From IMG/VR virus record IMGVR_UViG_3300017963_000200, positions 74,639 through 138,638 of that record: 64,000 nt of DNA; one strand, written 5' to 3'. The notes beneath the pieces were generated by a model. It was not told where the DNA came from. It worked only from the letters and a program-made list of their open reading frames with translations, and did not search any database. This DNA comes from a virus. The position numbers were made by a program, and so were the translations under genes. Of the stretch, positions 1-64,000 are shown piece after piece. The first letter of the stretch is position 1; each line of letters opens with the position of its first letter.

Positions 1-374
1 CCGATATGGACCACGATGGCACCGGCAACGGCTACGGGATCTACTTCAACTTGGGCACGTCTCAGCTGGAGGGCGTGACCATCATCGGCAACATCTTTAC
101 GGCCACTAGTGCAGCGGAGCACACTTCCATCGATAGTTCGGACGGTACCGGTACATACTACGTCCGGCACGCCGTGGTCATGGGCAACATCCAGCAGACG
201 GTCGCGACGATCCCGGTGGCCAAGTTCCTGTACTCGACGTTCCTCGGAAACGTCAACCGGAGCGTCAGTTCCACTGCCGGAACGTCCATTTCCGGCACGA
301 ACGCGTCGAACGTCTATGGCGACGACGACGAGACCGGGAACCCGAGCACCAGCGCGCCGGGCGCGAACCAGTAG
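1..374 (+). CDS. 3' fragment (122 codons) of an upstream gene. Repeated GNI(F/Q)/LGNV beta-strand motifs suggest a beta-helix fiber or tailspike-like structural protein.
   Basis: ORF in frame 3 runs open from the window edge to TAG at 372-374. Repeat pattern GNIFT/MGNIQQ/LGNVNRS resembles the parallel beta-helix repeats of the 44565..49250 protein. Confidence 0.4.
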   Translation, partial: DMDHDGTGNGYGIYFNLGTSQLEGVTIIGNIFTATSAAEHTSIDSSDGTGTYYVRHAVVMGNIQQTVATIPVAKFLYSTFLGNVNRSVSSTAGTSISGTNASNVYGDDDETGNPSTSAPGANQ

Positions 375-383
375 GAGGTCGAG

Positions 384-611
384 ATGCCGACGCGGCAAGA
401 GCTTTTGGCGAGCATCGAATCCAAGTTGTCCGAGATCGAGACGGCCAGGGCCACGTACATCACGTCCTTGGAGGAGGATCTGGCGAGTCTTCGAGCCCAG
501 GTCGAGGCAGAGGAAACTTCTTGCGGATGTTCGACCTTGACCAAGATCGAAGATGGCAAGTACCAGTGCTCCAACGCGGATTGTCAAAAGGAGTTCGAGT
601 TCGCGAGGTAA
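384..611 (+). CDS. Small hypothetical protein (75 aa) with an N-terminal coiled-coil and a C-terminal C-x-C ... C-x4-C cluster.
   Basis: ATG 384 preceded by GTAGGAGGTCGAG. No similarity recognised. Confidence 0.5.
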   Translation: MPTRQELLASIESKLSEIETARATYITSLEEDLASLRAQVEAEETSCGCSTLTKIEDGKYQCSNADCQKEFEFAR

Positions 612-670
612 TCTCCGGCGCAATCCATCTGGTATATTATATCCAGGACTTTTCGATCCTGGAGGATGAG

Positions 671-1114
671 ATGACCGAAAACGACAAAGACAACGACAAC
701 GTGCGCAACATCTACGAGAAGCCGGAGGAGGGTTCTCAAGTTCCGGAATCCGAGGATCCCGAAGATGGTGCCGAGGAAGTGTCCGAAGATGTCCCCAAGG
801 AGGATGCTCCGAAGCGAGATCCGCAACGTTTCATCCAACTGAACCGGTTGCACGCCGCCGAAGCCCAGCTGGCCGGCCTCAAGGTCCAGGAGGCCGAGAA
901 TCGGATCCGGCAGGCCAACCGCGAGCTGGAGCAGGCCCAGAAGGACCTCAAGCAGGCCCAGAAGGACCATCGGGAAGCCCAGATGGAGGGACAGCAGGCT
1001 GCGGACCGGATTCTCAAGGAGATGGCGCTCTCTTCTCAGAACGTCATCAATGTCGACAACAAAGTTGTGGTGCCCCCCAAGGGGCAGGAGTTCGTGGTCT
1101 TCTTGAATGACTGA
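671..1114 (+). CDS. Acidic coiled-coil protein (148 aa). The alternative start at 521 would overlap the preceding gene.
   Basis: ATG 671 preceded by CTGGAGGATGAG. The Asp/Glu-rich N-terminus and the heptad-like repeat QANRELEQAQKDLKQAQKD are read from the translation. The stop overlaps the next gene's ATG (ATGACTGA). Confidence 0.5.
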   Translation: MTENDKDNDNVRNIYEKPEEGSQVPESEDPEDGAEEVSEDVPKEDAPKRDPQRFIQLNRLHAAEAQLAGLKVQEAENRIRQANRELEQAQKDLKQAQKDHREAQMEGQQAADRILKEMALSSQNVINVDNKVVVPPKGQEFVVFLND

Positions 1115-4100
1115 TGATCTGAAAGAAAGCTTCATTCCGACGCGCAGGGCTGCCGCCAACCAGTTCCAGCCTCGGCTCATTAACGCCGACCCCTCCTATC
1201 ATCGGAGGGAGCTGGCGGCGAGCGTGTTGCCGAAGGGTGCCACCTTGGCGATGACGCCTTCGCGTCGCGAAGGTTCTGGCTACTTCTCTGGGATGCCATA
1301 CGGCGTCACGCCGTATTCCGGTGGCGGAGGTGGAGGGGGCAGCTCGCTGTACCACATGCAGCGGCCTTACCTGCCGCAGGTCGAATCCCCGGACCGAGTT
1401 CAGTATCCGAAGAGCCGGGAGGAGGCCAACGAGGACTGGCGACTGTTCCATCGTGTCGATCCGATCTTCGGATGCGCGATAGACATGTACGCCGAGATGC
1501 TCGTCAGCGACTTCGACATCGTGGTCGGGGACGAGAAGAGCCACGAGATCCGGGACACGCTGGAATACATGTGTCAGGTCACGAACCTGATGGATCGTCT
1601 CCGGTACATCGTTCGCGACTACTTGGTCTTCGGCGAAGCCATCCCCCACTGTTTCTTCGATGACGATCTGGGCATCTGGACCTACATCGGGATGCATGAT
1701 CCCGACTACGTCGAGGTCATCGACGCTCCCATCGTCAACATGGACCCAATCCTCAACTTCGTGCCGGACGAGAGCATCCGGCGGCTGCTTTCGGATGGAT
1801 CTCCGGAATCGAGGGAGTTCCGGTCGAGGTTGCCCGCCGAGTTCGTGGCCAAGATCATGGCGCGGCAGAAGATCAGGCTGAGTCCGCTCAACGCCACGTT
1901 CATTCCGAGGAAGCTCCATCTTCATGAAGTTCGCGGAACGAGCCTGGCGAGTCGGATGTGGCGCATCTTCATGGTCGAGGATGCGGTCTACAACAGCACC
2001 ATCGCCACCTATCGAAGACACGCGGCCCCGGTCAAGGTCATCAAGTTGGGTGATCCCCAGACCGGGTGGATCCCGGCTCCCGGTGCCGAGGTGAAGTTGC
2101 TGGAGATGTTGAACCGCGCCGAGGCCGACCCGCAGGCGTGGATCATCTACCACTACGGCATCAACTTCGAGGCCTGGGGCACGACCGACCGCGCCATCTC
2201 GATTCACCAACAGCACGACGTCATCGAGAAAGTGAAGTTGCTGGCGCTGGGTCTTTCGAAGAGCTTCATGACCGGCGAAGTGACCTACGCTTGTAGCCTC
2301 TCTCGCACTCCTGTGCGGAAGGGGGATTCCTCATACGTAGGGGTTGAAGAGATTCGGAAGGGCGATGCTGTAATGGATCGCTTCGGGAAGTCTCGTAAGG
2401 TAGTTGATGTCTTGGAGTATCCGGCTCCGGACGAGATGGTCAAGATCACTTTATACGGTGACCGCGAGCTTACTCTTACTGATTACCACGAGCTTCCTGT
2501 ATTCGCTCGACCACATAAATGCTTGTGTGGTTGCGGGGAGGATCTTGGGGACGAGAAGGGAACAAGTCAAGGACGACGGCAATGGCGCTCCTTCTCTCCG
2601 CAGCATCACAAGAATACCCTCCGTGCAGGTCGAGACCGCGAGTGGATCGACTACAAGCACGGGGACGCTGTCATTGCGTCTTTCCCCAGTGAGCACTATC
2701 CTTATCAACGGTTGCGCGCTGACGAAGTTCGTATGGGGGACTGGTTGATGATCCCTCGCGGATTCGAGGTGTCCGCTACTCCTTCTTCAGAGGAAAATTT
2801 GGCTAAGGCCAGGTTGCTGGGATACTACGCGGCGGAGGGTTCGACGGAGTTCACGGTTTCCGATTCTGGAAACAAGACGACGAGGTTCTCGTTCGGGAGA
2901 GTGGATTGTGCCAAAGAAGAGTTCTACGTTGCGGATGTGGCCGAGCTGTTGGAATCTTTTGGTCACCTCTGTACCATCCAGCGTTCCTACAAGCAGCCTG
3001 ACTCGGAGGTTCCATCTTTCACGGTGTATGTTCCCACGACGGCAACCCCGCTGAGCACCTATCTGGAAGAGAATGGAGGAAAAGGGAGTGGCACGAAGCG
3101 ACTCTCGTCCGAGGTGATGGGCTGGAACCTGGAGTTGAAGAAAGAACTCCTGAAAGGCATGTATCGAGGCGACGGCTATCTTTTCAAGAATGGTAATCGC
3201 CTCGATGTAGTATACACTACTACCTCGACTCAACTGATGCGACAGCTCGAAGTTATTCTCGCTCAGTTGGGGTATTCATGCTACGTGCATACCTCTCCTG
3301 AGCGCAGGGACGAGAAAGGGTACGTCCACCAGGAATGTCATTATATTACTTGTTCCGGAAAGCAAGCTCGACCTCTTGCTGAGCTGGTTTGGTCGGAGGT
3401 TTCTGCTGTCTGGGATGAGGTAGATTGGACTGGGTTCGAGAAGGATAACCATCAAGGTGAACGTCACGAGGTTTTCGTAGACGACGAGTACATCTATCTT
3501 CCGGTCAAGTCGGTAGAGACTGTGCAGGTGGACAAGAAGCTCAATCCTTACGTTTATAGTCTGACGGTACAGGAGACGAGCAGCTATACATTGAACAACG
3601 TCGCATCGTTCAATTCGGCCAAGAGTGGTCTTCAGGTCTTCTTGCGCCGGCTGCTCTCGCTGCGTCAGTTCCTGGAGAACTTCTGGCTCTATCCGAAGTT
3701 CTTCCGCCCCATCTCCGAGATCAACGAGTGGTTTACCGCGAAACCCTCTGAGGTGCATCATCGCTACCGCATCAAGCGGACCGCACAGGAGATCGAAGAG
3801 GAGAACATGATCCTGATGCCCACTCTCAAGTGGCGCAACAAGCTCGATCCGGGCGTGGATCAGGATCTTCTCCAGGCCTATGCGATGCTGGCGAAGTTTG
3901 GCATCCAGATCTCCGATTCGACCGTTGCCGGGGCCGTGGGTCTCGACGCCACCGAGGAACTCGAAAAGTCCATGAAGGAGTTCAAGTCCAAGCGCGAGAA
4001 GATCGAACAGACCCTCGGCAAGGACCTGGCTCGGGAATTCCTCCAGCAGACGCAGCAGGCCGGCGCTGGAGGCGCGAAGCCGCCCGGAGGACCCGGAGCA

Positions 4101-4253
4101 GGGGCCAAGCCTCCTGGAGCAGCCGGAAAGCCTTCTGGAGGCATGGACGACGTTTCGAAGCCGCCGGGGAGCGCTCCTGGTGGGGGAGAGGCCTTGGACG
4201 AGGGAATCGAACGTCCGGCAGGCGGTGGTCTGCCGACTGGTGTCGGTGACTAG
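1107..4253 (+). CDS. Putative portal protein (608-aa host protein) interrupted in-frame by a 441-aa intein. It ends in a Gly/Pro/Ala-rich low-complexity tail.
   Basis: 1048-aa ORF. The position immediately upstream of a Mu F/gp7-like head morphogenesis gene, the absence of a Walker A motif (which argues against terminase), and the disordered C-terminal tail (QQAGAGGAKPPGGPGAGAKPPGAAGKPSGG) fit a portal. The portal call is inference from gene order and size. Confidence 0.55.
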   Translation: MTDDLKESFIPTRRAAANQFQPRLINADPSYHRRELAASVLPKGATLAMTPSRREGSGYFSGMPYGVTPYSGGGGGGGSSLYHMQRPYLPQVESPDRVQYPKSREEANEDWRLFHRVDPIFGCAIDMYAEMLVSDFDIVVGDEKSHEIRDTLEYMCQVTNLMDRLRYIVRDYLVFGEAIPHCFFDDDLGIWTYIGMHDPDYVEVIDAPIVNMDPILNFVPDESIRRLLSDGSPESREFRSRLPAEFVAKIMARQKIRLSPLNATFIPRKLHLHEVRGTSLASRMWRIFMVEDAVYNSTIATYRRHAAPVKVIKLGDPQTGWIPAPGAEVKLLEMLNRAEADPQAWIIYHYGINFEAWGTTDRAISIHQQHDVIEKVKLLALGLSKSFMTGEVTYACSLSRTPVRKGDSSYVGVEEIRKGDAVMDRFGKSRKVVDVLEYPAPDEMVKITLYGDRELTLTDYHELPVFARPHKCLCGCGEDLGDEKGTSQGRRQWRSFSPQHHKNTLRAGRDREWIDYKHGDAVIASFPSEHYPYQRLRADEVRMGDWLMIPRGFEVSATPSSEENLAKARLLGYYAAEGSTEFTVSDSGNKTTRFSFGRVDCAKEEFYVADVAELLESFGHLCTIQRSYKQPDSEVPSFTVYVPTTATPLSTYLEENGGKGSGTKRLSSEVMGWNLELKKELLKGMYRGDGYLFKNGNRLDVVYTTTSTQLMRQLEVILAQLGYSCYVHTSPERRDEKGYVHQECHYITCSGKQARPLAELVWSEVSAVWDEVDWTGFEKDNHQGERHEVFVDDEYIYLPVKSVETVQVDKKLNPYVYSLTVQETSSYTLNNVASFNSAKSGLQVFLRRLLSLRQFLENFWLYPKFFRPISEINEWFTAKPSEVHHRYRIKRTAQEIEEENMILMPTLKWRNKLDPGVDQDLLQAYAMLAKFGIQISDSTVAGAVGLDATEELEKSMKEFKSKREKIEQTLGKDLAREFLQQTQQAGAGGAKPPGGPGAGAKPPGAAGKPSGGMDDVSKPPGSAPGGGEALDEGIERPAGGGLPTGVGD
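2292..3614 (+). mobile_element. Intein with a LAGLIDADG homing endonuclease domain, inserted in the portal ORF.
   Basis: The N-terminal Cys at 2292 sits in the sequence TYA|CLSRTPV...GDAV. A block-B-like T-x-x-H motif (LTLTDYHELP) is present. There are two LAGLIDADG motifs (LLGYYAAEGS and LLKGMYRGDGYL). The C-terminal block YVYSLTVQETSSYTLNNVASFN is followed by the +1 Ser at 3615. The flanking extein sequence is continuous in frame. Confidence 0.75.
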
Positions 4254-4256
4254 CAC

Positions 4257-5333
4257 ATGGGTGAGAACTATCGTCAGATCGTCCAGGAGGTTCTCAACTC
4301 CTATCCGGACGATCAGCCTCTTCTGAAGTTCGATGACTTCTTCGTCGGAGGAGCCTACAAGCAGCAGTTGCCGGACTTCGCGGCGAGCCAGAAGCCGCTT
4401 ACCTGGCAGCTGACAGGCATCTCCGACGTGGAAGCTTTGAAACGCGGTGAAGTACAGCAGGAGGTCCTTGTCGAAGCCGAGAACGATCTTGACGTATTCG
4501 TTCCTGAAAAGGTGGATCTCCTGGACGAGGAGCAGTACGAGAAGTTGTTCATGGCAATGAAGTCGCGAGCTTTTCGAGTCTTCAACTTCTTGGACATCAA
4601 GTCTGCCGCTCTCGGAGACATCCCTATCAAGGAGAAGGATCTCGTACTGGACGAAGACGACTACTACATCATGGACTACCTGCGCGGAGCGGTGTCGGAT
4701 TACTACGCCGTCGCCTCCATCGCCACGTTGCTCGCCTACGAGAACATGGGGATCTACACTGTCCGGTTCCGGCAGCAGGATGGTTGTCCGATCTGCAAGG
4801 CCCTCGACGGCATCTTCTTCGAGACGCGGTCTCTCATCAGCTTGCTGGGAACGGGGGATCACGTCTCGCACCGTTACTGCGATTGCCAGCTCGTTCCCGT
4901 CATCTTCCGGGAGATGTATAGCGGCCCGTTGGAGGGCTATCTGAACTTGGAAGAGACGCGGCATGGACCGGTCACGATCTTGAACGCGCCGTTGGAGTTG
5001 GAGGTCGAGCTGCGGCAGCTGTCCGAACAACTCGATGTCGACTGTATCGAGTTCGTCGACATGAAAGATCACCTTCGGGAGAACCTGGAGGTCACGGATA
5101 TCGAGGGCGTCGTCGCCATCCTGGAAGACGGGGTGCTCTCGGTCCACAACAGCTACGTCGGGTCTCACGGTCCGCTGGACTTTCTCCGTGAATTCGCCGA
5201 AGCGGACAGTCTCCCGGATCGGATTTCGCCAGCTTCCCTCGAAGATGCCGAGATCTACTTGATGGGGGGAAGGCGCGTGGCGAAGAAGGACGGGAAGTAC
5301 TGGGATCCCGAGACCGGCGAGCGCTTGAAATGA
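4257..5333 (+). CDS. Head morphogenesis protein of the Mu F / SPP1 gp7 family (putative minor head protein).
   Basis: 358 aa. C-P-I-C-K-A-L-D-G followed by H-x-x-C-D-C-x-x-V-P, which resembles the H..CRC..P signature of the Mu F-like domain. The position directly after the portal gene is typical. Confidence 0.5.
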   Translation: MGENYRQIVQEVLNSYPDDQPLLKFDDFFVGGAYKQQLPDFAASQKPLTWQLTGISDVEALKRGEVQQEVLVEAENDLDVFVPEKVDLLDEEQYEKLFMAMKSRAFRVFNFLDIKSAALGDIPIKEKDLVLDEDDYYIMDYLRGAVSDYYAVASIATLLAYENMGIYTVRFRQQDGCPICKALDGIFFETRSLISLLGTGDHVSHRYCDCQLVPVIFREMYSGPLEGYLNLEETRHGPVTILNAPLELEVELRQLSEQLDVDCIEFVDMKDHLRENLEVTDIEGVVAILEDGVLSVHNSYVGSHGPLDFLREFAEADSLPDRISPASLEDAEIYLMGGRRVAKKDGKYWDPETGERLK

Positions 5334-5455
5334 GGAGGAAACATGTCGTTCAAAAAGACAGGTGATGCGCAGCCGTTGAGTCAGCCTTTCCCTGCGAAAA
5401 AGAACGAGAAATCCGGAAAGCCATCTGACAAAAAGCCGGAAAAAAAGCAGGAAAA

Positions 5456-5779
5456 GTGAGATACTTCGTCGTCACCGATCCGACCGAGCTTCCGGTCGCA
5501 GTCGTCTTCCACGACTACCGTGATCAAGTTCTCTACTGCCGCTCCAAGAAGGAGTCCTTCCTGCGCGCGTTCAACGCGGTCTGCGCGCGATCCGGCATCG
5601 AGTTCGTCAAGGAAGATGCGGTTTTGCGCGCCGTGCAGCACGGCCCCGAAGATTATGATTGGATGGGGTTAATCCTTGATCAAGTTTGTGAAGATTATTG
5701 GTCGGTATCCGATATAGGTGAGGTTCGGCACACGGAAGTCAGTGTAGACGCGGTGATTCAGAGATATCTCGCCCCATAA
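5456..5779 (+). CDS. Hypothetical protein (107 aa, GTG start).
   Basis: ORF with GC-rich codon usage. Weak RBS AGGAAAAG. Followed by a palindrome (GAGATATCTC) and a T7 run. Confidence 0.4.
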   Translation: MRYFVVTDPTELPVAVVFHDYRDQVLYCRSKKESFLRAFNAVCARSGIEFVKEDAVLRAVQHGPEDYDWMGLILDQVCEDYWSVSDIGEVRHTEVSVDAVIQRYLAP

Positions 5780-5861
5780 TCTGTTTTTTTCACAACTTTA
5801 AGGTTCCTAAACCAGATTGATATATAATATCGTCTGGAACTGCGGATTAGTGTGTTGAATC

Positions 5862-6779
5862 ATGTCGTTCTGGAAAACAGCAAGTATCTCCGTCCTCGGC
5901 GTCCACGCGGATCACGGCTGGAATAAGGTCGCGACCGAAAAGTTCGCCTCGTTCTATATGGACGGCGGCGAGATTGACATCGAAGCCGCGCTCGACACCG
6001 TTGCCGACGCCTACCGGATATCTCGCGATCCAGATGATTATCTCCTGATTCCAACGCGGGCCAACTCGACGGATCGCCCGAACGAGAACATGGACGGTTG
6101 GCGCAGGGGAGAGCTGCTCCGGTTCGATCCTCGCATCGGACGCCGGGTCTATCAGACCTATCTCCTCAAGCCGCATTTCGTGAACCATAACGCCTCCAAC
6201 TTCGCCCTGTCTCGGGGAGTCATCCTCGACGCGCACTACAACGACGTCAATCCGGCCAACGACATGGTCAAGGAAGCGGTCTTCGAGGCGACCGGTGAGA
6301 TTCCCGATCGCGATGAGTTCGTCGAGACCTTGATCGCGATGGATACCACCAAGGATCCTCGCCTGGCGGAAGCGTACAAGAACGGTTCCGTCGACAAGTT
6401 CTCGATGGGTTGCGACGTGGAGAGCACCGAGTGCTCTGTCTGCGGCAAGACCGCGATGACCACCTTCCAGTTCTGCGATCACGTCCGCGCCAAGCTCTCG
6501 AAGCGTGCCTATCCCCTCGACGGTGGTGGCACGCGACGAGCTTTCGAGTGGTGCAACGGTACGATCTTCGCGGAGGAATCCGCCGTGGATGATCCTGCCG
6601 ACAAGGATGCCATCGTCCAGGAGGGTCTCTTGCAAGCGGTTGCGAGCGGTGCGCGCGTGTTGACGGCTTCCGAAGTCCGTCAGATCACGGCGTTCGTCGC
6701 GAAGCATCCGCGCGACATTCCGGAGCCCCTCGCTGCCTTGATCACATCGGCCCTCCAGAGGGCGTCAGGAGTGAACTGA
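5862..6779 (+). CDS. Hypothetical head-module protein (305 aa) with a C-x2-C ... C-x-H cluster.
   Basis: Long ORF between the head morphogenesis and scaffold genes. CSVCGKT...FCDHV suggests metal binding. No protease motif recognised. Confidence 0.5.
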   Translation: MSFWKTASISVLGVHADHGWNKVATEKFASFYMDGGEIDIEAALDTVADAYRISRDPDDYLLIPTRANSTDRPNENMDGWRRGELLRFDPRIGRRVYQTYLLKPHFVNHNASNFALSRGVILDAHYNDVNPANDMVKEAVFEATGEIPDRDEFVETLIAMDTTKDPRLAEAYKNGSVDKFSMGCDVESTECSVCGKTAMTTFQFCDHVRAKLSKRAYPLDGGGTRRAFEWCNGTIFAEESAVDDPADKDAIVQEGLLQAVASGARVLTASEVRQITAFVAKHPRDIPEPLAALITSALQRASGVN

Positions 6780-8602
6780 TGACGCAACATCGACTCCAGC
6801 TTCTCAACACCGTCAAGGAGCTTCACGAGGCCGGGACGGTCAAGCTTTCCGATGCCGACAAGGCCAGGATCGAGGCGGAGACCGCCGATCTGATCCAACG
6901 TTCGCTCTTGAACTCGAAGCTGGCGATGAAGGCTCCTCCGGGTTTTGACGCGCTGCTCGAAGAGCTGAAGAAGGCCGAGGCCGCCGATGCCGCCTTCGAG
7001 ACCGTGGTGAAGTTCTTGGATTCTCTCGAAGGCATGGAAGTTGAGTCCGAGGAAGAGGAAGAAGAGGAGGAATCCGAAGAGGAGGAATCCGAGGCGAAGA
7101 ATGGGGGGCCGGAGATGGGCGAGAAGAAGCCCGAACCTCCGAAGCCGAAAGAAGAAAAACCCTTCCCTCCGAAGCCGAAAGACGAGAAGAAGCCCGGCCC
7201 ACCCGAGGGCGGTCCGCCCAAATCCGGTCTCCCGAAGCCCGGTGAACCCAAGGAAGACGAGATGAAGGAAGCGCGGCAACAGCTCCTGCGCCGAGCCCAG
7301 GAGCAGGAGACCCCCGAAGGCGGCATCAGCGATCTCCAGGAGAAGAAGCGCGAGAAGGCCGAAGCGCCGTCCGCTGACGAAATGGGCGTCGGGGACATGA
7401 CGCCCGTCGCCAGAGCCGCGAAGATCAAGGTCGCGCTGACCAAGGATCGTAACCTCGTAGCCTCTCATCAGGATTTCGGTCCCGTGTTCTATGCGATGCC
7501 GGCCCCGGAAGTGAAGCGTGACGAGAACGCGCTGCGCCGGTTGGCCAACAAGGTCTTCGGGATCGCCCTCTACCAGGGCTTCAAGGAGGCCGCGCGCCTG
7601 TGCAAGGCGAAGCTGCTCATTGAAGCCGGGGTCGATGACGACGTCGTCACCGACTCCCAAGTGGAGGTGCCCCCGGCCACGCAGGGCATCACTGCCGATG
7701 AGGAGACCGATACGCGAGAGAAGCCAGAAGAAGGTGATTCCTCGGCGCTGCCGGGCATGGAGGTCGACACGCGCGAGAAGCCGCCGACCGTTTCCGACAC
7801 CAAGACCAAGATGATCACGAGCAAGCGCAAACGCATCGCGTTGGCGAGTGCTCGTCATCGCGGCAAGGATATTCTCGACGAGGCCGAGGGCGTCACCCAG
7901 ACGCACAAGCCCTCGAAGCCGTCCGGCGATACCACCGATGACGCCGAGTTCAACAGCCAGGAAACGCCTCCTGCGCCTGCCGGTGACGTGCTCGCCGACG
8001 CGGACAACGATATTCGGACCACTCAGGCGAACATGAGCGAGCTGTACAAGCACCGGCTGGAGAAACGCCTCGCCGCCGAGAAGGAGCAGTTCGTCCGGAA
8101 GTTCACGCGGGCGCTCAGGATCGCGGGTACCCGAATGCTGCTCAACCACGAAGAGCATCCGCTCAAGGTGGCAGCGGTCGATGTGCTCACCGGGGAGGAC
8201 ATCGAATTCAGCGACGGCGAGCGCTATACCGGCATGGATGTCGGGACGGCGGTCGAGTTGACCGAGCTGATCGCTTCCGAAGGTCATGAGAGCTTCATGA
8301 CCCGGCTGCTCTCCCGAGCTGCCGATCTGCTCGAAAAGGACGATCAGTATCTCGCCGATGCGGAGACCGATCTTCAGGATCAGGCTCCTGTCCCGGTGGG
8401 AGACGGTGGTCAAGCGACAGCGAGAAAGCGTTCCTCGCGGAATCGGCGTTCGGCGCGCGTGCGCCGGGAAGCCGCCGAGGGGAACTTCGGTAAGGAAAAC
8501 GGAGCACCTGTTTCCAGCTCCAAACAAGCTTCTGGCGGTATTCGTGACGCCCTCAGTGGAGGCACCCTGCTCGGTCGTAGGATCGGCAGGCTTCAGGGCT
8601 GA
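6779..8602 (+). CDS. Putative scaffolding protein (607 aa, highly acidic, poly-Glu and PPKPK(E/D)EK repeats).
   Basis: Contains EEEEEEEESEEEESE and the repeats KPEPPKPKEEKPFPPKPKDEKKPGPP. Predicted largely helical and disordered. The position immediately upstream of the capsid genes is typical of scaffolds. 1-nt overlap (TGATG) with the preceding gene. Confidence 0.5.
   Translation: MTQHRLQLLNTVKELHEAGTVKLSDADKARIEAETADLIQRSLLNSKLAMKAPPGFDALLEELKKAEAADAAFETVVKFLDSLEGMEVESEEEEEEEESEEEESEAKNGGPEMGEKKPEPPKPKEEKPFPPKPKDEKKPGPPEGGPPKSGLPKPGEPKEDEMKEARQQLLRRAQEQETPEGGISDLQEKKREKAEAPSADEMGVGDMTPVARAAKIKVALTKDRNLVASHQDFGPVFYAMPAPEVKRDENALRRLANKVFGIALYQGFKEAARLCKAKLLIEAGVDDDVVTDSQVEVPPATQGITADEETDTREKPEEGDSSALPGMEVDTREKPPTVSDTKTKMITSKRKRIALASARHRGKDILDEAEGVTQTHKPSKPSGDTTDDAEFNSQETPPAPAGDVLADADNDIRTTQANMSELYKHRLEKRLAAEKEQFVRKFTRALRIAGTRMLLNHEEHPLKVAAVDVLTGEDIEFSDGERYTGMDVGTAVELTELIASEGHESFMTRLLSRAADLLEKDDQYLADAETDLQDQAPVPVGDGGQATARKRSSRNRRSARVRREAAEGNFGKENGAPVSSSKQASGGIRDALSGGTLLGRRIGRLQG
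7136..7182. repeat. 17-nt direct repeat CCTCCGAAGCCGAAAGA occurring twice (7136-7152 and 7166-7182), encoding the PPKPK(E/D) repeats of the scaffold.
   Basis: Identical 17-mers 30 nt apart, read directly from the sequence. Confidence 0.6.
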
Positions 8603-8638
8603 ACGACACGGGATCGCCCCAACTGACGGAGGATAGAG

Positions 8639-9409
8639 ATGGCCTTCTCGCCGCGTATGGAAGCCTTCAGGGTTTCGAGCCGAGCAATCGGCATCGACCT
8701 GATGCGCTCCCAGTACACGCGGAACCTGGGCACCTACGTCGCCAACGCCGCGACCACCTTCCGCGCGGGGATGCTCGTGTCCCTCAACGCGAGTCAGGAG
8801 ATCGTGGTGTGCGACGGCACGACGCCTTTCGGTTTCGCGAAGTACACCAAGGCGCAGACGCTGTACGCAGCTGTGACTGCCGAGCAGATCCAGCTGAACG
8901 GCGTCATCGCCACCAACCTCGCCCACGGCAACCTCTGGACGCCGGGCGCAACCGGCGGCGTGCGCGTGACCGACATCACGGGTACGACCGTCTACACCGA
9001 GGGTGCCGGTAACGACTACACGGTCAACTATGTCAACGGACAGGTGACCCGCGTGGCGACCGGTACCATCGGCGACGGTGACTATGTACTGGTGGATTAC
9101 CAGTATCAGGTCACCGAGCAAGAGCTGAAGTTCGAGGGGCGCAACTTCTGGAACTTCATCGACGACGTCACCATTCAGGGCGACAAGATCACCGTGATCA
9201 ACGACTGGTCGTTCATCTGGACGACCCAGTACGATCCGGCCCAGACCTACGCCGTGAACGACGTCCTGAACGCCGGTATGTCGGGTGCCTCCAAGGCCGG
9301 TCTCGTGACCAAGGGCGGTGGTGGTGCCTACATCGGCAGGGTCTTCCAGGTCCCGACAGCGGACGATCCCTTCCTGGGCATCCGTTACGTCGGCGGCATG
9401 GTCAGCTAG
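8639..9409 (+). CDS. Hypothetical beta-rich structural protein (256 aa), possibly a head decoration or accessory protein.
   Basis: RBS GGAGGATAGAG. Positioned between the scaffold and the putative capsid gene. No motif recognised. Confidence 0.45.
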   Translation: MAFSPRMEAFRVSSRAIGIDLMRSQYTRNLGTYVANAATTFRAGMLVSLNASQEIVVCDGTTPFGFAKYTKAQTLYAAVTAEQIQLNGVIATNLAHGNLWTPGATGGVRVTDITGTTVYTEGAGNDYTVNYVNGQVTRVATGTIGDGDYVLVDYQYQVTEQELKFEGRNFWNFIDDVTIQGDKITVINDWSFIWTTQYDPAQTYAVNDVLNAGMSGASKAGLVTKGGGGAYIGRVFQVPTADDPFLGIRYVGGMVS

Positions 9410-9424
9410 GAAAGGAGGAGGACG

Positions 9425-10735
9425 ATGAAGAATCCGTACAAGCGAATCGCCAAGAATCGTCGCCCCGTTTCCTCGCGGACCGCCCGCAGGACCTCGGAGC
9501 GTCAGCGTCCGGAACGTCCGGAGCGCAAGCCTGCCGCGCAGCCGCGTGACCGTCGCCAGTCGGAGCGCCGCCCCGAGGGGAGCGACGACAAGCGTCAGCG
9601 CTTGGCCGCTCGTCCGCGTGAGCGGTTCGGGTCGCGGAGGGACGAGGGTCTCTTCGAGGGAGGCGGCTCCTTCAACCCGCAGCGGTACGACCATCCGTCG
9701 AGCCGTCGGGCGACCGCGAGCCAGACCGACCGGCGCATGTTCGACAAGCGCGGCGAGGTCAACGCCTACGACAAGCGGGACGCGATGGTGCAGGTCAACG
9801 AGCTGCTGAACGAGATCACCAAGAAGAACGCCAAGGCGCTCTCGTTCTATCGCCCGGACACCGAGTCGAGCATCTCCAAGGAGGCCCGGCGCGACATCCT
9901 CGGCGCAGCGCTCACCGACCCGACCGGCCAGGGCTTCCACATCGTGGGCCAGGAGCTGGCTCTGCCGATCAAGGCGATCCTCGACTACGAGGGCTTCAGC
10001 CGGAAGATCTACCGGGTGCGGAAGCTGGCTCAGGCCGAGCTGTTCCGTCTCCCGGTCGACATCCGGTCGACCGCCTGGGTCGTGGGTCAGGACGGCCAGT
10101 CGCCCGAGTCGCGGATCAAAACCAAGTGGATCACGCCACCCGAGTGGAAGGTCACTTCGTTCCCGAGCATCGACATCCAGGACATCTACCAGATGAACTT
10201 CGATGTGCTCGACCGCGCTCAGGACACGGCCCGCCAGGAGATCGAGCTGCAAGAGGACAAGGCCGGCATCAGCCTGATCGACGAGGCTGCGCAGACCGAG
10301 AACGCCGTGACGACCTTCGCCACGCTGGGCATCGCCGCGTTCGAGGACGTGCGGTTCCAGGTCGAGCGGCACCGCCTCATGGTCGAGAACTTCCTGATCT
10401 CCCGCGCCGAGCTGTCCGACATCGTGAAGACGATGTCCGCAGCCGTGGATCCGGTCACCGAGCGTGAGCTGATCCTGGCCGGGTACATCGGGAACATCCT
10501 GAACGCCCAGATCCTGACCGCCGCCGGTACCGGCGTCGAGGAAGTCATCCCTCCGGGGACCTTCTACGCGACGACCGGCGCGGACTACATGGGCGAGATG
10601 GGTGTGCGGATCGAGCTGTTCAGCGAGCCCTACAACAAGTACTCCCACCAGGAGACGGTGAAGGGCTGGGCGTTCATCGAGATGATCGGTTTCGCCATCG
10701 CCAACAGCCGGTCGTGCGCGAAGGGCCAGAAGTAG
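9425..10735 (+). CDS. Putative major capsid protein (436 aa) with an unusual Arg/Ser-rich N-terminal extension of about 120 aa.
   Basis: Strong RBS AAAGGAGGAGG. Downstream of the scaffold. The C-terminal ~320 aa has a size and alpha+beta pattern compatible with an HK97-fold capsid protein. The capsid call is inference from position. Confidence 0.45.
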   Translation: MKNPYKRIAKNRRPVSSRTARRTSERQRPERPERKPAAQPRDRRQSERRPEGSDDKRQRLAARPRERFGSRRDEGLFEGGGSFNPQRYDHPSSRRATASQTDRRMFDKRGEVNAYDKRDAMVQVNELLNEITKKNAKALSFYRPDTESSISKEARRDILGAALTDPTGQGFHIVGQELALPIKAILDYEGFSRKIYRVRKLAQAELFRLPVDIRSTAWVVGQDGQSPESRIKTKWITPPEWKVTSFPSIDIQDIYQMNFDVLDRAQDTARQEIELQEDKAGISLIDEAAQTENAVTTFATLGIAAFEDVRFQVERHRLMVENFLISRAELSDIVKTMSAAVDPVTERELILAGYIGNILNAQILTAAGTGVEEVIPPGTFYATTGADYMGEMGVRIELFSEPYNKYSHQETVKGWAFIEMIGFAIANSRSCAKGQK

Positions 10736-10756
10736 CGAGAGCTGCTTGATGGGTGC

Positions 10757-10814
10757 GCCGGGAGGCGCTGAAGGTCTCCCGGCCCATCCTGGGCCATAAC
10801 CCCGCGAGAGCGGG
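10757..10814 (+). promoter_or_regulatory. Two GC-rich stem-loops immediately after the putative capsid gene: GCCGGGAG-N11-CTCCCGGC at 10757-10783 and CCCGC-GAGA-GCGGG at 10801-10814. Possible transcript-stabilising or attenuating elements.
   Basis: Perfect 8-bp and 5-bp inverted repeats read from the sequence. Neither has a downstream U-run, so they are not classical intrinsic terminators. Confidence 0.35.
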
Positions 10815-11010
10815 AGGTGGGGTAACACCCTGGCACACCACGAGGAATCTGGATGTGGGTAATCGAGTTCCCGTCCTGGGGCCGGACGATACCGTTCTGT
10901 CCTATACCCACCCTGCCAGGGCAAGGAAACTGGTCAAGAACGGAAAGGCGGTCGTCGCCAACGGACGACCTTTCATCATTCGGTTAAACCGAGATCCCAG
11001 GGAGGACAAA

Positions 11011-11679
11011 ATGCCGAAGCCCGTACCAATCATTACGAATTTCACCGAGTACTTCAGGGTCGAGCGGGACGTGTACGTCCAGAATATGAGCAACACCCAG
11101 GTGTCGCTCCAGTTCGAGACGTTTCCCGGTCGGATCGAGAGCGTGCTGCTCCCGAAGACCAAGAACCCGCTCAACTTGACGCAGCTCATACCTTTCAGCG
11201 CGATCAAGCAGTCGGTCGATCTGCGGAAGATGGTCAATCGTCGTCCGCCGGTTCTGCGGCTGCTGGAGGAGAACGAGTACATCGAGTTCTACCAGAACCT
11301 TGCCAAGCGCCGGGGCGTTTCGCCCGAAGAGGTGATGGATGAGGCGCACCAGTCGCAGTCCGATCTCCAGAACAAGCGTGCTTTCACCAATCCGACCAGG
11401 AAGGCCAGGAAGACCATCGAGGAGGAGGCTGAGGAGCGCAAGAACGAGCCGATGGATCCGGACGAAAAGGTCACGGCTCGGGTCGTGGGTCTCTGTGCCA
11501 GCGTCGGGGACGACCTCGACGAGAAAGATCGCATGGGTGCTCGCGAAATGCTCGATGAGCTGCGCGAGATGGATCTGACCACGGCGGACCTGGAGTACCT
11601 GCTCGGCCACGGCTACTACAAGTCGGTCAAGAAGTACGCGCAGAAGGAGCTGGAGGAACGCGTCAACGAGCCTGCATAA
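11011..11679 (+). CDS. Hypothetical head or head-completion protein (222 aa), acidic at the C-terminus.
   Basis: ATG 11011 preceded by CCAGGGAGGACAAA. The longer ORF from GTG 10753 is rejected because that stretch is hairpin-rich and lacks an RBS. Confidence 0.5.
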   Translation: MPKPVPIITNFTEYFRVERDVYVQNMSNTQVSLQFETFPGRIESVLLPKTKNPLNLTQLIPFSAIKQSVDLRKMVNRRPPVLRLLEENEYIEFYQNLAKRRGVSPEEVMDEAHQSQSDLQNKRAFTNPTRKARKTIEEEAEERKNEPMDPDEKVTARVVGLCASVGDDLDEKDRMGAREMLDELREMDLTTADLEYLLGHGYYKSVKKYAQKELEERVNEPA

Positions 11680-11755
11680 TCGCCTTCCATCTTTAATTCT
11701 CCGACATCAACCCGTGATATTGTATCTTGAGGTACCACTACGTCTGAGGTGACTC

Positions 11756-12217
11756 ATGGGGCAGGCCAGAGAGACGATTCGAGATATCATTGTTCCCGCC
11801 GGGGGCAAGATTCGTGTCTGGGATGCTCCGATCAGTATGCCTCTCAAGGATCTCTACATCTGGGCCAGTACGAGAGGATCGAAGTTGTCGCTTGCGCTCG
11901 ATTGGGAGGTCTTTTACGGTGGCGGCTGGACGGGAAGTCCCTTCGGTGAGAACGACCGCGAAGGTGTCGCGCCGAGTGCGCACAAAGGGGGTGTCAGTCA
12001 AGGCACCGGTTCGTTCGCGGCAGCGGCTGAGCTTGCCACGATGTTCTATTCCGATCTGGATCATCTGCCGGGGAATCGGATAGCACCTACGCCACCACAA
12101 CCGGTTCATCGAGCCCCGGGTTTTCCTATTGTCGTCGAACTGGATAATACCCTTGGGGGTACTCCTGTAAAGATCACGATTATCTTCCTGACTCAAGTGG
12201 TCACGGATCGCTACTAG
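11756..12217 (+). CDS. Hypothetical protein (153 aa), first of a tandem paralog pair.
   Basis: RBS GAGGTGA. About 60% identical to the next gene product. Conserved blocks are WDAPISM, DLYIWA, ALDWEVFYGGGWTG, GFPIVVELDN and FLTQVVTDRY. Confidence 0.6.
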   Translation: MGQARETIRDIIVPAGGKIRVWDAPISMPLKDLYIWASTRGSKLSLALDWEVFYGGGWTGSPFGENDREGVAPSAHKGGVSQGTGSFAAAAELATMFYSDLDHLPGNRIAPTPPQPVHRAPGFPIVVELDNTLGGTPVKITIIFLTQVVTDRY

Positions 12218-12225
12218 GAGGAAGT

Positions 12226-12672
12226 ATGGGACAGGCCAGGGAGACGGTTCGAGAGGTTGTTGTTCCAGCCGGGACTACGATCCGTATCTGGGATGCCCCG
12301 ATCAGTATGCAGATCAAGGATCTCTACATCTGGGCGACCACGCGTGGCGTTCAGCTGGCGGGTGCCCTCGACTGGGAAGTCTTCTACGGAGGGGGTTGGA
12401 CCGGGCAGCCCTTCGACGAGAACGATTCCGGCAGCACACATCAAGGCGGCGTCAGTCAAGGCAGCGGCACGTTCGCTGGCGGTGCGGAACTCGTCAGCAT
12501 GTTCCATTCTGACACGGATCATATGCCTGCGAATCGAGTGGAACCAACACCGCCTCGACCGGCAGTACGCGCAGCAGGTTTTCCCATTGTTGTCGAGCTG
12601 GACAATGGCGGTCTCGTGGATATTTCTATCGTGATCACCTTTTTGACTCAGGTGGTCACTGACCGTTACTAG
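12226..12672 (+). CDS. Hypothetical protein (148 aa), second of the tandem paralog pair.
   Basis: RBS AGGAGGAAG. Paralog of 11756..12217. Confidence 0.6.
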   Translation: MGQARETVREVVVPAGTTIRIWDAPISMQIKDLYIWATTRGVQLAGALDWEVFYGGGWTGQPFDENDSGSTHQGGVSQGSGTFAGGAELVSMFHSDTDHMPANRVEPTPPRPAVRAAGFPIVVELDNGGLVDISIVITFLTQVVTDRY

Positions 12673-12681
12673 GGAGGAGTC

Positions 12682-13002
12682 ATGGAAAATTTCATAGAGA
12701 TTCTCAAGGAATACGGTCCCTACGTAGGTCTCGCGGTCGTTGTTGCGGGCATCGTTCAGGCGCTCAAGCTGAGCTTCAAGAAATTCTTCCAGAAGAACCA
12801 GATCGGGATGCGGATTCTGCCATTCATTCCCATCGTGCTCGGCCTGATCGGGGGTCTGCTGCTGCCGCTCGAAACCGTCAAGGAGCAGCTGCTGACCGGT
12901 GGAGCGCTCGGGACCGTCTCGTCTCTCATCTACAAGATGGTGACTCGGACATTCGCCTCGAAGGCCAAGCTGGAAGAGAAGGCCAACGGACGGGAGGAGT
13001 AG
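12682..13002 (+). CDS. Small membrane protein (106 aa, 2-3 predicted TM helices, charged C-terminus). Holin-like.
   Basis: RBS GGGAGGAG. Hydrophobic segments GLAVVVAGIVQALKL, ILPFIPIVLGLIGGLLLPL and GGALGTVSSLIY, followed by a Lys/Glu-rich tail. Confidence 0.4.
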   Translation: MENFIEILKEYGPYVGLAVVVAGIVQALKLSFKKFFQKNQIGMRILPFIPIVLGLIGGLLLPLETVKEQLLTGGALGTVSSLIYKMVTRTFASKAKLEEKANGREE

Positions 13003-13272
13003 GTGCGGCGCGGTATTCCCGATGAAGGTCTGAAGCGGATTGCTTCGCAGCTGGATAAAGCTGCGCAAGCTCCAGATTTTCTGACCGACATGGGACGTAC
13101 TGTGCAGAGTCTTGGAGGCTTCGAGCAGGGCTACGACGAATGGATCGAGGCGGTAACCTCTCAGCTCCAAGCTGCGGGCCTCCAGGTCGGTGATTACGGC
13201 TCCGAGCTGGCCTACATGAGGGAGAGCAACTACACGCCGGAGGAAGCTGTACAGGAGCTTCTGGGAGGTTGA
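13003..13272 (+). CDS. Small helical protein (89 aa). Shares the N-terminal motif RGI(P/S)xxGLKRIAS with the next gene product.
   Basis: GTG start directly after the TAG stop of the previous gene. RBS GGGAGGAG. Confidence 0.45.
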   Translation: MRRGIPDEGLKRIASQLDKAAQAPDFLTDMGRTVQSLGGFEQGYDEWIEAVTSQLQAAGLQVGDYGSELAYMRESNYTPEEAVQELLGG

Positions 13273-13273
13273 G

Positions 13274-13558
13274 ATGAAGCGTGGGATTTCGGAAGATGGG
13301 TTGAAGAGGATCGCCTCGAAAATGGAACGTCAAGGAGTGTACGCAACTCCCGAGGTGGAAGCGGAACAGCTCTACGACAAAGTGCTTCAGTTCGTCTCAG
13401 AAGAATTGTCGCACAGCTACACCGATCCGGGGATGATCGCGGATGAGCTGACTAAGCTGATGGCCAATTTCGGAAGGGACATAGAACCTTTGGCCGGGGC
13501 GGCGGGAGAAATGGATCCCGAGGAAGCCCGAAAGTACTGGGAGGAGAAGGGTTATTGA
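13274..13558 (+). CDS. Small helical protein (94 aa). Paralogous N-terminus to 13003..13272, divergent remainder.
   Basis: RBS GGAGGTTGAG. N-terminus MKRGISEDGLKRIASK compared with MRRGIPDEGLKRIASQ. Confidence 0.5.
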   Translation: MKRGISEDGLKRIASKMERQGVYATPEVEAEQLYDKVLQFVSEELSHSYTDPGMIADELTKLMANFGRDIEPLAGAAGEMDPEEARKYWEEKGY

Positions 13559-13565
13559 TCCCAAG

Positions 13566-13928
13566 ATGTCCTGGTTGAAACGAGCCTGGGGATGGATGAA
13601 GCGGCACTGGAAAGCGGTCGCTGCTACGGTGGGGATTATCCTCGCCGCCATCGCCGGAATCGTCATTGCCAGCAATGTTCGAAAACGGAAGAAGCAAGAG
13701 CACAAGATCAAGGTGCTCAAGGCCGAGAAGGAAGTCGCCAAGCTCGAAGGCAAGCGTGAAGTCATTCGGCGGCAAGAAAATGCCGTCGAGAAGGACATCG
13801 AGGAGATCGACAAGAAGATCGAGGCCAAGAACGAAGAGATCAAGGTCGCTCGCAAGGAGATTGATCGGCTCTCTTCGAAGGAAAAGCTTAAAGAGTTCAA
13901 GAATTTGGGATATGGAGGCGACGAGTGA
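13566..13928 (+). CDS. Membrane-anchored coiled-coil protein (120 aa, N-terminal TM helix then Lys/Glu-rich heptads). Resembles an i-spanin or Rz-like protein.
   Basis: TM segment AVAATVGIILAAIAGIVIA followed by the charged coiled-coil KVLKAEKEVAKLEGKREVIRRQENAVEKDIEEIDKKIEAKNEEIK. Confidence 0.4.
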   Translation: MSWLKRAWGWMKRHWKAVAATVGIILAAIAGIVIASNVRKRKKQEHKIKVLKAEKEVAKLEGKREVIRRQENAVEKDIEEIDKKIEAKNEEIKVARKEIDRLSSKEKLKEFKNLGYGGDE

Positions 13929-14356
13929 GGTTCGTGGCTTCCATCCTGGTCGTTTTGATGGTTATGCTGCCGCGCGTGGCGCTCAGCGAGGTGCCGGAAA
14001 CCATCGAGCTGGAGCATGACGGCCATCCAGGCTACTGGTTCGCGGAGGAGACCGCGACCAAGATGCTCAAGGACCTCAAGGAGCTGAAGCTGCTGCGCGA
14101 GAAGCTGGAGCTGATCGACACGAAACTCGAACTGCGAGACCACCACTTGGAGCTGATCCGGGAGGATCTGCGCATCACCGAGAACATCGGGGAGAAGTGG
14201 CGGCTCGCATTCGAAGAGCAGGCTCAGCTCACTCAGATGTGCGAGGAGGAGAAAGACGCCTGGTACCGGCACCCGGCCCTCTGGGGCGCGGTGGGCTTCG
14301 TGGTGGGCGTTGGAGTTACGGTAGGAATCGGCTACGCCCTGGCGGGCGCGAGATAA
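13925..14356 (+). CDS. Secreted or bitopic coiled-coil protein (143 aa). Signal-peptide-like N-terminus, central coiled-coil, Gly-zipper C-terminal TM helix.
   Basis: GTG start with RBS GGAGGCGACGA. N-terminus MRFVASILVVLMVMLPRVALSE. C-terminus ALWGAVGFVVGVGVTVGIGYALAGA. Confidence 0.4.
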   Translation: MRFVASILVVLMVMLPRVALSEVPETIELEHDGHPGYWFAEETATKMLKDLKELKLLREKLELIDTKLELRDHHLELIREDLRITENIGEKWRLAFEEQAQLTQMCEEEKDAWYRHPALWGAVGFVVGVGVTVGIGYALAGAR

Positions 14357-14366
14357 GGAGAGCCCG

Positions 14367-14774
14367 ATGTCAGAGGAAGCAACGGTCACTGCCAAGATCA
14401 CCTATCCCTCGGTTCCCGGTGGGCCGAATGTCGCGCCGGTCTTCGGGTCTCCGATCATCAATCCGGCTTCGGCGACGGGACCGGTGTTGGAGTTCAACGA
14501 GAAAGTCGAGGGCAACTACATCATCCCGCCTTCCGGGACCGTGGACGTCGACTTCCAGACGCTGTCCAAGGCGAGCTTCGTCTACATCGGTACCGACCAG
14601 CCGATTCGCGTTTTCTTCAACGGTGGCGCGGAGTACATCGACCTGGAGGGTAGCCCGGCAACGGACGAGTCGGGAGGCTGGATCGCGATGTTCAAGACAG
14701 ACATCACCGCCGTTCAGATCATCTCGACAGCTCCCATCAACGCAAAGGTCGTTGTCATCCTGCTGGGAGATTGA
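14367..14774 (+). CDS. Hypothetical beta-rich protein (135 aa), neck/head-tail module.
   Basis: RBS AAGGAGAG. Confidence 0.5.
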   Translation: MSEEATVTAKITYPSVPGGPNVAPVFGSPIINPASATGPVLEFNEKVEGNYIIPPSGTVDVDFQTLSKASFVYIGTDQPIRVFFNGGAEYIDLEGSPATDESGGWIAMFKTDITAVQIISTAPINAKVVVILLGD

Positions 14775-14775
14775 G

Positions 14776-15144
14776 ATGCGGCTCGAAGGCATCAGGACGA
14801 TCAACTTCTACCGGCTGGCCCAGCAGTGGGCCGTCGACTTCGACCGTCGCCAGCGCATCATGGACAGCATCATGTGGCATCTCGGCGACTACATCCAGGC
14901 CGATCGTCCCGGGAGGGCCGTCTGGAACAACCTGATGGAGAACAGCCAAGGTCCGGATGTCTATGTCTTCGACGGCAGGGAGTTGCTCGACGAGAACTTC
15001 GACGAGAGCGACGAGCTGATCGAGGGGCTCTGGGAAGTCAAGGAGGACCTCGAACGTCAGCTCGGCTTCGACACACGCCTGCTCGATGACTGGGCGGTCG
15101 AGTTCCGCAACCCGAATCCGGAGGAACGTGAGCTAGCAGCATGA
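14776..15144 (+). CDS. Hypothetical acidic protein (122 aa).
   Basis: ATG 14776 with RBS GGGAGATTGAG. The longer ORF from 14197 is an Arg-rich read-through artefact. Confidence 0.5.
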   Translation: MRLEGIRTINFYRLAQQWAVDFDRRQRIMDSIMWHLGDYIQADRPGRAVWNNLMENSQGPDVYVFDGRELLDENFDESDELIEGLWEVKEDLERQLGFDTRLLDDWAVEFRNPNPEERELAA

Positions 15145-16064
15145 TCATCCAGCCTGGCATGGAGGAACCGTCTGTTGCGGCCATGATCGAGCTGGCTCGG
15201 ACGAACTCGAAGCGCCGGGTCGACATCGAGCTGCGCAATGCCGCCGGAGAACTCGTCGACATCAATGCCAGCACACCGGCCAGTGGCGATCCCGAGGGTG
15301 AACTTGACCTCGAAGTGACCGACCTGGGGGGCAATTCACTCTTCATCGAGGCTTATTATCCCCCGAGTGACGCGCCGAGTGCGACGGACCGTATCAAGCG
15401 GCCTTCTGCCGGGAAGTACTACATCACCTGGGGTGAAGAAGACGACGAGACCGAGACGGCTCAGCGGTTGCTGTTCAACTGGCACAGCCGGGAGGACGCC
15501 AGCTCCGAGGATGTCTACCGGACTCAGGTCCTGGACATTGTTTCGCCGCGCGTGCTCTCGCTGCTGCCGTCTCTTCGGGTGATGATCGACAAGGTCATCA
15601 AGCCGAATCTGCCGGAGCAGTACTGTTTCCTGGGCTACACAGACGGGATACTGCTCCTGTTCTTGCGTCTCGGGTTGAATATGATCAACGAGGCCCAGCC
15701 GTACCCGACCTGGGTATCGCTGGAGTATTTCCCCATCGAGATGTTCTCGAACATCTTGATCAAAGCCGCGATCTACCAGGGCATCACGAGCCAGTTGCTC
15801 TTCAGCATCGATACGGACGTGCCCCAGTACAGCGATTCGGGACATTCCTTCGTACTTCAGCACGCCACTCCGTTTGCCGGCTATCTGAGCCACTTGAAGT
15901 CGGAGTTGGACATGGCGATTCCGAACTTCAAGCGCCACTTCGTGAACAGCGGCACGATGAGCGCCGAGGTGAGAATGGACATGGCCTTTTCCATGCTCCT
16001 TGCTTCTGCGCCTTACGGCAGCTTGTTCCGCAACCTCTGGCCTGGCGGCGTCTCGGGGGTCTAA
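15141..16064 (+). CDS. Hypothetical head-tail joining protein (307 aa).
   Basis: ATGA overlap with the upstream gene. Consistent codon usage. Confidence 0.5.
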   Translation: MIIQPGMEEPSVAAMIELARTNSKRRVDIELRNAAGELVDINASTPASGDPEGELDLEVTDLGGNSLFIEAYYPPSDAPSATDRIKRPSAGKYYITWGEEDDETETAQRLLFNWHSREDASSEDVYRTQVLDIVSPRVLSLLPSLRVMIDKVIKPNLPEQYCFLGYTDGILLLFLRLGLNMINEAQPYPTWVSLEYFPIEMFSNILIKAAIYQGITSQLLFSIDTDVPQYSDSGHSFVLQHATPFAGYLSHLKSELDMAIPNFKRHFVNSGTMSAEVRMDMAFSMLLASAPYGSLFRNLWPGGVSGV

Positions 16065-16238
16065 ATGCCGGTCAAGGAAATCAAGATCGACCTCTTCGAC
16101 GGTAGTCGGGAGGGGAACAAGAAGTTCGCCAACTTGCTGGATCCGGGGAAGTGGCAGCAACTGGTGTCCGAGTACGATGAGGGACGCGGTGAGCAGTCTT
16201 TGGATGATCTTCTTGCGGAGCTGATTGAGAGTCGATGA
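16065..16238 (+). CDS. Small acidic protein (57 aa). Not in the supplied ORF track because it is under 60 aa.
   Basis: ATG at 16065 directly after the TAA of the upstream gene. The TGA overlaps the ATG of the next gene (ATGA), exactly filling the gap. Translated by hand: MPVKEIKIDLFDGSREGNKKFANLLDPGKWQQLVSEYDEGRGEQSLDDLLAELIESR. Confidence 0.5.
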   Translation: MPVKEIKIDLFDGSREGNKKFANLLDPGKWQQLVSEYDEGRGEQSLDDLLAELIESR

Positions 16239-17335
16239 ACAACGGTGGGTGTGAAGAAGCCGGCAACGGCAACGGGACTGGAAATGGCAACGACGGGGAT
16301 GCCGTCTGCGGCCAGGACACGGCGACCAAGGGTTGCAAGGTTCCCGGTGCCCACATGGCGGTGGGCTACTGGGGGCGCGATATTCATGCTCAAATCTTTG
16401 CCAACCAGGAACACGCCCGCCAACGCGCGCTCCTGACGGAGCAGATCCTGGCAGGTTCGATTCGCGCGGCTCTCTGGAGGGGTGTCACCGAAGGACCGCA
16501 GTGCGCTTGTTACAAGGAGAGCAACCAGCAGGCCGACAGGAAGTGCGGGGCCTGTCACGGCGTCGGCATCGTGCCTGGCTACGTGAAGTTCGGTTACGAG
16601 ACTTTCTGGCTCTCCGGAAGCGACCCAGACGCCACGCTGACGGACGTACACCTCACCCAAGGGTGGAAGTCGTCCAAGGTCATTCTCGCGGACGGAGCGG
16701 TCACTGGTGTCATCGAGAGCGTCGACATGTCGTTCAATCGGGACGCTTTCGGATCGGCCTGGTCGGCGCAGGCGCTCTACTTCTTGCCGGAGGAGTCCGA
16801 GTCCTCGGTGGTGGTCGAATACTCGTTGGACGGCGGAGACACCTGGGCATCCCTGGATACCTTGTGCTCGGTGAACCCGACCAGCGGCACCATTCGGTTT
16901 CGGGCGACTTTGAACCGGGATTCAGTGGACGTGATCTCTCCACAGTTCGAGATCATCAGGGCTCGCTTCGCGCGGCTGCCGCTCTCGCATCCGTCTGCGG
17001 GTCAGTACCGGATGGGTCCTTGGATCCTGATCATGCGCGAACCACCCAAAACACGGGCTCGCAAGTACGAATACGGTGATATCCCGGTCGAGGATGGCCT
17101 CTCGTTCTGGACCGCCGGACTCGCTTTCTTCGATCCGACAATCGAGATGGGTAGCCAGGATGAGTTGCTCAAAGGTCCGTTGGCCTTCATCGAAGTCTTG
17201 GATGGCGCTCGGATAGGTTCGCGCTATGTGACGACATCTTGGCAGAACTCTGATCCGTTCGGATACATCCTGGTTTCGCAGACCTTCGAGATTCGCATCG
17301 CGGATCCGGCAGGCCCATTTCATTTGGTGTGGTGA
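16235..17335 (+). CDS. Hypothetical structural protein (366 aa) with an N-terminal Gly/Asn-rich region and a Cys cluster (CACYKES...CGACHG).
   Basis: ORF with coupling overlaps on both sides. Confidence 0.5.
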   Translation: MNNGGCEEAGNGNGTGNGNDGDAVCGQDTATKGCKVPGAHMAVGYWGRDIHAQIFANQEHARQRALLTEQILAGSIRAALWRGVTEGPQCACYKESNQQADRKCGACHGVGIVPGYVKFGYETFWLSGSDPDATLTDVHLTQGWKSSKVILADGAVTGVIESVDMSFNRDAFGSAWSAQALYFLPEESESSVVVEYSLDGGDTWASLDTLCSVNPTSGTIRFRATLNRDSVDVISPQFEIIRARFARLPLSHPSAGQYRMGPWILIMREPPKTRARKYEYGDIPVEDGLSFWTAGLAFFDPTIEMGSQDELLKGPLAFIEVLDGARIGSRYVTTSWQNSDPFGYILVSQTFEIRIADPAGPFHLVW

Positions 17336-18510
17336 TGGCGAACGATTTCTCAGAGCCGCGTGAATATCGACCGGCGGATCCCTACGATCCGAAGGATCCT
17401 CCTCGTTTCGGACAACTCATCGAGACGACCAAGGACGCGGTTGCCTCCGAACTTCGGAGATTCTTTGATTATCGGTCCCAGACTATGCGGGCCAAGATCT
17501 CAGAAATACCTACTATCGAGAAGTTCGCGCACATGGGGAGTGGGTCGACCGAGCGCAGCATGGAGACGGTGATGAACCTCATCATGTCCCAGGCTGACAC
17601 TCCGGATCGATTTCCAATGATTGCCATCACTTCTGCCTCGATGCGGGAGAAGCGTTTGAGCATCGGGGGCAACTTCGCCTCGGACGGCCAGTATCCTTCC
17701 AGCGTGCAGGGCACGACGCAGGGAAATGTCGATCTCAATCCCGGTTGGACGCTCCAGCTGAAGACCTATCCCTATGCCAACAGCCGAGATCCTGAACTTC
17801 GAGAGATTGCCGAAATCTCTACCATCTTGTTCGAGGAAGTCATCTTCGGAGACATCCACAACGCTTCTCCCGAAGACGTGGCGGCGGCGATCAACATGCA
17901 GGCGCTCTTCTACCACGCGGTCACGACTCCGGATGGATTCATGCGGATCGTAGCCGGCGGTCCTGCGGCGTCGGGGGTTCCTAACTCCATCGAGATCATC
18001 GGGGGTGATCCGGAATGCCTGGCGGCGCTCGGGTTCACGGTAGGGCAGTACGATACCTATGAAAATCTGGAGAATCCTCCGAAGCAGCGTTTCGTGGTGG
18101 CGGCAGAGATGACCATCAACATCGACGTGGTCACGGATTCTCTGAATACCCGGACCGAGCTGGCGGATCTTGTCTACGATTATTTCGCGTTCTACATGGA
18201 GCGTCAGTACTTCCAGATCATCGGGAGATCCTACTACAATCCTGACCTCGAACCTCCCGAGTGGTACCAGCTTATCCTCAAGGGCGAGTTCAACTGGGCC
18301 GGCGAGTATGCCACTCCGAGGGCTGGTGGCGACCAGCGCGAGCAGATATACTCCATCCGGGGTTCGGTACCTTTGATCGCTGTCGACTTCGTCAATCGGG
18401 ACGTCAATCGTGGTACCGCTACCTGGATAAAGCCCGAGAATGTTGTGTATAATCCGGAACTTCCCTCCGGAGACTACTACAATGTCCACCGGATCGACCT
18501 CGAAGAGTAG
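17335..18510 (+). CDS. Hypothetical tail/neck protein (391 aa) immediately upstream of the sheath gene.
   Basis: ATG at 17335 overlapping the previous stop (TGATG). Position suggests a tail completion or sheath-terminator-type protein. No motif recognised. Confidence 0.5.
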   Translation: MANDFSEPREYRPADPYDPKDPPRFGQLIETTKDAVASELRRFFDYRSQTMRAKISEIPTIEKFAHMGSGSTERSMETVMNLIMSQADTPDRFPMIAITSASMREKRLSIGGNFASDGQYPSSVQGTTQGNVDLNPGWTLQLKTYPYANSRDPELREIAEISTILFEEVIFGDIHNASPEDVAAAINMQALFYHAVTTPDGFMRIVAGGPAASGVPNSIEIIGGDPECLAALGFTVGQYDTYENLENPPKQRFVVAAEMTINIDVVTDSLNTRTELADLVYDYFAFYMERQYFQIIGRSYYNPDLEPPEWYQLILKGEFNWAGEYATPRAGGDQREQIYSIRGSVPLIAVDFVNRDVNRGTATWIKPENVVYNPELPSGDYYNVHRIDLEE

Positions 18511-18545
18511 TCTTCTTCCCCGTCTTTAGATTCCCGACGACTGTC

Positions 18546-18558
18546 GAGATATAATAAT
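18546..18558 (+). promoter_or_regulatory. AT-rich -10-like element GAGATATAATAA in the intergenic region upstream of the sheath gene.
   Basis: TATAAT at 18550-18555 in an otherwise 60%+ GC genome. Near-identical GATATAATAA is found at 49855-49864, and TATATAAT at 5821-5828. Confidence 0.3.
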
Positions 18559-18584
18559 CCGAGATTCAAGGGAGGTTCATCCAA

Positions 18585-21080
18585 ATGGCCATCTCGATTT
18601 CGAAATACGTCGATCCGGGCGTGTATATCCAAGAAGTGATCGCTCCTGGAGCGGTTTCTGTTTCTTCAGAACGCGTCATGTGCATCGTCGGGATCGCGCC
18701 TCGGACTCGTCGCGAAGTCGATGAACCCATCACTCGCGGGAAGGTATACGAGGAGACGCTCACCGTTGCCGCCTCGACTCCTCACACGGCCCAGCTGGTG
18801 AACGTGTCGAATCGGGACCGCAACGAGGCCAAGCTGTACCTGAACGGCAATGAGCTGGGTCTGGGAGACTGGTGGTTCCTGTCGGCCTATCTCGTAGGGA
18901 ACGAGTGGGCGGGCGCGACCATCGATGTTTCCAGTGGTACCGGAACGGCGCAGTACTTCACCATCTCCCTCGACGGCAAGCGCGTGGTCACCCTCGACAT
19001 GAACGCAGCGGTGACGGCGGTCGGTGGCGCTCCGGCTGCGGCCACGGCCACCGATATCTGCGACGCCATCAACTACGAGCTGGGCAACGCCGCCGGTACG
19101 TACTATTCGGATTACGGTGCGGATTATGCCGGCGTGGCGACCCATGCGACGGGGGCCGTGAACGAGATCATCACGATCGCGTCGCCGAGCACGACTCCGG
19201 CCTCGGATGTCAAGGTGTTCCTGTCCTTGGCGACCACCAACGACGGCGCGTCGGAGATTTCAAACGCCGCGTGGGTTCCGACCGCGACGGCAGGCATCCA
19301 GGCCTCGACCTGGATCCAGATCAAGGACGAGAGCTATATCTCGACCGCGACCTACACCCTCGACTACATTGCCATCGACATCCTGACCGATGTTCTGGCC
19401 AGCGCCACGGCGACCACGCCGCTCGACAAGATCGTCAACGTCGGGACCTACCCCGGCGGCACCTCGTTCACGAAGAACACCGACTACCAGGAGACGGGTA
19501 ACACCCTCGACTGGACCAGCACCGTCTGGGCCAATTCGACGATCACCGGTCTCACCGGTCCCTACAACATCACCGCAGCGACGAACGACAAGCTCTACCT
19601 TTCCATCAACAGCGGCACTCCGATCACCATCACGCTGACCGCAGGCGTCGGGCGCACCGCGACCCAGATCGCCGCTGACATCAACACGGCTCTGAACGCA
19701 TCGACCTACTACGGTCCGGCCTACGCGCACGTCGCTTCCGATGACGGCTTCGGAGCGATCAAGCTCGACGTTCCCGATCCTTTCGAGAACTTCCCGCAGC
19801 CGAAGGGAGCGTCCTCGTCCATCGAGTTCTTGGATACGTCCGACAACTCCTTCGCCACCCTCTTCGGCACGATCACGCTGCCCTACGAGGTCTACGGCGT
19901 CGGGCTGCGGCCCGAGTTCGGCGCGGAATATTTCGCGACCTACGACTACACGCGGCCCTCCACCGACTACGAGACGGCGCACCGCGTGTTCGATCCGGAC
20001 CAGCTCTACGAGTACACGTCTCCGTTGACCCTCGACAACTACCTGCGCAACAAGCTGTGCATTGCGGGCGAGGTCGCCTTCGAGAACGAGGCGAACAGCG
20101 TCTGGCTCGTCCAGATCAACGACTCGACCACGCCGGGCATCCCGACCCAGAACCAGATCAACGCCGCCATCGACGTCTGCGAGGAGAAGAAGGGCATCAC
20201 CGAGATCGTGGTGCTCGACACCGCTCGGGCGACGGCGGTCTACACGATGCAGCACGTTTCCGAGCAGTCGTCCATGCTGGAGAAGCATTATCGGCGCGGC
20301 TGGTACGGGATGGCCCGTGATACCGATCCTGGCGATCCGGACACACCGGACACGTTCATCTACCGGTCGACGCAGGTTCTCCAGCCGGGGAACACGTCGC
20401 CGGGTCGTGGTCGTCACGTTCTCTGCGCGCCGGGCGATGTCGAGCGCACCATCACGCTGGATACCCAGCAGGAGATCACGCTCGAACTCGACGGTACCTA
20501 CCTCGCGACCGCCGTCTGCGCTGCGTTCACGGCCCTCCCGAGCCCGTCCAGCGCTCTGATCGGCAAGTTCGTCAAGGGTTTCAACGAGGAGGGCTTCGGG
20601 ACGTACCTGCGCGGCGAGCGGCATGCGATGGCCGACAAGGGCGTCACGGTTGTGACCTTGGACGCGGGTCGCTTCGTGCTGCTCGATCCGTTGACCACCG
20701 AGGCCGGGGGCGGCAAGGTCGTCCAGTTCGAGGAGCCGTCCGCGAGCGCCCAGAAGGACGCCGTCACCGACACCATCGACAACTTGGTGTCGACCAACCT
20801 CGTCGGCGTCGTACCGGATGATCTGGCGGACTTCATCTCGGACGTCAAGAAGTGGATCATGATCGGGCTGCTCGCCCAGATCAACGCCGGCACCATCGCG
20901 CCGTACCGCGACGAGGCCGGCTTCCCGAGGGACATCGACGCTTCGAGCGACATCCAGGTGTACCAGTCGAGCACCGATCCTCGCACCTTCTATTTCAAGT
21001 ACTGGTTCAACCTGAAGTACCCGGCGAAGCGGTTCTTCGGCGAGTACAGCGTGGATAACCCCTTCTTCGCCCCGGCGTAA
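18585..21080 (+). CDS. Tail sheath protein (831 aa).
   Basis: The N-terminus MAISISKYVDPGVYIQEV matches the conserved Y-x-x-PGVY-x-x-E start of contractile tail sheath proteins. Strong RBS AAGGGAGGT. Size and position (upstream of the tube genes) are consistent. Confidence 0.8.
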   Translation: MAISISKYVDPGVYIQEVIAPGAVSVSSERVMCIVGIAPRTRREVDEPITRGKVYEETLTVAASTPHTAQLVNVSNRDRNEAKLYLNGNELGLGDWWFLSAYLVGNEWAGATIDVSSGTGTAQYFTISLDGKRVVTLDMNAAVTAVGGAPAAATATDICDAINYELGNAAGTYYSDYGADYAGVATHATGAVNEIITIASPSTTPASDVKVFLSLATTNDGASEISNAAWVPTATAGIQASTWIQIKDESYISTATYTLDYIAIDILTDVLASATATTPLDKIVNVGTYPGGTSFTKNTDYQETGNTLDWTSTVWANSTITGLTGPYNITAATNDKLYLSINSGTPITITLTAGVGRTATQIAADINTALNASTYYGPAYAHVASDDGFGAIKLDVPDPFENFPQPKGASSSIEFLDTSDNSFATLFGTITLPYEVYGVGLRPEFGAEYFATYDYTRPSTDYETAHRVFDPDQLYEYTSPLTLDNYLRNKLCIAGEVAFENEANSVWLVQINDSTTPGIPTQNQINAAIDVCEEKKGITEIVVLDTARATAVYTMQHVSEQSSMLEKHYRRGWYGMARDTDPGDPDTPDTFIYRSTQVLQPGNTSPGRGRHVLCAPGDVERTITLDTQQEITLELDGTYLATAVCAAFTALPSPSSALIGKFVKGFNEEGFGTYLRGERHAMADKGVTVVTLDAGRFVLLDPLTTEAGGGKVVQFEEPSASAQKDAVTDTIDNLVSTNLVGVVPDDLADFISDVKKWIMIGLLAQINAGTIAPYRDEAGFPRDIDASSDIQVYQSSTDPRTFYFKYWFNLKYPAKRFFGEYSVDNPFFAPA

Positions 21081-21100
21081 GAAAGGGAGGAGGCTAAGAT

Positions 21101-21547
21101 ATGCCAGTTCCGAACACGACGATTCGTAGTAGCCACGCGGTATCTCTCCGCGCCGCCGGTACTACCATCGGCCAGATCCAGACCTGGGCACCGAACCAGT
21201 CTCGGACCGTCACGCCAGCCTACGAGCTTCGGGCGGAGACCTCCGGGGAGGTCATCGAGAACGTGCCCGGCAACGTCACCGGCCTCACCATCCAGGTATC
21301 CCGCTATGACCTGTTCGCGTCGAAGATGGAGCAGGTCTGGGGTACCCCGAAAGCGCTCTGGATGCTCACCGACCAGAACAACAAGATCGAGGTCGAGGAG
21401 AAGTGGAGCAACCCGGACGGCACTAGCGAGAAGTTCATCTACTTCGACTGCTGGTTCAGCCAGCTGGGGCGCAACCTCCAGGCGCAGGGCGACCGGATCG
21501 TGATGGTCAACGCGACGTTGAACTACGCTCGTGTGCGGCCCGTTTAA
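21101..21547 (+). CDS. Tail tube protein (148 aa), first of two paralogs.
   Basis: Strong RBS AAAGGGAGGAGG. Located immediately after the sheath gene. Paralog of 21561..22169. Confidence 0.65.
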   Translation: MPVPNTTIRSSHAVSLRAAGTTIGQIQTWAPNQSRTVTPAYELRAETSGEVIENVPGNVTGLTIQVSRYDLFASKMEQVWGTPKALWMLTDQNNKIEVEEKWSNPDGTSEKFIYFDCWFSQLGRNLQAQGDRIVMVNATLNYARVRPV

Positions 21548-21560
21548 GCCGTGAGATGAG

Positions 21561-22169
21561 ATGCCCGTACCCGCCACGCAGATCCGTACCTCTCATGCGA
21601 TCTCGATCAAGGCCGGGAACCAGATAATCGGTCACATCCAATCGTGGGCTCCCAATCAGGCGCGGGCGGTGCAACCGTTCTACGAGATCAGCGCTGTCGG
21701 CACCGGGGAGCCTTTCGAAAACGTTCCCGGCATCGCGACGGGCCTGACGATTCAGATTGGCCGGTACGATCTTTTCACCAACAAGATGGAGGAGGTGTGG
21801 GGGACGCCGAAACCGTTTTGGATGTTGACGGACCAACACAATCCCATCGACATCGAGGAGAAGTGGATTCGCTTCAAGAGCGACAAGGATCCTTCCATCC
21901 CGTGGCTCGACAAGAAGGCGGGAGATCCTTTCTCGTTCGGCAAGAAGCTCAACAAGAAGGTCGAACAGGCCACGGGAGCCATCTTGAGCGCCGCTGGGGT
22001 CAAGGATGATCTGGAGGACGTTCAGGTGGGTGCCGAGTACTACGTCGAGAAGTTCTGGTATTCCGGGTGCTGGTTCAGCCAGCTGGGTCGGAATCTCCAG
22101 GCGCAAGGTGATCGAATCGTGATGGTGCACGCCACGTTGAACTATACCAAAGTACGAATGATTTCGTAA
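21561..22169 (+). CDS. Tail tube protein paralog (202 aa) carrying an internal insertion of about 55 aa.
   Basis: N- and C-terminal regions about 65% identical to 21101..21547 (MPVP..TIR.SHA; ..CWFSQLGRNLQAQGDRIVMV.ATLNY..VR). Extra segment KWIRFKSDKDPSIPWLDKK...YYVEKFWYSG. Confidence 0.65.
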   Translation: MPVPATQIRTSHAISIKAGNQIIGHIQSWAPNQARAVQPFYEISAVGTGEPFENVPGIATGLTIQIGRYDLFTNKMEEVWGTPKPFWMLTDQHNPIDIEEKWIRFKSDKDPSIPWLDKKAGDPFSFGKKLNKKVEQATGAILSAAGVKDDLEDVQVGAEYYVEKFWYSGCWFSQLGRNLQAQGDRIVMVHATLNYTKVRMIS

Positions 22170-22171
22170 GC

Positions 22172-22204
22172 GGTGCCGTAGGCACCATACCCCGCTGATG
22201 CGGG
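22172..22204 (+). promoter_or_regulatory. Two stem-loops after the tube genes: GGTGCC-GTA-GGCACC (22172-22186) and CCCGC-TGAT-GCGGG (22191-22204).
   Basis: Perfect inverted repeats. The second shares the CCCGC-N4-GCGGG stem with the hairpin at 10801-10814. Confidence 0.35.
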
Positions 22205-22224
22205 AGAGAGGAGCGAAAGCCACC

Positions 22225-22758
22225 ATGTCCGAGGAAGAAGTCCAGAATCCAAAAATGATCCTCATGGATCTTGCCAGGGAACTAGACGGCGAGACCCTGG
22301 AGCATACCTGCATGGTTCACAACCACAAGTGGACGATGCGGCTGCTCAATGAGGAGGAAAGCAACTGGCGCAACGGGTTCGTCAACATGGGGACGCGGCT
22401 GTCGGCCATCACGTCGTGGAGGCTGCCGACACTGGCCATCGGCATCCGCGCCATCGACGGCGTCCCCATCTTCGAGTTCTTCAAGGAGCAGTGGTCGACT
22501 ACCGAGGAGCTGCGCAAGGCGCTCGAAACGATGGAAGGACGCGGCAAGTTCTCGCAGAAGTACTTCGCCGCCGAGCACCTTATGGAGTTCTTGTCGAGCC
22601 GATTCCCGGAGGTCTTGGAACCGCTGTGGGAGGAATGGCAGAAGCTCGAAGAAAGGAGAGAAGGGGCGCAGGCCTCGATAAAAAAATCCTTCGGGGAGAA
22701 TTCGGGAGAGGGCACGAAGCCCTCTGGGACCGAATCTTCCCCGTCTGGAGACGAATAA
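22225..22758 (+). CDS. Tail assembly chaperone, gpG-like (zero-frame product).
   Basis: Located between the tube and tape-measure genes. ATG 22225 with RBS GAGAGGAGCG. The ATG at 22198 lies inside a hairpin. Ends TAA at 22756-22758. Confidence 0.65.
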   Translation: MSEEEVQNPKMILMDLARELDGETLEHTCMVHNHKWTMRLLNEEESNWRNGFVNMGTRLSAITSWRLPTLAIGIRAIDGVPIFEFFKEQWSTTEELRKALETMEGRGKFSQKYFAAEHLMEFLSSRFPEVLEPLWEEWQKLEERREGAQASIKKSFGENSGEGTKPSGTESSPSGDE

Positions 22759-23516
22759 CATCGAGGCTGCAAATCAAGGCCAAGATCCTGGCCCGGAGGC
22801 GTATCCCGGTCGGCGATCCTCGTTTGAAAGGATCGAATGACACTCAATGGGTCTTCGAGCTGGAATCGATGAACCTGGAGGACGAAGAGAAATTCGAGCG
22901 GGCGAATGAAATCGCCAAGGTGGTCCGAACGGAGCTGCTCAACATGTTGGGGTTGAACCTGATGCCGGTCGAGGATGAAGAGACGGGTCTTCTGCGTGCG
23001 CCTGAAGTCGAGGAGTGTGTTCCGTTGGCCTTGGCCATCGGACGCGACGAGTTCGTTCAGATGGTTCTCGAAAAACGCGACGAATTCGCTACTCAGGAGC
23101 GCGAGCGCCGCAAGCTGGAGCTGGAGGAGGCCGGCATAGTCCCGACGTACCCGACCGAGGGAGACTTCGTGGAGATGACGCCCGAAGAGCTGGACGAGTT
23201 CATGAAAAGCGACAGCGATGTCGAGTTCGAGAATACGCCCGAAGAAGTGCGCAAATTTCTCGACTGGGGTTCCAAGGAGACGCAGCTGTACCTGGAGAAC
23301 CTCGTGCTCAACAAGGATGATATCGACGAGGGTTCCCTGGACCAACAGCCGGCGCGGACCCTCGGTCAAGCTCGGCGTGATCTCATTCAGGAGCTTCAGC
23401 GGGAGCGCCAGCAGGACGGCAAGTTGATTCCGGTCAGGATCGAATCGGATTCGATCCTGGGAGGCATTCCGGAGAAGCCGGAACGTAGCAGAATCACGGT
23501 GGAAACCAGCGAATGA
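22225..23516 (+). CDS. Tail assembly chaperone gpGT-like fusion product made by a programmed -1 ribosomal frameshift: join(22225..22686,22686..23516).
   Basis: The slippery heptamer A_AAA_AAA at 22680-22686 is in the correct phase of the upstream frame. The -1 frame is open to 23516, and the translation across the site reads ...ASIKK|ILRGEFGRG.... A 6-nt spacer is followed by a 13-bp imperfect stem (22693-22705 with 22730-22742) enclosing a GAGGGC-ACGAA-GCCCTC hairpin. Confidence 0.7.
22680..22742 (+). promoter_or_regulatory. Programmed -1 frameshift cassette: slippery site A_AAA_AAA plus downstream stimulatory stem-loop.
   Basis: Read directly from the sequence (see the fusion CDS above). 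Confidence 0.7.
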
Positions 23517-25813
23517 CCGATCCCAAGGAATACCTGCTGAAGTTCGATTTCTCCGAGTTCGAAGGAGAGGCCGATCGCGTCAGCCGGGCCTACACCGACT
23601 TCGGTTCCTCGGTAAGGGAGGTCGTCAACTCGGTTTCCAACGATCTGTCGGCCCTCCAACGGGAGGCGGGTGTCGTCTCGTCCTCGGTGGCCACGTTGAC
23701 TCCGCAGATCAACCGTTCCTTCCAGTCGGCCCGGATTCAGCTTGGCCATACTGTTCGGGGGATGGATGACATTGCTCGCCACGGGGACAAGATCGCCAAC
23801 GACATGACCCGGCTCTCGGGGATGCGCCTGGGCGCTCTCGTCAACGAAGGTGGCGCTCCTCCTGGCCAATCGAAGGCGGCTGCGGAGGCGGAAGCAGCGG
23901 TCGCCACGGCTGACGTGGCCAAGGAGACTTCCGAAACTTCGGAGAAACAGTCGAAGGACGTTGAAAAGCGTATGAAGGAGGCGGATGAGGCGTCCAAGAA
24001 GCAGACCGACGCCATCACGGCCTACATCAAGGCCGAGATCAGTTCCGCCAAGGGCGCGATTCGAGGTCTTCTTTCTCACGTTCCGGGAGGCGTTCTGAGC
24101 GGTGGCGTCATCTCCGGTCTCATCGGGGCGATGATCCTCGGCTACACGGAACGAGATCGTCTCCGGGCCGAGGCCGGCGAAGTTCGAAACGTCTTCGAGG
24201 CGACAGGAGAAGCCCTCTTCGGTGGCGAAGCGCGGAGAGCTACCCGTTATTTCGCCAACTTCCAGGAGAGAGCCCAGTGGTACTTCGGGGTCGGCAGGAA
24301 GGAGACCCAGGGCGTTCTCAAAATGATGGTCGATGCCGGCTACAGGTCCAAGGAGATCATGACCGCTTTCGACAAGGACCTGGGCCGCGTGGGCGACAAC
24401 GTCACCATCGCTTCCATCGCGGTCGACAAGCACTTCAATCAGGCCACCGGCACCTCGATGCAGGGCATCATTCAGATCACGACCGAGCTGGGTGACTCGC
24501 TCGACGTCGCCACTGATAAGTACGTTCGGATCGCCTTTGCGGGGCAGCGCAGCGCGATGGGGATCGAAAAGTTCACGAACGCGGTCCTCTCGGGGGCGTC
24601 CGCGATGCAGCAATACGGTGTAGATGTTGAAGACGTGGCCGATGTGATGGGCAAGATCCAACGCCACTACCAGGACATGGGTCTGAGTCCGCAGTATGCC
24701 GGCGATCAGGCTGCGAGGGTGGTGGGAGGTCTCACACGCGGTCTGGCGAGCCTCAGCCCCGGCATGAAGGCCGTTCTCGCCCAGAGGATGTTCCCGGAGC
24801 TGAGCGCCCTCGACGCCCTTCAGAAGTGGGAGGACGGCTTCCTACGGGCAGGGAAGGGAGAGGACAACAACTTCATGCTCCGTGCGACCACGGAGCTTCA
24901 GCAGTGGGCTACCGAAGGGGGTCGGGGGCGCGCCGAGGCGATCAAGGTCATGGAGATGCAGGGCCTCGACAATCGAACCGCTGCGACCCTTCACGATCTC
25001 GGCGGCAAGATCAAGGAGCAGAACAGTCTCCAGGCCCTCACCAACGATGAGATGAAGCGCCTGTCGGACGCTTTCAAGACGGAAGGCCAGCGTGTTTCGT
25101 CCTTGGAGAAGACGCAGAAACGCCTGCGCGAGGCCATCGGGCACATCGGACGCGGTCTGCTCAAGATCCTCGTGGGCATCCTGGGGGTGCTGGCGGTCGG
25201 TCTCAAGACTATCCCGCAGGTGATCCAGGCAGCTCTGGACAAGGATGTCAACAAGGCGGCTTCCGCCATCGCGGAGGCTGGAGCCCGGCAGTCGATGCTG
25301 TTCGCCCACATGAGCGCCGGGGCCAAGGACGTCATGACCGGAGGGGGACTTCTCAAGGATGCGCTCGGTGGAGAGTTCAAATCGCTGATCGATCCCATCG
25401 AGGCCGCGTTGAGCGAGAAGTTCGAGACTCCGCAGGTCGACTGGGGTGTAGCCGTCGAGCGGAAGGCTCGGGAGCTGCTGGGACAGCAACAAGGGGGCAC
25501 CAAGGCGGTTCGGCGCGGGATGGCAGCTCCGCGACCTAGCCCTGTCGGCCTTCAGCCGGGCCAGAGGGCCGTTCTGACCGGTGAGGCTCCCAGTGGTACC
25601 AAGAATGTCCTGCGCTCCGGTCAAGCACAGATGGGGAGCGTCAGCACGAGCGTGCAGGCGACTCCTCCCCCTCCGCCTTCGACTGGCAGGGGGACCGGCA
25701 TTGTCCCGACGACACAGCAGAAGATCACCCAGCAACAGCTGACGGAGACGAGGATTTACCAAGCCGAGCATGTGCTGACATCCAGCGGCAATACGATGGG
25801 TGCGGATCCCTGA
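23513..25813 (+). CDS. Tape measure protein-like protein 1 (766 aa).
   Basis: Follows the frameshifted chaperone pair. N-terminal coiled-coil, Gly-rich TM-like hairpin (GGVLSGGVISGLIGAMILGY), and a conserved central domain (IASIAVDKHFNQATGTSMQGI...AFAGQRSAMGIEKFTNAV...QYAGDQAARVVGGL) reminiscent of phage tape-measure / minor tail protein domains. Paralogous to the next two genes. Confidence 0.6.
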   Translation: MTDPKEYLLKFDFSEFEGEADRVSRAYTDFGSSVREVVNSVSNDLSALQREAGVVSSSVATLTPQINRSFQSARIQLGHTVRGMDDIARHGDKIANDMTRLSGMRLGALVNEGGAPPGQSKAAAEAEAAVATADVAKETSETSEKQSKDVEKRMKEADEASKKQTDAITAYIKAEISSAKGAIRGLLSHVPGGVLSGGVISGLIGAMILGYTERDRLRAEAGEVRNVFEATGEALFGGEARRATRYFANFQERAQWYFGVGRKETQGVLKMMVDAGYRSKEIMTAFDKDLGRVGDNVTIASIAVDKHFNQATGTSMQGIIQITTELGDSLDVATDKYVRIAFAGQRSAMGIEKFTNAVLSGASAMQQYGVDVEDVADVMGKIQRHYQDMGLSPQYAGDQAARVVGGLTRGLASLSPGMKAVLAQRMFPELSALDALQKWEDGFLRAGKGEDNNFMLRATTELQQWATEGGRGRAEAIKVMEMQGLDNRTAATLHDLGGKIKEQNSLQALTNDEMKRLSDAFKTEGQRVSSLEKTQKRLREAIGHIGRGLLKILVGILGVLAVGLKTIPQVIQAALDKDVNKAASAIAEAGARQSMLFAHMSAGAKDVMTGGGLLKDALGGEFKSLIDPIEAALSEKFETPQVDWGVAVERKARELLGQQQGGTKAVRRGMAAPRPSPVGLQPGQRAVLTGEAPSGTKNVLRSGQAQMGSVSTSVQATPPPPPSTGRGTGIVPTTQQKITQQQLTETRIYQAEHVLTSSGNTMGADP

Positions 25814-28224
25814 TGGATGGCGATCTGAAAATAGCGATTGACGTCGCGACTTTGGACCGGAGCACCGAGAACGCCTCTCGGGCATATACCAACTTCGGTG
25901 TCGCCGTTCGCTCGGTTGCCGCCGCCGTGGAGCGGGATATAACGCATCTACTCGACGAGGCGGCAGATGTCTCGTTGCCGTTGAAGCCGCTCATGCAGAC
26001 TGCCTCCACGTTGTATCCGGAGGCTGATTACATCTCGATGGAAAACTACCTGCGGCAGTGGGAACGTCAGGATCGCGCCATTTCAGACACCTTCGAGAAA
26101 CTCGGGTCGATCAAGCTCGGCAGTGACATCAGGGTTCCGCGCTCCGAGTTCGAACCGCCTCCTGTCGATATTCCGGTCGTGGAGGTCACTTTCGCTGCGA
26201 ACAAGGCCGATCAGGCTCTTCGGAAGGCGGAAGATTCGTTCGACGAGACAGAAGAGGCCGAAGACAAATCCATCAAGCGCATTTCCATGTGGCGACGGTT
26301 TGTGGAACGCGAGGTCAGATCGGCCAAGGGGGCCATCAAGGATCTCATCTCCCAGATTCCTGGCGGCATTGTCGGTGGTTTCGTCTCCGGTCTCATCGGC
26401 ACCATCATCCTGGGTTACCAGGAGCGCAACCGTCGTCGGGCCGAGATGGGGGAGATGTCCAACGTGTTCGCGGCGGGTCTCGACTCGATCTTCTCGACGG
26501 AAACGCGCAAGGCGGTCCGTTGGATGGGCAACTGGGCCGAGCGCGCTCAATGGCACTACGGCATCGCTCGGCAAGAGGTACAGAAGACCGTTGCCGAGAT
26601 GATCGATAACGGTTTCAAGAGTGCAGACTTGATCGAGACCTATGACCGGGGTCTCAAGTCGGCTGGCCGCAATGTCGTGGTCGCTTCCATTGCGCTGGAT
26701 CGGCACTTCAACTTCGCCACCGGTACCAGCATGGAGGAGATCGTGAGCTTCGTGCGCGAGTACGGGATGGAGCTTCGCGGGGCGACTGACTTCTTCTTCA
26801 AGATGTCGATGGCCGGTCAACGCAGCGGAATGGGGACGATGAACTTCATCCGGGCGGTCAAGTCCAGTCAGGACAGCTTGAGCCGGTTCGGGATCAACGC
26901 TGAGAACGTGGCCGTCCTGATGGAGGACGTCATCGGATTCTACGAGAGCATGGGGCTCAATCAGCGCTATGCCGGTCAGCAGGCTGTGGGCGTCGTCCAG
27001 GACCTCATGTCAGCCTTCTCCAACCTCGACAGCGGGATGAAGGTCGTCTTGGCCAGGAGGATGTACAACGACGAGGAGACGGACGCCTATTCGCTCCTGA
27101 TCCAGTTCCAGGACGGTCTGCGGCGCATCGCCGGAGGTGAGGAGGACCAATACCTGGAGAACTTGATTCGCTCCTACATCGAGGTCATGCGCGAGACCGG
27201 TCTCGGGGGTCGCTCCCGGATGATCCGTACCATCCAGCAGAACCTGGGTGTCCGCAATCGGACTGCGGCGCTCTTGTACGACGCGGGCGATCTCATCGCC
27301 AAAGGGGGGAAGCTCAAGGATCTTACCAAGGAGGAACGTTCCAACCTCAAACGTGCTTTCAAGGTCGAGGCCTCTCAGGTTTCGAGCCTGCATCGGACGC
27401 GCCGCGAGCTAGTACGGGGCATGGCCATGCTCGGGGAAGCTCTCACGGCCATTGTTGCTGACATTTTCGGCATTCTCGTGATCGGTGTTCGAAGCTTGCC
27501 GGCGCTCCATTGGGCTTGGCAGAATCGACAGCTCGACCGGGTGGTCGGTAACATCGTGGCCGAGCAACGGCAGCGCATTGCTGAAATCTCCGACCACTGG
27601 AAGAAGGGCGAGGAGGGAATCAACCTCGTGTCCAAGGCACTTGGCTCCGAATTCGCCGAGACCATCCAGCCGTTGATCGATGCTATTTCCGGCCCTGTGA
27701 AGGTTCCGAAGAGAGCTGCTCCGTGGACGGCTGCGGTGACGGAGCTGGAGGAGGCCTGGGCGCGGCGTGAGGAATATCGGCAGCTCGGAGAACGCTTCAA
27801 CAAGCTTTATCTCGACAAGGAGATCGAGGAGACCACCTTCGGCAGCATGCTGCACGACACCCCCTTGTGGGAAGCTCCGTTGGTCGGCGTGAAGTTGCCC
27901 TACCAGGACGAGTTCACGGGTGCGATGCTTCAGGCTACTTCCGATGCTGACATCGGTGGTCAGACCGAGTGGGCCAAGAAAAATCCGGGCAAAGTCGCGG
28001 AGATGCGCCGCAAAGTCAACCAAGGTTGGGAACTCGATCCGGTGACGGGCATCATGGAGAACCCCCAGACCGGAGAACGTTGGAGCCCGTCTGAAGGAAC
28101 TCTTCGTCGAGCTGCGGATCGGGACTATGGGGCGCTCCCGATTGAAGTGGGAAAGCCCAAAATTCCGCGTAGTACTGACGCGGTGAACAAGGCCGACAAG
28201 GCGGCTGCGGAGAATATCTTCTAA
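25813..28224 (+). CDS. Tape measure protein-like protein 2 (803 aa), paralog.
   Basis: Shares domain order and many identical blocks with 23513..25813 (KGAIKDLISQIPGGIVGGFVSGLIGTIILGY; ASIALDRHFNFATGTSMEEI; MAGQRSGMGTMNFIRAV; RYAGQQAVGVVQDL). Start overlaps the previous stop (TGATG). Confidence 0.6.
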   Translation: MDGDLKIAIDVATLDRSTENASRAYTNFGVAVRSVAAAVERDITHLLDEAADVSLPLKPLMQTASTLYPEADYISMENYLRQWERQDRAISDTFEKLGSIKLGSDIRVPRSEFEPPPVDIPVVEVTFAANKADQALRKAEDSFDETEEAEDKSIKRISMWRRFVEREVRSAKGAIKDLISQIPGGIVGGFVSGLIGTIILGYQERNRRRAEMGEMSNVFAAGLDSIFSTETRKAVRWMGNWAERAQWHYGIARQEVQKTVAEMIDNGFKSADLIETYDRGLKSAGRNVVVASIALDRHFNFATGTSMEEIVSFVREYGMELRGATDFFFKMSMAGQRSGMGTMNFIRAVKSSQDSLSRFGINAENVAVLMEDVIGFYESMGLNQRYAGQQAVGVVQDLMSAFSNLDSGMKVVLARRMYNDEETDAYSLLIQFQDGLRRIAGGEEDQYLENLIRSYIEVMRETGLGGRSRMIRTIQQNLGVRNRTAALLYDAGDLIAKGGKLKDLTKEERSNLKRAFKVEASQVSSLHRTRRELVRGMAMLGEALTAIVADIFGILVIGVRSLPALHWAWQNRQLDRVVGNIVAEQRQRIAEISDHWKKGEEGINLVSKALGSEFAETIQPLIDAISGPVKVPKRAAPWTAAVTELEEAWARREEYRQLGERFNKLYLDKEIEETTFGSMLHDTPLWEAPLVGVKLPYQDEFTGAMLQATSDADIGGQTEWAKKNPGKVAEMRRKVNQGWELDPVTGIMENPQTGERWSPSEGTLRRAADRDYGALPIEVGKPKIPRSTDAVNKADKAAAENIF

Positions 28225-31040
28225 TGGCGGATGTTGCCGATACTGCTCAGCTCGATAGTGTTCGGTACAAGTTCACCGAGCTGGGAGCCGCCGTCCGCGA
28301 TCTGGCCCGGCAGAATGAAGACCTTTTCAAGAAGACCGAGGATCAGCTCAGGTTCGGGTTCAACACGGCACTGTCCGATCTGACCGAGAACCCTGAGTTC
28401 GAAGAGACGGCCAAGCTGCTCGGGATCAGCAAGCGTTACGCCCAGCAGGTTTCGTCCACTTATGATGCCATTTCCGGCAGCATGGAGAAGTCCTTCGAGA
28501 CTTTCGACCAGACCGTTCAGAAGGCTGAGAAGAACTTCGAGAATCTCTCGAACGAAGCCGCCAATCTCGTTCGTGAGGGGGAGGACATCGCATCCAAGGT
28601 CGGCAAGGGGAAAGGCGAACGGGATGCCGACCAGCGCGCCGAGCGCAAGCGCGGAACGGTTCCGGGGGTTCCGGACCGCATCTCGAAGATCATCGTCTCC
28701 GAGATCAACACGCTCAAGTCTCGCGTTCGGGGGATGCTGTCCACCTTGAAGATCCCGACTCCCGGCAACATCTTGTCCGGTGCAATCGAGATCATGGCCT
28801 ACGGCTATCTCGAAAAGGACCGTATCCGGGCCGAGACCGGCGAAGTGAAGAACATCTTGATCGCGGCCTACGACGATGGCGTCCGAGGCGCGGTTCAGTC
28901 CGGCACGCGGCACATCGCCGGCATTCAGGAAACGTTTCAACGCTTCATGGGCATCAACCGTCAGGAGGTCCAGGCGGTCTCGCAGGCGTTCGTCGACGGC
29001 GGCTTGAGCGTGAGCCAGATGCTCGCCAAGGTCGATACCCAGATCAACAACGTCCAGAGCAGTGCGTTGACGGTCACCTTCGCTCTCGACAAGATGTTCG
29101 AGATCCCTGCGGGGGATTCGGCGAAGCGGATGGTCGGCTTGATGGCCGACTATGGAAAAAATGCCGATGAGGCCCGTGAGTCCTTGATCCAGATGTACAT
29201 GGTCGGCAAGCAGTCCGGGACCGGCGCGCTCCAGTTCGTTCGCAATGTCGAGACCGCCGGGGAGGAGCTGCGTCAGTTCGGCTACGACATCGACGACACC
29301 ATCAACCTGCTGGCCCATGTCCAAGAGGACTTTGCCGGCATCGGCGTCCCCAAGCAGTTCGCGGGACGACAAGCTGCCCTCGGTATCCAGCAAATCGCTT
29401 CGGGCATCACAAAGATGTCCGATAGCTGGAAGATCATCGTGGCCGAGCGTCTCGGCTACGGGAGGGGGCTCCAAGGGCGGCAGCGGATGATGGACGCCTT
29501 TGCACGGGTCCTGGAGCGCAAGAATACCAACGAGATAGTGCGCACCGTGCAGGCTGTCTATGACATCGCGATGGAAGCGGTCGGCGGTGCAGATGAAAAC
29601 CGTGCGCGCTACTACATCGAGACCCAGATGGGCTTCGGGTTCGAAGGTGCTCGTGTCGTGGCCAAGATCGGCAAGGATGTCAAGGAAGGGAAGGTCGTCG
29701 AGGCCGCGAAGAGTGCCAAGGAGGACATGGAGATCCTTCGAAGATCGTTCGGTATAGAAGCTCAGAAGCAGAGCAAGTTCGAACGTTTCATGAACCAATG
29801 GTTGAAAGGCTTGAGCAAAGTCGGCCAGGGGCTGCTGGGTCTCGTGGGCAATACTCTCGCCATGCTCATTGCTTATTTCAGGGCTCTCCCGGCGTATCTG
29901 GCGAATGCCGTCATGGGTCGTACCCAGGCGAACGAGCAGCTTGTCGCGAACCTGCACGCCTTCGATGTCCAGGCTGCGGCGCATACGGAAAAGATGAGCC
30001 GGGGCTTCGATCAGATGATCGCCGCGATGGGGAAGATGGGCGGTGATGTCCTGGGTTCGTCCCTCAAGTCCCTCAGGGCTGCCTGGAACTTCGATCCCAC
30101 CGCTGCGATGCAGCCCGGTGCAGGAGGCGGCGCTCCGGGAGCTGTCGGCGAGATGTGGCAGCCCACGCAGGCGACCGTTCAGTTCGCGCCGATCTCGTTG
30201 TCGGCCCTCACCGAGGGCGGCGCGGGGATCAAGCACGTCGTCAATGTCAGCGTTCCGGTGAAATCGGTCCAACGCGGTCCGGGGAGCGGTCGTGGCGGCG
30301 AATGGGTCGGCGGCGGTGTTTCGGTAATCGCGACGGGGGTCGATACGCAAGGGAACATCAATCTCTCCATCATGGGGAACTGCCCGCGCTGCGGTTTCAT
30401 CTTTGGATCCACCACGCCGACTTCCGAGACCGAGATCATGGGCGAAGGTGAGTATCGTGGTCTCGATGTCGAGGCCTTGGCGCGGGTTATCCAGCGGGAG
30501 ATCGGGGGCTATACCGGTAGGAATCGGAAGCTCGCCGCTGCCCACGCGCATGCTGTCCTCAACCAGGCCAAGCAGCGCGGCACCAAGGATCTCTACGAGG
30601 TCACTACGGGAGGCCTCGGGTGGGGACGACAGGGGGGCAAGCGGAGGTTCGCGACACCGACGCCTCCCACCGAGCAGACGGTGGAGTTCGCACGGAGCGT
30701 TCTACGTGGAGAGGTCGAGGATCCGACCGGTGGGCGTGCTACCACCTTCACGCATCAGGCGCTCGGGACTGAAATCCAAGGCGGCGCGTTCGCGCCGTTC
30801 GCGCGAGAATCGCAGATCGTGGCGGCGCTTCCGATGGGACGCGGCAAGACGGCCTTCTTCTTTACGGGCCGCAAGGACATCGAGAAGGAGGCTCCGCAAT
30901 ATCGTCAGACGCGCCGTCAGTACGAAAAGGCTCTCGCCGAACGCAAGTCAGCCGGCGTGGTGCCCTCGGCAACAGGTCAGACCGGTGTCATGCAGTACGG
31001 GGAGAAAGTGACGCGTAGACCCCAGGCACCGAAGGAGTGA
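28224..31040 (+). CDS. Tape measure protein-like protein 3 (938 aa), paralog with an extended Gly-rich C-terminus.
   Basis: Same architecture (SGAIEIMAYGYLEKDRIRAETGEVKNI; TFALDKMFEIPAGDSAKRM; VGKQSGTGALQFVRNV; QFAGRQAALGIQQI). TAATG overlap with the preceding gene. Confidence 0.6.
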   Translation: MADVADTAQLDSVRYKFTELGAAVRDLARQNEDLFKKTEDQLRFGFNTALSDLTENPEFEETAKLLGISKRYAQQVSSTYDAISGSMEKSFETFDQTVQKAEKNFENLSNEAANLVREGEDIASKVGKGKGERDADQRAERKRGTVPGVPDRISKIIVSEINTLKSRVRGMLSTLKIPTPGNILSGAIEIMAYGYLEKDRIRAETGEVKNILIAAYDDGVRGAVQSGTRHIAGIQETFQRFMGINRQEVQAVSQAFVDGGLSVSQMLAKVDTQINNVQSSALTVTFALDKMFEIPAGDSAKRMVGLMADYGKNADEARESLIQMYMVGKQSGTGALQFVRNVETAGEELRQFGYDIDDTINLLAHVQEDFAGIGVPKQFAGRQAALGIQQIASGITKMSDSWKIIVAERLGYGRGLQGRQRMMDAFARVLERKNTNEIVRTVQAVYDIAMEAVGGADENRARYYIETQMGFGFEGARVVAKIGKDVKEGKVVEAAKSAKEDMEILRRSFGIEAQKQSKFERFMNQWLKGLSKVGQGLLGLVGNTLAMLIAYFRALPAYLANAVMGRTQANEQLVANLHAFDVQAAAHTEKMSRGFDQMIAAMGKMGGDVLGSSLKSLRAAWNFDPTAAMQPGAGGGAPGAVGEMWQPTQATVQFAPISLSALTEGGAGIKHVVNVSVPVKSVQRGPGSGRGGEWVGGGVSVIATGVDTQGNINLSIMGNCPRCGFIFGSTTPTSETEIMGEGEYRGLDVEALARVIQREIGGYTGRNRKLAAAHAHAVLNQAKQRGTKDLYEVTTGGLGWGRQGGKRRFATPTPPTEQTVEFARSVLRGEVEDPTGGRATTFTHQALGTEIQGGAFAPFARESQIVAALPMGRGKTAFFFTGRKDIEKEAPQYRQTRRQYEKALAERKSAGVVPSATGQTGVMQYGEKVTRRPQAPKE

Positions 31041-31043
31041 TAG

Positions 31044-31793
31044 ATGGCTGATTTCGGAACATGGTTCGTGGACACTTTCGTCGACGAGACGCAGCCGAAA
31101 CCGAGCACCGACAAGATTCTCGAACGGATCCTCAATCCCTACGAGGACATCGCGTATCGGGTGCCGTTCATGTTCACATCCGATCTCCGGACCGCCCAGA
31201 ACATTCCGCCAGTCCGGATGAAGGTGAACCCGCAGTCGGTCACGTTCACGCAGCAGAAGCGCATCACACGGCGAGATACCCAGAGCGGTGCGGTCTTCTT
31301 CCACTGGACGAATGCGCGGGGTCGTAACAACGACATCATTCAGATCCAGTTTTCGGGTCAGACCGGAAACATCAATCTTCGCAGCGGCGCGAAGAAGGCG
31401 AACTGGCTTTCCGATTCGCTCAAGCAGTTCCAGGAGTGGACGAAATCGGTCACCAAGCAGAAGGGGCTCGATGTCGCCAACTATTCCGGGGCTGCGAAGT
31501 TGGTCAACTTCTGGAATCTGTACAGTCTCACTCGGGAACCGATGATCGATCCCGTCAGCGGGATGCCGAACCAGTTTCACGTCCTCTACAGCAGCCCGAT
31601 CCTGGGCAATGCGATCATCGATTTCATCGGACACTTCGATCGCGTCATGGAGTTCACTGATGAGGCAACGGAGCCGTTCAACAAGAGCTATTCGTTCAGC
31701 TTCACGGCGCTCAGCTCAATGCCGTCGATGGATGATGTTTACAAGTACATCTCCCTGTCCATAGGCCGGGAGTTCTTCAACGACTTGGAGTAA
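31044..31793 (+). CDS. Tail/baseplate assembly protein (249 aa), function unknown.
   Basis: RBS GAAGGAGTGATAG. First gene after the tape-measure genes. Confidence 0.45.
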   Translation: MADFGTWFVDTFVDETQPKPSTDKILERILNPYEDIAYRVPFMFTSDLRTAQNIPPVRMKVNPQSVTFTQQKRITRRDTQSGAVFFHWTNARGRNNDIIQIQFSGQTGNINLRSGAKKANWLSDSLKQFQEWTKSVTKQKGLDVANYSGAAKLVNFWNLYSLTREPMIDPVSGMPNQFHVLYSSPILGNAIIDFIGHFDRVMEFTDEATEPFNKSYSFSFTALSSMPSMDDVYKYISLSIGREFFNDLE

Positions 31794-31794
31794 G

Positions 31795-34233
31795 ATGGTC
31801 ACGGAAATCGACCAGCAGTCGGTCATCGCCACGGATGGCATCTACCGCGCCGCGTTCCCGGCTTTCCGTGTATTCGTCTTCGGGCAGGAAGTATCCGGGG
31901 ACGTCGCGGAGATCCGAGTCAACCATGCGGGTGGCAGTCTCGACCGTTCGCCGGGAAACTGTGCCATCACGTTGGTCAATCCGCTCGACAAGTACATTCT
32001 CGATCATGACGACATGCTCGCTTTGAGCAACTCACGGGAGACGCTGGTCTCGACCTTGGAAAAGAACGTCCAGGACTACAAAGGCACCGAACAGTACCTG
32101 CGTGGGACTGCCGGCGAAGATCCCACGGTGCTCAAGGAATTCCTGCGGCTCATCACGGCTCAACCGGGGAAGTACGCCGAGCTGACGGCAGAGGTCGAAG
32201 CCGCCTACGGCGCGCTGGAGACGGCGCAGCTCAACTACCAGCAGTACTGGGAGGAAGGGAAGGTCCCGGACGGCATCAAGTACGAGGTCATCAAGGAAAA
32301 GGCGTTCAAGCTCTCCCAGGCCGATGAAGAGGACATCAAGTGGCACATCGAGAAGTTCGGTGAGGATTTCGACTTCTCCAACTTCAACTTCAAGTATATC
32401 TATCCTTTCCAAGAGGGTGACAGTGTTTTCCATCCGAACGATCCGATCCGGGTGGCGTTTCGAGACCCCTTCAATCCGCGCATCTGGTACTGGATGTTCA
32501 CCGGCTTCCTCGACTCCGCCACGGAGGATGTGGGGGTCAATCAGGAATCGCTCGTGACGATCACGGGGACCGATGTCTCCAAGATGGCGAGGTACAGCCT
32601 CATCCAGCTGGACACGGGCATCTTGGACCAGTCCATCCGGGATCTGTTCGCCAATGTTCCGGGTATTGCGGGGACGACTGCGGAGACCAAGTTCGTACCG
32701 ATGCAGCAGCTGTTCGCCGGCTTTACCATTTTCGAGATCTTGGAACTCTTGTTCTTTGGTCTCAACACCTTCATCGGCTCGCTCGACGAGACGACCGACC
32801 GGTTCATCGCGGGGCTGTCGGAAGAGGATATCAGGACCTACCTGATGGACAACCTCGGGAAGAGCCCCAGCGATGTGGATTCGATGTCGCCGACCGAACG
32901 CATCGCGCTCCTCCGCGAGTTCCGTCTCGAACTCAAGGCGAGCCGGTTCACGGGTGCGAACATTCCTCCCATCTCCACGCCGCAAGGCATCACGTTCAAG
33001 CGCAGGAACAACAAGTACGGCACCCACGCCTACTTCGTGGGCGATGAGATCGATGATCTGGACGCCGCCATCGGCGGTGCAGACAGTCACATCAGTCACG
33101 GCAATCTGAAGAAGCTGAACGATGTGATTCACCACCGGGTGCGCCGTGAGGATCTGGTGAACATGTCCGCTGACGCTGCGCCCACCTCGTGGGATGCGCG
33201 GCCCGAGGAGATCATCACCGAGATTGGGACGAATCCAGACAAGTATCCGGTCGGAGGGGGTCGCGTGATCTACGTCGCGCCCTCTACGCTCGGTTCCCAG
33301 CTGGAGAAGGGAGCGCTCGACGAGACCGTCGTCAATTCGGTGGCGATGCACTCCGAGTTCAAGGACCGTCTCACGTTCCTCTACGACCTTGCGGAGCGCA
33401 TCGAGTTCTGTTGCTACGCCACACCGAAGGGCGACATGGTCTTCGAGATGCCCTTCTACGACTTCGATCCGTGGCTGTTCGATGACGAAGATTTCCACAT
33501 TAGTAACGCCGAGATCCAGGCGGAGGTCAGCATCGACCAGAAACTGCTCAGCGAATGGGAGGCCTCCAGTGATTATACGGAAGACGAACTGAAGGAGATG
33601 CTCAGCTTGCGTACCAGGATTGAGCTGGAACGCGAAGGTTTTCTCCTGGACGACGAGGACGTGGAGGATTTCAGCTATATCAACCATTTCACCATCGAGA
33701 AACACGAAACGTTGGGATACTCCAACTCGATGAACGACCAGGGGATGATCACGGCCTACCGCGCTCTGCCGAACATCATCCGTAACTACGAGCAGGGCAA
33801 TGATCCCAACAGCCGTGTCTACGAATACGTCGTGGCACCCGGTCTCGCACCGATTCTGGGCTTCCGTCTCGCCGAAGGAAGTCCTTGGGGATTCACGACG
33901 GGACAGACGACCGCGCGGCTATATGCGGCGCTGGAGCTGCGGCGCACGAATGCCGAGGCGCGGAACCTCGGTCTCCAGATCGTGCCCAAGTTTGGCCTGA
34001 TGGTGAACCGTCCGCTTTATTGGCGGCAGCGGAACTACATCGCCAATATTGTGAGTAGCCAGCACAGCATAGTCTGGAACTCCAGCTGCGACAGCATGAT
34101 CAACTTGAACCATGTCAAGGGTTGGACGGGAAGCCTCGATGGCGACAAGATGGAGAAGTTCATCTACTTCGGCGGAGACATGCCGTTCAACCTGTCACGC
34201 CTCGTCTTCAAGAAGCAGGGTGGGAGTAGCTGA
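31795..34233 (+). CDS. Large baseplate/tail hub-like protein (812 aa).
   Basis: Position between the tape-measure genes and the spike gene. No motif recognised. Confidence 0.4.
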   Translation: MVTEIDQQSVIATDGIYRAAFPAFRVFVFGQEVSGDVAEIRVNHAGGSLDRSPGNCAITLVNPLDKYILDHDDMLALSNSRETLVSTLEKNVQDYKGTEQYLRGTAGEDPTVLKEFLRLITAQPGKYAELTAEVEAAYGALETAQLNYQQYWEEGKVPDGIKYEVIKEKAFKLSQADEEDIKWHIEKFGEDFDFSNFNFKYIYPFQEGDSVFHPNDPIRVAFRDPFNPRIWYWMFTGFLDSATEDVGVNQESLVTITGTDVSKMARYSLIQLDTGILDQSIRDLFANVPGIAGTTAETKFVPMQQLFAGFTIFEILELLFFGLNTFIGSLDETTDRFIAGLSEEDIRTYLMDNLGKSPSDVDSMSPTERIALLREFRLELKASRFTGANIPPISTPQGITFKRRNNKYGTHAYFVGDEIDDLDAAIGGADSHISHGNLKKLNDVIHHRVRREDLVNMSADAAPTSWDARPEEIITEIGTNPDKYPVGGGRVIYVAPSTLGSQLEKGALDETVVNSVAMHSEFKDRLTFLYDLAERIEFCCYATPKGDMVFEMPFYDFDPWLFDDEDFHISNAEIQAEVSIDQKLLSEWEASSDYTEDELKEMLSLRTRIELEREGFLLDDEDVEDFSYINHFTIEKHETLGYSNSMNDQGMITAYRALPNIIRNYEQGNDPNSRVYEYVVAPGLAPILGFRLAEGSPWGFTTGQTTARLYAALELRRTNAEARNLGLQIVPKFGLMVNRPLYWRQRNYIANIVSSQHSIVWNSSCDSMINLNHVKGWTGSLDGDKMEKFIYFGGDMPFNLSRLVFKKQGGSS

Positions 34234-35852
34234 TGGCCGGTCGTTCCAACGCGAATCCGAACTCGTCGCCCTCCCTGCGTGGGAGAGCGCGCCACAATGC
34301 CTTCTACAGCTCTCTTCATCGAGTTCGGGTGACCGATCTGCACATCGAACGGGGAACCGTCGAGGTGACACCCCTCAGCGGCGGCACTCCGTATGAGGTT
34401 CTGATGCCGTTGGTGGGGCTGTCGATTCCTCCGCCGCAGACTTCCGAAGACAACAACTTCGCCCGGTCCTCCTGGGGAGTCTACTACCCCCAGGTGGATG
34501 ACATCCTCGTCGTGGGCTTCGACACGCTCGGTTTTCCGATGGCGCTTGGTTTCAGTGCCGTCGATTTCAATGTGATGAAACGCCGCGATGATGCTTTGGA
34601 TGAGCGTGGGGGCATCGGTTGGGCCGATGCTTCCGGCAAGCGGTTGCAACCGGGTGATGTTTCGTTCCGGTCGGCGCGCAACTCCAGCATCTACCTGGGA
34701 GATCGTGCCCGACTCGGGAGCGGCCCCCATTCGATCACGTTGGACAAACCCAACGGAGAGACCGTCATCCAGTCGGACATCGTCCATACTCGTTACGGGG
34801 CTGCCGGCGAAAAACGCGAGGGATCTGCGCGTCGGATCCTGGTGCCCGGAGTCGATACTCAGGAGAGCTATATCTACGGTATCTTCGGGACGGTTGCGCA
34901 GGAGCATACCAACTACGTGCGTCGCGGCGCGATCACGGCTCCTGGCGGACAGTTGCTGATGGTGCAGGAGTCGCGCGGAGAAATCATCGACGACCTGACC
35001 GGCCTCATCATGGTGCCAGCGACTTCGTATCCGGATCTCGCGGTCGCGCTCGCCGGCACCGGGGCTCGGAAGTTGACCACTGTGAAGGATGACGGCGCAG
35101 GCGTTGTCGACATGTATGTCGAGGTGGTAGATAACCTCGGCAATCGGGGGATTTCGGCCAAGACCGCTCTCGGCTTCCAGTGGTTCACTCCGGCAGCAAC
35201 CTGGACCATCTTGAACAACCTCGTCAACTGGACGACGAGCAGTACGTACAGTCTCACTGCGGGAGCCAGCATGTCGCTCACCGCAGGCACGGCGCTCACT
35301 GCCAGCGCAGGAGCCGCCTTGAGCTTGACGGCTGGTGCAGCGCTTACCGCGACTGCCGGAGCGACGATGGGGTTGACGGCGACCGGCGCGATGACGCTGA
35401 CTGCCCCTTCAATCACGTTGGCATCCGGTGTCCTCAACCTGGGGGCGAGCCCGGTGGTCGCGACCGCGAAGGACGCGCTCACTTTCAACGCGACCGACCT
35501 CACGATGGTGGCCACGGCGGCGATGGAGCTGGTGGCGACCGGCGAGATTGGTATCGACACGGCGGCGAAGCTCGTGCTGATCGCCGCCACCCAGATCGAC
35601 ATCGGAGCCCCGATTGTCAATCTCGGAGGTGCTGCGGCTACGGAATTCTTGGTGAAGGGAACGACTTTCATCACGGAACTGACCACTTTCATGACGGCGC
35701 TCAACACGTTCTTTGCCGCTTTCGCGGCTGATCCCGCGCTGAACGGTGTGCTTCCGGCCACGAAGAGTGCGCTTGGAGCGCTCATTCCGTTCGGCATCGA
35801 TTTCCAGGCGAGTCTGGCGACCGCGTTGTCGACAGTCTCGAAGACGGTGTAG
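34233..35852 (+). CDS. Baseplate central spike protein (539 aa), gpV / Mu gp45-like: N-terminal OB-fold-like region plus Ala/Thr/Gly-rich beta-helix repeats.
   Basis: Repeats LTAGASMSLTAGTALTASAGAALSLTAGAALTATAGATMGLTATGAMTLTAP. N-terminus RVRVTDLHIERGTVEVTPLSGGTPYEVLMP resembles the OB-fold of spike proteins. Confidence 0.55.
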   Translation: MAGRSNANPNSSPSLRGRARHNAFYSSLHRVRVTDLHIERGTVEVTPLSGGTPYEVLMPLVGLSIPPPQTSEDNNFARSSWGVYYPQVDDILVVGFDTLGFPMALGFSAVDFNVMKRRDDALDERGGIGWADASGKRLQPGDVSFRSARNSSIYLGDRARLGSGPHSITLDKPNGETVIQSDIVHTRYGAAGEKREGSARRILVPGVDTQESYIYGIFGTVAQEHTNYVRRGAITAPGGQLLMVQESRGEIIDDLTGLIMVPATSYPDLAVALAGTGARKLTTVKDDGAGVVDMYVEVVDNLGNRGISAKTALGFQWFTPAATWTILNNLVNWTTSSTYSLTAGASMSLTAGTALTASAGAALSLTAGAALTATAGATMGLTATGAMTLTAPSITLASGVLNLGASPVVATAKDALTFNATDLTMVATAAMELVATGEIGIDTAAKLVLIAATQIDIGAPIVNLGGAAATEFLVKGTTFITELTTFMTALNTFFAAFAADPALNGVLPATKSALGALIPFGIDFQASLATALSTVSKTV

Positions 35853-35854
35853 GA

Positions 35855-36355
35855 ATGCCCGATACGCCAACCCAGGCCCTCGCGACGTGCGTCTTGCGAT
35901 GGATCTATTCACAGATTGCCGCCATCCTGGAGGCGCTCAAGGCAATCTTGTTGGCGCTCATCGCGTTCATCGACGCCTACATCTTGTGGCTCAAGGCGTG
36001 GCTCGCGCAGTTCGACATCCTGTCCCAGATAGAGGAGGCGGCGTGGGCCATCGTGCAAGCCTTGATTGAGGAGATCCGAAACCTGCTGACCAATATCCCG
36101 GACGGGCCGCTCAAGGAGCTGTGTCCGGAGTTCTACCAGCTCTTCACCGATCCGGCGCTCCAGTTGTTCGATACAGCCGTGTCGGGCCTGACGATCTGGC
36201 GCGAGCGTTACAAGAACGTGGTTAGCTTCATGGATGAGATCGAAGCGCTCCTGCTGTACTGGGAGGCCATCAAGGCCGATCTGGTCGCAACCGTGGAGAT
36301 TCTCGATGACGCCATCTACCTGGCGCTCATGGACGCCGCCGACGAGGTGCCGTGA
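35855..36355 (+). CDS. Small helical baseplate-associated protein (166 aa).
   Basis: ORF between the spike and the gp25-like gene. Confidence 0.45.
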   Translation: MPDTPTQALATCVLRWIYSQIAAILEALKAILLALIAFIDAYILWLKAWLAQFDILSQIEEAAWAIVQALIEEIRNLLTNIPDGPLKELCPEFYQLFTDPALQLFDTAVSGLTIWRERYKNVVSFMDEIEALLLYWEAIKADLVATVEILDDAIYLALMDAADEVP

Positions 36356-36789
36356 TGTCGTGGGAACTGAAAATAGTCGAGGGGGACATCGTTCGAAATA
36401 GTGTCAACACCGGCTACGAGCAGGTAACGGGGAAGGACAAGCTCAAGCAGAACGTCGTGATGACGCTCCAGACGGCGATTCGACCGGATACCGGCATTGG
36501 GACCGGCCTCGGGAAGGTTCTCGGAGATCGCAGTGACAAAGAGCCCGATCAGGTCTACAGCACGCCGGCCATGTTCAAGTTCCAGACGTTGGTGCGCAAC
36601 GGGCTGAGCCGTCTGAAGTACAACCAACGCAACTACCTCTTCAGCCGGCGCACCCCGTCCGAGATGCTCGACGATTTCTCTCCCGTCCAGGTATGGGCGA
36701 CCGACGATCCTCGCAATTTTCGCTGGAGGGTCGATGTCTACACGATGGGAAACCTGCCCAACTTCGTGGTGGGCGGTACGATTACGTGA
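36355..36789 (+). CDS. Baseplate wedge protein, gp25/gpW-like (144 aa).
   Basis: Size about 140 aa. N-terminal pattern WELKIVEGDIVRNSVNTGYEQVTGKDKLKQNVVMTLQT typical of the GPW/gp25 family. Immediately upstream of a gpJ-sized gene. ATG 36355 overlaps the previous stop (TGATG). Confidence 0.5.
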   Translation: MSWELKIVEGDIVRNSVNTGYEQVTGKDKLKQNVVMTLQTAIRPDTGIGTGLGKVLGDRSDKEPDQVYSTPAMFKFQTLVRNGLSRLKYNQRNYLFSRRTPSEMLDDFSPVQVWATDDPRNFRWRVDVYTMGNLPNFVVGGTIT

Positions 36790-36797
36790 GGTAAGCC

Positions 36798-38228
36798 ATG
36801 ACCATTCGGAGAAGGACCGAGACGGAGTTCGCTGACCAGATTGCCGATGGGATCGCCCAGCGGGACGAGACCGTCGACACCAGGATCGGCTCGATTCGGG
36901 ACATCTTCATCACTCCGCCGTCCGTGGTGATGAAGGACATCAACGACAACATCGTCTACTTGTCGCAGCTCACGAGCTTGCAGAACGCGGAGCAGTTCGC
37001 TCCCGCCGATCTGGATGGCTTCGTCTTCAACGAGGGTCTCGTGCGGTGGGACGGTGCTCCGTCGCTCGCCATCGTCACCTTCGCGCGCATCCAGCCGCCG
37101 ACTGCCAACATTCCCATCCCGTCGAACTTCCCGTTGTCGACGGTGCAGGATCCTTCGACGGGTCAGATCACGGAGTTCAAGACCATCGAATCGGCGGTCA
37201 TGTACGGGCCTGCCACAGTGCCGGCCTCTGCGTACTACAATGCCGATACGGAGCGTTACGAGATCGATGTGGCTGTTGCCAGCGTGGTGAAAGGCGAATC
37301 GACTGCGGTGGGGGCCTACACGATCACGCAGTTCCGACGTCCCTTCCCGGATTTCGACTATGTGTACAACAAGGAGGCTACGACCAGCGGACGCGGCTTG
37401 GAGACGAATCTCGAACTCGCCCGGCGTTACCAGATGCAGGTAGAGGGCTCGCAGCTGGGGCCGGCTCGCGGTCTTCAGCGTTTCATTCTCGACAGTTTCA
37501 GCAGCTCCTTAGATGCCTACGTGGTTTACGGAGAGAACGAGAATCTGCTGCGGGAGATGTACGATGCCGGCGCGGTCGACTGCTGGATCCTCGGCGATTC
37601 GCCGGCAACCGTTTCCATGACGACCAACTATCCCGGTATCGAGACGTTGATCCCTTTGGAAAAGCAGCCGGTGGTGGAGGTCATCTCGGTTTCGGACTCG
37701 GGGACGACTTATATCGCGGGGACCGACTACGTAGTCGTGACCGGCGAGACCATCTACGCCTACAGCGACCGTGGCCAGGACGGCATCCGCTTCATTGCCG
37801 GGGGATCGGCCCCCACCTTGAACGCGGCGATCACCATCGTCTACTCGTACAACAGCCTCATCACCACGATGACGGCCTACTACCGTCAATCCGAGTACTA
37901 CGTGATGGGATCGGACGTCTTGTTCCGCTGGGCGCAGGCTCAGCAGCTGGAAATCGAGGCTAACTTGAAAGTATCTTCGGGCAATCCGGACTCGGTGCTC
38001 CAGCTGGTTCGCGAGCGTGTTTTGAACTACATCAACGGGCTCCTTCTGGGCAATAACGTCGAGGAGTTCGATATCGATGCGGAGGTTGCGCGCGTTTTCG
38101 GGGTCGATAACTGGACCTACACCACCCTCGCGGTCGAGGGTGGTACGGGAGTTGCGGACATCGAGATTCCACCGAACCAGTATGCGCGGCTGGAAGAGGC
38201 GAATCTCATCGTGAACTTGGTGTCGTAA
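36798..38228 (+). CDS. Baseplate J-like protein (476 aa).
   Basis: Size and position after the gp25-like gene. RBS GTGAGGTAAG. Confidence 0.5.
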   Translation: MTIRRRTETEFADQIADGIAQRDETVDTRIGSIRDIFITPPSVVMKDINDNIVYLSQLTSLQNAEQFAPADLDGFVFNEGLVRWDGAPSLAIVTFARIQPPTANIPIPSNFPLSTVQDPSTGQITEFKTIESAVMYGPATVPASAYYNADTERYEIDVAVASVVKGESTAVGAYTITQFRRPFPDFDYVYNKEATTSGRGLETNLELARRYQMQVEGSQLGPARGLQRFILDSFSSSLDAYVVYGENENLLREMYDAGAVDCWILGDSPATVSMTTNYPGIETLIPLEKQPVVEVISVSDSGTTYIAGTDYVVVTGETIYAYSDRGQDGIRFIAGGSAPTLNAAITIVYSYNSLITTMTAYYRQSEYYVMGSDVLFRWAQAQQLEIEANLKVSSGNPDSVLQLVRERVLNYINGLLLGNNVEEFDIDAEVARVFGVDNWTYTTLAVEGGTGVADIEIPPNQYARLEEANLIVNLVS

Positions 38229-39229
38229 TGCGATACGCGCTGTTCAAGTACGGGACCGGAGTGCTCTACGGGCCGAGCACCATGCTCGACGTGGTGGATC
38301 CGGAGCGGGGACCATCGCCGGGAGGTAACCCCTTCATTCTTAAGGGGACCGGTTTCGATCCGCGTCAATGGGATGACTTTTTCACCGGAGGTGTCCTCGA
38401 TCCGTCGAAGTGGGTCGACATCTCCTACGGCTCCGGATCCGTCAACACCGGACCGTTCCATCTGGAGATGGTGACGGGCTCGACCGCCAGCTCGGCTGCT
38501 GCAATCGAATCGGTTGCGTTGTGGGGTTCTACGCAAGGCGAGATCAGATTCAGTCTGCCCGTGATTCGAGAATACCCCGCTGACGTCGTCACGTTGATGG
38601 CGCTGTCACTCTGGGTGGGAGTCAACGATTACGCCGAGATGCGCATCGAAGTGGGGACGGAGCCGGGGACACTGGTGCTGCGTTGTGAGGTCTACCGGGG
38701 CGGCATCCTCGCCGACGAGATGATCAAGCCTCTCTCGTGGACGACTGGCACCTCGATGTTCAAGATCCTGCGCTGGAACAGTGACGTCTACTTCTACGCC
38801 AACGGAGAGCGCGTTTTCAAGAGCGTTCGGTTCACGAGCACTGCTGCGAAGTTCCGAATCTATACAACGAACGGCACGACTACCTACAACCTCCAAGGGG
38901 TCCGGGTCGAGTGGTTCTACTATCGGCCCTTCGCGGTCTTCCAGAATCAGCCGGTCCACGATACCATCGTTGTCTCGGATTTTCGGATGCGCGGTCTAGT
39001 GACGCCCAGCATGGACGACAAGCGCCAGCCGGCTGCCTATAAAGGTCTCGTGGATGTCCATGTCGTCGGCAATGGGGTATACACCAAGAGCAATGCCTAC
39101 GAGTACTACTATCTGGACGCGCTCAAGGTGATCAACAGCGCTCAGGCCGATACGAGGTTCTCGATCATCGATGACGCGCAGCTCTTCACGCCGCAAGGTG
39201 AGCAGAAGGGTCTCGGAGGAGGTAAGTGA
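38228..39229 (+). CDS. Baseplate/tail fiber-associated protein (333 aa).
   Basis: TAATG overlap. Position after the gpJ-like gene, analogous to gpI. Confidence 0.4.
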   Translation: MRYALFKYGTGVLYGPSTMLDVVDPERGPSPGGNPFILKGTGFDPRQWDDFFTGGVLDPSKWVDISYGSGSVNTGPFHLEMVTGSTASSAAAIESVALWGSTQGEIRFSLPVIREYPADVVTLMALSLWVGVNDYAEMRIEVGTEPGTLVLRCEVYRGGILADEMIKPLSWTTGTSMFKILRWNSDVYFYANGERVFKSVRFTSTAAKFRIYTTNGTTTYNLQGVRVEWFYYRPFAVFQNQPVHDTIVVSDFRMRGLVTPSMDDKRQPAAYKGLVDVHVVGNGVYTKSNAYEYYYLDALKVINSAQADTRFSIIDDAQLFTPQGEQKGLGGGK

Positions 39230-42200
39230 TGGCCCTCGAAGGTGTGAATCGCTATGCAGAGCTGATCAAGGCCATCCCGCCGGGGCCGTTCTACGATTCG
39301 CGCGGCATTGTCGTTCCGTACCGGCACGGAAACCACGAAGTGCGCCTTGAAACCGACAATCCGAATACCACTTATATCCTTTATATTGCAGGAGTTTATT
39401 CTGGTTCTGTCGTGTCGGACATCAACGGGAATGTTGTCTTCAGTCGCCATCTGGATCGTGGCGAGAACGAGATCCGACTCGTCAATTCCGAGACCAACAA
39501 TACCCTCATCAGCTACGTGACTGTGCGGGAGTACGCCCTGTGGCTCATAGCTTATGCGGAGACCTTCGAGAGCATCGACGACGACTGGAAGGAAGCCTAC
39601 GACGACATCTTCATCGAGACGGTCACCGTCAACGGCATCGAAGGTCGTTTTGGTCGCGACATCCAGACCTACAACAATATCGGGCAGTCCCTGGACGACT
39701 ATCGGTGGCTCCTTCACGAGCTGCGGTTGGCATACCGCAACTATGGGGGACGATTTCGGGGTTTCGAGACCGCTGTGGCCGAGTTTACCCAGATTCCGCA
39801 GTTCGGCTACTCGCGCCGGCTCTGGGGTCCGAACTGGACCTTGGATCAGTCGATGCTCATCAACGCCCGTTGGAAAGAACGGTCTCACGTCGTCTCTTAC
39901 AACGGAGCTGGAATTACCGGAGTCGCGCTTGACCGTGTCGAAGCAGATGTTCCTTCTGGAGTTGCGGCACGGGTCATCCAGTACGATGCCACGCTCGATT
40001 CCCTACGGTGGGGAACTTTCTTGACGCCCGGTCCTTACGTGCCGGCGAACGATGGATTGCTGTTCCTGCCAGGACCGCCCTCGACCGTACCGGCGTTCAT
40101 TCTGGGACTCGCGGGTCCTTTCGCTCTGGCAGCTGCGGAGACGACTCTCTATATCGATGACGGCACCGGGACCATTATTGTGCCGTTGGTCACGGGATGG
40201 CCGACACCGACAGCGGCACAGGTGGTCGGCGACATCAACACGGCGATGGGGTACGCCTTGGCGTCGGTCTACAACGGCAAAGTGCTCCTGGTGAATCCGG
40301 CCTCGCAGCCACTCCTGGAGATTGAACACGGCGCGAACAACGCCGCCGTCCGGATCTTCGGCGTCGAGCCGGGCAATCTGACATTCGCTCCGAACGTCAT
40401 GAACGGGGTCACCATTGTCAGTATTTCGGGATCGGTGGACGTCAACGCCAACTCCGAGATCGCCTACCGATATGATGGGTCCGTGACGCCGCCGACCAGG
40501 GAGCTACGCTGGCGCTCGCCACTCGCGGCCTGGTCGCCGTGGGTCTCGATCAGCGGAGATGGCACCTACTCGCTCATCGATGGTTTCGGCTACACCTTGA
40601 AGGTCCATTGCTACGAAGATGACATGGACGTTCTGAGCGGTCCGTGGCCCGCCACAACGTCCGTTCTCTTCTCCGTGGGGTACGGCAAGGAGGCGAGGCA
40701 GATCGAGCAGACAGGGGGACTCTGGGTGTACGTGGATCGCACCCAGCTGCCGGCCATCAACACTTTCGACTTTGTTGACGTCTTCGATGATGCTTCGACC
40801 CCGGGCGTGGCCGAGCTTCCTGATAACTGGTGGCTTGGGCTGCCGCTGCCAACGACTTCTACAGTCATTCTGGAATCCAGGGTCGTGACCGACAAGATCG
40901 ATCTCTATGATCCTTCACCGGCTTTTCGGGTGCATCTCCAAGATTCTGGTGCGCGGGTTCACGAGCTGTTTTCGAGGGTTCTTCAGTACCCGATGCCCCG
41001 ACCGGGTCCGAGGGGTCAGAACTATCCGCAGCAGAGTCCGGGCCTCTTCTACGACTACGAGGGCTTCAAGGCGAAGTTCTCCGGCTGGGTGTCCAGCACC
41101 ACGGTAGGGCCAACCACAGCCACGCTGAGCTTCTCTTTCGACAACGGGGCTACCTGGGTGTCCAGCGCGCCTTTCCCGGTCGTACAGGATACTGGGGGCT
41201 TCTGGTACGAAGATTTCACCTACATCGAGTTCGAGACCATCATCCCCGCCGGTCTCACTGACAACGGGGTCTTGGTGGCCGTCACCATCGATGACCCCGT
41301 GGGCATCGATGTGATGTTGGATAGCTTCCGTGTGGACGTCGAATACATCACCTCTCGGGTTCTGACGAGCAACACCGTCGTCAGGACGCGTCATCGGCAG
41401 TACTTCGGCGAGCTGGCGTGGACGTGGTCCGTAGATCCGCTCTCCCTCCTGGAGAAGGAGTATATCGGACTGCCCCACAAGCGCCCCGACAAGACAGTGC
41501 CGATCTCCGGCGTCACGGTCACTGACATCTCGATGGACACCGATCCGGGGAATGGCACCGTCGACTACGAGTACAACAGTCTCGGGGACATCCACCGGCT
41601 TCGTTGGAACGCTCCGAACGCTGCGTGGGGTCCGGGGCTCGGCTGGGTCTCGATCCTGAGTGCGGGAGCTTACGTGCTGCCGGCGAGCGACGGATCCTCG
41701 ATGACGACCTTGGTGGACTACGCGTTGCTGCCCGTGCTGGACGGCACTCCTCCGGGAGCCACGATTACCCGGAGCGTGACCATCACCGATACCACCATCC
41801 GGCAGGGACACGTCCGGAGGATCTCTCCGGCTCATTCGTCCATCGATATCTTCGATGTTACCGAATATAATTCGGATAATGTGCCGATCAATCTCAAGGG
41901 AGCCGTTACAGAAGGTGATTTTTCCTCCTGTACCCTCACAAATCTCGATATCCATGCGTCGAGCCCCTTCCGGTACTCGTACCTCCTCCCGAACCTGCTT
42001 CCCGTGGAGGACGAGCCGCTGACGTTCTCGGTGGCCGCTCCCTACGTGGCTCCCCTTCTCTATGATTCGGACCAGGATCAAGAATATGCCATGTTGTTCG
42101 AGGATGGGATTCTTGTTCCGAACGATCAGTGGTGGTTCAATTCCGCATCCGAAGTTCAGGTGGCTACTGCTTACTACAACTCTGGTGCCACTTACACCAT

Positions 42201-42819
42201 CAGCTACAATCCGATCTGCGTGATTGAGACGCCGTTGTTGGATCTCGGCGCTCTCACCTACCAGGACTACGTCTGGTTCGCTGACTACATGCTCTGGGAT
42301 CGGATGGAGCACAACGTCATCGGACGCATCGTGACCGTGCCGCTCTTCTTCAATCCGGACATCGGTCGCACCACGCTGGAGTACCGCTCCTCAATGGACA
42401 TGGCGGTCTCCAAGCTCTACATCGAGGACGCAGACGGACGCAGGGAGATCTCGACGGCCAACTGGAGGTTCATCGACCCGACCACGGTCGAGATGGACGC
42501 TTCCCAGTTCGTCGGAGGCGCGGTCTATTACCTGGAGCACGAGGAAATCCGGATGTATCGGCAGAGCGCCTTGACGATCACTTTCGAACACCGCTCCGGC
42601 GTAGATGCGCCGTCGTGCCTGGCAGCCGGCTGGAACACGATCCAGCGCAACGAGAACGTCGACGTGAACCAGAGTCCGGCAGGACACCTGATCCATCAGC
42701 TGCGCCTGTCGGTGAGCAACATCCGCGATCTGAGCGACTTCAAGATTCGGTCCTTGGTGCTCAAGGGCCTTCACATGTTCGGGAGCAATCCGGACATACC
42801 GGGGTTGACCAATGTATAG
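39229..42819 (+). CDS. Large tail fiber or baseplate structural protein (1197 aa).
   Basis: ATG 39229 overlaps the upstream stop (TGATG). RBS GGAGGAGGTAAG. Beta-rich. Confidence 0.45.
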   Translation: MALEGVNRYAELIKAIPPGPFYDSRGIVVPYRHGNHEVRLETDNPNTTYILYIAGVYSGSVVSDINGNVVFSRHLDRGENEIRLVNSETNNTLISYVTVREYALWLIAYAETFESIDDDWKEAYDDIFIETVTVNGIEGRFGRDIQTYNNIGQSLDDYRWLLHELRLAYRNYGGRFRGFETAVAEFTQIPQFGYSRRLWGPNWTLDQSMLINARWKERSHVVSYNGAGITGVALDRVEADVPSGVAARVIQYDATLDSLRWGTFLTPGPYVPANDGLLFLPGPPSTVPAFILGLAGPFALAAAETTLYIDDGTGTIIVPLVTGWPTPTAAQVVGDINTAMGYALASVYNGKVLLVNPASQPLLEIEHGANNAAVRIFGVEPGNLTFAPNVMNGVTIVSISGSVDVNANSEIAYRYDGSVTPPTRELRWRSPLAAWSPWVSISGDGTYSLIDGFGYTLKVHCYEDDMDVLSGPWPATTSVLFSVGYGKEARQIEQTGGLWVYVDRTQLPAINTFDFVDVFDDASTPGVAELPDNWWLGLPLPTTSTVILESRVVTDKIDLYDPSPAFRVHLQDSGARVHELFSRVLQYPMPRPGPRGQNYPQQSPGLFYDYEGFKAKFSGWVSSTTVGPTTATLSFSFDNGATWVSSAPFPVVQDTGGFWYEDFTYIEFETIIPAGLTDNGVLVAVTIDDPVGIDVMLDSFRVDVEYITSRVLTSNTVVRTRHRQYFGELAWTWSVDPLSLLEKEYIGLPHKRPDKTVPISGVTVTDISMDTDPGNGTVDYEYNSLGDIHRLRWNAPNAAWGPGLGWVSILSAGAYVLPASDGSSMTTLVDYALLPVLDGTPPGATITRSVTITDTTIRQGHVRRISPAHSSIDIFDVTEYNSDNVPINLKGAVTEGDFSSCTLTNLDIHASSPFRYSYLLPNLLPVEDEPLTFSVAAPYVAPLLYDSDQDQEYAMLFEDGILVPNDQWWFNSASEVQVATAYYNSGATYTISYNPICVIETPLLDLGALTYQDYVWFADYMLWDRMEHNVIGRIVTVPLFFNPDIGRTTLEYRSSMDMAVSKLYIEDADGRREISTANWRFIDPTTVEMDASQFVGGAVYYLEHEEIRMYRQSALTITFEHRSGVDAPSCLAAGWNTIQRNENVDVNQSPAGHLIHQLRLSVSNIRDLSDFKIRSLVLKGLHMFGSNPDIPGLTNV

Positions 42820-43087
42820 GATTACGATTGAGGTGATTTTGGTTATGTTAGCTTTCATCATCTTTTCGTCCGGCTGTCACGATGGATGTGAACCGGAAGA
42901 GATGAAGTGTGAAGGCTCCAGGGTCATGATCTGCAACGCCGAAACCGATTGGGAGGTCCACGACGACTGTGCCGACGTGGAGGACTTCGGCCAGGATCTG
43001 GAATGGGTGTGCTGCGAAGATCCGACTGACGGAATCCCGGCGTGCCTCCCGATCGAAGCCTGCGAAGAACTGGACGGAGGTGTGTGA
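42812..43087 (+). CDS. Small Cys-rich acidic putative lipoprotein (91 aa, 8 Cys after the signal peptide).
   Basis: Hydrophobic N-terminus ending ...IFSSGC (lipobox-like). Mature part very acidic with CHDGCEPEEMKCEG...WVCCEDPTDGIPAC. Confidence 0.4.
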   Translation: MYRITIEVILVMLAFIIFSSGCHDGCEPEEMKCEGSRVMICNAETDWEVHDDCADVEDFGQDLEWVCCEDPTDGIPACLPIEACEELDGGV

Positions 43088-43692
43088 TGCCGCAAGTATC
43101 TGGGGATCAGGTCCGGCTCTACTGGAAGTACATGCAGAAGCAGTACCGCTTCAAGGTGGTCGACAAAGACGACGCCGGGGAGATGCAGCTCATCGGATGG
43201 GCGCTCGACACGATGGGCATCCAGGACCAGGACTACTTTCTGCACAACTACACGACCACTGTCGGCAGCAAGATCTACATCCCCTTCGAGGTCGGCGTCG
43301 GCACCCAGAAGCAGCTCGTTGGGCAGATCATGACCTGCGCCCACGAATGCCAGCACATCGTGCAGTCGCGCCGTGATCCAATGTACGAGATCAAGTACCT
43401 CACCAGTGATGCTGCCCGGACGCTCTACGAGGTGGATGCCTACCAGGCGAACATGGAGATCCACTGGTGGTGGTATCAGAAGACTTTGAATCCGACGATT
43501 CTGGTAAACACTTTGAAGGGTTACAGCATCGATGCGCCGAACCGGCGCGTTGCCAAGAAGCGCTTCATCAGCGCGAACAAGATGATCGAGTACGGTGGCG
43601 TCACTACTGGGACGGCCATCAAGACGATCCGGTGGTGCAACCGGAACCTGAAGCCGGCCCGGTCGCGGACGGTTCGCGTGATAAAAGTGTAG
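43087..43692 (+). CDS. HExxH-motif protein (201 aa), possible zinc metallopeptidase-like domain.
   Basis: ATG 43087 (TGATG overlap). The motif CAHECQHIV contains H-E-x-x-H. No further similarity recognised. Confidence 0.35.
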   Translation: MPQVSGDQVRLYWKYMQKQYRFKVVDKDDAGEMQLIGWALDTMGIQDQDYFLHNYTTTVGSKIYIPFEVGVGTQKQLVGQIMTCAHECQHIVQSRRDPMYEIKYLTSDAARTLYEVDAYQANMEIHWWWYQKTLNPTILVNTLKGYSIDAPNRRVAKKRFISANKMIEYGGVTTGTAIKTIRWCNRNLKPARSRTVRVIKV

Positions 43693-43695
43693 GAA

Positions 43696-44568
43696 ATGAT
43701 AATTAGAGATAAAGAACGAGAAGTTCGAACCTGCACTAAGTGTATGGAAGTAAAGTCTTTTTCTGAGTTTTCTTACTCAAGAACTGGTTTTGCTAATCGA
43801 AAGAGTATGTGTAAGAATTGCATGTATGAACATCGTCGCGAATACATGAAGAATTACAAGAAAAAGAAACTCAAGACTTTTGTTGAGGTTACATCTGGAG
43901 TTAAAACATGTACGCATTGCAAAGTAGAGAAACCGGTAACTGAATTTAGAAAACTTGTTACAGTTAAGGACGGTCGTCAGAGTTGGTGTATCCGATGTAC
44001 TCAGAAGCAGAGTCATGAGCGGGATAAACGGTTGAACTTCCCCCCTCGCAAGGAAGGGGTAAAAAAGTGTTCTCGATGTGAACAAGTCAAGTCTGTACGA
44101 GAATTTAGTCCGCATAAATACCATAGGGATGGTTTAGCTTCTTGCTGTAAAAAATGTGATGGACAACGTAGTGTATGTCGCAACAGACGTGATCCGCAGT
44201 CGAGATTGGCTTCAACTTTACGGAGTCGTTTGTTGGTAGCGTTGCAGTATCGTGATGGGACGGGCTATAAAGGAGGATCTGCCGTAGCAGATTTAGGGTG
44301 TACAATTCCAGAATTGAAGAAATATTTGGAAGATCAGTTTTATCCGCATCCCCATACTGGGGAATTGATGAACTGGGATAATTGGTCTAACTCGGGATGG
44401 CAGATCGATCATATAAAGCCTCTTTCTTCTTTTGATTTATTGGATCGGGCACAATTTTTGGAGGCATCTCGGTATACAAATCTACGACCTTTATGGTTGG
44501 TAGATCATATTAGGAAAACAAAGCGGGAGCAGAAAGCTCTGAAACTTTCTGAGGAGAAAAAATCATGA
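43696..44568 (+). CDS. HNH homing endonuclease (290 aa) with three N-terminal Cys4 zinc-ribbon repeats, encoded in an AT-rich island.
   Basis: Three repeats of C-x2-C-x3-K-S/P-x3-EF-x8-12-C-x2-C. The C-terminus GWQIDHIKP...NLRPLWLVDHIRK is a canonical HNH motif. GC content is about 40% against about 60% in the flanks. Confidence 0.7.
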   Translation: MIIRDKEREVRTCTKCMEVKSFSEFSYSRTGFANRKSMCKNCMYEHRREYMKNYKKKKLKTFVEVTSGVKTCTHCKVEKPVTEFRKLVTVKDGRQSWCIRCTQKQSHERDKRLNFPPRKEGVKKCSRCEQVKSVREFSPHKYHRDGLASCCKKCDGQRSVCRNRRDPQSRLASTLRSRLLVALQYRDGTGYKGGSAVADLGCTIPELKKYLEDQFYPHPHTGELMNWDNWSNSGWQIDHIKPLSSFDLLDRAQFLEASRYTNLRPLWLVDHIRKTKREQKALKLSEEKKS

Positions 44569-47500
44569 GGGGCAGCATTTATCCGGATGGGGTCGTTGTT
44601 GACCACACGGCGCTCCGACGCACGGAAACCAGCAAGTCCGAGGAGATCCTTCGGAATCGCCTGGATTGGACATCTCGGGGGATGTACACGGGCGGCGAAG
44701 TCACGGTGAACACCAGCGGTGCTCCGCCCTATCTCCACATCGATGTCGCGCAGCTGTCCGGATTTGCCCCGAACGGTGAATTTTTGCAGACTGCCAGTGA
44801 CTACTACGACATCGCGCTCGATGACGAGACGAGCGGTGTCGTGAACCTCGTCTGCGCGGTCTACACCGAGAACGAGATCCACAGGCAGCCGCACGAGAGC
44901 GACGGAGAGACCTATCCGACCGAGGCCGAGATGGCGTGGCGCATCCGGGTCTACTCGGAGGCCAATTACGCGGCGCTCCCGGCGACCGACGACAACCTGG
45001 CCAACGATGCCAAGAATCGGATGCTCGTCGTCAGCAAAGTCACGGCCAATGGTCCGTCGACCTCCTTGACGGCGAGCAGCATCCAGAGCCCGACGTCCTA
45101 CGACAGCATCCTCTACGCGGAGCCCCGCGAGTTCACGTCGATTCCTGGGATTGCGATTCTCGGCGTCTCGTCGGACACGCCGGTCGGTGACGGCACTTTG
45201 GACTACACCTACAGTGTGGGTCCGACCTACGACTTCACCTGGACCACAACCAACGGTGTCGGCGTGACGTTGTCACCGACCGTGGACGGCATTTACAACC
45301 TCACGGACGGTGCAGGAGCCTACCTGCGAGTTCAGATCGTCATCTCGATGCTGCCGACGAGCGGCACCTTCCCGATCTCCGAGACGGTCACGATTCATAA
45401 CCTCTACTACCAGGACATCCCGCGCCTGACTGCCGAGGACGAGCTGCACCGGCACTTCATCGGGACCGGTGTCGTGACTCCCACCAACCCGCACGGGACA
45501 TCGCTGAACGATATCCTGGAGCAGGAGTTCACTCTCCTCGAAGAGCACCAGGATATCGAACACTGCAACGGCATCTGGAAGGGTTCCAGTCCCAACGTCT
45601 TCGCCACGGCGGTCAACAATGCCTCCCCAGCCGACCAGCTGCTCATCACAGCTCCGGTGGCAGGCGATCTCTACTACGTCAACGGCAAGAAGCTCAGCTC
45701 CGTCGACGTGACCACCGTCGTCTTCTCCACTCCGGCGAACCAGACGGCCTATATGTACGAGATCTATGTTTCCGACGAGGAGACGGTCCAATACCTCCAG
45801 AAGATGTCCTATCCGGCGTCTCGGACGGTGACGGGGACTTGGATCATCGACGCGAGCCACGATTATCCGTTCGGCTCGGCCATTCTGGAGGTGCAGGTCA
45901 CCAACACGCCGTCGCTGCGGTACATCTTCAGGTGGGACAACGGGGATCAGGTCACGCTGCTGAGCACGAATCCGTCCCAGGTCATCAGGCTCTATGCCGA
46001 GGATGGAGAGCACTGGATCGATCTGTACGTGAACATGACGCCGGGCTCTGGCGACGAGTTCCTGCCCGGACTCGGTACTTTCACCGATTCAATCACCATC
46101 GCGGCCTCTCTGGATTTCGACCAGCACATCCAGATCGCGTCGACTCCGTACTGGTACGATGGTGCCTCCGCGACCTGGGTCATGGGCTACCCTCCGACGA
46201 CGTGGCCGGGCCGTGTGACTGTCGATAAGCGTCCGTGGGGCACCTTGTGCTTCGAGAATATGGCCGACACGGCCCTGGAGCAGATTGCCTGGGATCCCAA
46301 CAACGAGCTGGGGCGCTCCGGGGTTCTGCTGCGGCGTAACGGCTACAACAACGAGTTCCGGCTGGACTACGGAGGCAGCGGCCTCAACGCTGACATCAAC
46401 GGAGGATCCTACTACTGCCGGGGACGCCGCATCAGCATCGATTCGGTATCGAGCCTCGCGTTCTCCACCAACTCCACGTCGCTCGTCTGGGCCGACTACG
46501 AGGGGACGGTTCGAGTGCTGAACGTGAATGCTCTTTTCGCGGGGGATCTGACGGCGGCGATGCACTACATCCTCGGCTCGATGACCGATGTGCCGACCAA
46601 GAGCGCGATCTATCACGCCACCGACCTTCACGACGCTCCGGAGCGGGGCGTGATCCTCTGGTATGTCGAAACAGATGCCACCAACATCATCTACAACTGC
46701 GACTTCTCCCAGAATGTCAATCAGGTGCTCCACCCGTGGTCGGTCAGCTCGCGGAACGTCGGTTTCTATCCGGCGCAGGCAGCCTACGATTCGTTGTTCA
46801 CCGCCTTCGAGTACGCGAAGGTCTCCGGTCTCAAGGATCCGTACAGGGATGCGGCGGTCACCATCTACGTGACCGGGATGTGCGGCATCAACCGGGAGAT
46901 CACGCAGCCGCCCAATGTGAACGTCTGCGGCACGCGAGGCGCAGCCCTGACCCTCGCCAGGGTGGAAGTGGTCCACGTCGACATTACAGGAGCTTGGAAG
47001 CTCTCTTCCGGTTGCCAGATCTCCGGCCTCACCATCGACATGTACGCGAACAACGGGACCGTCTTCGCGCTGCACAACAACACCATCGTCGAGAAGTGCA
47101 ACTACACGGCGTTCGGTACGACCAATGACGCCATGTTCGCCCTCGACAACGGCGAGCGCACCATCGTGGGGGTCCGGATCCGTGACAACCTGATCGCCAC
47201 CTACAGCGGAATGTTCTTGAACGTCGCGCCCGTCCCGGACGGCTACATCGATTGGGAGATCATCGGCAACAATGTCGTGGTCGCCGCCAACTCGAACTAT
47301 CCCGTGATCAACCTCGACAGCGCATCGGCGATCCACATCAAGCGCAACAACATCGCGATCTTGAACGCCGGTTCGAACCCTACTCCCGGAATCTATGTCC
47401 AGACGAGCGGCACCTACCAGACGCGGGAGATCTTCATCGAGGACAACGTCATCAAAGCCGACTGCACGAGTCTCTCGAACACACCGACCTGCGTCTACTT

Positions 47501-49250
47501 CGAGAACGTGCAGTTGTCTACGATCAACGGCAACACCTTCGAGCCTCGGACGGTCCCCGGCACGACGCTCTTGACCGGGATCGCCACTCTCGGCGTCTCC
47601 AACATCGCCATCTGCGACAACAAGTTCAACGCCCTTGGCATCGGCGTCTACATCGCGGATTACTTCTATGATGTCGAGATCTTCAACAACAAGTTCTTGG
47701 CCTGTTACCACCGGGGCGTCAAGGTCGAGACCTTGAGCTATCCCGTCCTGAACAGCGTCTACGGCCTTCGGGTCGAAGAGAACGACATGAACATCTTCAT
47801 CAAAGGCGCGGTCGGCGGCAGCGGCTACGACGGCCAGTTGATGGGGGTCGAGATCGATCTGGGGACGCTGGATGTCGCGGATTCTGCGGTGACGGATATC
47901 TCCGTCTCGAACAACAACTTTTTCGGGTTCACCAACTCCACCGGTAACATCCGGGTCGTGCAGGCGCTGGTGAACTCCAACTCCAACACCATCCAGCGGA
48001 ACTTCAAGATCAACGGCAACCTGATGTCGGGAATGAACGCCCCCAACGGCAGCTTCCGGGGCGTGTACGTCTTGGCTTCCACTGCGGGTCAAGCAGGCTA
48101 CCCCATCGAGAACATTTCCGTCAGCCACAACCATATCTATGCGGAAGTCGATACAACTTCGTTCCGGATCGCGGGTCTTGACCTCGCGCACAAGATGACG
48201 GCTTCGGTCATCCAAGGGAACCAGATCCGCCTCATCAGCTCGAACGTGAACAGCAACGGCACCGGTATCTACATCGGCCAGGGCACGAACTCCGCTTCTT
48301 CCAGCGGGGTCGTGGTCGAAGGGAACACGATCACGACCCTTCGCGCCGGCATCTACGCCAATGTCACTTCCTCCAGCGTGATCGGCAACCGGGTCTTCTG
48401 CTTCGGGGAGGGGATCTTCCTGGAGGGCATAGCTCCTCCCAACGAGTCCCATCTGCTCTGCGACGGCAACAATATCCGGGTGCTCGGGCACAACAGCAAC
48501 CCATTCACGAGCGTTGGGGGCGGAGGGGGCTCCCATTGCATCACCGTCAGGACGGAGATGCTGCGCTTCTCGATCACGAACAACATCTGTCATTTGGAAG
48601 GTGTCCTCAATGCTTATCTGCCGGGATCGAAGGGTCTCATCGATGGCAGCAGCTGCATCAAAGTTCGAGACGGCGCTCAGTACGTGATCGAGGGCAACCA
48701 CACCCGGATCGAAGCCGGGGACGTCGAGGGAACGGACGGCAGCGGAGGCACGCGGGCTCACCACATCTACGTCCGGGCCGGAGCTGGCCTTTCCTATCCG
48801 TTCTACGGGGTCACCATCGAGGGCAACCACATCGACAACTGGAGAGCCCTGGGAGTTGCCTCGGTGTGCTACGGAATCTACGTTATTCCGGGCTCTGGGT
48901 GGTCGCACGCTGCCGGAGATGCCGGTCGTGCGGCCATCATCGGCAATCACATCGTCTCCTCCACCTGGGAAGCGGCGACCCCGTTCAACAACGACGCGGT
49001 CAACGGCAATCCTCCGGGGACGACCATTCCACGCCCCTTCGAGATCTACATCCCCGATTTCGGAGGTGACAGCGGCATCTACTCCACCGATATCTTCCTG
49101 GGTGCCAACGCCATCATGTCGCCGGACGACCCGCTCCCAAGACCGCGTGTCTACATGTGGAATCTCCATCTGACCATCGGTACCTGTCAGTCCAACTTGA
49201 CCAACTGGGGCGAGCTGGTCGGCCCCCCCTTCGCGACTCACTTCTGGTAG
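44565..49250 (+). CDS. Tailspike / tail fiber protein (1561 aa) with an extensive right-handed parallel beta-helix (pectate-lyase-like repeats). Possible glycan depolymerase.
   Basis: Dozens of repeats of the type (I/V)xGNx(I/V)...N: IIGNNVVVAANSNYPVINLD, RNNIAILNAG, VIGNRVFCFG, IIGNHIVSS, plus Asn ladders. ATGA overlap with the HNH gene. The GAGGAG RBS lies inside the HNH 3' end. Confidence 0.6.
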   Translation: MRGSIYPDGVVVDHTALRRTETSKSEEILRNRLDWTSRGMYTGGEVTVNTSGAPPYLHIDVAQLSGFAPNGEFLQTASDYYDIALDDETSGVVNLVCAVYTENEIHRQPHESDGETYPTEAEMAWRIRVYSEANYAALPATDDNLANDAKNRMLVVSKVTANGPSTSLTASSIQSPTSYDSILYAEPREFTSIPGIAILGVSSDTPVGDGTLDYTYSVGPTYDFTWTTTNGVGVTLSPTVDGIYNLTDGAGAYLRVQIVISMLPTSGTFPISETVTIHNLYYQDIPRLTAEDELHRHFIGTGVVTPTNPHGTSLNDILEQEFTLLEEHQDIEHCNGIWKGSSPNVFATAVNNASPADQLLITAPVAGDLYYVNGKKLSSVDVTTVVFSTPANQTAYMYEIYVSDEETVQYLQKMSYPASRTVTGTWIIDASHDYPFGSAILEVQVTNTPSLRYIFRWDNGDQVTLLSTNPSQVIRLYAEDGEHWIDLYVNMTPGSGDEFLPGLGTFTDSITIAASLDFDQHIQIASTPYWYDGASATWVMGYPPTTWPGRVTVDKRPWGTLCFENMADTALEQIAWDPNNELGRSGVLLRRNGYNNEFRLDYGGSGLNADINGGSYYCRGRRISIDSVSSLAFSTNSTSLVWADYEGTVRVLNVNALFAGDLTAAMHYILGSMTDVPTKSAIYHATDLHDAPERGVILWYVETDATNIIYNCDFSQNVNQVLHPWSVSSRNVGFYPAQAAYDSLFTAFEYAKVSGLKDPYRDAAVTIYVTGMCGINREITQPPNVNVCGTRGAALTLARVEVVHVDITGAWKLSSGCQISGLTIDMYANNGTVFALHNNTIVEKCNYTAFGTTNDAMFALDNGERTIVGVRIRDNLIATYSGMFLNVAPVPDGYIDWEIIGNNVVVAANSNYPVINLDSASAIHIKRNNIAILNAGSNPTPGIYVQTSGTYQTREIFIEDNVIKADCTSLSNTPTCVYFENVQLSTINGNTFEPRTVPGTTLLTGIATLGVSNIAICDNKFNALGIGVYIADYFYDVEIFNNKFLACYHRGVKVETLSYPVLNSVYGLRVEENDMNIFIKGAVGGSGYDGQLMGVEIDLGTLDVADSAVTDISVSNNNFFGFTNSTGNIRVVQALVNSNSNTIQRNFKINGNLMSGMNAPNGSFRGVYVLASTAGQAGYPIENISVSHNHIYAEVDTTSFRIAGLDLAHKMTASVIQGNQIRLISSNVNSNGTGIYIGQGTNSASSSGVVVEGNTITTLRAGIYANVTSSSVIGNRVFCFGEGIFLEGIAPPNESHLLCDGNNIRVLGHNSNPFTSVGGGGGSHCITVRTEMLRFSITNNICHLEGVLNAYLPGSKGLIDGSSCIKVRDGAQYVIEGNHTRIEAGDVEGTDGSGGTRAHHIYVRAGAGLSYPFYGVTIEGNHIDNWRALGVASVCYGIYVIPGSGWSHAAGDAGRAAIIGNHIVSSTWEAATPFNNDAVNGNPPGTTIPRPFEIYIPDFGGDSGIYSTDIFLGANAIMSPDDPLPRPRVYMWNLHLTIGTCQSNLTNWGELVGPPFATHFW

Positions 49251-49260
49251 TCTTCCCATA

Positions 49261-49290
49261 TTGACAGCCTCTTAGACTCCGTGCTATATG
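49261..49290 (+). promoter_or_regulatory. Sigma-70-like promoter candidate TTGACA-N18-TATATG upstream of the regulator gene.
   Basis: TTGACA at 49261-49266 and TATATG at 49285-49290, in the 89-nt gap after the fiber gene. Confidence 0.35.
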
Positions 49291-49339
49291 GAGAGAGGTA
49301 TTGATCCCTCATTCTGTATATTGAGGGAGGAGGAAGTGG

Positions 49340-49807
49340 ATGGCTCCCCAGACGGATGAAGTTGATCTCATCGAGCTGCGCAGGTTGATGCTCGAAGCGC
49401 TGGAGAAGATGGAAGCCGAGCACCCACGCGTCACCGCCGAGGTGCTTCAGACGTACCTGGAGATGACGACCGGCAAGAAGTACAGTCTATCCCAGCTGGG
49501 CAACAACCTTCGAATCTTGAAGAAGAAACGAATCGTGGAGGATGTCCGGAGCAGAGGTCATCGGTACTGGGCTCTCACCGGCAAGAAGTACTCCGAGGAT
49601 GAAGTAGTGCGCGTCCTGGTAGCTTTTCCGAAGAGGATGCACGACCAAATTGTGGAGTTCTCGAAGTTCGCGAGCTTGTCCAAGACCCAGTTCGTCGTCA
49701 ACATGGTCGGAGTGGGGCTCCGGAGCTTGAGTCCTCTCAAGAGAGAGATGGATTTTCCGGCTGTACCGGAAGTTCCGGAATCGGCGCAAGTTCCGAACAC
49801 TGAATGA
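49340..49807 (+). CDS. Putative transcriptional regulator (155 aa): N-terminal winged-helix-like region plus a C-terminal ribbon-helix-helix-like segment.
   Basis: Strong RBS GGGAGGAGGAAG. LSQLGNNLRILKKKRIVEDVRSRGHRYWALT resembles a wHTH recognition helix and wing. KRMHDQIVEFSKFASLSKTQFVVNMVGVG resembles CopG/RHH. Sits at the boundary between the structural and replication modules. Confidence 0.4.
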   Translation: MAPQTDEVDLIELRRLMLEALEKMEAEHPRVTAEVLQTYLEMTTGKKYSLSQLGNNLRILKKKRIVEDVRSRGHRYWALTGKKYSEDEVVRVLVAFPKRMHDQIVEFSKFASLSKTQFVVNMVGVGLRSLSPLKREMDFPAVPEVPESAQVPNTE

Positions 49808-49839
49808 TCTTGGACCTTTACAGAGAGGAGCTTTTTATA

Positions 49840-49863
49840 TTGACAAGCCTCTAGCGATATAAT
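49840..49863 (+). promoter_or_regulatory. Promoter-like element TTGACA-N12-TATAAT (non-canonical spacer) with the GATATAATAA motif.
   Basis: TTGACA 49840-49845. TATAAT 49858-49863. Same GATATAATAA motif as upstream of the sheath gene. Confidence 0.3.
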
Positions 49864-49885
49864 AAGAACATCGCTGGAGGTCCGT

Positions 49886-51082
49886 ATGCAGCTGTATGGA
49901 AGTCTGGGAAGGATCGAAAATGTAGTTGTCCCGGTTCTGACTGGGATGCTCACACGAGTACGGGAGCACAAGGAGAAGGTCATGGCGGATGATCGTAGGT
50001 ACAAATGTCCTCTCTGCGACTTCGGAGAGAAGGGCGACAAGACCAAGCGCGCAGTCAACATCCATCTGGGGACGGGCCACAAGGACGTCCCGAAGGAAGA
50101 ACGTCCGGCACCTATCGAAGTTGGCGGCGAGTCTCCAGAGATGCCTACGGCTGCGGAACCTGGAACCGAACCTCAACCTCCGACGCAGGAACCCCCGGTT
50201 CCGGAACGGGAGTCCAAGCCCGTTTCTCCGGAAGACGCCCCACAGCCTCCGAGCGCGGCTCCTCCGTTTCCCCCTCCGGACGCCCCACAGCCGCACCCGA
50301 CGAGCATCACGCCGGGATCGGCCCTTCTGCTCAACGGTCCAGCATGGCAACAGAACCCCGCGACCAAGGCGTGGGAGGCTGGTATCGCCGACCAGTTGAC
50401 CGTCCAGGTGCTCAAGAAGGAGTTGTCGACATCGGGGGATGTGGTCCTCATCTGCCGTGCGGAGAAATCCTCGGTTCTGTGGTCCGTCCAGGAGGAACTC
50501 GTTCTGAAGGGGATCGTGAAGCTTCTGTATCTCGCTCCGGGGAAACCTCACATCGAATCGGAGGCCGCGCGCCCGGAAGATGGTCCTCGTAACATCTCGG
50601 ATCCCGAGCACAACTACTTCGAGAAGCAGCGCAAGGCGCAGGAACTGCGGCAACAGCAGGAAGCGGAACGTGAAGATTACGGTACACGTCTCAGGCGCTA
50701 TACCGATGCGAATCGCCGCAAGAAGAGCGCTGAGAAGGAGTTCGAAGCGATCCGCGAGGAGGACTACGAGAAGCTCAAGTCCTATGTCAAGAAGTACGGA
50801 GAGCCTTCGGGACCCGGCAAGGACGACTGGATGATTGTCGATTTCGACTACAAGGCTCACATCGTGCGCCGACCCGGCGACAGCGGAGTCAAGCTCGACA
50901 CGGAAGTCATCGTCCAGTGGCTGCGTGATCACGACATGGAGGAGTGCTTGAACCACACCCTCAACATCACTGCCTGGGAGACGGCCAAGAAGGAGGGGAA
51001 GGTTCCTGCCGACTTTGTTCGTGAAGTCGAGGAGCCTTACAAGGATGCCGACGACTTCCAGTTCCGTATCGATCCTCTCTGA
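49886..51082 (+). CDS. Hypothetical early protein (398 aa; alternative start ATG 49982 gives 366 aa) with an N-terminal C2H2-like zinc finger and a Pro/Gln-rich linker.
   Basis: YKCPLCDFGEKGDKTKRAVNIHLGTGHK is C-x2-C...H-x4-H. Long PEPPQPP linker. Both candidate starts have GGAGG-like RBSs. Confidence 0.5.
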   Translation: MQLYGSLGRIENVVVPVLTGMLTRVREHKEKVMADDRRYKCPLCDFGEKGDKTKRAVNIHLGTGHKDVPKEERPAPIEVGGESPEMPTAAEPGTEPQPPTQEPPVPERESKPVSPEDAPQPPSAAPPFPPPDAPQPHPTSITPGSALLLNGPAWQQNPATKAWEAGIADQLTVQVLKKELSTSGDVVLICRAEKSSVLWSVQEELVLKGIVKLLYLAPGKPHIESEAARPEDGPRNISDPEHNYFEKQRKAQELRQQQEAEREDYGTRLRRYTDANRRKKSAEKEFEAIREEDYEKLKSYVKKYGEPSGPGKDDWMIVDFDYKAHIVRRPGDSGVKLDTEVIVQWLRDHDMEECLNHTLNITAWETAKKEGKVPADFVREVEEPYKDADDFQFRIDPL

Positions 51083-51118
51083 TCTTCCCGAACATTCCAG
51101 TCCAGTAATTTAAGAGGT

Positions 51119-52690
51119 ATGAATGTCGTTCTCCTCATCGACGGGAACCCTCTGCTCTGGCGCGCGGCCTACGCCGGCTACGGAACCGGCGACAGCTCTC
51201 TGGCGAAAGGGGTCTTGAACTACTTCTACTCGATGATTCACAAGTTCCGACCGCAGGACCTCGTGGTGTGCTGGGACAAGGGAATGTCCTGGTGGCGCTC
51301 GCAGCTCTACCCCGATTACAAGGCTCACCGGATGGAGAAGAAACGGGAGAGCGACATCGATCTGGAGATGGTCCAGGAGCAAGCAGGCTACGCCAGGAGG
51401 TACTTCGAGGCCCTCGGGGTGCGTCAGGTCATCTTGCCTGGCGTCGAGGCTGACGACGTCCTCTCGTGGCTCTCAGAGCACTATCTGAAGCGCATCGAGC
51501 ACTTCCCGGATTGGAAGATCGTCATCGCTACCGGGGATCAAGACCTGTGGCAGCTCGTTCGGGAAGATGGGCGCATCCTCATCTGGGATCCTCAGAAGGA
51601 ACTTCTAGTAGATCATTCAAAGGTAGTGGAGGTCCTTGGTGTATCTCCGGAACGCATCCCCGATCTGAAGTCGATGATGGGGGATGCTTCGGACAATTTG
51701 CCGGGGGTGAAGGGGATCGGCCAAAAGATAGGCTCGAAGTTGCTCCGCGAGTACGAGACGTTGGGCAATATCATGAGCCTCGATGAGAACCTCATCAAGG
51801 AACTGAAGAAGCGCAAGACGACGGCGCGGATCCTGGATGCCGATGACGTTCTTGGGGAGACGTACCGTCTTGTGAAGTTGCCCGCTATCCGCGAAGCCGC
51901 GCATTGCCTTTCTTCACAGGACCTGAAGCTTCTTCGAGAGCAGCTCGGGCAACCGCTCGACCGGGATTCCTTCCGACTCCAGGTGATGGCGGAGCGCATC
52001 GGGAAGTCGTGTGCGAACATCGAGCCGTTGGTTCCCACGTCGGCTTCGGATCTGACGGTCATGGTGGATGAAATGGAAGTATATCTATCGAATCAGACCT
52101 GGACCGATCTTCGAGAGGTCGACTGGGCGATCCTCGGATGCAACCAGTGCGCTCTCCGGGCCGACACGGGCGAGAAGGGGCCGACTCTTCCCCAAGGTCA
52201 TCAAGGGGTCGACATCATGCTCGTGGGCCGTAACCCTGGCCAGCAGGAGCTGGAGAACGGTGTTCCGTTCTGGCCGGATGCGCCGGCAGGAGGTCGGCTC
52301 AATCGCTTCTTGGAGGTGGTTGGTCTGGAGCGACACGAGTGCTGGATCACCAACGCGTGCAAGTGCTACTCCCAGGCCAATCGTCCTCCGACATGGCCCG
52401 AGGTTTTGGCGTGCTCGCGGTATCTCCGGGCCGAGATTGACCTCGTCAAGCCCAAGCTTATCATCTGTTTCGGTAACGAGGCGATGAGTCTCGTCACTCC
52501 ATACCGGAGCCGGGTGACGAAGCACTGCGGCGAGATTCTGGACAAACCCCGCAGTGTGATCGGTGACATCGACGCGCTGGTGGCAATCAGCGTACATCCG
52601 TCGGCGGCGTGTCGGGGTGGTCAGGGAGAATCGAACATGCAGTACGCCGAGACTAACGTCAAGGCCCTCCTGGACAAGGTGACCCAATGA
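51119..52690 (+). CDS. Fusion protein: 5'-3' exonuclease (FEN/Pol I N-terminal family, PIN + H3TH) joined to a C-terminal family-4 uracil-DNA-glycosylase-like domain with Fe-S cysteines.
   Basis: N-terminal LLIDGNPLLWRAAYA, YKAHR, EADDVLS and ATGDQDLWQLV match the FEN consensus. H3TH GDASDNLPGVKGIGQKIGSKLL. C-terminal GCNQCALR, GRNPGQQELENGVPFWPDAPAGGRLNRFL (like the GEAPG...PF.G.AG..L motif A of UDG family 4), NACKC, and VHPSAA (motif B, HPS). Confidence 0.75.
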   Translation: MNVVLLIDGNPLLWRAAYAGYGTGDSSLAKGVLNYFYSMIHKFRPQDLVVCWDKGMSWWRSQLYPDYKAHRMEKKRESDIDLEMVQEQAGYARRYFEALGVRQVILPGVEADDVLSWLSEHYLKRIEHFPDWKIVIATGDQDLWQLVREDGRILIWDPQKELLVDHSKVVEVLGVSPERIPDLKSMMGDASDNLPGVKGIGQKIGSKLLREYETLGNIMSLDENLIKELKKRKTTARILDADDVLGETYRLVKLPAIREAAHCLSSQDLKLLREQLGQPLDRDSFRLQVMAERIGKSCANIEPLVPTSASDLTVMVDEMEVYLSNQTWTDLREVDWAILGCNQCALRADTGEKGPTLPQGHQGVDIMLVGRNPGQQELENGVPFWPDAPAGGRLNRFLEVVGLERHECWITNACKCYSQANRPPTWPEVLACSRYLRAEIDLVKPKLIICFGNEAMSLVTPYRSRVTKHCGEILDKPRSVIGDIDALVAISVHPSAACRGGQGESNMQYAETNVKALLDKVTQ

Positions 52691-53634
52691 GCAAGCGTCT
52701 GGAAATCGACCGGAATTCCCCTGGCAACGAAAAGAAGCACTATGACGGCAAGTATCAACCCATCGATTTCATCGAGGACTGGAAGCTGGGCTTCACCGAG
52801 GGCTGCGTGGTCAAGTACGTGTCGCGCCACAAGAAGAAGAACGGCAAGGAGGATGTCAAGAAGACCATCTGGTATCTGAGCGTTCTCAAGGCGCGGTTCC
52901 AGTCGGGGAAGTTCGAGAAGCGCGAGTATCAAGGAGAGATCACGTTCAAGGAGTTCAGCAAAGCGCAGCATCTTGGCATCCTGGAGGACAACATCATCTA
53001 CTGCATGCTCGATGCACTTCGGTATGGGCGCGAGAGCCGGGTTGACGACGCCATCAACTACGCGGTCGACTTGCTGAGATGTTACGAGACGACTGGCGAT
53101 GTGGTCGACCGGGCCTTCGGAGGTGAGGAGCCGGAGAGCTTGAGGCCCAAGGGTTCCGTGACTCGGCAGCCCTTCAAGTTGATCGAGGATCGGATCTTCG
53201 ATGCGAACCCTTCTCCGCGTGGAGCACCCCATCCGAGGCGGTTTCATCTCGACGACGAGCGTGACAGCTATACAGTACGTTTTCAAATCAGCGGTCAGCA
53301 CGGCTACTTCACGGTGGGCACCTACGCGGATGGTACTCCAGGTGAGGTGTTCATCCGTCTTGGCAAAGAGGGTGCAGAATCGCACGGTTTCGCGGACATG
53401 TGGGCCATCGCGGTGTCGATGCTGCTCCAGTACGGAGTCGATCCGAAGAAAATCTATGACAAGTTCAAGTTCCAGCAGTTCGAACCTTCCGGTTTGACCG
53501 GTGTGAAGAAGGTGACCTTCTGCAAGTCGATCCCCGACCTGATCATGAAGTGGATGGAACGCCGGTTGCCACCTACCGGAGGTCCGGAAGACGATGATTA
53601 TGGCGACGCCATCGAGGAGATGATCTCTCAATGA
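52687..53634 (+). CDS. Hypothetical protein (315 aa) with a DUF3310-like N-terminal domain. The C-terminal region distantly resembles the C-terminal segment of class II ribonucleotide reductase but lacks its cysteines.
   Basis: HYDGKYQPIDFIEDWKLGFTEGCVVKYVSRHKKKNGKEDVKKTIWYLSVL fits the DUF3310 pattern (HY...IDxIE...L.F..GN.IKY..R...KNG.EDL.KA.WYL). The C-terminal GTYADGTPGEVFIRLGKEGAESHG...AIAVSMLLQYGV resembles the PFEVF..LGKAGGC...AI.RLIS.ALR.GV block of class II RNR. This is a memory-based comparison. Confidence 0.4.
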   Translation: MSKRLEIDRNSPGNEKKHYDGKYQPIDFIEDWKLGFTEGCVVKYVSRHKKKNGKEDVKKTIWYLSVLKARFQSGKFEKREYQGEITFKEFSKAQHLGILEDNIIYCMLDALRYGRESRVDDAINYAVDLLRCYETTGDVVDRAFGGEEPESLRPKGSVTRQPFKLIEDRIFDANPSPRGAPHPRRFHLDDERDSYTVRFQISGQHGYFTVGTYADGTPGEVFIRLGKEGAESHGFADMWAIAVSMLLQYGVDPKKIYDKFKFQQFEPSGLTGVKKVTFCKSIPDLIMKWMERRLPPTGGPEDDDYGDAIEEMISQ

Positions 53635-54056
53635 GAGTGATCGTCCAGATCGGCTTCCAGAAGGCTGCTGGGAGACGTCGGGAGGGGCAGCTCGTCCAGG
53701 CCTGGGTGAACGACGAGGAATGCTCCTGGAGCGACGGCTGCGGGAAGTACCTCACGTCTCGCGCGGAGTCCGCTCAGGGCGTTCTCTGGTATCTGTGGCA
53801 GGGAGATGTGGGCTCCGACGACACGATCCGCATCGCGGTGAAGACATCTTTGGCCAAGATCGGCACCGACGAGGCGCGAACCTTCGAGACACTCTACTAC
53901 ATGAACCCGGATGCCCCGGTGCGGCAGATCGAGGTGAAGGGAGTGGGTCGTCGAGGCTATCCTCTGCTCAAGGGACGGCTCATCGAGGCAGCACACGTCT
54001 CCGAGAAGGACAAGCGTGAGGCCGAGATCGAGGCCTTTCTGGAGGGGGACTTTTGA
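53631..54056 (+). CDS. Hypothetical protein (141 aa).
   Basis: ATGA overlap upstream. Consistent codon usage. Confidence 0.45.
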   Translation: MRVIVQIGFQKAAGRRREGQLVQAWVNDEECSWSDGCGKYLTSRAESAQGVLWYLWQGDVGSDDTIRIAVKTSLAKIGTDEARTFETLYYMNPDAPVRQIEVKGVGRRGYPLLKGRLIEAAHVSEKDKREAEIEAFLEGDF

Positions 54057-55861
54057 TCGATGTCTTCTTGAGACGCTGGCGCATCTGCGTCCGGCTCGAT
54101 CCGACCCATCCCTACTACCAGCGGGCCTATCTGGTCGTGCGCTCGTTGCTGTCGGCCTACGAGATCGAAGAGAACCTCTGGACCATCAACTTCCACGACA
54201 TGAACCTCCTCCGAGCCCGTTTGGACCAGCTCGGCCTGGTGGAGGGGCGCACCATCACCGATGATGCCTGGGACAGGCTCGCTTATCTGGGTTCTCGGCA
54301 GGTGCGCAACATCGACATCAAGCGGGGGGTCAACAACGATCAGGTTCGGGGTGCCCTCAACGGGAAGCTCAAGTGCGTGCCCTACGAGGACCAGCTACCG
54401 GCCATCTCCTTCGCCGTGAACAATCGGAGAGCCGGGATCTTCGACGAGATGGGGGTGGGGAAGAGCCTTGAGGCGCTCGCGGCTATCGTCGTCCTCGACA
54501 CGTTGGTACGGCGTTCTCTCGTCATCTGTCCTTACACGGCCCAAATTTCCTTCAGACGGGAGGTTGAGAAGCATACCTACCTCAAGGTGGTCCAGGTGCC
54601 TTCGGGGCGTAAGCGGGCGTTCAAGTTCATCCAAGAGCACCAGGAAACCGAGTGGGACCTGATGCTCATCCACCCCGAGAATCTTATCGGAGGGGGCGGG
54701 CGAGGAAACATCTACGGAGACACTACGAAGCTATTGCGTTCGATGCTGTGGGATTTGATCATCGTCGACGAATTCCACATGTATAAGAACCTGACTGCCA
54801 AGCGCACGAAGTGCGTGTTATCCCTCCTGAATGAGTCGAAGGATCGGGCTGGGAAGCGCCCGAGGACCATCTTGCTGACCGGGACTCCCGTTTCGGAGAG
54901 CCCGTTGAACGCTTACGTGGCCCTGAAGGTGTTGACGCAGGGCTATCTGCCCCACATCAATAAGTTCGAGCATCATTTTGTCGTGAAACAGGCGATCAGC
55001 TACGGATCGAAGGGCACTCATGCCAAGGTAGTGGGATATCGCAACCTGGACGAGCTGAAAACGATGATCGAAGCTGTCTCCATCCGGCGCACCAAGGCCG
55101 ACATGCATGGATTTCCGGATCGCGTCTTCATGATCCGGGATGTGGAGCTGTCCGGGAAGCAGCTGGCCCTTTATCGCACGATCTGTGGCGAAATCGTTGC
55201 CGGATTGCCGAAATCCACCGTCATCAACCTGATGCGCTTCTTGTCGAACAACACGACAGTGCTGCGCCTGCGCCAGGTCATGAATCATCCGAATCTTCTC
55301 GATGAAGCTGGCGAATCGGCCAAATATGTCGAAATTGACAACATTCTTGAGGAGATTCTGGCCGATCCGGAGCAGAAGGTCATCCTGTGGACCGAATTTC
55401 GACGCGCAGTTGAGAATCTCTACGAGAGGTACGATCCCATCTACGGCGCGTACCAGATCTACGGCGGCGTCACCAACGAGCAGCTCGAACAGATGGCCTT
55501 CGACTTCGAGAACCGGGACAAGCCTCGCGTGGTCGTCGCCATTCCGGCCAAGGCCGGGACGGGTCTCGATTTCCTGGCTAGGGCGCGCACCGCCATCTAC
55601 GTCGATCGTCCTTACAGCTTCACGCTTTACAAGCAGAGCATCGACCGCATCCACCGCCGGATCACGAGCGGCCAGATGTCGCGGCTGGATACCATTCGGG
55701 CGAAGCCGGCGACGATGATCTTTCTGGATGTCATCAACTCCGTCGACGAGCTGATTCGTGACCGCCTGCACGGAAAGCAGGACCTCGCGGACGCATTGAC
55801 CACTTCGGACGAGAAGTTGGTCGAGCTGGGCCGTGAAGACCTGTTGAGGTACTTGAAATGA
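54053..55861 (+). CDS. SNF2/Rad54-family helicase (602 aa).
   Basis: Motif I GVGKSLEA. Motif II LIIVDEFHMYKN. Motif III LLTGTPVSESPLNAYVALKVL. C-terminal helicase domain with the Gln-Arg motif QSIDRIHRRITSGQ. TTG start overlapping the upstream TGA is inferred. Confidence 0.75.
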   Translation: MIDVFLRRWRICVRLDPTHPYYQRAYLVVRSLLSAYEIEENLWTINFHDMNLLRARLDQLGLVEGRTITDDAWDRLAYLGSRQVRNIDIKRGVNNDQVRGALNGKLKCVPYEDQLPAISFAVNNRRAGIFDEMGVGKSLEALAAIVVLDTLVRRSLVICPYTAQISFRREVEKHTYLKVVQVPSGRKRAFKFIQEHQETEWDLMLIHPENLIGGGGRGNIYGDTTKLLRSMLWDLIIVDEFHMYKNLTAKRTKCVLSLLNESKDRAGKRPRTILLTGTPVSESPLNAYVALKVLTQGYLPHINKFEHHFVVKQAISYGSKGTHAKVVGYRNLDELKTMIEAVSIRRTKADMHGFPDRVFMIRDVELSGKQLALYRTICGEIVAGLPKSTVINLMRFLSNNTTVLRLRQVMNHPNLLDEAGESAKYVEIDNILEEILADPEQKVILWTEFRRAVENLYERYDPIYGAYQIYGGVTNEQLEQMAFDFENRDKPRVVVAIPAKAGTGLDFLARARTAIYVDRPYSFTLYKQSIDRIHRRITSGQMSRLDTIRAKPATMIFLDVINSVDELIRDRLHGKQDLADALTTSDEKLVELGREDLLRYLK

Positions 55862-57009
55862 GCGACTTCGTCACCGAGCAGGTCCACGCCGACCTCTACG
55901 AGTACTCTCTCGCTTTGTCTCAGAAGTATGGCGTGCGCCCGGTCTATTTTACGAACAAGAACCTCCTCGATCCTCGGGAGTGCTTTGACGATATCATCTA
56001 TCTTTCTCGATATTTTTGGACCTGTTTCGTCTTCACCGGCTTGCTGACGCCGTGGCACGATGATCCCGATCCCATTGGACTTCTTCGCAAGAGTGTCGAC
56101 TACGTGCGCCGCTGGCTCTGGATCTGTGAGGACATGGATGTCGATTGGCGCAGTTACTGCGTGCTCTCCTTCTGCATGACTCCCTACGAGATGTATGAAC
56201 GTCCTACGATGCTTCTTGGGCAGCGCAAGCACTGGACCTGGATGCGCAAGTTCAGGAAGTACACCAAGAGTCGAAAGCTCGTGGATGAAGTGGCCTTCTT
56301 CATGCTGGAGTTCATTCGTCTTCAGATCGAGCACAGCGGACGCGCCTCCTTTTCGAAGCGTGTCTTCATCGGCCCCGACTTGAGCAGGGGAGTCGAGAAG
56401 GGAAAAGCTCCTCCGAAGACATTGGTGCTCTATCAGCAGGTTGCGAACCGTATCAATCAGATTCACAACGAAGGGGTCGACTATCTCGATTGGTTGGTGC
56501 TCAAGTGCCGCAATCTTTACAAGATGGCTCCCGAGCAGCCTCTCCAGATCCAGACGGTTGTGAACGTCAACCAGCTCGATCCCGATTTTGACCTGCTCCG
56601 TATCCGCGCTGCCGACGAATGGCGCGCGGTGCGGGAGTTCTTGGGGCTCTCTTTCGAATGTGAGTTCCCAGACGGGGCGATTCCGAAGGGATGGCAGCCG
56701 GCTTCCGACGACATGATCGACCGGAGCAAGATTCGGAGAATCACCGCTGACGGTTACTACTACTATGCGGACGGCACCCAACGACGCGGTAAGCGTCACT
56801 ATGCCACCAACAAGTACCTGACGATCCGAGTGTCGCCCGAGAACTTCGAGGAGTTCCATAAAGAATGGGATGATCCGCGTCTGTTGACGGCTATGCCGAC
56901 GTGGGAAGAGTACTCGCGTTACGGAATGTATCCTGATCTGTGGGACGAGAATGGTACCAACATTTCGCCCTACCAGGCGATCCGGGACGTGCGCTGGAGG
57001 AGGGGATGA
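55858..57009 (+). CDS. Hypothetical protein (383 aa), Trp/Tyr-rich.
   Basis: ATGA overlap upstream. Confidence 0.5.
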   Translation: MSDFVTEQVHADLYEYSLALSQKYGVRPVYFTNKNLLDPRECFDDIIYLSRYFWTCFVFTGLLTPWHDDPDPIGLLRKSVDYVRRWLWICEDMDVDWRSYCVLSFCMTPYEMYERPTMLLGQRKHWTWMRKFRKYTKSRKLVDEVAFFMLEFIRLQIEHSGRASFSKRVFIGPDLSRGVEKGKAPPKTLVLYQQVANRINQIHNEGVDYLDWLVLKCRNLYKMAPEQPLQIQTVVNVNQLDPDFDLLRIRAADEWRAVREFLGLSFECEFPDGAIPKGWQPASDDMIDRSKIRRITADGYYYYADGTQRRGKRHYATNKYLTIRVSPENFEEFHKEWDDPRLLTAMPTWEEYSRYGMYPDLWDENGTNISPYQAIRDVRWRRG

Positions 57010-57686
57010 GCAAGAAGAAACAGAATCCTGAGCTGGGACCAGAGGTGCATGAGCTGGTTCTCGTTGTAGATCGCGAGGTTCTGGAGGACTTCGACGGCCT
57101 CGACGGATGTTCGATCACCACGCAGCCTGACGATCTGGACCAGATCTCAGCGAGTCTGCGGGGGGCCTTTTTCATGTCGCGTCGTGAGGCCGAGGAGAAT
57201 CCGGTCTATAAGCAGATCATTCCTTACTTGATTGTCTCTTCAGGAGACCGCTACTTGACGTACCGGCGATCCGGGGCCGAGAAGCGCCTCACCGATCTTT
57301 TCTCCATCGGCATCGGGGGGCATATCAATCCTGCCGATAGCGCCGAGCGTCGGATGGGGCTGATCCGGAACAACGTGCGGCGCGAGGTGGCCGAGGAGCT
57401 GAGCCTCGATGGAGCCGAGTCCATCTGGGACGAGCTGTCAGATGACTTTGCCGTAGTCGGCGTCCTCTATGATGATTCGAACGATGTGGGTCGGGTCCAC
57501 TTGGGAATCGTCTTGCGCATCGACGTGCGTCCCGCGCTTGCCAAGCGCCTTCGGATGGGAGACGAGGGCAAGGAGATGTCCTGGAAGGTTCAGGAGGAAC
57601 TGGAGGGTATCTACAACGTCCTGGAGGGGTGGAGCAAGGTTTGCGTGGACGCGCTCGCTGACTTCGTCGAGGTGCACGCTCAATGA
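57006..57686 (+). CDS. Nudix-like hydrolase (227 aa), divergent Nudix box.
   Basis: ATG 57006 overlaps the upstream TGA. GGHINPADSAERRMGLIRNNVRREVAEELSL approximates G-x5-E-x7-REUxEExGU (REVAEELS). Confidence 0.35.
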   Translation: MSKKKQNPELGPEVHELVLVVDREVLEDFDGLDGCSITTQPDDLDQISASLRGAFFMSRREAEENPVYKQIIPYLIVSSGDRYLTYRRSGAEKRLTDLFSIGIGGHINPADSAERRMGLIRNNVRREVAEELSLDGAESIWDELSDDFAVVGVLYDDSNDVGRVHLGIVLRIDVRPALAKRLRMGDEGKEMSWKVQEELEGIYNVLEGWSKVCVDALADFVEVHAQ

Positions 57687-58429
57687 CCGATCTGAAGCAG
57701 CTGAAGGAGCGCATCATGGGGGGCTGCCCCGCTTGTGGCGGAGACGGCTACATCGACTTCGATCTGTGCAACTGCGCGATCAAGTTCCGCGCCTTCAGCT
57801 GGCTCATCGATGGTGGATTTCATGAAGATACTCTCGATCTGGTGAGTTCTTCGAACTACGTGCTGCCGATGCTGGAATCTGGTGGAGAGTCGGTGGACTA
57901 CTTCTTGCGCAATCCCTTCGACGTGATGGACAAAGGGTTGAGCCTTTACCTGTTTTCTAAGGAGAACGGGCGCGGCAAGACGACGCTGGCTCACTACCTC
58001 GTGTACGCGTTGGCGTGGCCCTTCTGCAAGACCGAGAATTACAGTCGTCAACGCACCTACGGCTTTGCCGACATGCATTCCTTGCTGGAGGCGTTTCTGG
58101 AGCGCGAGGATGTTGGGGACGCCTGGAAGTCGACGGTGTTGGTGATCGATGACCTCGGCAGTGAGAGTAGGAGCGCCGCGTGGAAGACCGACACTGTCAT
58201 CTCGATGCTGCACCGTATCATGCACTACCGTCGCAACAACAAGTTGCCCACGATCATCACCTCGAACTTCGCTCCCGCAAGCCTTGTCGGCTTCTACCAA
58301 GGGGTTCTCGACTCGGTCCTGGAGATACGTCCGGACGGCATTGTCGGAGGTAAGATCTTCCGTCAGGTCGAGGTAGGGGGCGGCGAGGATTTCCGGCTCA
58401 TGGACGGTAGGAGCGATTGGCCGACCTGA
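57683..58429 (+). CDS. DnaC/IstB-like AAA+ helicase loader (248 aa) with an N-terminal Cys4 zinc finger.
   Basis: CPACGGDGYIDFDLCNC. Walker A GRGKTTLA. Walker B VLVIDDLGSE. Confidence 0.6.
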   Translation: MTDLKQLKERIMGGCPACGGDGYIDFDLCNCAIKFRAFSWLIDGGFHEDTLDLVSSSNYVLPMLESGGESVDYFLRNPFDVMDKGLSLYLFSKENGRGKTTLAHYLVYALAWPFCKTENYSRQRTYGFADMHSLLEAFLEREDVGDAWKSTVLVIDDLGSESRSAAWKTDTVISMLHRIMHYRRNNKLPTIITSNFAPASLVGFYQGVLDSVLEIRPDGIVGGKIFRQVEVGGGEDFRLMDGRSDWPT

Positions 58430-59775
58430 TGCAGATTGACGTCAACATCGAGGCCGAATTTCTCGCCTCCATTTTGCAAAACGCTGGGTTCGTCGAGGTC
58501 GACGTCCTTCGTGTCGTAGAGCCTGAATATTTTCAGGTCGATTCCTACCAGTGGCTCGTCAGGATCTTGCAGAAGCGCAACTGGAAACCGCCTGTCTTCG
58601 AGTATCTAGATCAAGAGCTGCTCTCCGTCGAGAACGAGGAGACGCGGTTCAAGTACCGTAACCAGCTCTACGCGCTCTACATCCGTAAACTGTCGTTCAT
58701 CGAGGACGCATCCAGTACGTTCCGTGCTTACGTTGCATTCTGTATCGCCAACACCAAGACGCGGAGTGCCTTCGAGGGTTTCGCGCGCACGAGTCGGGTC
58801 GATTTCCTGCTCGACGAGATCGAAGAAGGTTTCCACAGCGCGAAGGATGTCATTCGAACCAACCGGCTTCCGGTCGTCGACTACGCCACTACGTACCAGG
58901 AACGCCAGGAGCAGCGACGGTACATCCGTGACAACCCGAGCATGAGCCCCCGGATCCTGACCGGCATCATGGGGCTCGATCAGCAGTTCGTTATCAAGGC
59001 ACCGATGCTGGCGGACATGCTTGCTCCGTTCAAACGCTACAAGAGCATCTTTTTGAATGCCTTCGGTTACGCCTTTCTGCTTCAAGGCTTCGATGTGCTG
59101 CATGTCACCTACGAGAATTCGATGGACATGACGATGGATCGCTACGACGCCATGTTCTCCGAGCTGAACTACGACCGCGTCTCGAACCTGCTGCTCACCA
59201 AGAAGGAGAAGGAGGACCTCGACCGCACGTTCTCCTGGATGCAGACCTGGAAAAATCGGTTGAAGATTATCAAGGGCACTTCTTACGAGACCAAAGTCTC
59301 GGACGTGGAAGAGGAGATCGAACGTCTCAAAGACCGTGAGGGTTTTGTTGCAGATGTAGAGATATGGGATTATTTGAATATCATTGCACCTTCGAAATCG
59401 TTCAATCAGGAACGCCACGAGCAGCGTCAGATTGTCTGGGATTTGAAAATTCACGCAGAACGATACAATGTGGCAATCTTCGAGGCTTCCCAGTCGAATT
59501 TGGAGGGTGCACAGGCGGATCGTCTCGGACTTGGCCACCGAGGATTATCCACGGATATCTCTCGCGGAATCGACCTTTGTATCGGAATCGATCAAAATGA
59601 AAAGGAGGCCGAGGCCGGCATCATAGTGCTGTCTCCGCAGTTCTTCCGGGGTGGCCCTATTACTATACCTGAAATAGTTTTAGATTCTGATCTTCCAAGG
59701 ATGGTAGTTAGTCGTGAATTGCATCGTTTATGGCAGCATGCTGCACGAATAAATCCTTACGTTCCGAATACTTAG
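58429..59775 (+). CDS. DnaB-family helicase-like protein (448 aa) with a degenerate Walker A (no GKT/S).
   Basis: ATG 58429 (TGATG overlap). N-terminal EAEFLASILQN...EPEYFQVDSYQWLVR resembles the DnaB N-domain. TGIMGLDQQF corresponds to the DnaB motif TG..eLD..t. ASQSNLEG is like SQLNR. At the P-loop position the sequence is VIKAPMLADMLAP instead of ARP.MGKT. Confidence 0.45.
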   Translation: MQIDVNIEAEFLASILQNAGFVEVDVLRVVEPEYFQVDSYQWLVRILQKRNWKPPVFEYLDQELLSVENEETRFKYRNQLYALYIRKLSFIEDASSTFRAYVAFCIANTKTRSAFEGFARTSRVDFLLDEIEEGFHSAKDVIRTNRLPVVDYATTYQERQEQRRYIRDNPSMSPRILTGIMGLDQQFVIKAPMLADMLAPFKRYKSIFLNAFGYAFLLQGFDVLHVTYENSMDMTMDRYDAMFSELNYDRVSNLLLTKKEKEDLDRTFSWMQTWKNRLKIIKGTSYETKVSDVEEEIERLKDREGFVADVEIWDYLNIIAPSKSFNQERHEQRQIVWDLKIHAERYNVAIFEASQSNLEGAQADRLGLGHRGLSTDISRGIDLCIGIDQNEKEAEAGIIVLSPQFFRGGPITIPEIVLDSDLPRMVVSRELHRLWQHAARINPYVPNT

Positions 59776-59817
59776 AACTTTTCTCGGCACTGAACATAAA
59801 TTAAGTGGTGTTTTTTC

Positions 59818-59846
59818 TTGACATGGGTTTTCGTGGCTGCTAGTTA
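59818..59846 (+). promoter_or_regulatory. Sigma-70-like promoter candidate TTGACA-N17-TAGTTA upstream of the primase gene.
   Basis: TTGACA at 59818-59823 and TAGTTA at 59841-59846, in an AT-rich 85-nt intergenic gap. A T6 run lies just upstream. Confidence 0.4.
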
Positions 59847-59860
59847 TACGGTCTGAGTAT

Positions 59861-60823
59861 GTGACAGAGTACTGGTTTTTCGGGGAAGATATGGTCGATC
59901 CGCAGTCGTACATTCTGTCCAAGTTTCCCGATAAGGAACCCAACTCCTCCGGGGAGATACATGCTCGATGTCCATTCCATGATGACCATAATCCTTCATT
60001 CTCAATAAACATTGACCGGGGAGTCTTTGTGTGCGGCTCCGGACGGTGTGGAGTACGTGGGAATTTTGCTCTTTTTTACAAGCTCATGGAAAATATCACC
60101 TCTTGGCGCGAGGTCTACGAACGCCTGAAGGTGACTCGGCTCGCCGTGGATATCAAGGAGTTATTGGCCGAGAAGCCCAAGGGGATCAAGCAGTATACTA
60201 TCAGTGAGTTTCCGCAGGCTCCCAACGCTCTCGTTGAAAACATCGGTCGCGTCCCGTACCTGGAGGAGCGTGGTCTCGACCGGAATGTCATCGATACTTT
60301 TGGGCTGCTCTACGGGCGTCTCGGCGTTTCAGCTGGCATCAGCGTGCAGGACTCGATCATTCTTCCCGTCTACGATCTCAACGGTGTCTATCTCACCTTC
60401 CAGGTCCGCTACCTCAACCCAAAATCGCGGCTGCGTTGGCGCAGTCCTTCGTCTTCACCGATTCAACGACTGTTGTACGGGGGGTGGCTGCTTCCTTGGA
60501 ACCGGTCGGGCCGTTTCTGGATCGTGGAGGGCGCGTCCGACGTATGGAACCTCTATCGTTTCGGCATTCAGAGCGTCGGCCTCTTCACAAAGGAGGCATC
60601 CGATGCGCAGCTCAACCGCATCGTGCAGATCTGCCGTGACCTCGGACTTACGCCCGAGGTGTGCCTCGACGGCGATGCGGCGACACCGAAGAAGAACTAC
60701 GGGAAGGTGATCCAGAACGAGCTGCTCGCGTCCGGTGTCAACGCGGGTCTCATTCAACTGGAACGCCACGAGGACCCTGGCGGTTTGTCCGCAGAACGAA
60801 TCGCGGAGTTGTGGAGGGCGTGA
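59861..60823 (+). CDS. DNA primase, DnaG-like (CHC2 zinc finger + Toprim).
   Basis: CPFHDDHNPSFSIN...FVCGSGRCGVRGN is the CHC2 zinc-binding motif. WIVEGASDVWNL and CLDGDAATPK are Toprim E and DxD. GTG 59861 or ATG 59891 as start. Confidence 0.7.
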   Translation: MTEYWFFGEDMVDPQSYILSKFPDKEPNSSGEIHARCPFHDDHNPSFSINIDRGVFVCGSGRCGVRGNFALFYKLMENITSWREVYERLKVTRLAVDIKELLAEKPKGIKQYTISEFPQAPNALVENIGRVPYLEERGLDRNVIDTFGLLYGRLGVSAGISVQDSIILPVYDLNGVYLTFQVRYLNPKSRLRWRSPSSSPIQRLLYGGWLLPWNRSGRFWIVEGASDVWNLYRFGIQSVGLFTKEASDAQLNRIVQICRDLGLTPEVCLDGDAATPKKNYGKVIQNELLASGVNAGLIQLERHEDPGGLSAERIAELWRA

Positions 60824-61716
60824 TGAAGCTGGACGTCATGGTGAGGATGACCATCGCCGGCCTGGAACGGGAGCATCCAGCGCTGGCGGCTGCGATTAAC
60901 AGATGGTCGAATTTCTTGTGCCATGCCGTCGAACGAGTTTCCAGGATAACCAACACCCCTCCGGAAGATGTGCTTGGAGACATCTTCGTCGGCCTCGTCA
61001 AGGTCAACGACATGTACCGCCAAAATCTGTGGCGCTACAACGGGAACCTGTACCGCATTGTCGCCTTCGATGGAATGGCGGTCCTGATTGAGACGTTGCC
61101 GCACAACGTGCGTCTCCATAAACGCTTCTGGACCGACTGCAAGAACCTGGAGCTGGTCAAGCGCGGCAAGATCGAGTCGAGCGTCTACCGTGAGATCCAT
61201 CAGCAGTATGTGAATCTGCTCGCTTCTCACTTCACGGCTAAGAAAGGCTTCGTGATCGACAGTATCAGCGAACGTGCTGTCACCGTCCGGAGTGGTCCGA
61301 GGAAGACGTTTTCCGAGAAGCGCAAGGTCAAGAACATGCGCAAGTCCGTCCATCTGGTCGACATCGATATCCCCAGCTCACGCGAAGAATTCGACCACAC
61401 TCTCTATCCGTCTTCCGCCGAGATTTCCAGCTATCTATCTGACTACGGCTCCAACCCGGAGCAGCAAGTTATCTCCGACGAGACAATCATGGGACTCGGT
61501 GACACACTGTCTCCCGAAGCGCTCGTCGTCCTGGGCTGCTTGCTCGACAATCCTGCGATGCCCACACGGTCGATCTCTCAATATACCGGACTGTCTCATC
61601 GTCAGGTCGGTTTGTCGCGTTTCGAGATCGAGCGCGATTACGAAGTATCCAGTGGCATTCCGCTCCACACCTTCGGCAAGACGCCGATCTACCTTCGAGC
61701 GAGTCAAGTATGCTGA
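60823..61716 (+). CDS. Sigma-70-family-like protein (298 aa), possible phage-encoded sigma factor.
   Basis: EDVLGDIFVGLVKVNDMYRQN resembles sigma region 2.1-2.2. C-terminal LSPEALVVLGCLLDNPAMPTRSISQYTGLSHRQVGLSRFEIER resembles the region 4 HTH. ATG overlaps the primase stop. Confidence 0.35.
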   Translation: MKLDVMVRMTIAGLEREHPALAAAINRWSNFLCHAVERVSRITNTPPEDVLGDIFVGLVKVNDMYRQNLWRYNGNLYRIVAFDGMAVLIETLPHNVRLHKRFWTDCKNLELVKRGKIESSVYREIHQQYVNLLASHFTAKKGFVIDSISERAVTVRSGPRKTFSEKRKVKNMRKSVHLVDIDIPSSREEFDHTLYPSSAEISSYLSDYGSNPEQQVISDETIMGLGDTLSPEALVVLGCLLDNPAMPTRSISQYTGLSHRQVGLSRFEIERDYEVSSGIPLHTFGKTPIYLRASQVC

Positions 61717-62822
61717 TTCAACCAGAAGGAGACAGCTTCATCATCGATCATGGACTGGGCGTCCAGTTCTGTACGGCCATCGAGCGCACCAACTCGAAGA
61801 ACTCCTATATCTACCTGTCTTGCGACGGGAGCGTGTTCTCGATGTTCGCGCAGTCCCAGCTGGCCTTCGTCATGGTCCACATCGAGGTAGCCGGAGGAAC
61901 TCCTTTTCAAGGGGGTGTCGAGTCGTCCAAGTTCATCGCGCTCTTCAAGAAGCTTTATCCCGGCAGTCGGATCAAGCTGACTCCGGTGGGGAACAGCTTG
62001 CGAATCGAAGAGGACAACATCTCAGTTACGTTCCCCACGCTGGAGTTCTACCAACCGATGCGTATGCCGGTGTTCGAGACGCTCCAGGGTGACGAAGCCA
62101 AGTGGCTCATGAACGCGGTGTCGGCTGCCTATTCGTCCGTTGGGAAGACTAAGCGGTTTCAGGGAGTTCTGGTGGACAACACGGGAGCTGTGGCACGCGT
62201 GTTCAAGTTCTCGCACGCGGCGTGGCGCAGTATCGCCTGCACTCCGTTGAGCTGCGCTACTCGGCGCTTTGTGGTCTCCGATGAGATGTCCCGGGCGATC
62301 TACTCCTTCAAGGATAATGTGGTCGGTGTCTTCGTGGGAGAGAACCATCTGGGGCTTCGGCTGGACAAGGACGTCTTTTTCTACATGCCGCTCTGGGCCG
62401 ATGAGATAGGCGAGTACGTGGGCCAACTTGGGCTCGTGGACGGTCTCCCGCAGGTGGAGGTGGCCGGTGACCGGTATGCCTTTGACCGTAAGCAGCTCAC
62501 GGACGTTCTCGACCTCATCTCGGCGGTCGTAGGAACTGACGAATCTCAGGTCCACTTTGAGCAAATAGGCCGCAATCAGAACTGTACGGTATGGAAGGTA
62601 AGTGCGGTCACGTTTTCTAAGTGCGAGGCGTCTGAAACTATTCAGTGCGTAGAGCCGGGACCGTACCGAAAAATCAAGTTTCGTGTTCATAAAAACAAGC
62701 TGCTCAGTGGTCTCAAGTCTTATGGGGAGCGCATTGACTTGTACGATGCGGGGGCTCGACTGATCCTCGCTGACAACGAGAGCTTCAACGACGTGACTCT
62801 GTTTCCGAAGGCATCTGGTTAG
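61710..62822 (+). CDS. Hypothetical protein (370 aa), possibly a DnaN-like sliding clamp.
   Basis: Size about 370 aa. LRIEEDNISVTFPTLEFYQP and the C-terminal ...NDVTLFPKA resemble domain-end motifs of beta clamps (..f.LptL.aedFP; ..LmP). This is a weak, memory-based resemblance. Confidence 0.3.
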   Translation: MLIQPEGDSFIIDHGLGVQFCTAIERTNSKNSYIYLSCDGSVFSMFAQSQLAFVMVHIEVAGGTPFQGGVESSKFIALFKKLYPGSRIKLTPVGNSLRIEEDNISVTFPTLEFYQPMRMPVFETLQGDEAKWLMNAVSAAYSSVGKTKRFQGVLVDNTGAVARVFKFSHAAWRSIACTPLSCATRRFVVSDEMSRAIYSFKDNVVGVFVGENHLGLRLDKDVFFYMPLWADEIGEYVGQLGLVDGLPQVEVAGDRYAFDRKQLTDVLDLISAVVGTDESQVHFEQIGRNQNCTVWKVSAVTFSKCEASETIQCVEPGPYRKIKFRVHKNKLLSGLKSYGERIDLYDAGARLILADNESFNDVTLFPKASG

Positions 62823-62831
62823 GAGGGCACC

Positions 62832-63482
62832 GTGGCTCGGATAAAGCAGAAGGTTCACCTCGACGCAGAGGTGCTCAAGCAGATCAACGAGTTCTACTCT
62901 TCGCGACTTGGTGACGAGGTCATTGGGCTGGAGTGCTTCTCTGATCCCAAGTTGAAGGCGCATGTTTGCAACATCCAAGCTCCTTTGGAGAACGGGGAGC
63001 CGTGCGAATACTGCAACAATGTTCCAGGGCGACAGTGCAAGATCACCTGCCATATCCATTACTTCTGCTTGGCTGCTCTGGCGTACCGGCTCGGCATCGG
63101 GGAGGCCAAGAAGAAGCCGACCCTCAAGAAGGCCCTTACCCACAACCTCAAGAAGATGACCTACAAGCGGCTTTACGAACTTGTGATGGAGCGCCTGGCA
63201 GCCGAGAACCCGGAGGACGAACCTTCCGATGAAGCCCAGATGGGGCTTGGGATCGAGGAGGACGATTCGAAGAAGCATCTCAAGAAGAAGAAGGGGCCGG
63301 TTTTCGATGAAGACGGAAATGAACTCATCACCATCGCGAAGGCCGCTAAAGTGTACGGCTGCACCTATGTGAACATGTACAGTCACGTCCGGCGCAAGAA
63401 CGTCGAGAAGGTCGTCGTGGACGGTATGACCTACGTGCGCGAGAAGGACGTGATCGAGTATCGCGACCGCAAGAAGAGCTGA
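62832..63482 (+). CDS. Hypothetical protein (216 aa) with a Cys/His cluster and a Lys-rich C-terminus.
   Basis: GTG start 6 nt after AGGAGGG. CEYCNN...CKITCHIHYFC. Confidence 0.45.
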   Translation: MARIKQKVHLDAEVLKQINEFYSSRLGDEVIGLECFSDPKLKAHVCNIQAPLENGEPCEYCNNVPGRQCKITCHIHYFCLAALAYRLGIGEAKKKPTLKKALTHNLKKMTYKRLYELVMERLAAENPEDEPSDEAQMGLGIEEDDSKKHLKKKKGPVFDEDGNELITIAKAAKVYGCTYVNMYSHVRRKNVEKVVVDGMTYVREKDVIEYRDRKKS

Positions 63483-63499
63483 TCTACCGAGGTTTACGG

Positions 63500-64000
63500 A
63501 TGGACGTCTCCTACGAAGATGTGAAAATCGCCGAAGCAGTCAACAACAGTGTTGTGCTCGAAATCTGGAAGAGGGGTACCCAGGAAAGGGTCTACTTCGA
63601 TGTCATCTGCAAGACGGAGACGAAGATCGGGGAAGATCGATTCTTCTCTTCTTTTTTGCGTGTTGTCGATGTGCCTTGCTTGGTGATCGCCGCTACTCGG
63701 GCCATGGAGTACATTTCTGTCTGCCACAAAGAGATGCGACGTTTCGGGCGCAACACGAAAACGGTGGCCACGACCGATATCATCACGACATGGGCTCCCG
63801 TCGAGCACGAGGATCGGCAGGATGAACGTGTGATCCCCTACATCCGACCTGTTCGAGAGTTCAAGTGCGGGTCGGTCGTGGCGGAACTGTATATTAACGA
63901 AGGAGGAACTTACTTAGCTCGTTTCCAGCATGAGTGGCACAGCGACAGCCAGTGGAACCGCAGCGAGTTCCTCCAGCAGCGAGAGCTGCGAGATCTGATA
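63500..64000 (+). CDS. 5' part of a hypothetical gene (at least 167 codons) running off the window end.
   Basis: ATG 63500 preceded by GAGGTTTACGG. Frame open to the last base. Hand-translated MDVSYEDVKIAEAVNNSVVLEIWKRGTQERVYFDVICK.... Absent from the ORF track because it is unterminated. Confidence 0.45.
   Translation, partial: MDVSYEDVKIAEAVNNSVVLEIWKRGTQERVYFDVICKTETKIGEDRFFSSFLRVVDVPCLVIAATRAMEYISVCHKEMRRFGRNTKTVATTDIITTWAPVEHEDRQDERVIPYIRPVREFKCGSVVAELYINEGGTYLARFQHEWHSDSQWNRSEFLQQRELRDLI

Follow-up and report, generated by a model that had tools for sequence, protein, structure and literature searches.

Homing-type HNH gene insertion and an adjoining lipoprotein-zincin gene pair beside the tailspike gene of a large uncultured phage

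Are the three genes that lie between the baseplate genes and the tailspike gene of this phage a single acquired unit? In the window, which is the whole 64,000-nucleotide stretch of DNA analysed, the original prediction took positions 42812-44568 to be one AT-rich accessory island, in which a Cys-rich lipoprotein, a HExxH protein and an HNH endonuclease were encoded jointly as moron or cargo genes. Our analysis indicates, with high probability, that two unrelated things adjoin here, namely a homing-type HNH insertion and a resident lipoprotein-zincin gene pair. The location of the locus at the distal end of the baseplate module, as originally described, was supported by a match of the 476 aa protein to phrog_6, baseplate wedge, at 1.5e-19. 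The features discussed below are as follows.

42812..43087, + strand: small acidic Cys-rich lipoprotein of 91 aa, first gene of a conserved pair (lipobox, Cys conservation, phrog_14364)
43087..43692, + strand: stand-alone zincin of 201 aa, gluzincin-like HExxH...E, second gene of the pair
43342..43356, + strand: predicted HExxH zinc-binding/catalytic motif of the zincin, H86-E87-C-Q-H90 (alignments; helix prediction)
43429-43431, + strand: codon of E115, putative third ligand of the zincin (alignments; helix prediction)
43693..44547, + strand: insert of about 855 nt that five related contigs lack (junctions compared with L001-L004 and L025; GC trough)
43696..44568, + strand: free-standing HNH endonuclease gene, 290 aa (ORF, composition, endonuclease PHROGs, tblastn)
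43732..44157, + strand: three zinc-ribbon units, presumed DNA-binding module, residues 13-42, 72-101 and 125-154 (Cys spacing, Stc1 similarity)
44398..44520, + strand: HNH catalytic core, residues 235-275 (family invariants; AF2 topology; weak fold matches)
44548..44556, + strand: TCTGAGGAG, the ancestral zincin stop codon and tailspike Shine-Dalgarno sequence, retained (9/9 identity to the empty sites of L001-L004)
44565..49250, + strand: probable tailspike (beta-helix), 1561 aa (TIGR04247 NosD-family, 5.8e-5; syntenic orthologues)

An insertion between the zincin and tailspike genes

Sliding GC analysis indicated that the GC content, which is about 0.585 for the window, falls to 0.39-0.45 across 43650-44550, in agreement with the predicted drop to about 40% over the HNH gene. 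The HNH ORF has a GC content of 0.41 and a GC3 of 0.35, whereas the GC3 of all other called + strand genes in the window is 0.66-0.86. Nowhere else in the 64 kb is there a GC trough as deep or as long as the one at this gene (z = -4.2, minimum 0.363), and the gene also has the largest codon-usage distance in the window. Such an atypical composition is a sign of horizontal origin; no donor lineage for the gene was found, and it has no paralogue within the window. The AT-richness proved, however, to be a property of the HNH gene only and not of the island as originally drawn, as both the lipoprotein gene (GC 0.54, GC3 0.66) and the zincin gene (GC 0.58, GC3 0.82) are of native composition.

Five related contigs span the site (L001-L004 and L025), and all of them have the order baseplate, 91 aa, ~200 aa and tailspike genes, with no HNH gene. 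The spacer between the zincin and tailspike genes is 10-18 nt in these contigs, compared with the insert of about 855 nt in the window; in L001-L004 it consists only of TGA-GGAGGA(T/C)ACG(ACG)-ATG, counted with the flanking stop and start codons, and in L025 it is 18 nt. The junction comparison was anchored on these codons and not on the MAFFT gap placement, and the locus was scanned with 5- and 6-sequence alignments, a 138-sequence alignment being too diverse. The HNH gene is thus polymorphic in presence and absence at a precise site, and the comparison with relatives lacking the insertion, which had been suggested for defining that site, fixed the junction to within a few nt, the boundaries of the insert being uncertain to this extent, as short stretches of similarity occur at either end. 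No terminal repeats were found, the inverted or direct matches that bracket the insert being only of chance-level 9-10 nt, and an IS or transposon origin was rejected on the grounds that both terminal repeats and a transposase domain are missing. The sliding identity profile gave no co-conversion tract around the insert, a signal that would be invisible because the nearest HNH-less relatives are only ~78% identical in DNA. When 12 kb surrounding the site was compared by megablast with 50,697 phage records, no match resulted, and single-protein scans of IMG/VR with the zincin and with the HNH protein found none either.

With regard to expression, the ATG of the HNH gene is located 3 nt past the zincin stop codon, and the gene is therefore probably translated by coupling; its expression may be low, since AGGAA before the ATG is too close for normal Shine-Dalgarno spacing. 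The gene is read here from 43696, and the start given in the database call is M17. No signal above chance was obtained for a promoter or terminator of its own, and the gene would be read through within the late operon. At the other end, the HNH stop codon and the tailspike ATG overlap as ATGA, and TCTGAGGAG is now read as codons within the C-terminal tail of the HNH ORF. Because the insert retains this element, the tailspike ribosome-binding site is preserved, with GAGGAG at 44551-44556, in the 3' end of the HNH ORF, lying 8 nt ahead of the tailspike ATG (44565), just as the original prediction held. The overlap and the retention of the ancestral Shine-Dalgarno sequence therefore indicate that tailspike expression is not disrupted.

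The contiguity of the three genes between the baseplate and tailspike genes, together with the cassette-like occurrence of the lipoprotein-zincin pair at other genomic positions at deep distances, could suggest that they were acquired jointly, as one AT-rich accessory island or moron, at a recombination hotspot beside the receptor-binding gene. However, in addition to the confinement of the AT-richness to the HNH gene, the pair sits at the same position in six related contigs (L001-L004, L025 and L026), while the HNH gene is absent from the five that reach the tailspike junction. In both genes of the pair GC3 is native and selection is purifying, with a dN/dS of 0.15-0.19 for the lipoprotein gene. 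Nor is there any sign of a hotspot in the available relatives: the tailspike orthologues of related contigs are syntenic, 1564-1575 aa long and 74-75% identical in amino acids, and the identity is uniform at ~75%, like that of the neighbour genes, with no mosaic break. The assignment of these proteins to the beta-helix type is supported by weak NosD-type matches for both the 1561 aa protein and its L025 homologue. Joint acquisition of the three genes is accordingly extremely improbable, and only over long time scales, given its other genome positions at deep distance, can the pair fairly be described as a moron-like cassette.

The HNH protein and the homing-type reading

The HNH protein contains three C-x2-C-x22-C-x2-C units (Cys 13/16/39/42, 72/75/98/101 and 125/128/151/154) with all 12 Cys intact, and the spacing of the three Cys4 zinc-ribbon repeats described earlier was thereby confirmed. 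The ribbons scored 23.8 bits against Pfam Stc1, under the cutoff of 24.8, and the best match of the whole model to the PDB by Foldseek was the Stc1 tandem zinc finger, which was not significant (E 0.044). In the core, a beta strand ends in D238-H239, N262 precedes the second strand and H271 is located in the next helix; all 20 homologues share D238, H239 and N262, with N or H at position 271. The C-terminal domain of the AF2 model has a pLDDT >90 and a beta-beta-alpha topology (strands 235-239 and 263-267; helix 268-289), and Cas9 HNH, colicin E7/E9 and pyocin S2 are over-represented among the weak Foldseek matches of the model.

At the sequence level, the protein was matched by phrog_1035 ('endonuclease VII') at 2.2e-23 and by further endonuclease PHROGs, and tblastn retrieved phage genes annotated as HNH or endonuclease VII; 'endonuclease VII' is an annotation label here, and no Pfam Endonuclease_7 match was obtained. 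The protein resembles phrog_1035 and the phage proteins annotated in this way (Azospirillum phage Cd gp26, Rhizobium phage 16-3 p100 and Virus Rctr197k_066) in combining zinc ribbons with a C-terminal DH...N...N/H domain, but is only 26-34% identical to these relatives, with an E-value of 2e-22 against Rctr197k, and no full-length close relative was found beyond the window's own sequence. Searches with the protein against Pfam, NCBIfam and PDB sequences gave nothing above threshold and no HNH family at E <1; PF01844 was touched by only 7 of the 20 relatives (best E 0.0044), and all that the profile search against the PDB gave was a local match of 15 residues to the HNH domain of ZRANB3 (E 2.4). 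Thus, the HNH motif claimed originally is present as a divergent, intact DH(238-239)...N262...H271, but calling it textbook was an overstatement, because no curated HNH model passes its threshold.

T-even seg and mob and I-HmuI-type enzymes serve as the model for the behaviour of free-standing phage homing endonucleases. Like free-standing phage HNH homing genes, the gene in the window is a single ORF, lies in a spacer that separates conserved late genes, varies in presence among relatives, is foreign in composition and is without its own promoter, and it encodes an HNH/His-Me core with separate DNA-binding modules. Its homologues in other phages are also wedged, with 0-1 nt, between late genes. 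It differs in that the catalytic domain belongs to a divergent subfamily missed by Pfam HNH models and that three tandem Stc1-like zinc ribbons are present at the N terminus; unlike many HNH cores, moreover, the core has no flanking CxxC pairs, and most relatives have N, not H, at the last position. Taken together, the presence/absence polymorphism at a nucleotide-defined site, the foreign composition and the intact catalytic and zinc ligands support well the view, already put forward in the original prediction, that this is a free-standing homing-type endonuclease gene, of a known kind, inserted beside the tailspike gene.

The insertion of about 855 nt with the HNH gene landed in the 10-18 nt zincin-tailspike spacer of a phage that is large and contractile-tailed; the homing process we infer by analogy. 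Judging from T-even seg and mob, we expect the enzyme to attach to DNA via the three zinc ribbons and a helical linker, and HNH-less relatives would be nicked or cut close to the zincin/tailspike junction, with the 5' end of the tailspike gene and the 3' end of the zincin gene as the putative homing target. The gene would then be copied in by recombinational repair in co-infection.

Alternatively, the HNH protein could be domesticated rather than selfish, with a role in packaging as a terminase-associated HNH, in the degradation of host DNA or, as a Lar-like factor, in anti-restriction. The intactness of the ORF and its embedding in the late operon would fit such a role, as would the presence of the identical protein in three assemblies, and phrog_5558 ('Lar-like restriction alleviation protein') matches residues 10-112 at 1.9e-17, although this match is limited to the zinc-ribbon repeats. 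However, the gene is missing in five of the five syntenic relatives that span the junction and is hence dispensable, its GC3 is not ameliorated, and members of its family occupy unrelated positions in other phages. The packaging role in particular was rejected in view of the absence from relatives and the location away from the terminase and portal genes. Domestication is, therefore, quite unlikely, and we retain the homing-type endonuclease reading.

The lipoprotein-zincin pair

The first 8 nt of the 91 aa ORF are shared with the 1197 aa gene. The encoded protein contains a lipobox of the PROSITE type, MLAFIIFSSGC, with Cys22, and its signal region has R3 and a mean hydropathy of 3.17 over residues 8-19. 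The mature protein of 70 aa contains 22 Asp/Glu, 2 Lys/Arg and 8 Cys besides the lipobox Cys, consistent with the earlier description of an acidic, 8-Cys putative lipoprotein. All nine Cys are invariant among orthologues, and distant orthologues have a textbook LALCAC or VAVGAC lipobox. The protein matched phrog_14364 (unknown function) at 2.9e-6, and tblastn with it gave no match. The criteria of signal peptide and lipobox thus support its prediction as a bacterial lipoprotein. Its conserved C-terminal DGG was considered as a processing motif, but a better explanation is that these codons contain GGAGG, the Shine-Dalgarno sequence of the zincin gene that overlaps here.

The start of the zincin gene overlaps the lipoprotein stop codon by 1 nt. 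The CAHECQH sequence that had been noted in the 201 aa ORF places the HExxH in a predicted helix (74-96), and E115 lies in another (108-130); among 138 zincin-family sequences, H86 and E87 are >90% conserved, and H90 and E115 are invariant. Neither a signal peptide nor a transmembrane segment is present. The zincin matched phrog_13834 (unknown function) at 1.8e-40 over 184 residues, tblastn gave one distant megaphage match, and a BFVD fold search gave no significant match. Against DUF6782 it scored 12.2 bits (cutoff 27), and it had no DUF4157 match; among the 138 family members, weak individual matches to DUF4157 and DUF6782 were obtained for 17 and 38, respectively. The guess that the protein is DUF4157-like therefore holds in a distant sense, through recurrent sub-threshold matches among family members only, and conservation, with the fold as a tentative indication, supports its identity as a metallopeptidase-like zincin.

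The zincin family comprises 850 representatives at 50% identity, found in large phages as well as in contigs that were binned with Myxococcota, and the pair occurs in at least three genomic contexts, with no adjacent receptor-binding gene in two of the three. Down to ~35% identity, the co-occurrence of the two genes is strict and their translational coupling is kept, which argues for a joint function. The two genes are thus a resident, ancient, widespread and translationally coupled pair, independent of the HNH gene, and not the foreign cargo that they had been taken for.

As to the role of the pair, the lipoprotein is predicted from its sequence to be exported and disulfide-bonded in the envelope, and the zincin would be a zinc peptidase of a minimal gluzincin type that lacks a signal peptide and gains access to the periplasm together with the virion or during lysis. 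In Tpe-Tpi metallopeptidase effector/immunity pairs, the C-terminal domain of VgrG2b is combined with PA0261 (PMC6899460). By analogy, we tentatively consider it possible that the zincin is a peptidase and that the lipoprotein is its envelope-located inhibitor, immunity factor or target protector. The pair differs from Tpe-Tpi in having no detectable sequence homology and a reversed gene order, and its zincin is not fused to a spike.

T5 Llp and Cor of T1, phi80 and N15 are phage lipoproteins encoded beside receptor-binding genes. The lipoprotein in the window is like these in being small, exported by prediction and encoded near a receptor-binding/tailspike gene, and it could be regarded as a superinfection-exclusion or receptor-masking factor of the same kind, with the zincin as a functionally separate cytoplasmic protease, for example an anti-defence, ArdC-like or ImmA/IrrE-like one. 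Such a separation of functions is doubtful, however, in view of the strict co-occurrence and coupling of the pair and of the two contexts in which no receptor-binding gene is adjacent. Unlike Llp and Cor, to which no sequence similarity was found, the lipoprotein also has an 8-Cys acidic domain and an obligate zincin partner, and its gene is often far from receptor-binding genes.

It may also be considered that the pair is a lysis accessory module, in which a spanin-like outer-membrane lipoprotein is combined with a peptidase attacking envelope links at lysis. The pair is expressed from the late operon, the lipoprotein is small and has disulfide-forming Cys, and the two genes are separated in L025 by an ORF of 66 aa that is holin-like, with two transmembrane segments; in addition, VgrG2b-type zincin appears to free lipoproteins from membranes (PMC6899460). 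However, no holin or endolysin neighbour is found within the window, and the zincin has no transmembrane segment and hence is not an i-spanin, which makes a spanin identity of the pair unlikely. Typical o-spanins are Pro-rich, whereas this lipoprotein is of acidic character, with 8 Cys in addition to that of the lipobox. The chance that the pair is a lysis module is accordingly small, and a peptidase with a cognate envelope partner is the role that we continue to favour tentatively.

Like DUF4157/'eCIS core domain' (PF13699) and DUF6782 (PF20573), which are associated with contractile-tail-derived machines, the zincin has a HExxH zincin core. It stands alone as a protein of ~200 aa, with a small lipoprotein as its constant partner, and thereby differs from eCIS cargo; such cargo (PMC8894135; bioRxiv 10.64898/2026.05.27.728243) has a disordered region for loading at the N terminus or a toxin at the C terminus, and the zincin has neither. 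It is conceivable, if somewhat unlikely, that the pair represents an undescribed, widespread phage module of a peptidase and its cognate envelope partner, with an evolutionary link to DUF4157, the zincin found in contractile injection systems. The module would act either as an envelope-active peptidase that is delivered by the virion or by lysis and has a lipoprotein for self-protection, or as a new superinfection or anti-defence device.

Significance of the locus

The HNH insertion represents a clean, nucleotide-resolved case of the homing type in an uncultured phage of ~188 kb; as such it is ordinary and adds little conceptually, and the occupied and empty alleles of its site provide a ready pair for testing target specificity. 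The more useful by-product is the tightly coupled and strongly conserved lipoprotein-zincin pair, with its distant link to the DUF4157 zincin. As a stand-alone zincin with an obligate partner, it could be an easier system for learning what DUF4157-type zincins do.

Gene order and base composition around the HNH gene

The window carries a portal gene (phrog_16240, 1.4e-71), a weak match to a baseplate hub at 34233-35852 and a gp6/J-type baseplate wedge gene at 36798-38228 (phrog_6, 1.5e-19), and replication genes for an exonuclease, an SNF2 helicase, a DnaB-like helicase and a primase follow downstream. Among catalogued phages, the closest is Virus Rctr197k (197 kb), with 41% identity between the portals, and the window's proteins have a database record on a 188,555 nt contig. 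ORF calling indicated that 39226-49250 is occupied by five ORFs packed head to tail:

39226-42819, + strand, gene for a 1197 aa protein
42812-43087, + strand, gene for a 91 aa protein (lipoprotein), overlapping the 1197 aa gene by 8 nt
43087-43692, + strand, gene for a 201 aa protein (zincin), overlapping the 91 aa gene by 1 nt
43696-44568, + strand, gene for a 290 aa protein (HNH), 3 nt after the 201 aa gene
44565-49250, + strand, gene for a 1561 aa protein (probable tailspike), overlapping the 290 aa gene at ATGA

The 1561 aa protein is a probable tailspike, rather than a proven one, because its NosD-type beta-helix matches are weak; its homologue in the related contig L025 also carries a NosD flag. 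Beyond it, at 51119-52690, lies the gene for a 523 aa protein in which a 5'-3' exonuclease region (phrog_107, 3.5e-34) is joined to a UDG-family domain, the latter read from precomputed Pfam marks on the orthologues in L001 and L002, and a DUF3310 + TSCPD protein comes after it; both combinations are unusual fusions.

The original prediction had placed an AT-rich accessory island over 42812-44568. The low GC content was found to be real, but it belongs to the HNH gene alone, as indicated by the per-gene values and the sliding profile. Against a whole-window GC of 0.585, values of 0.39-0.45 in a 300 nt sliding profile were confined to about 43650-44550, and the HNH ORF had a GC of 0.41 and a GC3 of 0.35, whereas GC3 was 0.66 in the 91 aa ORF and 0.82 in the 201 aa ORF, and 0.66-0.86 in all + strand genes called in the window except the HNH gene. 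No deeper or longer trough was present within the 64 kb (z = -4.2), and the codon-usage distance of the window was at its maximum in this gene. Minor low-GC stretches were seen at 5601-5950 and 59201-60100 (minima 0.45 and 0.43), the second spanning the point where the DnaB-like helicase gene meets the primase gene, and neither contains an HNH-like ORF.

The HNH gene and its insertion site

In four related contigs (L001-L004), the gene order is the same as in the window (476 - 333 - 1195 - 91 - 201 - 1564/1575 aa), with relatives of the 201 aa protein at 81% and 77% identity, except that the HNH gene is absent and only 10-13 nt separate the 201 aa and 1564/1575 aa genes; the corresponding spacer is 18 nt in the more distant L025. 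The empty site reads ...AAGGTC TGA GGAGGA(T/C)ACG(ACG) ATG, and the window junction reads ...AAAGTG TAG GAA ATG[HNH]...CTT TCTGAGGAG AAAAAATC ATGA. The stretch TCTGAGGAG (44548-44556) is identical at 9/9 positions to the ancestral stop and Shine-Dalgarno sequence and now lies within the C-terminal tail of the HNH ORF. Therefore, the earlier remark that the 3' end of the HNH gene supplies the tailspike ribosome-binding site was correct, with the nuance that this site is the original one. Comparison of the occupied and empty alleles defines the HNH gene as a separate insertion of about 855 nt (43693-44547). Its ends bear neither inverted nor direct repeats, and promoter and terminator signals did not rise above the chance level.

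On both sides of the insert, identity to L001 and L002 is a uniform 75-79%, a divergence too high for a co-conversion tract to be visible, and the tailspike protein is 74-75% identical, similar to the products of neighboring genes. The proposal of a recombination hotspot at this site was not supported by these relatives. In L001, the closest relative, a second indel adjoins the tailspike gene: an additional 216 aa gene (L001:15428-16078), placed between the tailspike gene and a conserved 155 aa gene, which is missing from the window and L002-L004 and has no Pfam or PHROG match.

The 290 aa protein contains the three predicted Cys4 zinc ribbons as C-x2-C-x22-C-x2-C units. The Pfam Stc1 tandem zinc-finger model scored 23.8 bits (cutoff 24.8), and the top Foldseek match was also an Stc1 tandem zinc finger (E 0.044). 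Across 20 homologues, the conserved core is the C-terminal part (about residues 170-280), with D238, H239, N262 and P265 invariant and the last ligand, at position 271, being H in the window protein and N in most homologues. In the AlphaFold2 model, this domain (pLDDT above 90) consists of a strand ending in DH, N262 followed by a second strand, and a helix with H271, a modeled beta-beta-alpha-metal topology. No HNH match was obtained in Pfam, NCBIfam or among PDB sequences; the family profile search yielded nothing beyond a short stretch, WQ(V/I)DHIKP, shared with the HNH domain of ZRANB3, and PF01844 was touched by 7/20 relatives, at E 0.004 or worse. PHROGs labeled endonuclease VII, HNH or endonuclease matched at up to 2e-23, and tblastn found phage genes annotated as HNH or endonuclease VII with 37-40% identity over the catalytic domain. 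We accept the protein as an HNH protein of a divergent subfamily, but calling the motif textbook overstates the case. The public gene call (P0006, 274 aa) starts at M17 (43744) and would lose the first CxxC of the first ribbon; the start at 43696, 3 nt past the upstream stop, is more likely, because relatives share the N-terminal ribbon.

In other phage contigs, homologues are wedged between late genes with gaps of 0-1 nt. The structural region of Rctr197k holds one homologue and one further homing endonuclease, as two different genes within about 4 kb (KX853510.1 71045-75571): gene 064, LAGLIDADG/HNH-like, and gene 066, the homologue. Carrying multiple homing elements appears to be a common trait of these large phages. 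Overall, the HNH gene has the hallmarks of a free-standing homing-type endonuclease, for which we infer homing and a cleavage specificity.

The lipoprotein and zincin gene pair

The lipoprotein and HExxH genes had been regarded as part of the inserted island. They are instead resident genes under purifying selection, occupying the same place in L001-L004. Their dN/dS values versus L001 and L002 are 0.15-0.21, and those of the baseplate and tailspike genes are 0.08-0.20.

The family of the 201 aa protein numbers 850 representatives at 50% identity, each of about 200 aa. Residues H90, Y104 and E115 do not vary across 138 diverse members, and conservation exceeds 90% at H86, E87, Q93 and R111; this supports the suggested metalloprotease-like motif and corresponds to the gluzincin pattern (HExxH with Glu 25 residues on). 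AlphaFold2 models the protein with very high confidence (pLDDT 94.6, pTM 0.91), placing these residues on two long helices in succession. The description of the 91 aa protein as an acidic, 8-Cys lipoprotein also held: it has the lipobox MLAFIIFSSGC and a predicted mature domain of 70 aa with 22 acidic residues, 2 basic ones and another 8 Cys, every Cys being invariant in orthologues. Its C-terminal DGG is conserved because GAC GGA GGT includes the GGAGG Shine-Dalgarno sequence of the zincin gene.

Pairing was checked in every locus retrieved via the zincin (L001-L018) or the lipoprotein (L022-L026), and both proteins were encoded in 16/16 independent contigs that contain both gene positions, with overlapping start and stop codons in most. 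The genes are separated by a 60 aa ORF in L024, a 66 aa ORF in L025, and two genes, one of Bro-N/ANT type, in L018. The 60 aa protein (L024:5327-5509) has a CxxC...CxxC zinc-ribbon and the 66 aa protein (L025:5309-5509) has two hydrophobic, holin-like segments; neither has a PHROG match. Three genomic contexts were found among the retrieved loci:

Genomic contexts of the lipoprotein-zincin pair
Behind the baseplate genes and ahead of the tailspike gene: window, L001-L004, L025, L026
Immediately 3' of an MT-A70 methyltransferase gene: L005, L023, L024 (phage contigs, each about 176-197 kb long)
Between HK97-type capsid genes and gpS, tube and sheath genes: IMG/VR contigs and Myxococcales, Polyangiaceae and 'Deltaproteobacteria' MAG bins

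From these different contexts, the pair is therefore read as a mobile cassette on long time scales, and in the window's lineage it is fixed. The MT-A70 adenine methyltransferase and the pair form a recurrent trio (L005:7044-8612, L023:2351-3887, L024:4389-6139), which may hint at a counter-defence neighborhood; MT-A70 and N6_N4 methyltransferase genes are also close by in L018. In L008-L016 (e.g., L008:2177-12336), the pair lies within a myovirus-like late operon in the order methyltransferase + XkdF protease fusion, HK97 capsid, three small ORFs, pair, gpS-like, TIG-domain and sheath-like protein; bins of Myxococcales, Polyangiaceae and 'Deltaproteobacteria' MAGs contain these contigs, which points to Myxococcota hosts for the gene pair.

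Because the lipoprotein would be exported and the zincin is without a signal peptide, contact between the two would require the zincin to enter the envelope, which could occur with the virion or at lysis. We infer this mechanism; the closest documented analogue is the Tpe-Tpi family, in which the C-terminal metallopeptidase of VgrG2b is delivered by a contractile machine and acts in the periplasm. The enzyme is neutralised by the envelope protein PA0261, which requires disulfide bonds and takes the form of an outer-membrane lipoprotein in Enterobacteriaceae (PMC6899460). DUF4157 domains are present in eCIS cargo proteins and dispensable for loading (PMC8213781, PMC8894135, bioRxiv 10.64898/2026.05.27.728243). 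Alternatively, the genes could encode an Llp/Cor-like exclusion lipoprotein and an unrelated cytoplasmic protease, or the pair could be a lysis accessory.

What remains of the finding is an ordinary, well-delimited insertion of a homing-type HNH endonuclease gene, and the conserved, uncharacterised lipoprotein-zincin pair adjoining it is the more interesting lead.

Follow-up and report, generated by a model that had tools for sequence, protein, structure and literature searches.

The gene at positions 51119-52690 of the window, the 64,000-nucleotide stretch of DNA analysed here, belongs to a large uncultured phage and codes for a protein of 523 residues, in which a Pol I-type 5' nuclease (FEN) and a uracil-DNA glycosylase (UDG)-like domain of family-4 type form one chain. 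The best explanation, with a probability of roughly 0.55, is that this protein serves as 5'-nuclease subunit in a Pol I-like phage machine whose parts are encoded separately, and that it carries a probably active uracil glycosylase tethered to the replisome. The fusion is a conserved family and not a one-off. A FEN-UDG fusion without polymerase is new relative to the papers and reference collections searched, while the fusion of UDG to replicases as such is known. Coordinates are those of the window, and the features given in them up to position 60823 lie on the + strand.

Gene, reading frame and genomic context

The ORF begins with ATG, preceded by a Shine-Dalgarno-like AAGAGG (51112-51117) whose spacer to the start codon is short (1 nt). 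The start call relies chiefly on the N-terminus, which aligns with those of all homologues. The stop codon overlaps the start of the next gene in the sequence ATGA (52687-52690), so that translational coupling of the two genes is possible. The downstream neighbour (52687-53634, 315 aa) is a fusion of DUF3310 and TSCPD (PF11753, PF12637) whose carboxyl-terminal part resembles models of B12-dependent ribonucleotide reductase in their C-terminal region. A DUF3310 + TSCPD gene occupies the equal position in the relative L001/L002. It is followed in the window by a replication module (54053-60823) defined by Pfam and PHROG matches, which codes for a SNF2 helicase (54053-55861), a DnaC-like loader (57683-58429), a DnaB-like helicase (58417-59775) and a DnaG-type primase (59861-60823) with a zinc finger readable in its sequence. 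The order of these genes is repeated in L001, L090 and L091. A putative clamp is encoded at 61710-62822. A protein identical to the 523-residue fusion (P0001) is found on three contigs of up to 188,555 bp, the full 188-kb contig being ENA ERZ27256798 k141_1251890. Neither an AP endonuclease nor a dUTPase was seen among the ORFs scanned over ~74 kb.

The 5' nuclease half and the linker

The amino-terminal half is a Pol I-type 5' nuclease and bears the FEN signatures that the sequence-only reading had attributed to it. Residues 4-172 (51128-51634) form the PIN/resolvase-like N-terminal domain (PF02739, E 1.6e-27, 96.7 bits against a cut-off of 34.3) and residues 175-254 (51641-51880) the H3TH/SAM-fold DNA-binding domain (PF01367, E 1.5e-16, 61 bits against a cut-off of 40), which includes GDASDNLPGVKGIG with D189 and D192. 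In an alignment of 48 sequences these two residues are invariant, and the catalytic carboxylates of the N-terminal domain (D8, D53, E110, D112, D113, D140, D142) are invariant or nearly so. Taq and M. smegmatis Pol I have EADD and DKD motifs with which the carboxylates align, and the motifs of bacterial and phage FENs (EADD, DxD, GDxSDN) are present. The matches of this half in the PDB sequence search are the 5' nucleases of Pol I and Taq, the mycobacterial FEN and T5 FEN. Its fold is that of a FEN, with target-normalised Foldseek TM-scores of 0.84 to E. coli ExoIX, 0.76-0.77 to T5 FEN and 0.69 to M. smegmatis FEN.

Residues 255-335 (51881-52123) join the two halves. They are helical and structured in the AF2 model of the fusion (overall pLDDT 94.1, pTM 0.91), which has no segment with a pLDDT below 50. 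Conserved positions of the linker region include L251, E268, G295 and D335. The high confidence of the model and its lack of a disordered linker imply that the FEN and UDG domains would be held at a fixed relative position.

The UDG-like half

The family-4-like UDG domain spans residues 336-511 (52124-52651) and is recognised by PF03167 (residues 359-508, E 1.2e-23, 84.2 bits against a cut-off of 24.3). PDB sequence searches match this half to UdgX and to family-4 UDGs (E about 1e-18), and in Foldseek its predicted fold matches the S. tokodaii family-4 UDG (TM-score 0.85) and UdgX (0.78-0.82). The UDG identity first read from the letters alone is upheld by these matches, no different fold being assigned. 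The same holds for the four cysteines said to be placed as in the 4Fe-4S family-4 enzymes. C341 and C344 (C341-x2-C344, 52139-52150) stand in the alignment where UdgX and the S. tokodaii UDG have their CxxC, C416 is at the position of the third ligand and C432 (52412-52414), at that of the fourth, is invariant in all 101 FEN+UDG proteins described below. They are putative ligands of a [4Fe-4S] cluster.

The likeness to family-4 UDGs (Thermus UDGa, 1ui0; S. tokodaii UDG, 4zbx) extends to motif B and to the pocket, with a TN Asn, a stacking Phe, a Glu 6 residues after motif A and an NR Asn. Motif B (52595-52615) reads H493-P-S-A-A-C-R499 (family consensus HPSAALR), aligns with HPSSLLR of UdgX and corresponds to the family-4 motif HPS(S/A)(L/V)(L/V)R with its catalytic His. 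A segment at 52352-52384 carries T411-N412 with the uracil-contacting Asn, C416 and N421-R422. Alignment to 4zbx and UdgX identifies E377, F384, N412, N421 and H493 as the counterparts of Thermus E47, F54, N80, N89 and H155, respectively; roles of N80 and N89 were assigned in PMC5387724. The placing of N421-R422 opposite Tth UDGa N89 and UdgX H109 also draws on the equivalence of these last two residues (PMC10359453).

The main difference lies in motif A. Among the family-4 motifs listed in the sequence-only reading, PF (383-384), AG (389-390) and HPSAACR (493-499) stand, and the GxxPG is G370-R371-N372-P373-G374 (52226-52240), aligned with GEAPG of 4zbx and GEQPG of UdgX, and not the canonical GE(A/G)PG of family 4 (PMC10359453, PMC5387724). 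The curated family-4 model TIGR00758 matches residues 341-511 with 99.1 bits, under its cut-off of 125.3, and the Arch_udg model scores 90.9 against a cut-off of 250. Owing to motif A and to the TIGR00758 score, this nuclease-fused half does not count as a canonical family-4 member. Whether its motif A is intact or degenerate had been left to be checked; it is neither canonical nor degenerate, GRNPG being a conserved variant, and true degeneration is found in 25 relatives. Note that N372 is at position 3 of motif 1, where family 2 has its catalytic Asn (PMC5387724). The likeness to families 2 and 3 (MUG/TDG, SMUG1) nevertheless appears confined to this single catalytic position since family 4 and UdgX account for all significant sequence and fold matches and the Fe-S cysteines are kept. 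Single substitutions of the motif-A Glu in Thermus UDGa cause a ~1000-fold loss in k2/Km, and the EG doublet of motif 1 co-evolves, its swap for QD costing little activity (PMC5387724). This tolerance makes RN plausible as a third workable doublet.

A conserved family of FEN+UDG proteins

The FEN+UDG architecture was found in 101 distinct metagenomic proteins, all encoded on phage-like contigs. It occurs 0 times in 50,697 deposited phage records, the PDB, BFVD and 185,579 species-representative genomes, and literature text searches found no paper describing the fusion or the GRNPG motif, in agreement with the initial view that a FEN-UDG chain without polymerase domain (none is detected by Pfam) is unusual. 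The UDG half alone used as homologue query retrieved just 3 proteins and added nothing. The two halves might have turned out to be adjacent FEN and UDG genes joined by a frameshift of assembly or sequencing, as the separate FEN and UDG ORFs of the relative L008 could suggest. This explanation is refuted, its residual probability being negligible: the uninterrupted frame recurs in about 100 independent sequences with 34-73% identity (JGI, ENA, Logan and NCBI assemblies), conservation extends to the linker, which is predicted to be structured, and the L008 split is accounted for by an IS607-like element (resolvase + TnpB) inserted in the linker region. The L008 arrangement indicates that covalent linkage is perhaps not essential.

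The family members differ in their UDG pocket. The RN-type class (63 of the 101) shares GR[NS]P and keeps the family-4 pocket residues: R371 is found in 63/63, N372 in 61/63, F384 in 56/63, N412 in 61/63, H493 in 57/63 and R499 in 59/63 sequences, while N421 is present in 50/63 with Asp in a further 11. The cysteines C341 (63/63), C344 (62/63) and C416 (63/63) are similarly kept. Conservation of these pocket residues at 40-70% overall identity argues for selection on a working pocket. In a degenerate class (25/101), motif A disappeared together with the PF loop, N412 and H493, the last being retained in 0/25 sequences, whereas the four cysteines (C341 and C344 in 23-24/25) and the fold-defining segments were kept. 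These losses arose several times in a quick NJ tree that carries no support values, so that statements on clades are provisional. FEN-UDG proteins with canonical family-4 motifs also exist among the relatives. Inteins usually home into functionally critical sites; in the homologue P0152 an intein is inserted exactly at the third Cys ligand.

Relation to DNA polymerase I

The phage has its PolA (770 aa) encoded by a separate gene ~11 kb downstream (L003:11266-13578), which starts ~1.4 kb past the end of the window. This PolA is Klenow-like, lacks both FEN and UDG domains and has E. coli Klenow as its best PDB match. The FEN half and PolA together cover bacterial Pol I: on the NCBIfam Pol I model the former aligns with positions 3-242 and the latter with 327-888, and the best PDB matches of the FEN half are likewise Pol I 5' nuclease domains. 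The difference from Pol I, which has no UDG, is the distribution over two distant genes with a UDG joined on where the enzyme is divided. At 45% identity the synteny is still present, and so is the separate PolA.

Other arrangements of the same modules occur. P0173 and P0182 have FEN-UDG-exo-Pol in one chain, and SPO1 and SP-10 have a FEN separate from a UDG-exo-Pol protein. Together with the separate Klenow-like PolA and the split in L008, they make the FEN-UDG fusion read as a reshuffled Pol I module, resembling the front part of a DNA polymerase I in two pieces. That a four-domain polymerase underwent fission recently is unsupported, P0173 being just 24-32% identical per domain, and evolution may have run in either direction.

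Function of the fusion protein

In the preferred reading of a split Pol I-like machine, the FEN would remove RNA primers and the 5' flaps raised by the separate Klenow-like PolA, with which the fusion protein may be in contact or otherwise coupled. The rigid helical linker would hold the [4Fe-4S] family-4-type UDG against the FEN, and the UDG domain would most likely flip out and excise uracil at or near the nick or flap under processing, which would link the removal of uracil to nick translation (long-patch) as the last step of repair. The part played in positioning water by the Asn/Asp of UDG families 2 and 1 probably falls to Asn372, and His493, Asn412, Phe384, Glu377 and Asn421 would act like their Thermus UDGa counterparts. 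A coupling of uracil excision, or of uracil sensing, with flap processing had been suggested in the sequence-only reading and is a possible role of the fusion. The joint loss of motif A, PF loop, N412 and H493 in 25 members is the pattern expected of a passage from enzyme to pseudoenzyme, which implies that the other members are enzymes. Two observations on the protein of the source phage run against the preferred reading, namely a motif A without the Glu of GE(A/G)PG and the low TIGR00758 score (99.1 versus 125.3). Further points against it are that no AP endonuclease or dUTPase was seen among the ORFs scanned, that the halves are separate in L008 and that a quarter of the family kept the domain with a decayed pocket.

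The same degenerate members offer the basis for a second, less probable reading, in which the UDG-like domain is a non-glycosylase Fe-S DNA-binding module that gives the FEN an anchor on DNA or the polymerase and serves processivity, positioning or uracil sensing. A quarter of the fusion proteins lost the pocket, several times in the tree, and kept the domain with its cysteines and fold segments, so the domain must have some value without catalysis. The change of the motif-A Glu to Arg in the fusion protein points the same way. Non-glycosylase roles have been proposed likewise for the UDG-PolA domains of N4-like and T5-like phages and for vaccinia D4; the N4-like UDG-PolAs lost catalytic residues and a processivity role was put forward for them (PMC10201439, PMC3201878). 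A pure scaffold would however have no need of the uracil-contacting and leaving-group residues of Thermus UDGa, which are conserved at 80-100% in the 63 RN-type proteins, that of the source phage among them. The site of the P0152 intein also counts against the scaffold reading, although what it supports is the cluster and not catalysis.

It is more doubtful still that the RN-type domain, as an active glycosylase, has shifted to another target and polices base composition during replication rather than doing ordinary uracil repair. Candidate targets would be a 5-substituted or mismatched pyrimidine, as in SMUG1/MUG-type enzymes, or unmodified T/U in a genome with modified pyrimidines. The family-2-style Asn of motif 1 favours this reading, as does the Asn at the same place in the SPO1 UDG domain (VQENPF). 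Known active UDG-PolA fusions cluster in the hypermodified-thymine phages SPO1, SP-10, SP-15 and YerA41, and the gene of the one-chain P0173 adjoins genes coding QueC, a dGTP-diphosphohydrolase-like protein and a dCTP deaminase/dUTPase. Against it, the replication module and the 10 kb beyond the window yielded neither a hydroxymethylase gene nor one for a thymidylate-synthase homologue, a glycosyltransferase or the like, and the remaining pocket is a uracil pocket. ThyX is encoded next to one relative with degenerate UDG, which says little about the source phage. Tyr66 of E. coli UNG is the thymine-excluding residue. Thermus E47, which has been compared with this Tyr (PMC5387724), has a conserved counterpart in Glu377, a further point against a changed target. 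With similarly low probability, the RN-type proteins could form a catalytic class of their own within the UDG superfamily, in which the Fe-S scaffold and pocket are those of family 4 and the Asn of motif A is in the style of families 2/3, and which has a substrate or mode of action unlike plain uracil repair. If so, they might tell modified pyrimidines from unmodified ones, or sense a flap or template base and direct the cut of the fused FEN, and the fusion would be a single base-directed replisome nuclease instead of two independent enzymes.

UDG-like domains on phage replicases are a recurring puzzle for which uracil excision, selection of modified bases and processivity have been proposed. 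The proteins described here provide a comparative series of four modules, arranged as FEN-UDG with separate exo-Pol (source phage), as FEN with separate UDG-exo-Pol (SPO1) and as one FEN-UDG-exo-Pol chain, which also includes halves split by an IS element and lineages with a decayed pocket and a kept Fe-S domain. The series makes testable both the contribution of a UDG placed beside a 5' nuclease and the RN doublet as a third motif-A solution. Should both activities be confirmed, a compact enzyme that is flap nuclease and uracil glycosylase at once could find use as a reagent.

Comparison with known systems

The precedent of UDG-like domains fused to phage family-A polymerases, named in the sequence-only reading, is found in the UDG-PolA proteins of SPO1-like, SP15-like (YerA41, phiLo) and N4-like phages. 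They too have a family-4-type UDG attached to a replication-linked PolA machinery, in active-looking (SPO1-like, SP15-like) and degenerate (N4-like) versions, and both kinds exist in the FEN-UDG family. The fusion protein does not belong to this group, in which the UDG shares its chain with a 3'-5' exonuclease and PolA: its UDG is carboxyl-terminal to the FEN and the polymerase is separate. It also has the Cys ligands that the UDG domains of SPO1 and SP-10 lack. The SP15-like UDG-PolAs are reported to remove dU in advance of the polymerase, with their UDG at the site that corresponds to the docking place of the FEN on Pol I of E. coli (bioRxiv 10.1101/2025.03.26.645540).

No PDB sequence scores better with the UDG half than UdgX of M. 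smegmatis (28-30% identity). The fusion protein differs from it by a motif A that is GRNPG and not GEQPG, by a score of 88.3 on TIGR03914 (cut-off 189.95) and by the absence, seen as a gap in the HMMER alignment, of the KRRIH loop with His109 that forms the covalent link to DNA. Cross-linking of the UdgX type is rejected for lack of this R-loop and its His.

The Sulfolobus PCNA toolbelt offers a parallel in which a family-4 UDG1 (on PCNA3) and FEN1 (on PCNA1) are kept at a common DNA site, where base excision gives way to long-patch processing (PMC1636371). The association is non-covalent there, through the clamp, and involves a FEN1 of archaeal/eukaryotic type, whereas in the phage protein it is covalent and the FEN is of bacterial/phage type.

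The FEN-UDG fusion protein and its family

The ORF at window positions 51119..52690 (+) starts with ATG, has AAGAGG directly 5' of it and codes for a protein of 523 residues; its stop codon and the start codon of the following gene overlap (ATGA, 52687-52690). The sequence-only reading described a Pol I-type flap endonuclease (FEN) joined to a family-4-type uracil-DNA glycosylase (UDG) half with its named motifs and four cysteines, and both assignments were borne out. Pfam domains PF02739 (residues 4-172, 96.7 bits), PF01367 (residues 175-254, 61 bits) and PF03167 (UDG, residues 359-508, 84.2 bits) are all well over their gathering scores. In PDB sequence searches the FEN half matches the 5' nuclease domains of Pol I and Taq, mycobacterial FEN and T5 FEN, and the UDG half matches UdgX and family-4 UDGs (E ~1e-18). 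The AlphaFold2 model, for which 48 family members were used (mean pLDDT 94.1, pTM 0.91), has no segment below pLDDT 50, and its inter-domain stretch, residues 255 to ~335, is predicted to be helical and not a floppy tether. Foldseek TM-scores to PDB targets are 0.69-0.84 for FENs and 0.78-0.85 for family-4 UDG/UdgX.

A word-indexed search found ~54 clusters at 90% identity that share all three Pfam domains. These matches are 34-100% identical to the query, lie on contigs of up to 188 kb and come from metagenomes only (JGI, ENA, Logan, NCBI assemblies). Profile searching against 1.84 billion representatives brought in more distant members, and hmmsearch over all fetched proteins identified FEN and UDG domains together in 101 distinct proteins. 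The carboxyl half has a UDG fold, and the two halves recur across the family as one ORF. The fusion is neither an artefact nor a singleton; an assembly error, as its explanation, was considered refuted and is given a negligible probability.

The FEN-UDG arrangement without a polymerase is unusual, as had been proposed. Among 50,697 deposited phage records, no match extends over at least 80% of the fusion protein; when the UDG half is taken by itself, 49 of the records match, the domain being stand-alone or within a polymerase gene and never adjoining a FEN. No PDB chain (Foldseek) and no BFVD model (best query-normalised TM-score 0.50) spans both halves. In 185,579 species-representative genomes, scanned by a pattern-seeded search, the matches were to FEN or Pol I only, none beyond residue ~355, and no description of such a fusion was found in searchable open-access and bioRxiv full texts. 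The earlier interpretation is supported, with refinements: what is new is the domain arrangement and the motif variant, both within known enzyme families; the kind of system is not new.

Relation of the UDG half to family 4

The UDG half conforms only partly to family 4. It shares the fold, four cysteines that are putative Fe-S ligands (C341, C344, C416, C432), and motif B, which reads HPSAACR in the window's protein and HPSAALR in the family consensus. Residues E47, F54, N80, N89 and H155 of Thermus UDGa have their counterparts in E377, F384, N412, N421 and H493. The domain differs in motif A, which is GRNPG instead of GE(A/G)PG, and its score of 99.1 bits lies under the TIGR00758 cut-off of 125.3. 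Motif A here is a conserved noncanonical variant and not a degenerate one. Identity with UdgX was rejected: the query has a gap where UdgX carries the KRRIH loop with His109.

At position 3 of motif 1, family 1 has the Asp that activates water, family 2 has Asn, and family 4 has Gly or Ala; the EG doublet of family 4 co-evolves, its swap to QD costing little activity, while single substitutions of the motif-1 Glu cause a ~1000-fold loss (PMC5387724). From these comparisons, the RN doublet may be a third co-adapted solution in which Asn372 positions the water.

A 908-residue FEN-UDG homologue (P0152) carries a 363-residue LAGLIDADG intein at residues 421-783, in the UDG domain. It is inserted exactly at the third Fe-S cysteine (VTNTAK / C...HN / CYTAANR), the ligand cysteine being the +1 residue.

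Genomic setting and the separate polymerase

The window belongs to a large tailed-phage genome, of which ~74 kb of 188 kb were examined. Structural genes and a 1561-residue fibre are followed from ~49.3 kb by the replication module. The fusion gene is followed, in this order, by genes for a DUF3310-TSCPD fusion (52687-53634, +), a 141-residue protein, an SNF2 helicase, a DnaC-like loader, a DnaB-like helicase and a DnaG-type primase. DUF3310 has the PHROG label 'nucleotide kinase', and the TSCPD domain matches the C-terminal region of B12-dependent ribonucleotide reductases. In one relative (L008) the TSCPD part is a separate protein; in another (L090) a ThyX gene lies one gene further on, as the third after the FEN-UDG gene.

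Extension through a neighbouring ORF led to the same phage's contig L003 (ENA ERZ27256798 k141_1251890, 188,449 bp), which carries a DNA polymerase gene ~1.4 kb beyond the window's end. Its product, a family A PolA of 770 residues with a 3'-5' exo domain from residue 13 and the E. coli Klenow fragment as top PDB match, has neither a 5' nuclease nor a UDG domain. Genes for a clamp-loader subunit, RecA and an Mre11-like phosphoesterase lie 3' of it. On the NCBI Pol I model the FEN half occupies positions 3-242 and PolA positions 327-888, so that the two genes together correspond to a Pol I divided between its nuclease and its Klenow fragment, the UDG being fused at the point of division. Relatives that are 58% and 45% identical conserve the gene order, including the separate Klenow-like PolA.

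C2H2-type zinc-finger motifs, uncommon in phages, occur in two proteins of this module. One (49886-51082, +), without family match, adjoins the FEN-UDG gene upstream; the other (L003:13580-14374), directly after PolA, matches zf-met and zf-C2H2_jaz. A 370-residue ORF (61710-62822, +) of beta-clamp size and without family match, between the primase gene (59861-60823, +) and PolA and with the clamp-loader subunit downstream (L003:15262-16332), may code for a divergent sliding clamp.

Pocket conservation and proposed function

We favour, at a probability of about 0.55, that the FEN-UDG protein serves a split, Pol I-like machine as its 5'-nuclease subunit. FEN would trim primers and the flaps raised by the Klenow-like PolA, and the rigidly attached, putative Fe-S UDG domain would excise uracil at or near the site under processing, nick translation, the closing step of long-patch repair, then being already in place. 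The covalent fusion has a non-covalent analogue in Sulfolobus, where a family-4 UDG and FEN1 share one PCNA ring (PMC1636371).

The 63 proteins with RN-type motif A (GR[NS]P), which fall into the window's clade and another whose linkers are longer, keep R371 (63/63), N372 (61/63), F384 (56/63), N412 (61/63), H493 (57/63) and the cysteines (62-63/63). The 13 canonical GE(A/G)P-like proteins form their own clade, on large phage contigs of another group; R371 is Glu in all (0/13) and N372 is absent (0/13), while F384 (11/13), N412 (12/13) and the cysteines (11-13/13) are present, the H493 position being unaligned in 7 of 13. In 25 degenerate members motif A, the PF loop, N412 and H493 were lost jointly (R371 4/25, N372 2/25, F384 3/25, N412 3/25, H493 0/25) and the four cysteines retained (23-25/25); they emerge several times within the RN clade in a quick NJ tree computed without support values. 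In 48/48 aligned members, those with a decayed UDG pocket as well as those with an intact one, the FEN carboxylates are invariant. We read this as indicating that the nuclease is the indispensable function, that the Fe-S domain has a value outlasting pocket loss, and that the pocket is under selection in most lineages, including the window's, where it is thus probably catalytic or at least base-binding. The degenerate members suit the alternative that the UDG domain is a non-catalytic module for DNA binding, processivity or sensing, which is rather unlikely given the pocket retained in most lineages. Less probable still is a glycosylase of altered specificity, possibly tied to base modification.

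Other arrangements of the modules

The window's phage and its family combine FEN-UDG with a separate exo-Pol, and SPO1 and SP-10 have FEN alone and UDG-exo-Pol (PMC10201439). Single-chain FEN-UDG-exo-Pol proteins, Pol I with UDG interposed where 5' nuclease and Klenow parts meet, are represented by P0173 (1163 residues, L089:3055-6546) and P0182 (1184 residues); their identity to the window's proteins is only 24-32%, too low to favour any one arrangement as the original. On contig L089 the P0173 gene follows genes for QueC, a dGTP-diphosphohydrolase-like protein and a dCTP deaminase/dUTPase, a hint that this phage has modified bases. L008 (IMGVR_UViG_3300037067_013058, 9998-13365) codes for a FEN half of 301 residues and an RN-type UDG half of 215 residues in separate ORFs, an IS607-like element (serine resolvase and OrfB_IS605/TnpB genes) being inserted in the inter-domain linker; it is a natural split form of the fusion. 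SP15-like UDG-PolAs excise dU ahead of the polymerase, and their UDG sits at the FEN docking place of E. coli Pol I (2025 preprint). Such a position agrees with a UDG that can be attached to either side of the nuclease/Klenow junction.

P0158 (457 residues) has the reversed order, a partial canonical UDG (1-121) followed by FEN (151-436); it may represent a fragment or else a fusion of independent origin. P0204 (426 residues) and P0242 (416 residues) have tandem UDG domains, the first with degenerate motif A (GQYP) and the second canonical (GEGPG or GEAPG). Further matches of the UDG half fall in regions annotated as DnaE-type (Pol III alpha) polymerase genes in MG018927.1 (Pseudomonas phage nickie) and MK994522.1 (Methanobacterium virus PhiF1); judged from these matches, UDG-like domains may be attached to C-family phage polymerases too.

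Other features of the window

The portal protein (1107-4253, +; 1048 residues, phrog_16240) is interrupted by an intein, with a LAGLIDADG_3 match at residues 678-760 and a weak Intein_splicing match. A 290-residue ORF between tail genes (43696-44568, +), with repeated endonuclease VII/HNH and Lar-like matches and a GC3 of 0.35 against ~0.75-0.85 in its neighbours, looks like a recently acquired homing-type endonuclease. Two minus-strand ORFs, one of 1056 residues (46089-49259) inside the 1561-residue fibre-like gene (44565-49250, +) and one of 1414 residues (6680-10924) overlapping several plus-strand genes, look like GC-rich shadow ORFs and not genes, because their GC3 is below that of the plus-strand genes.
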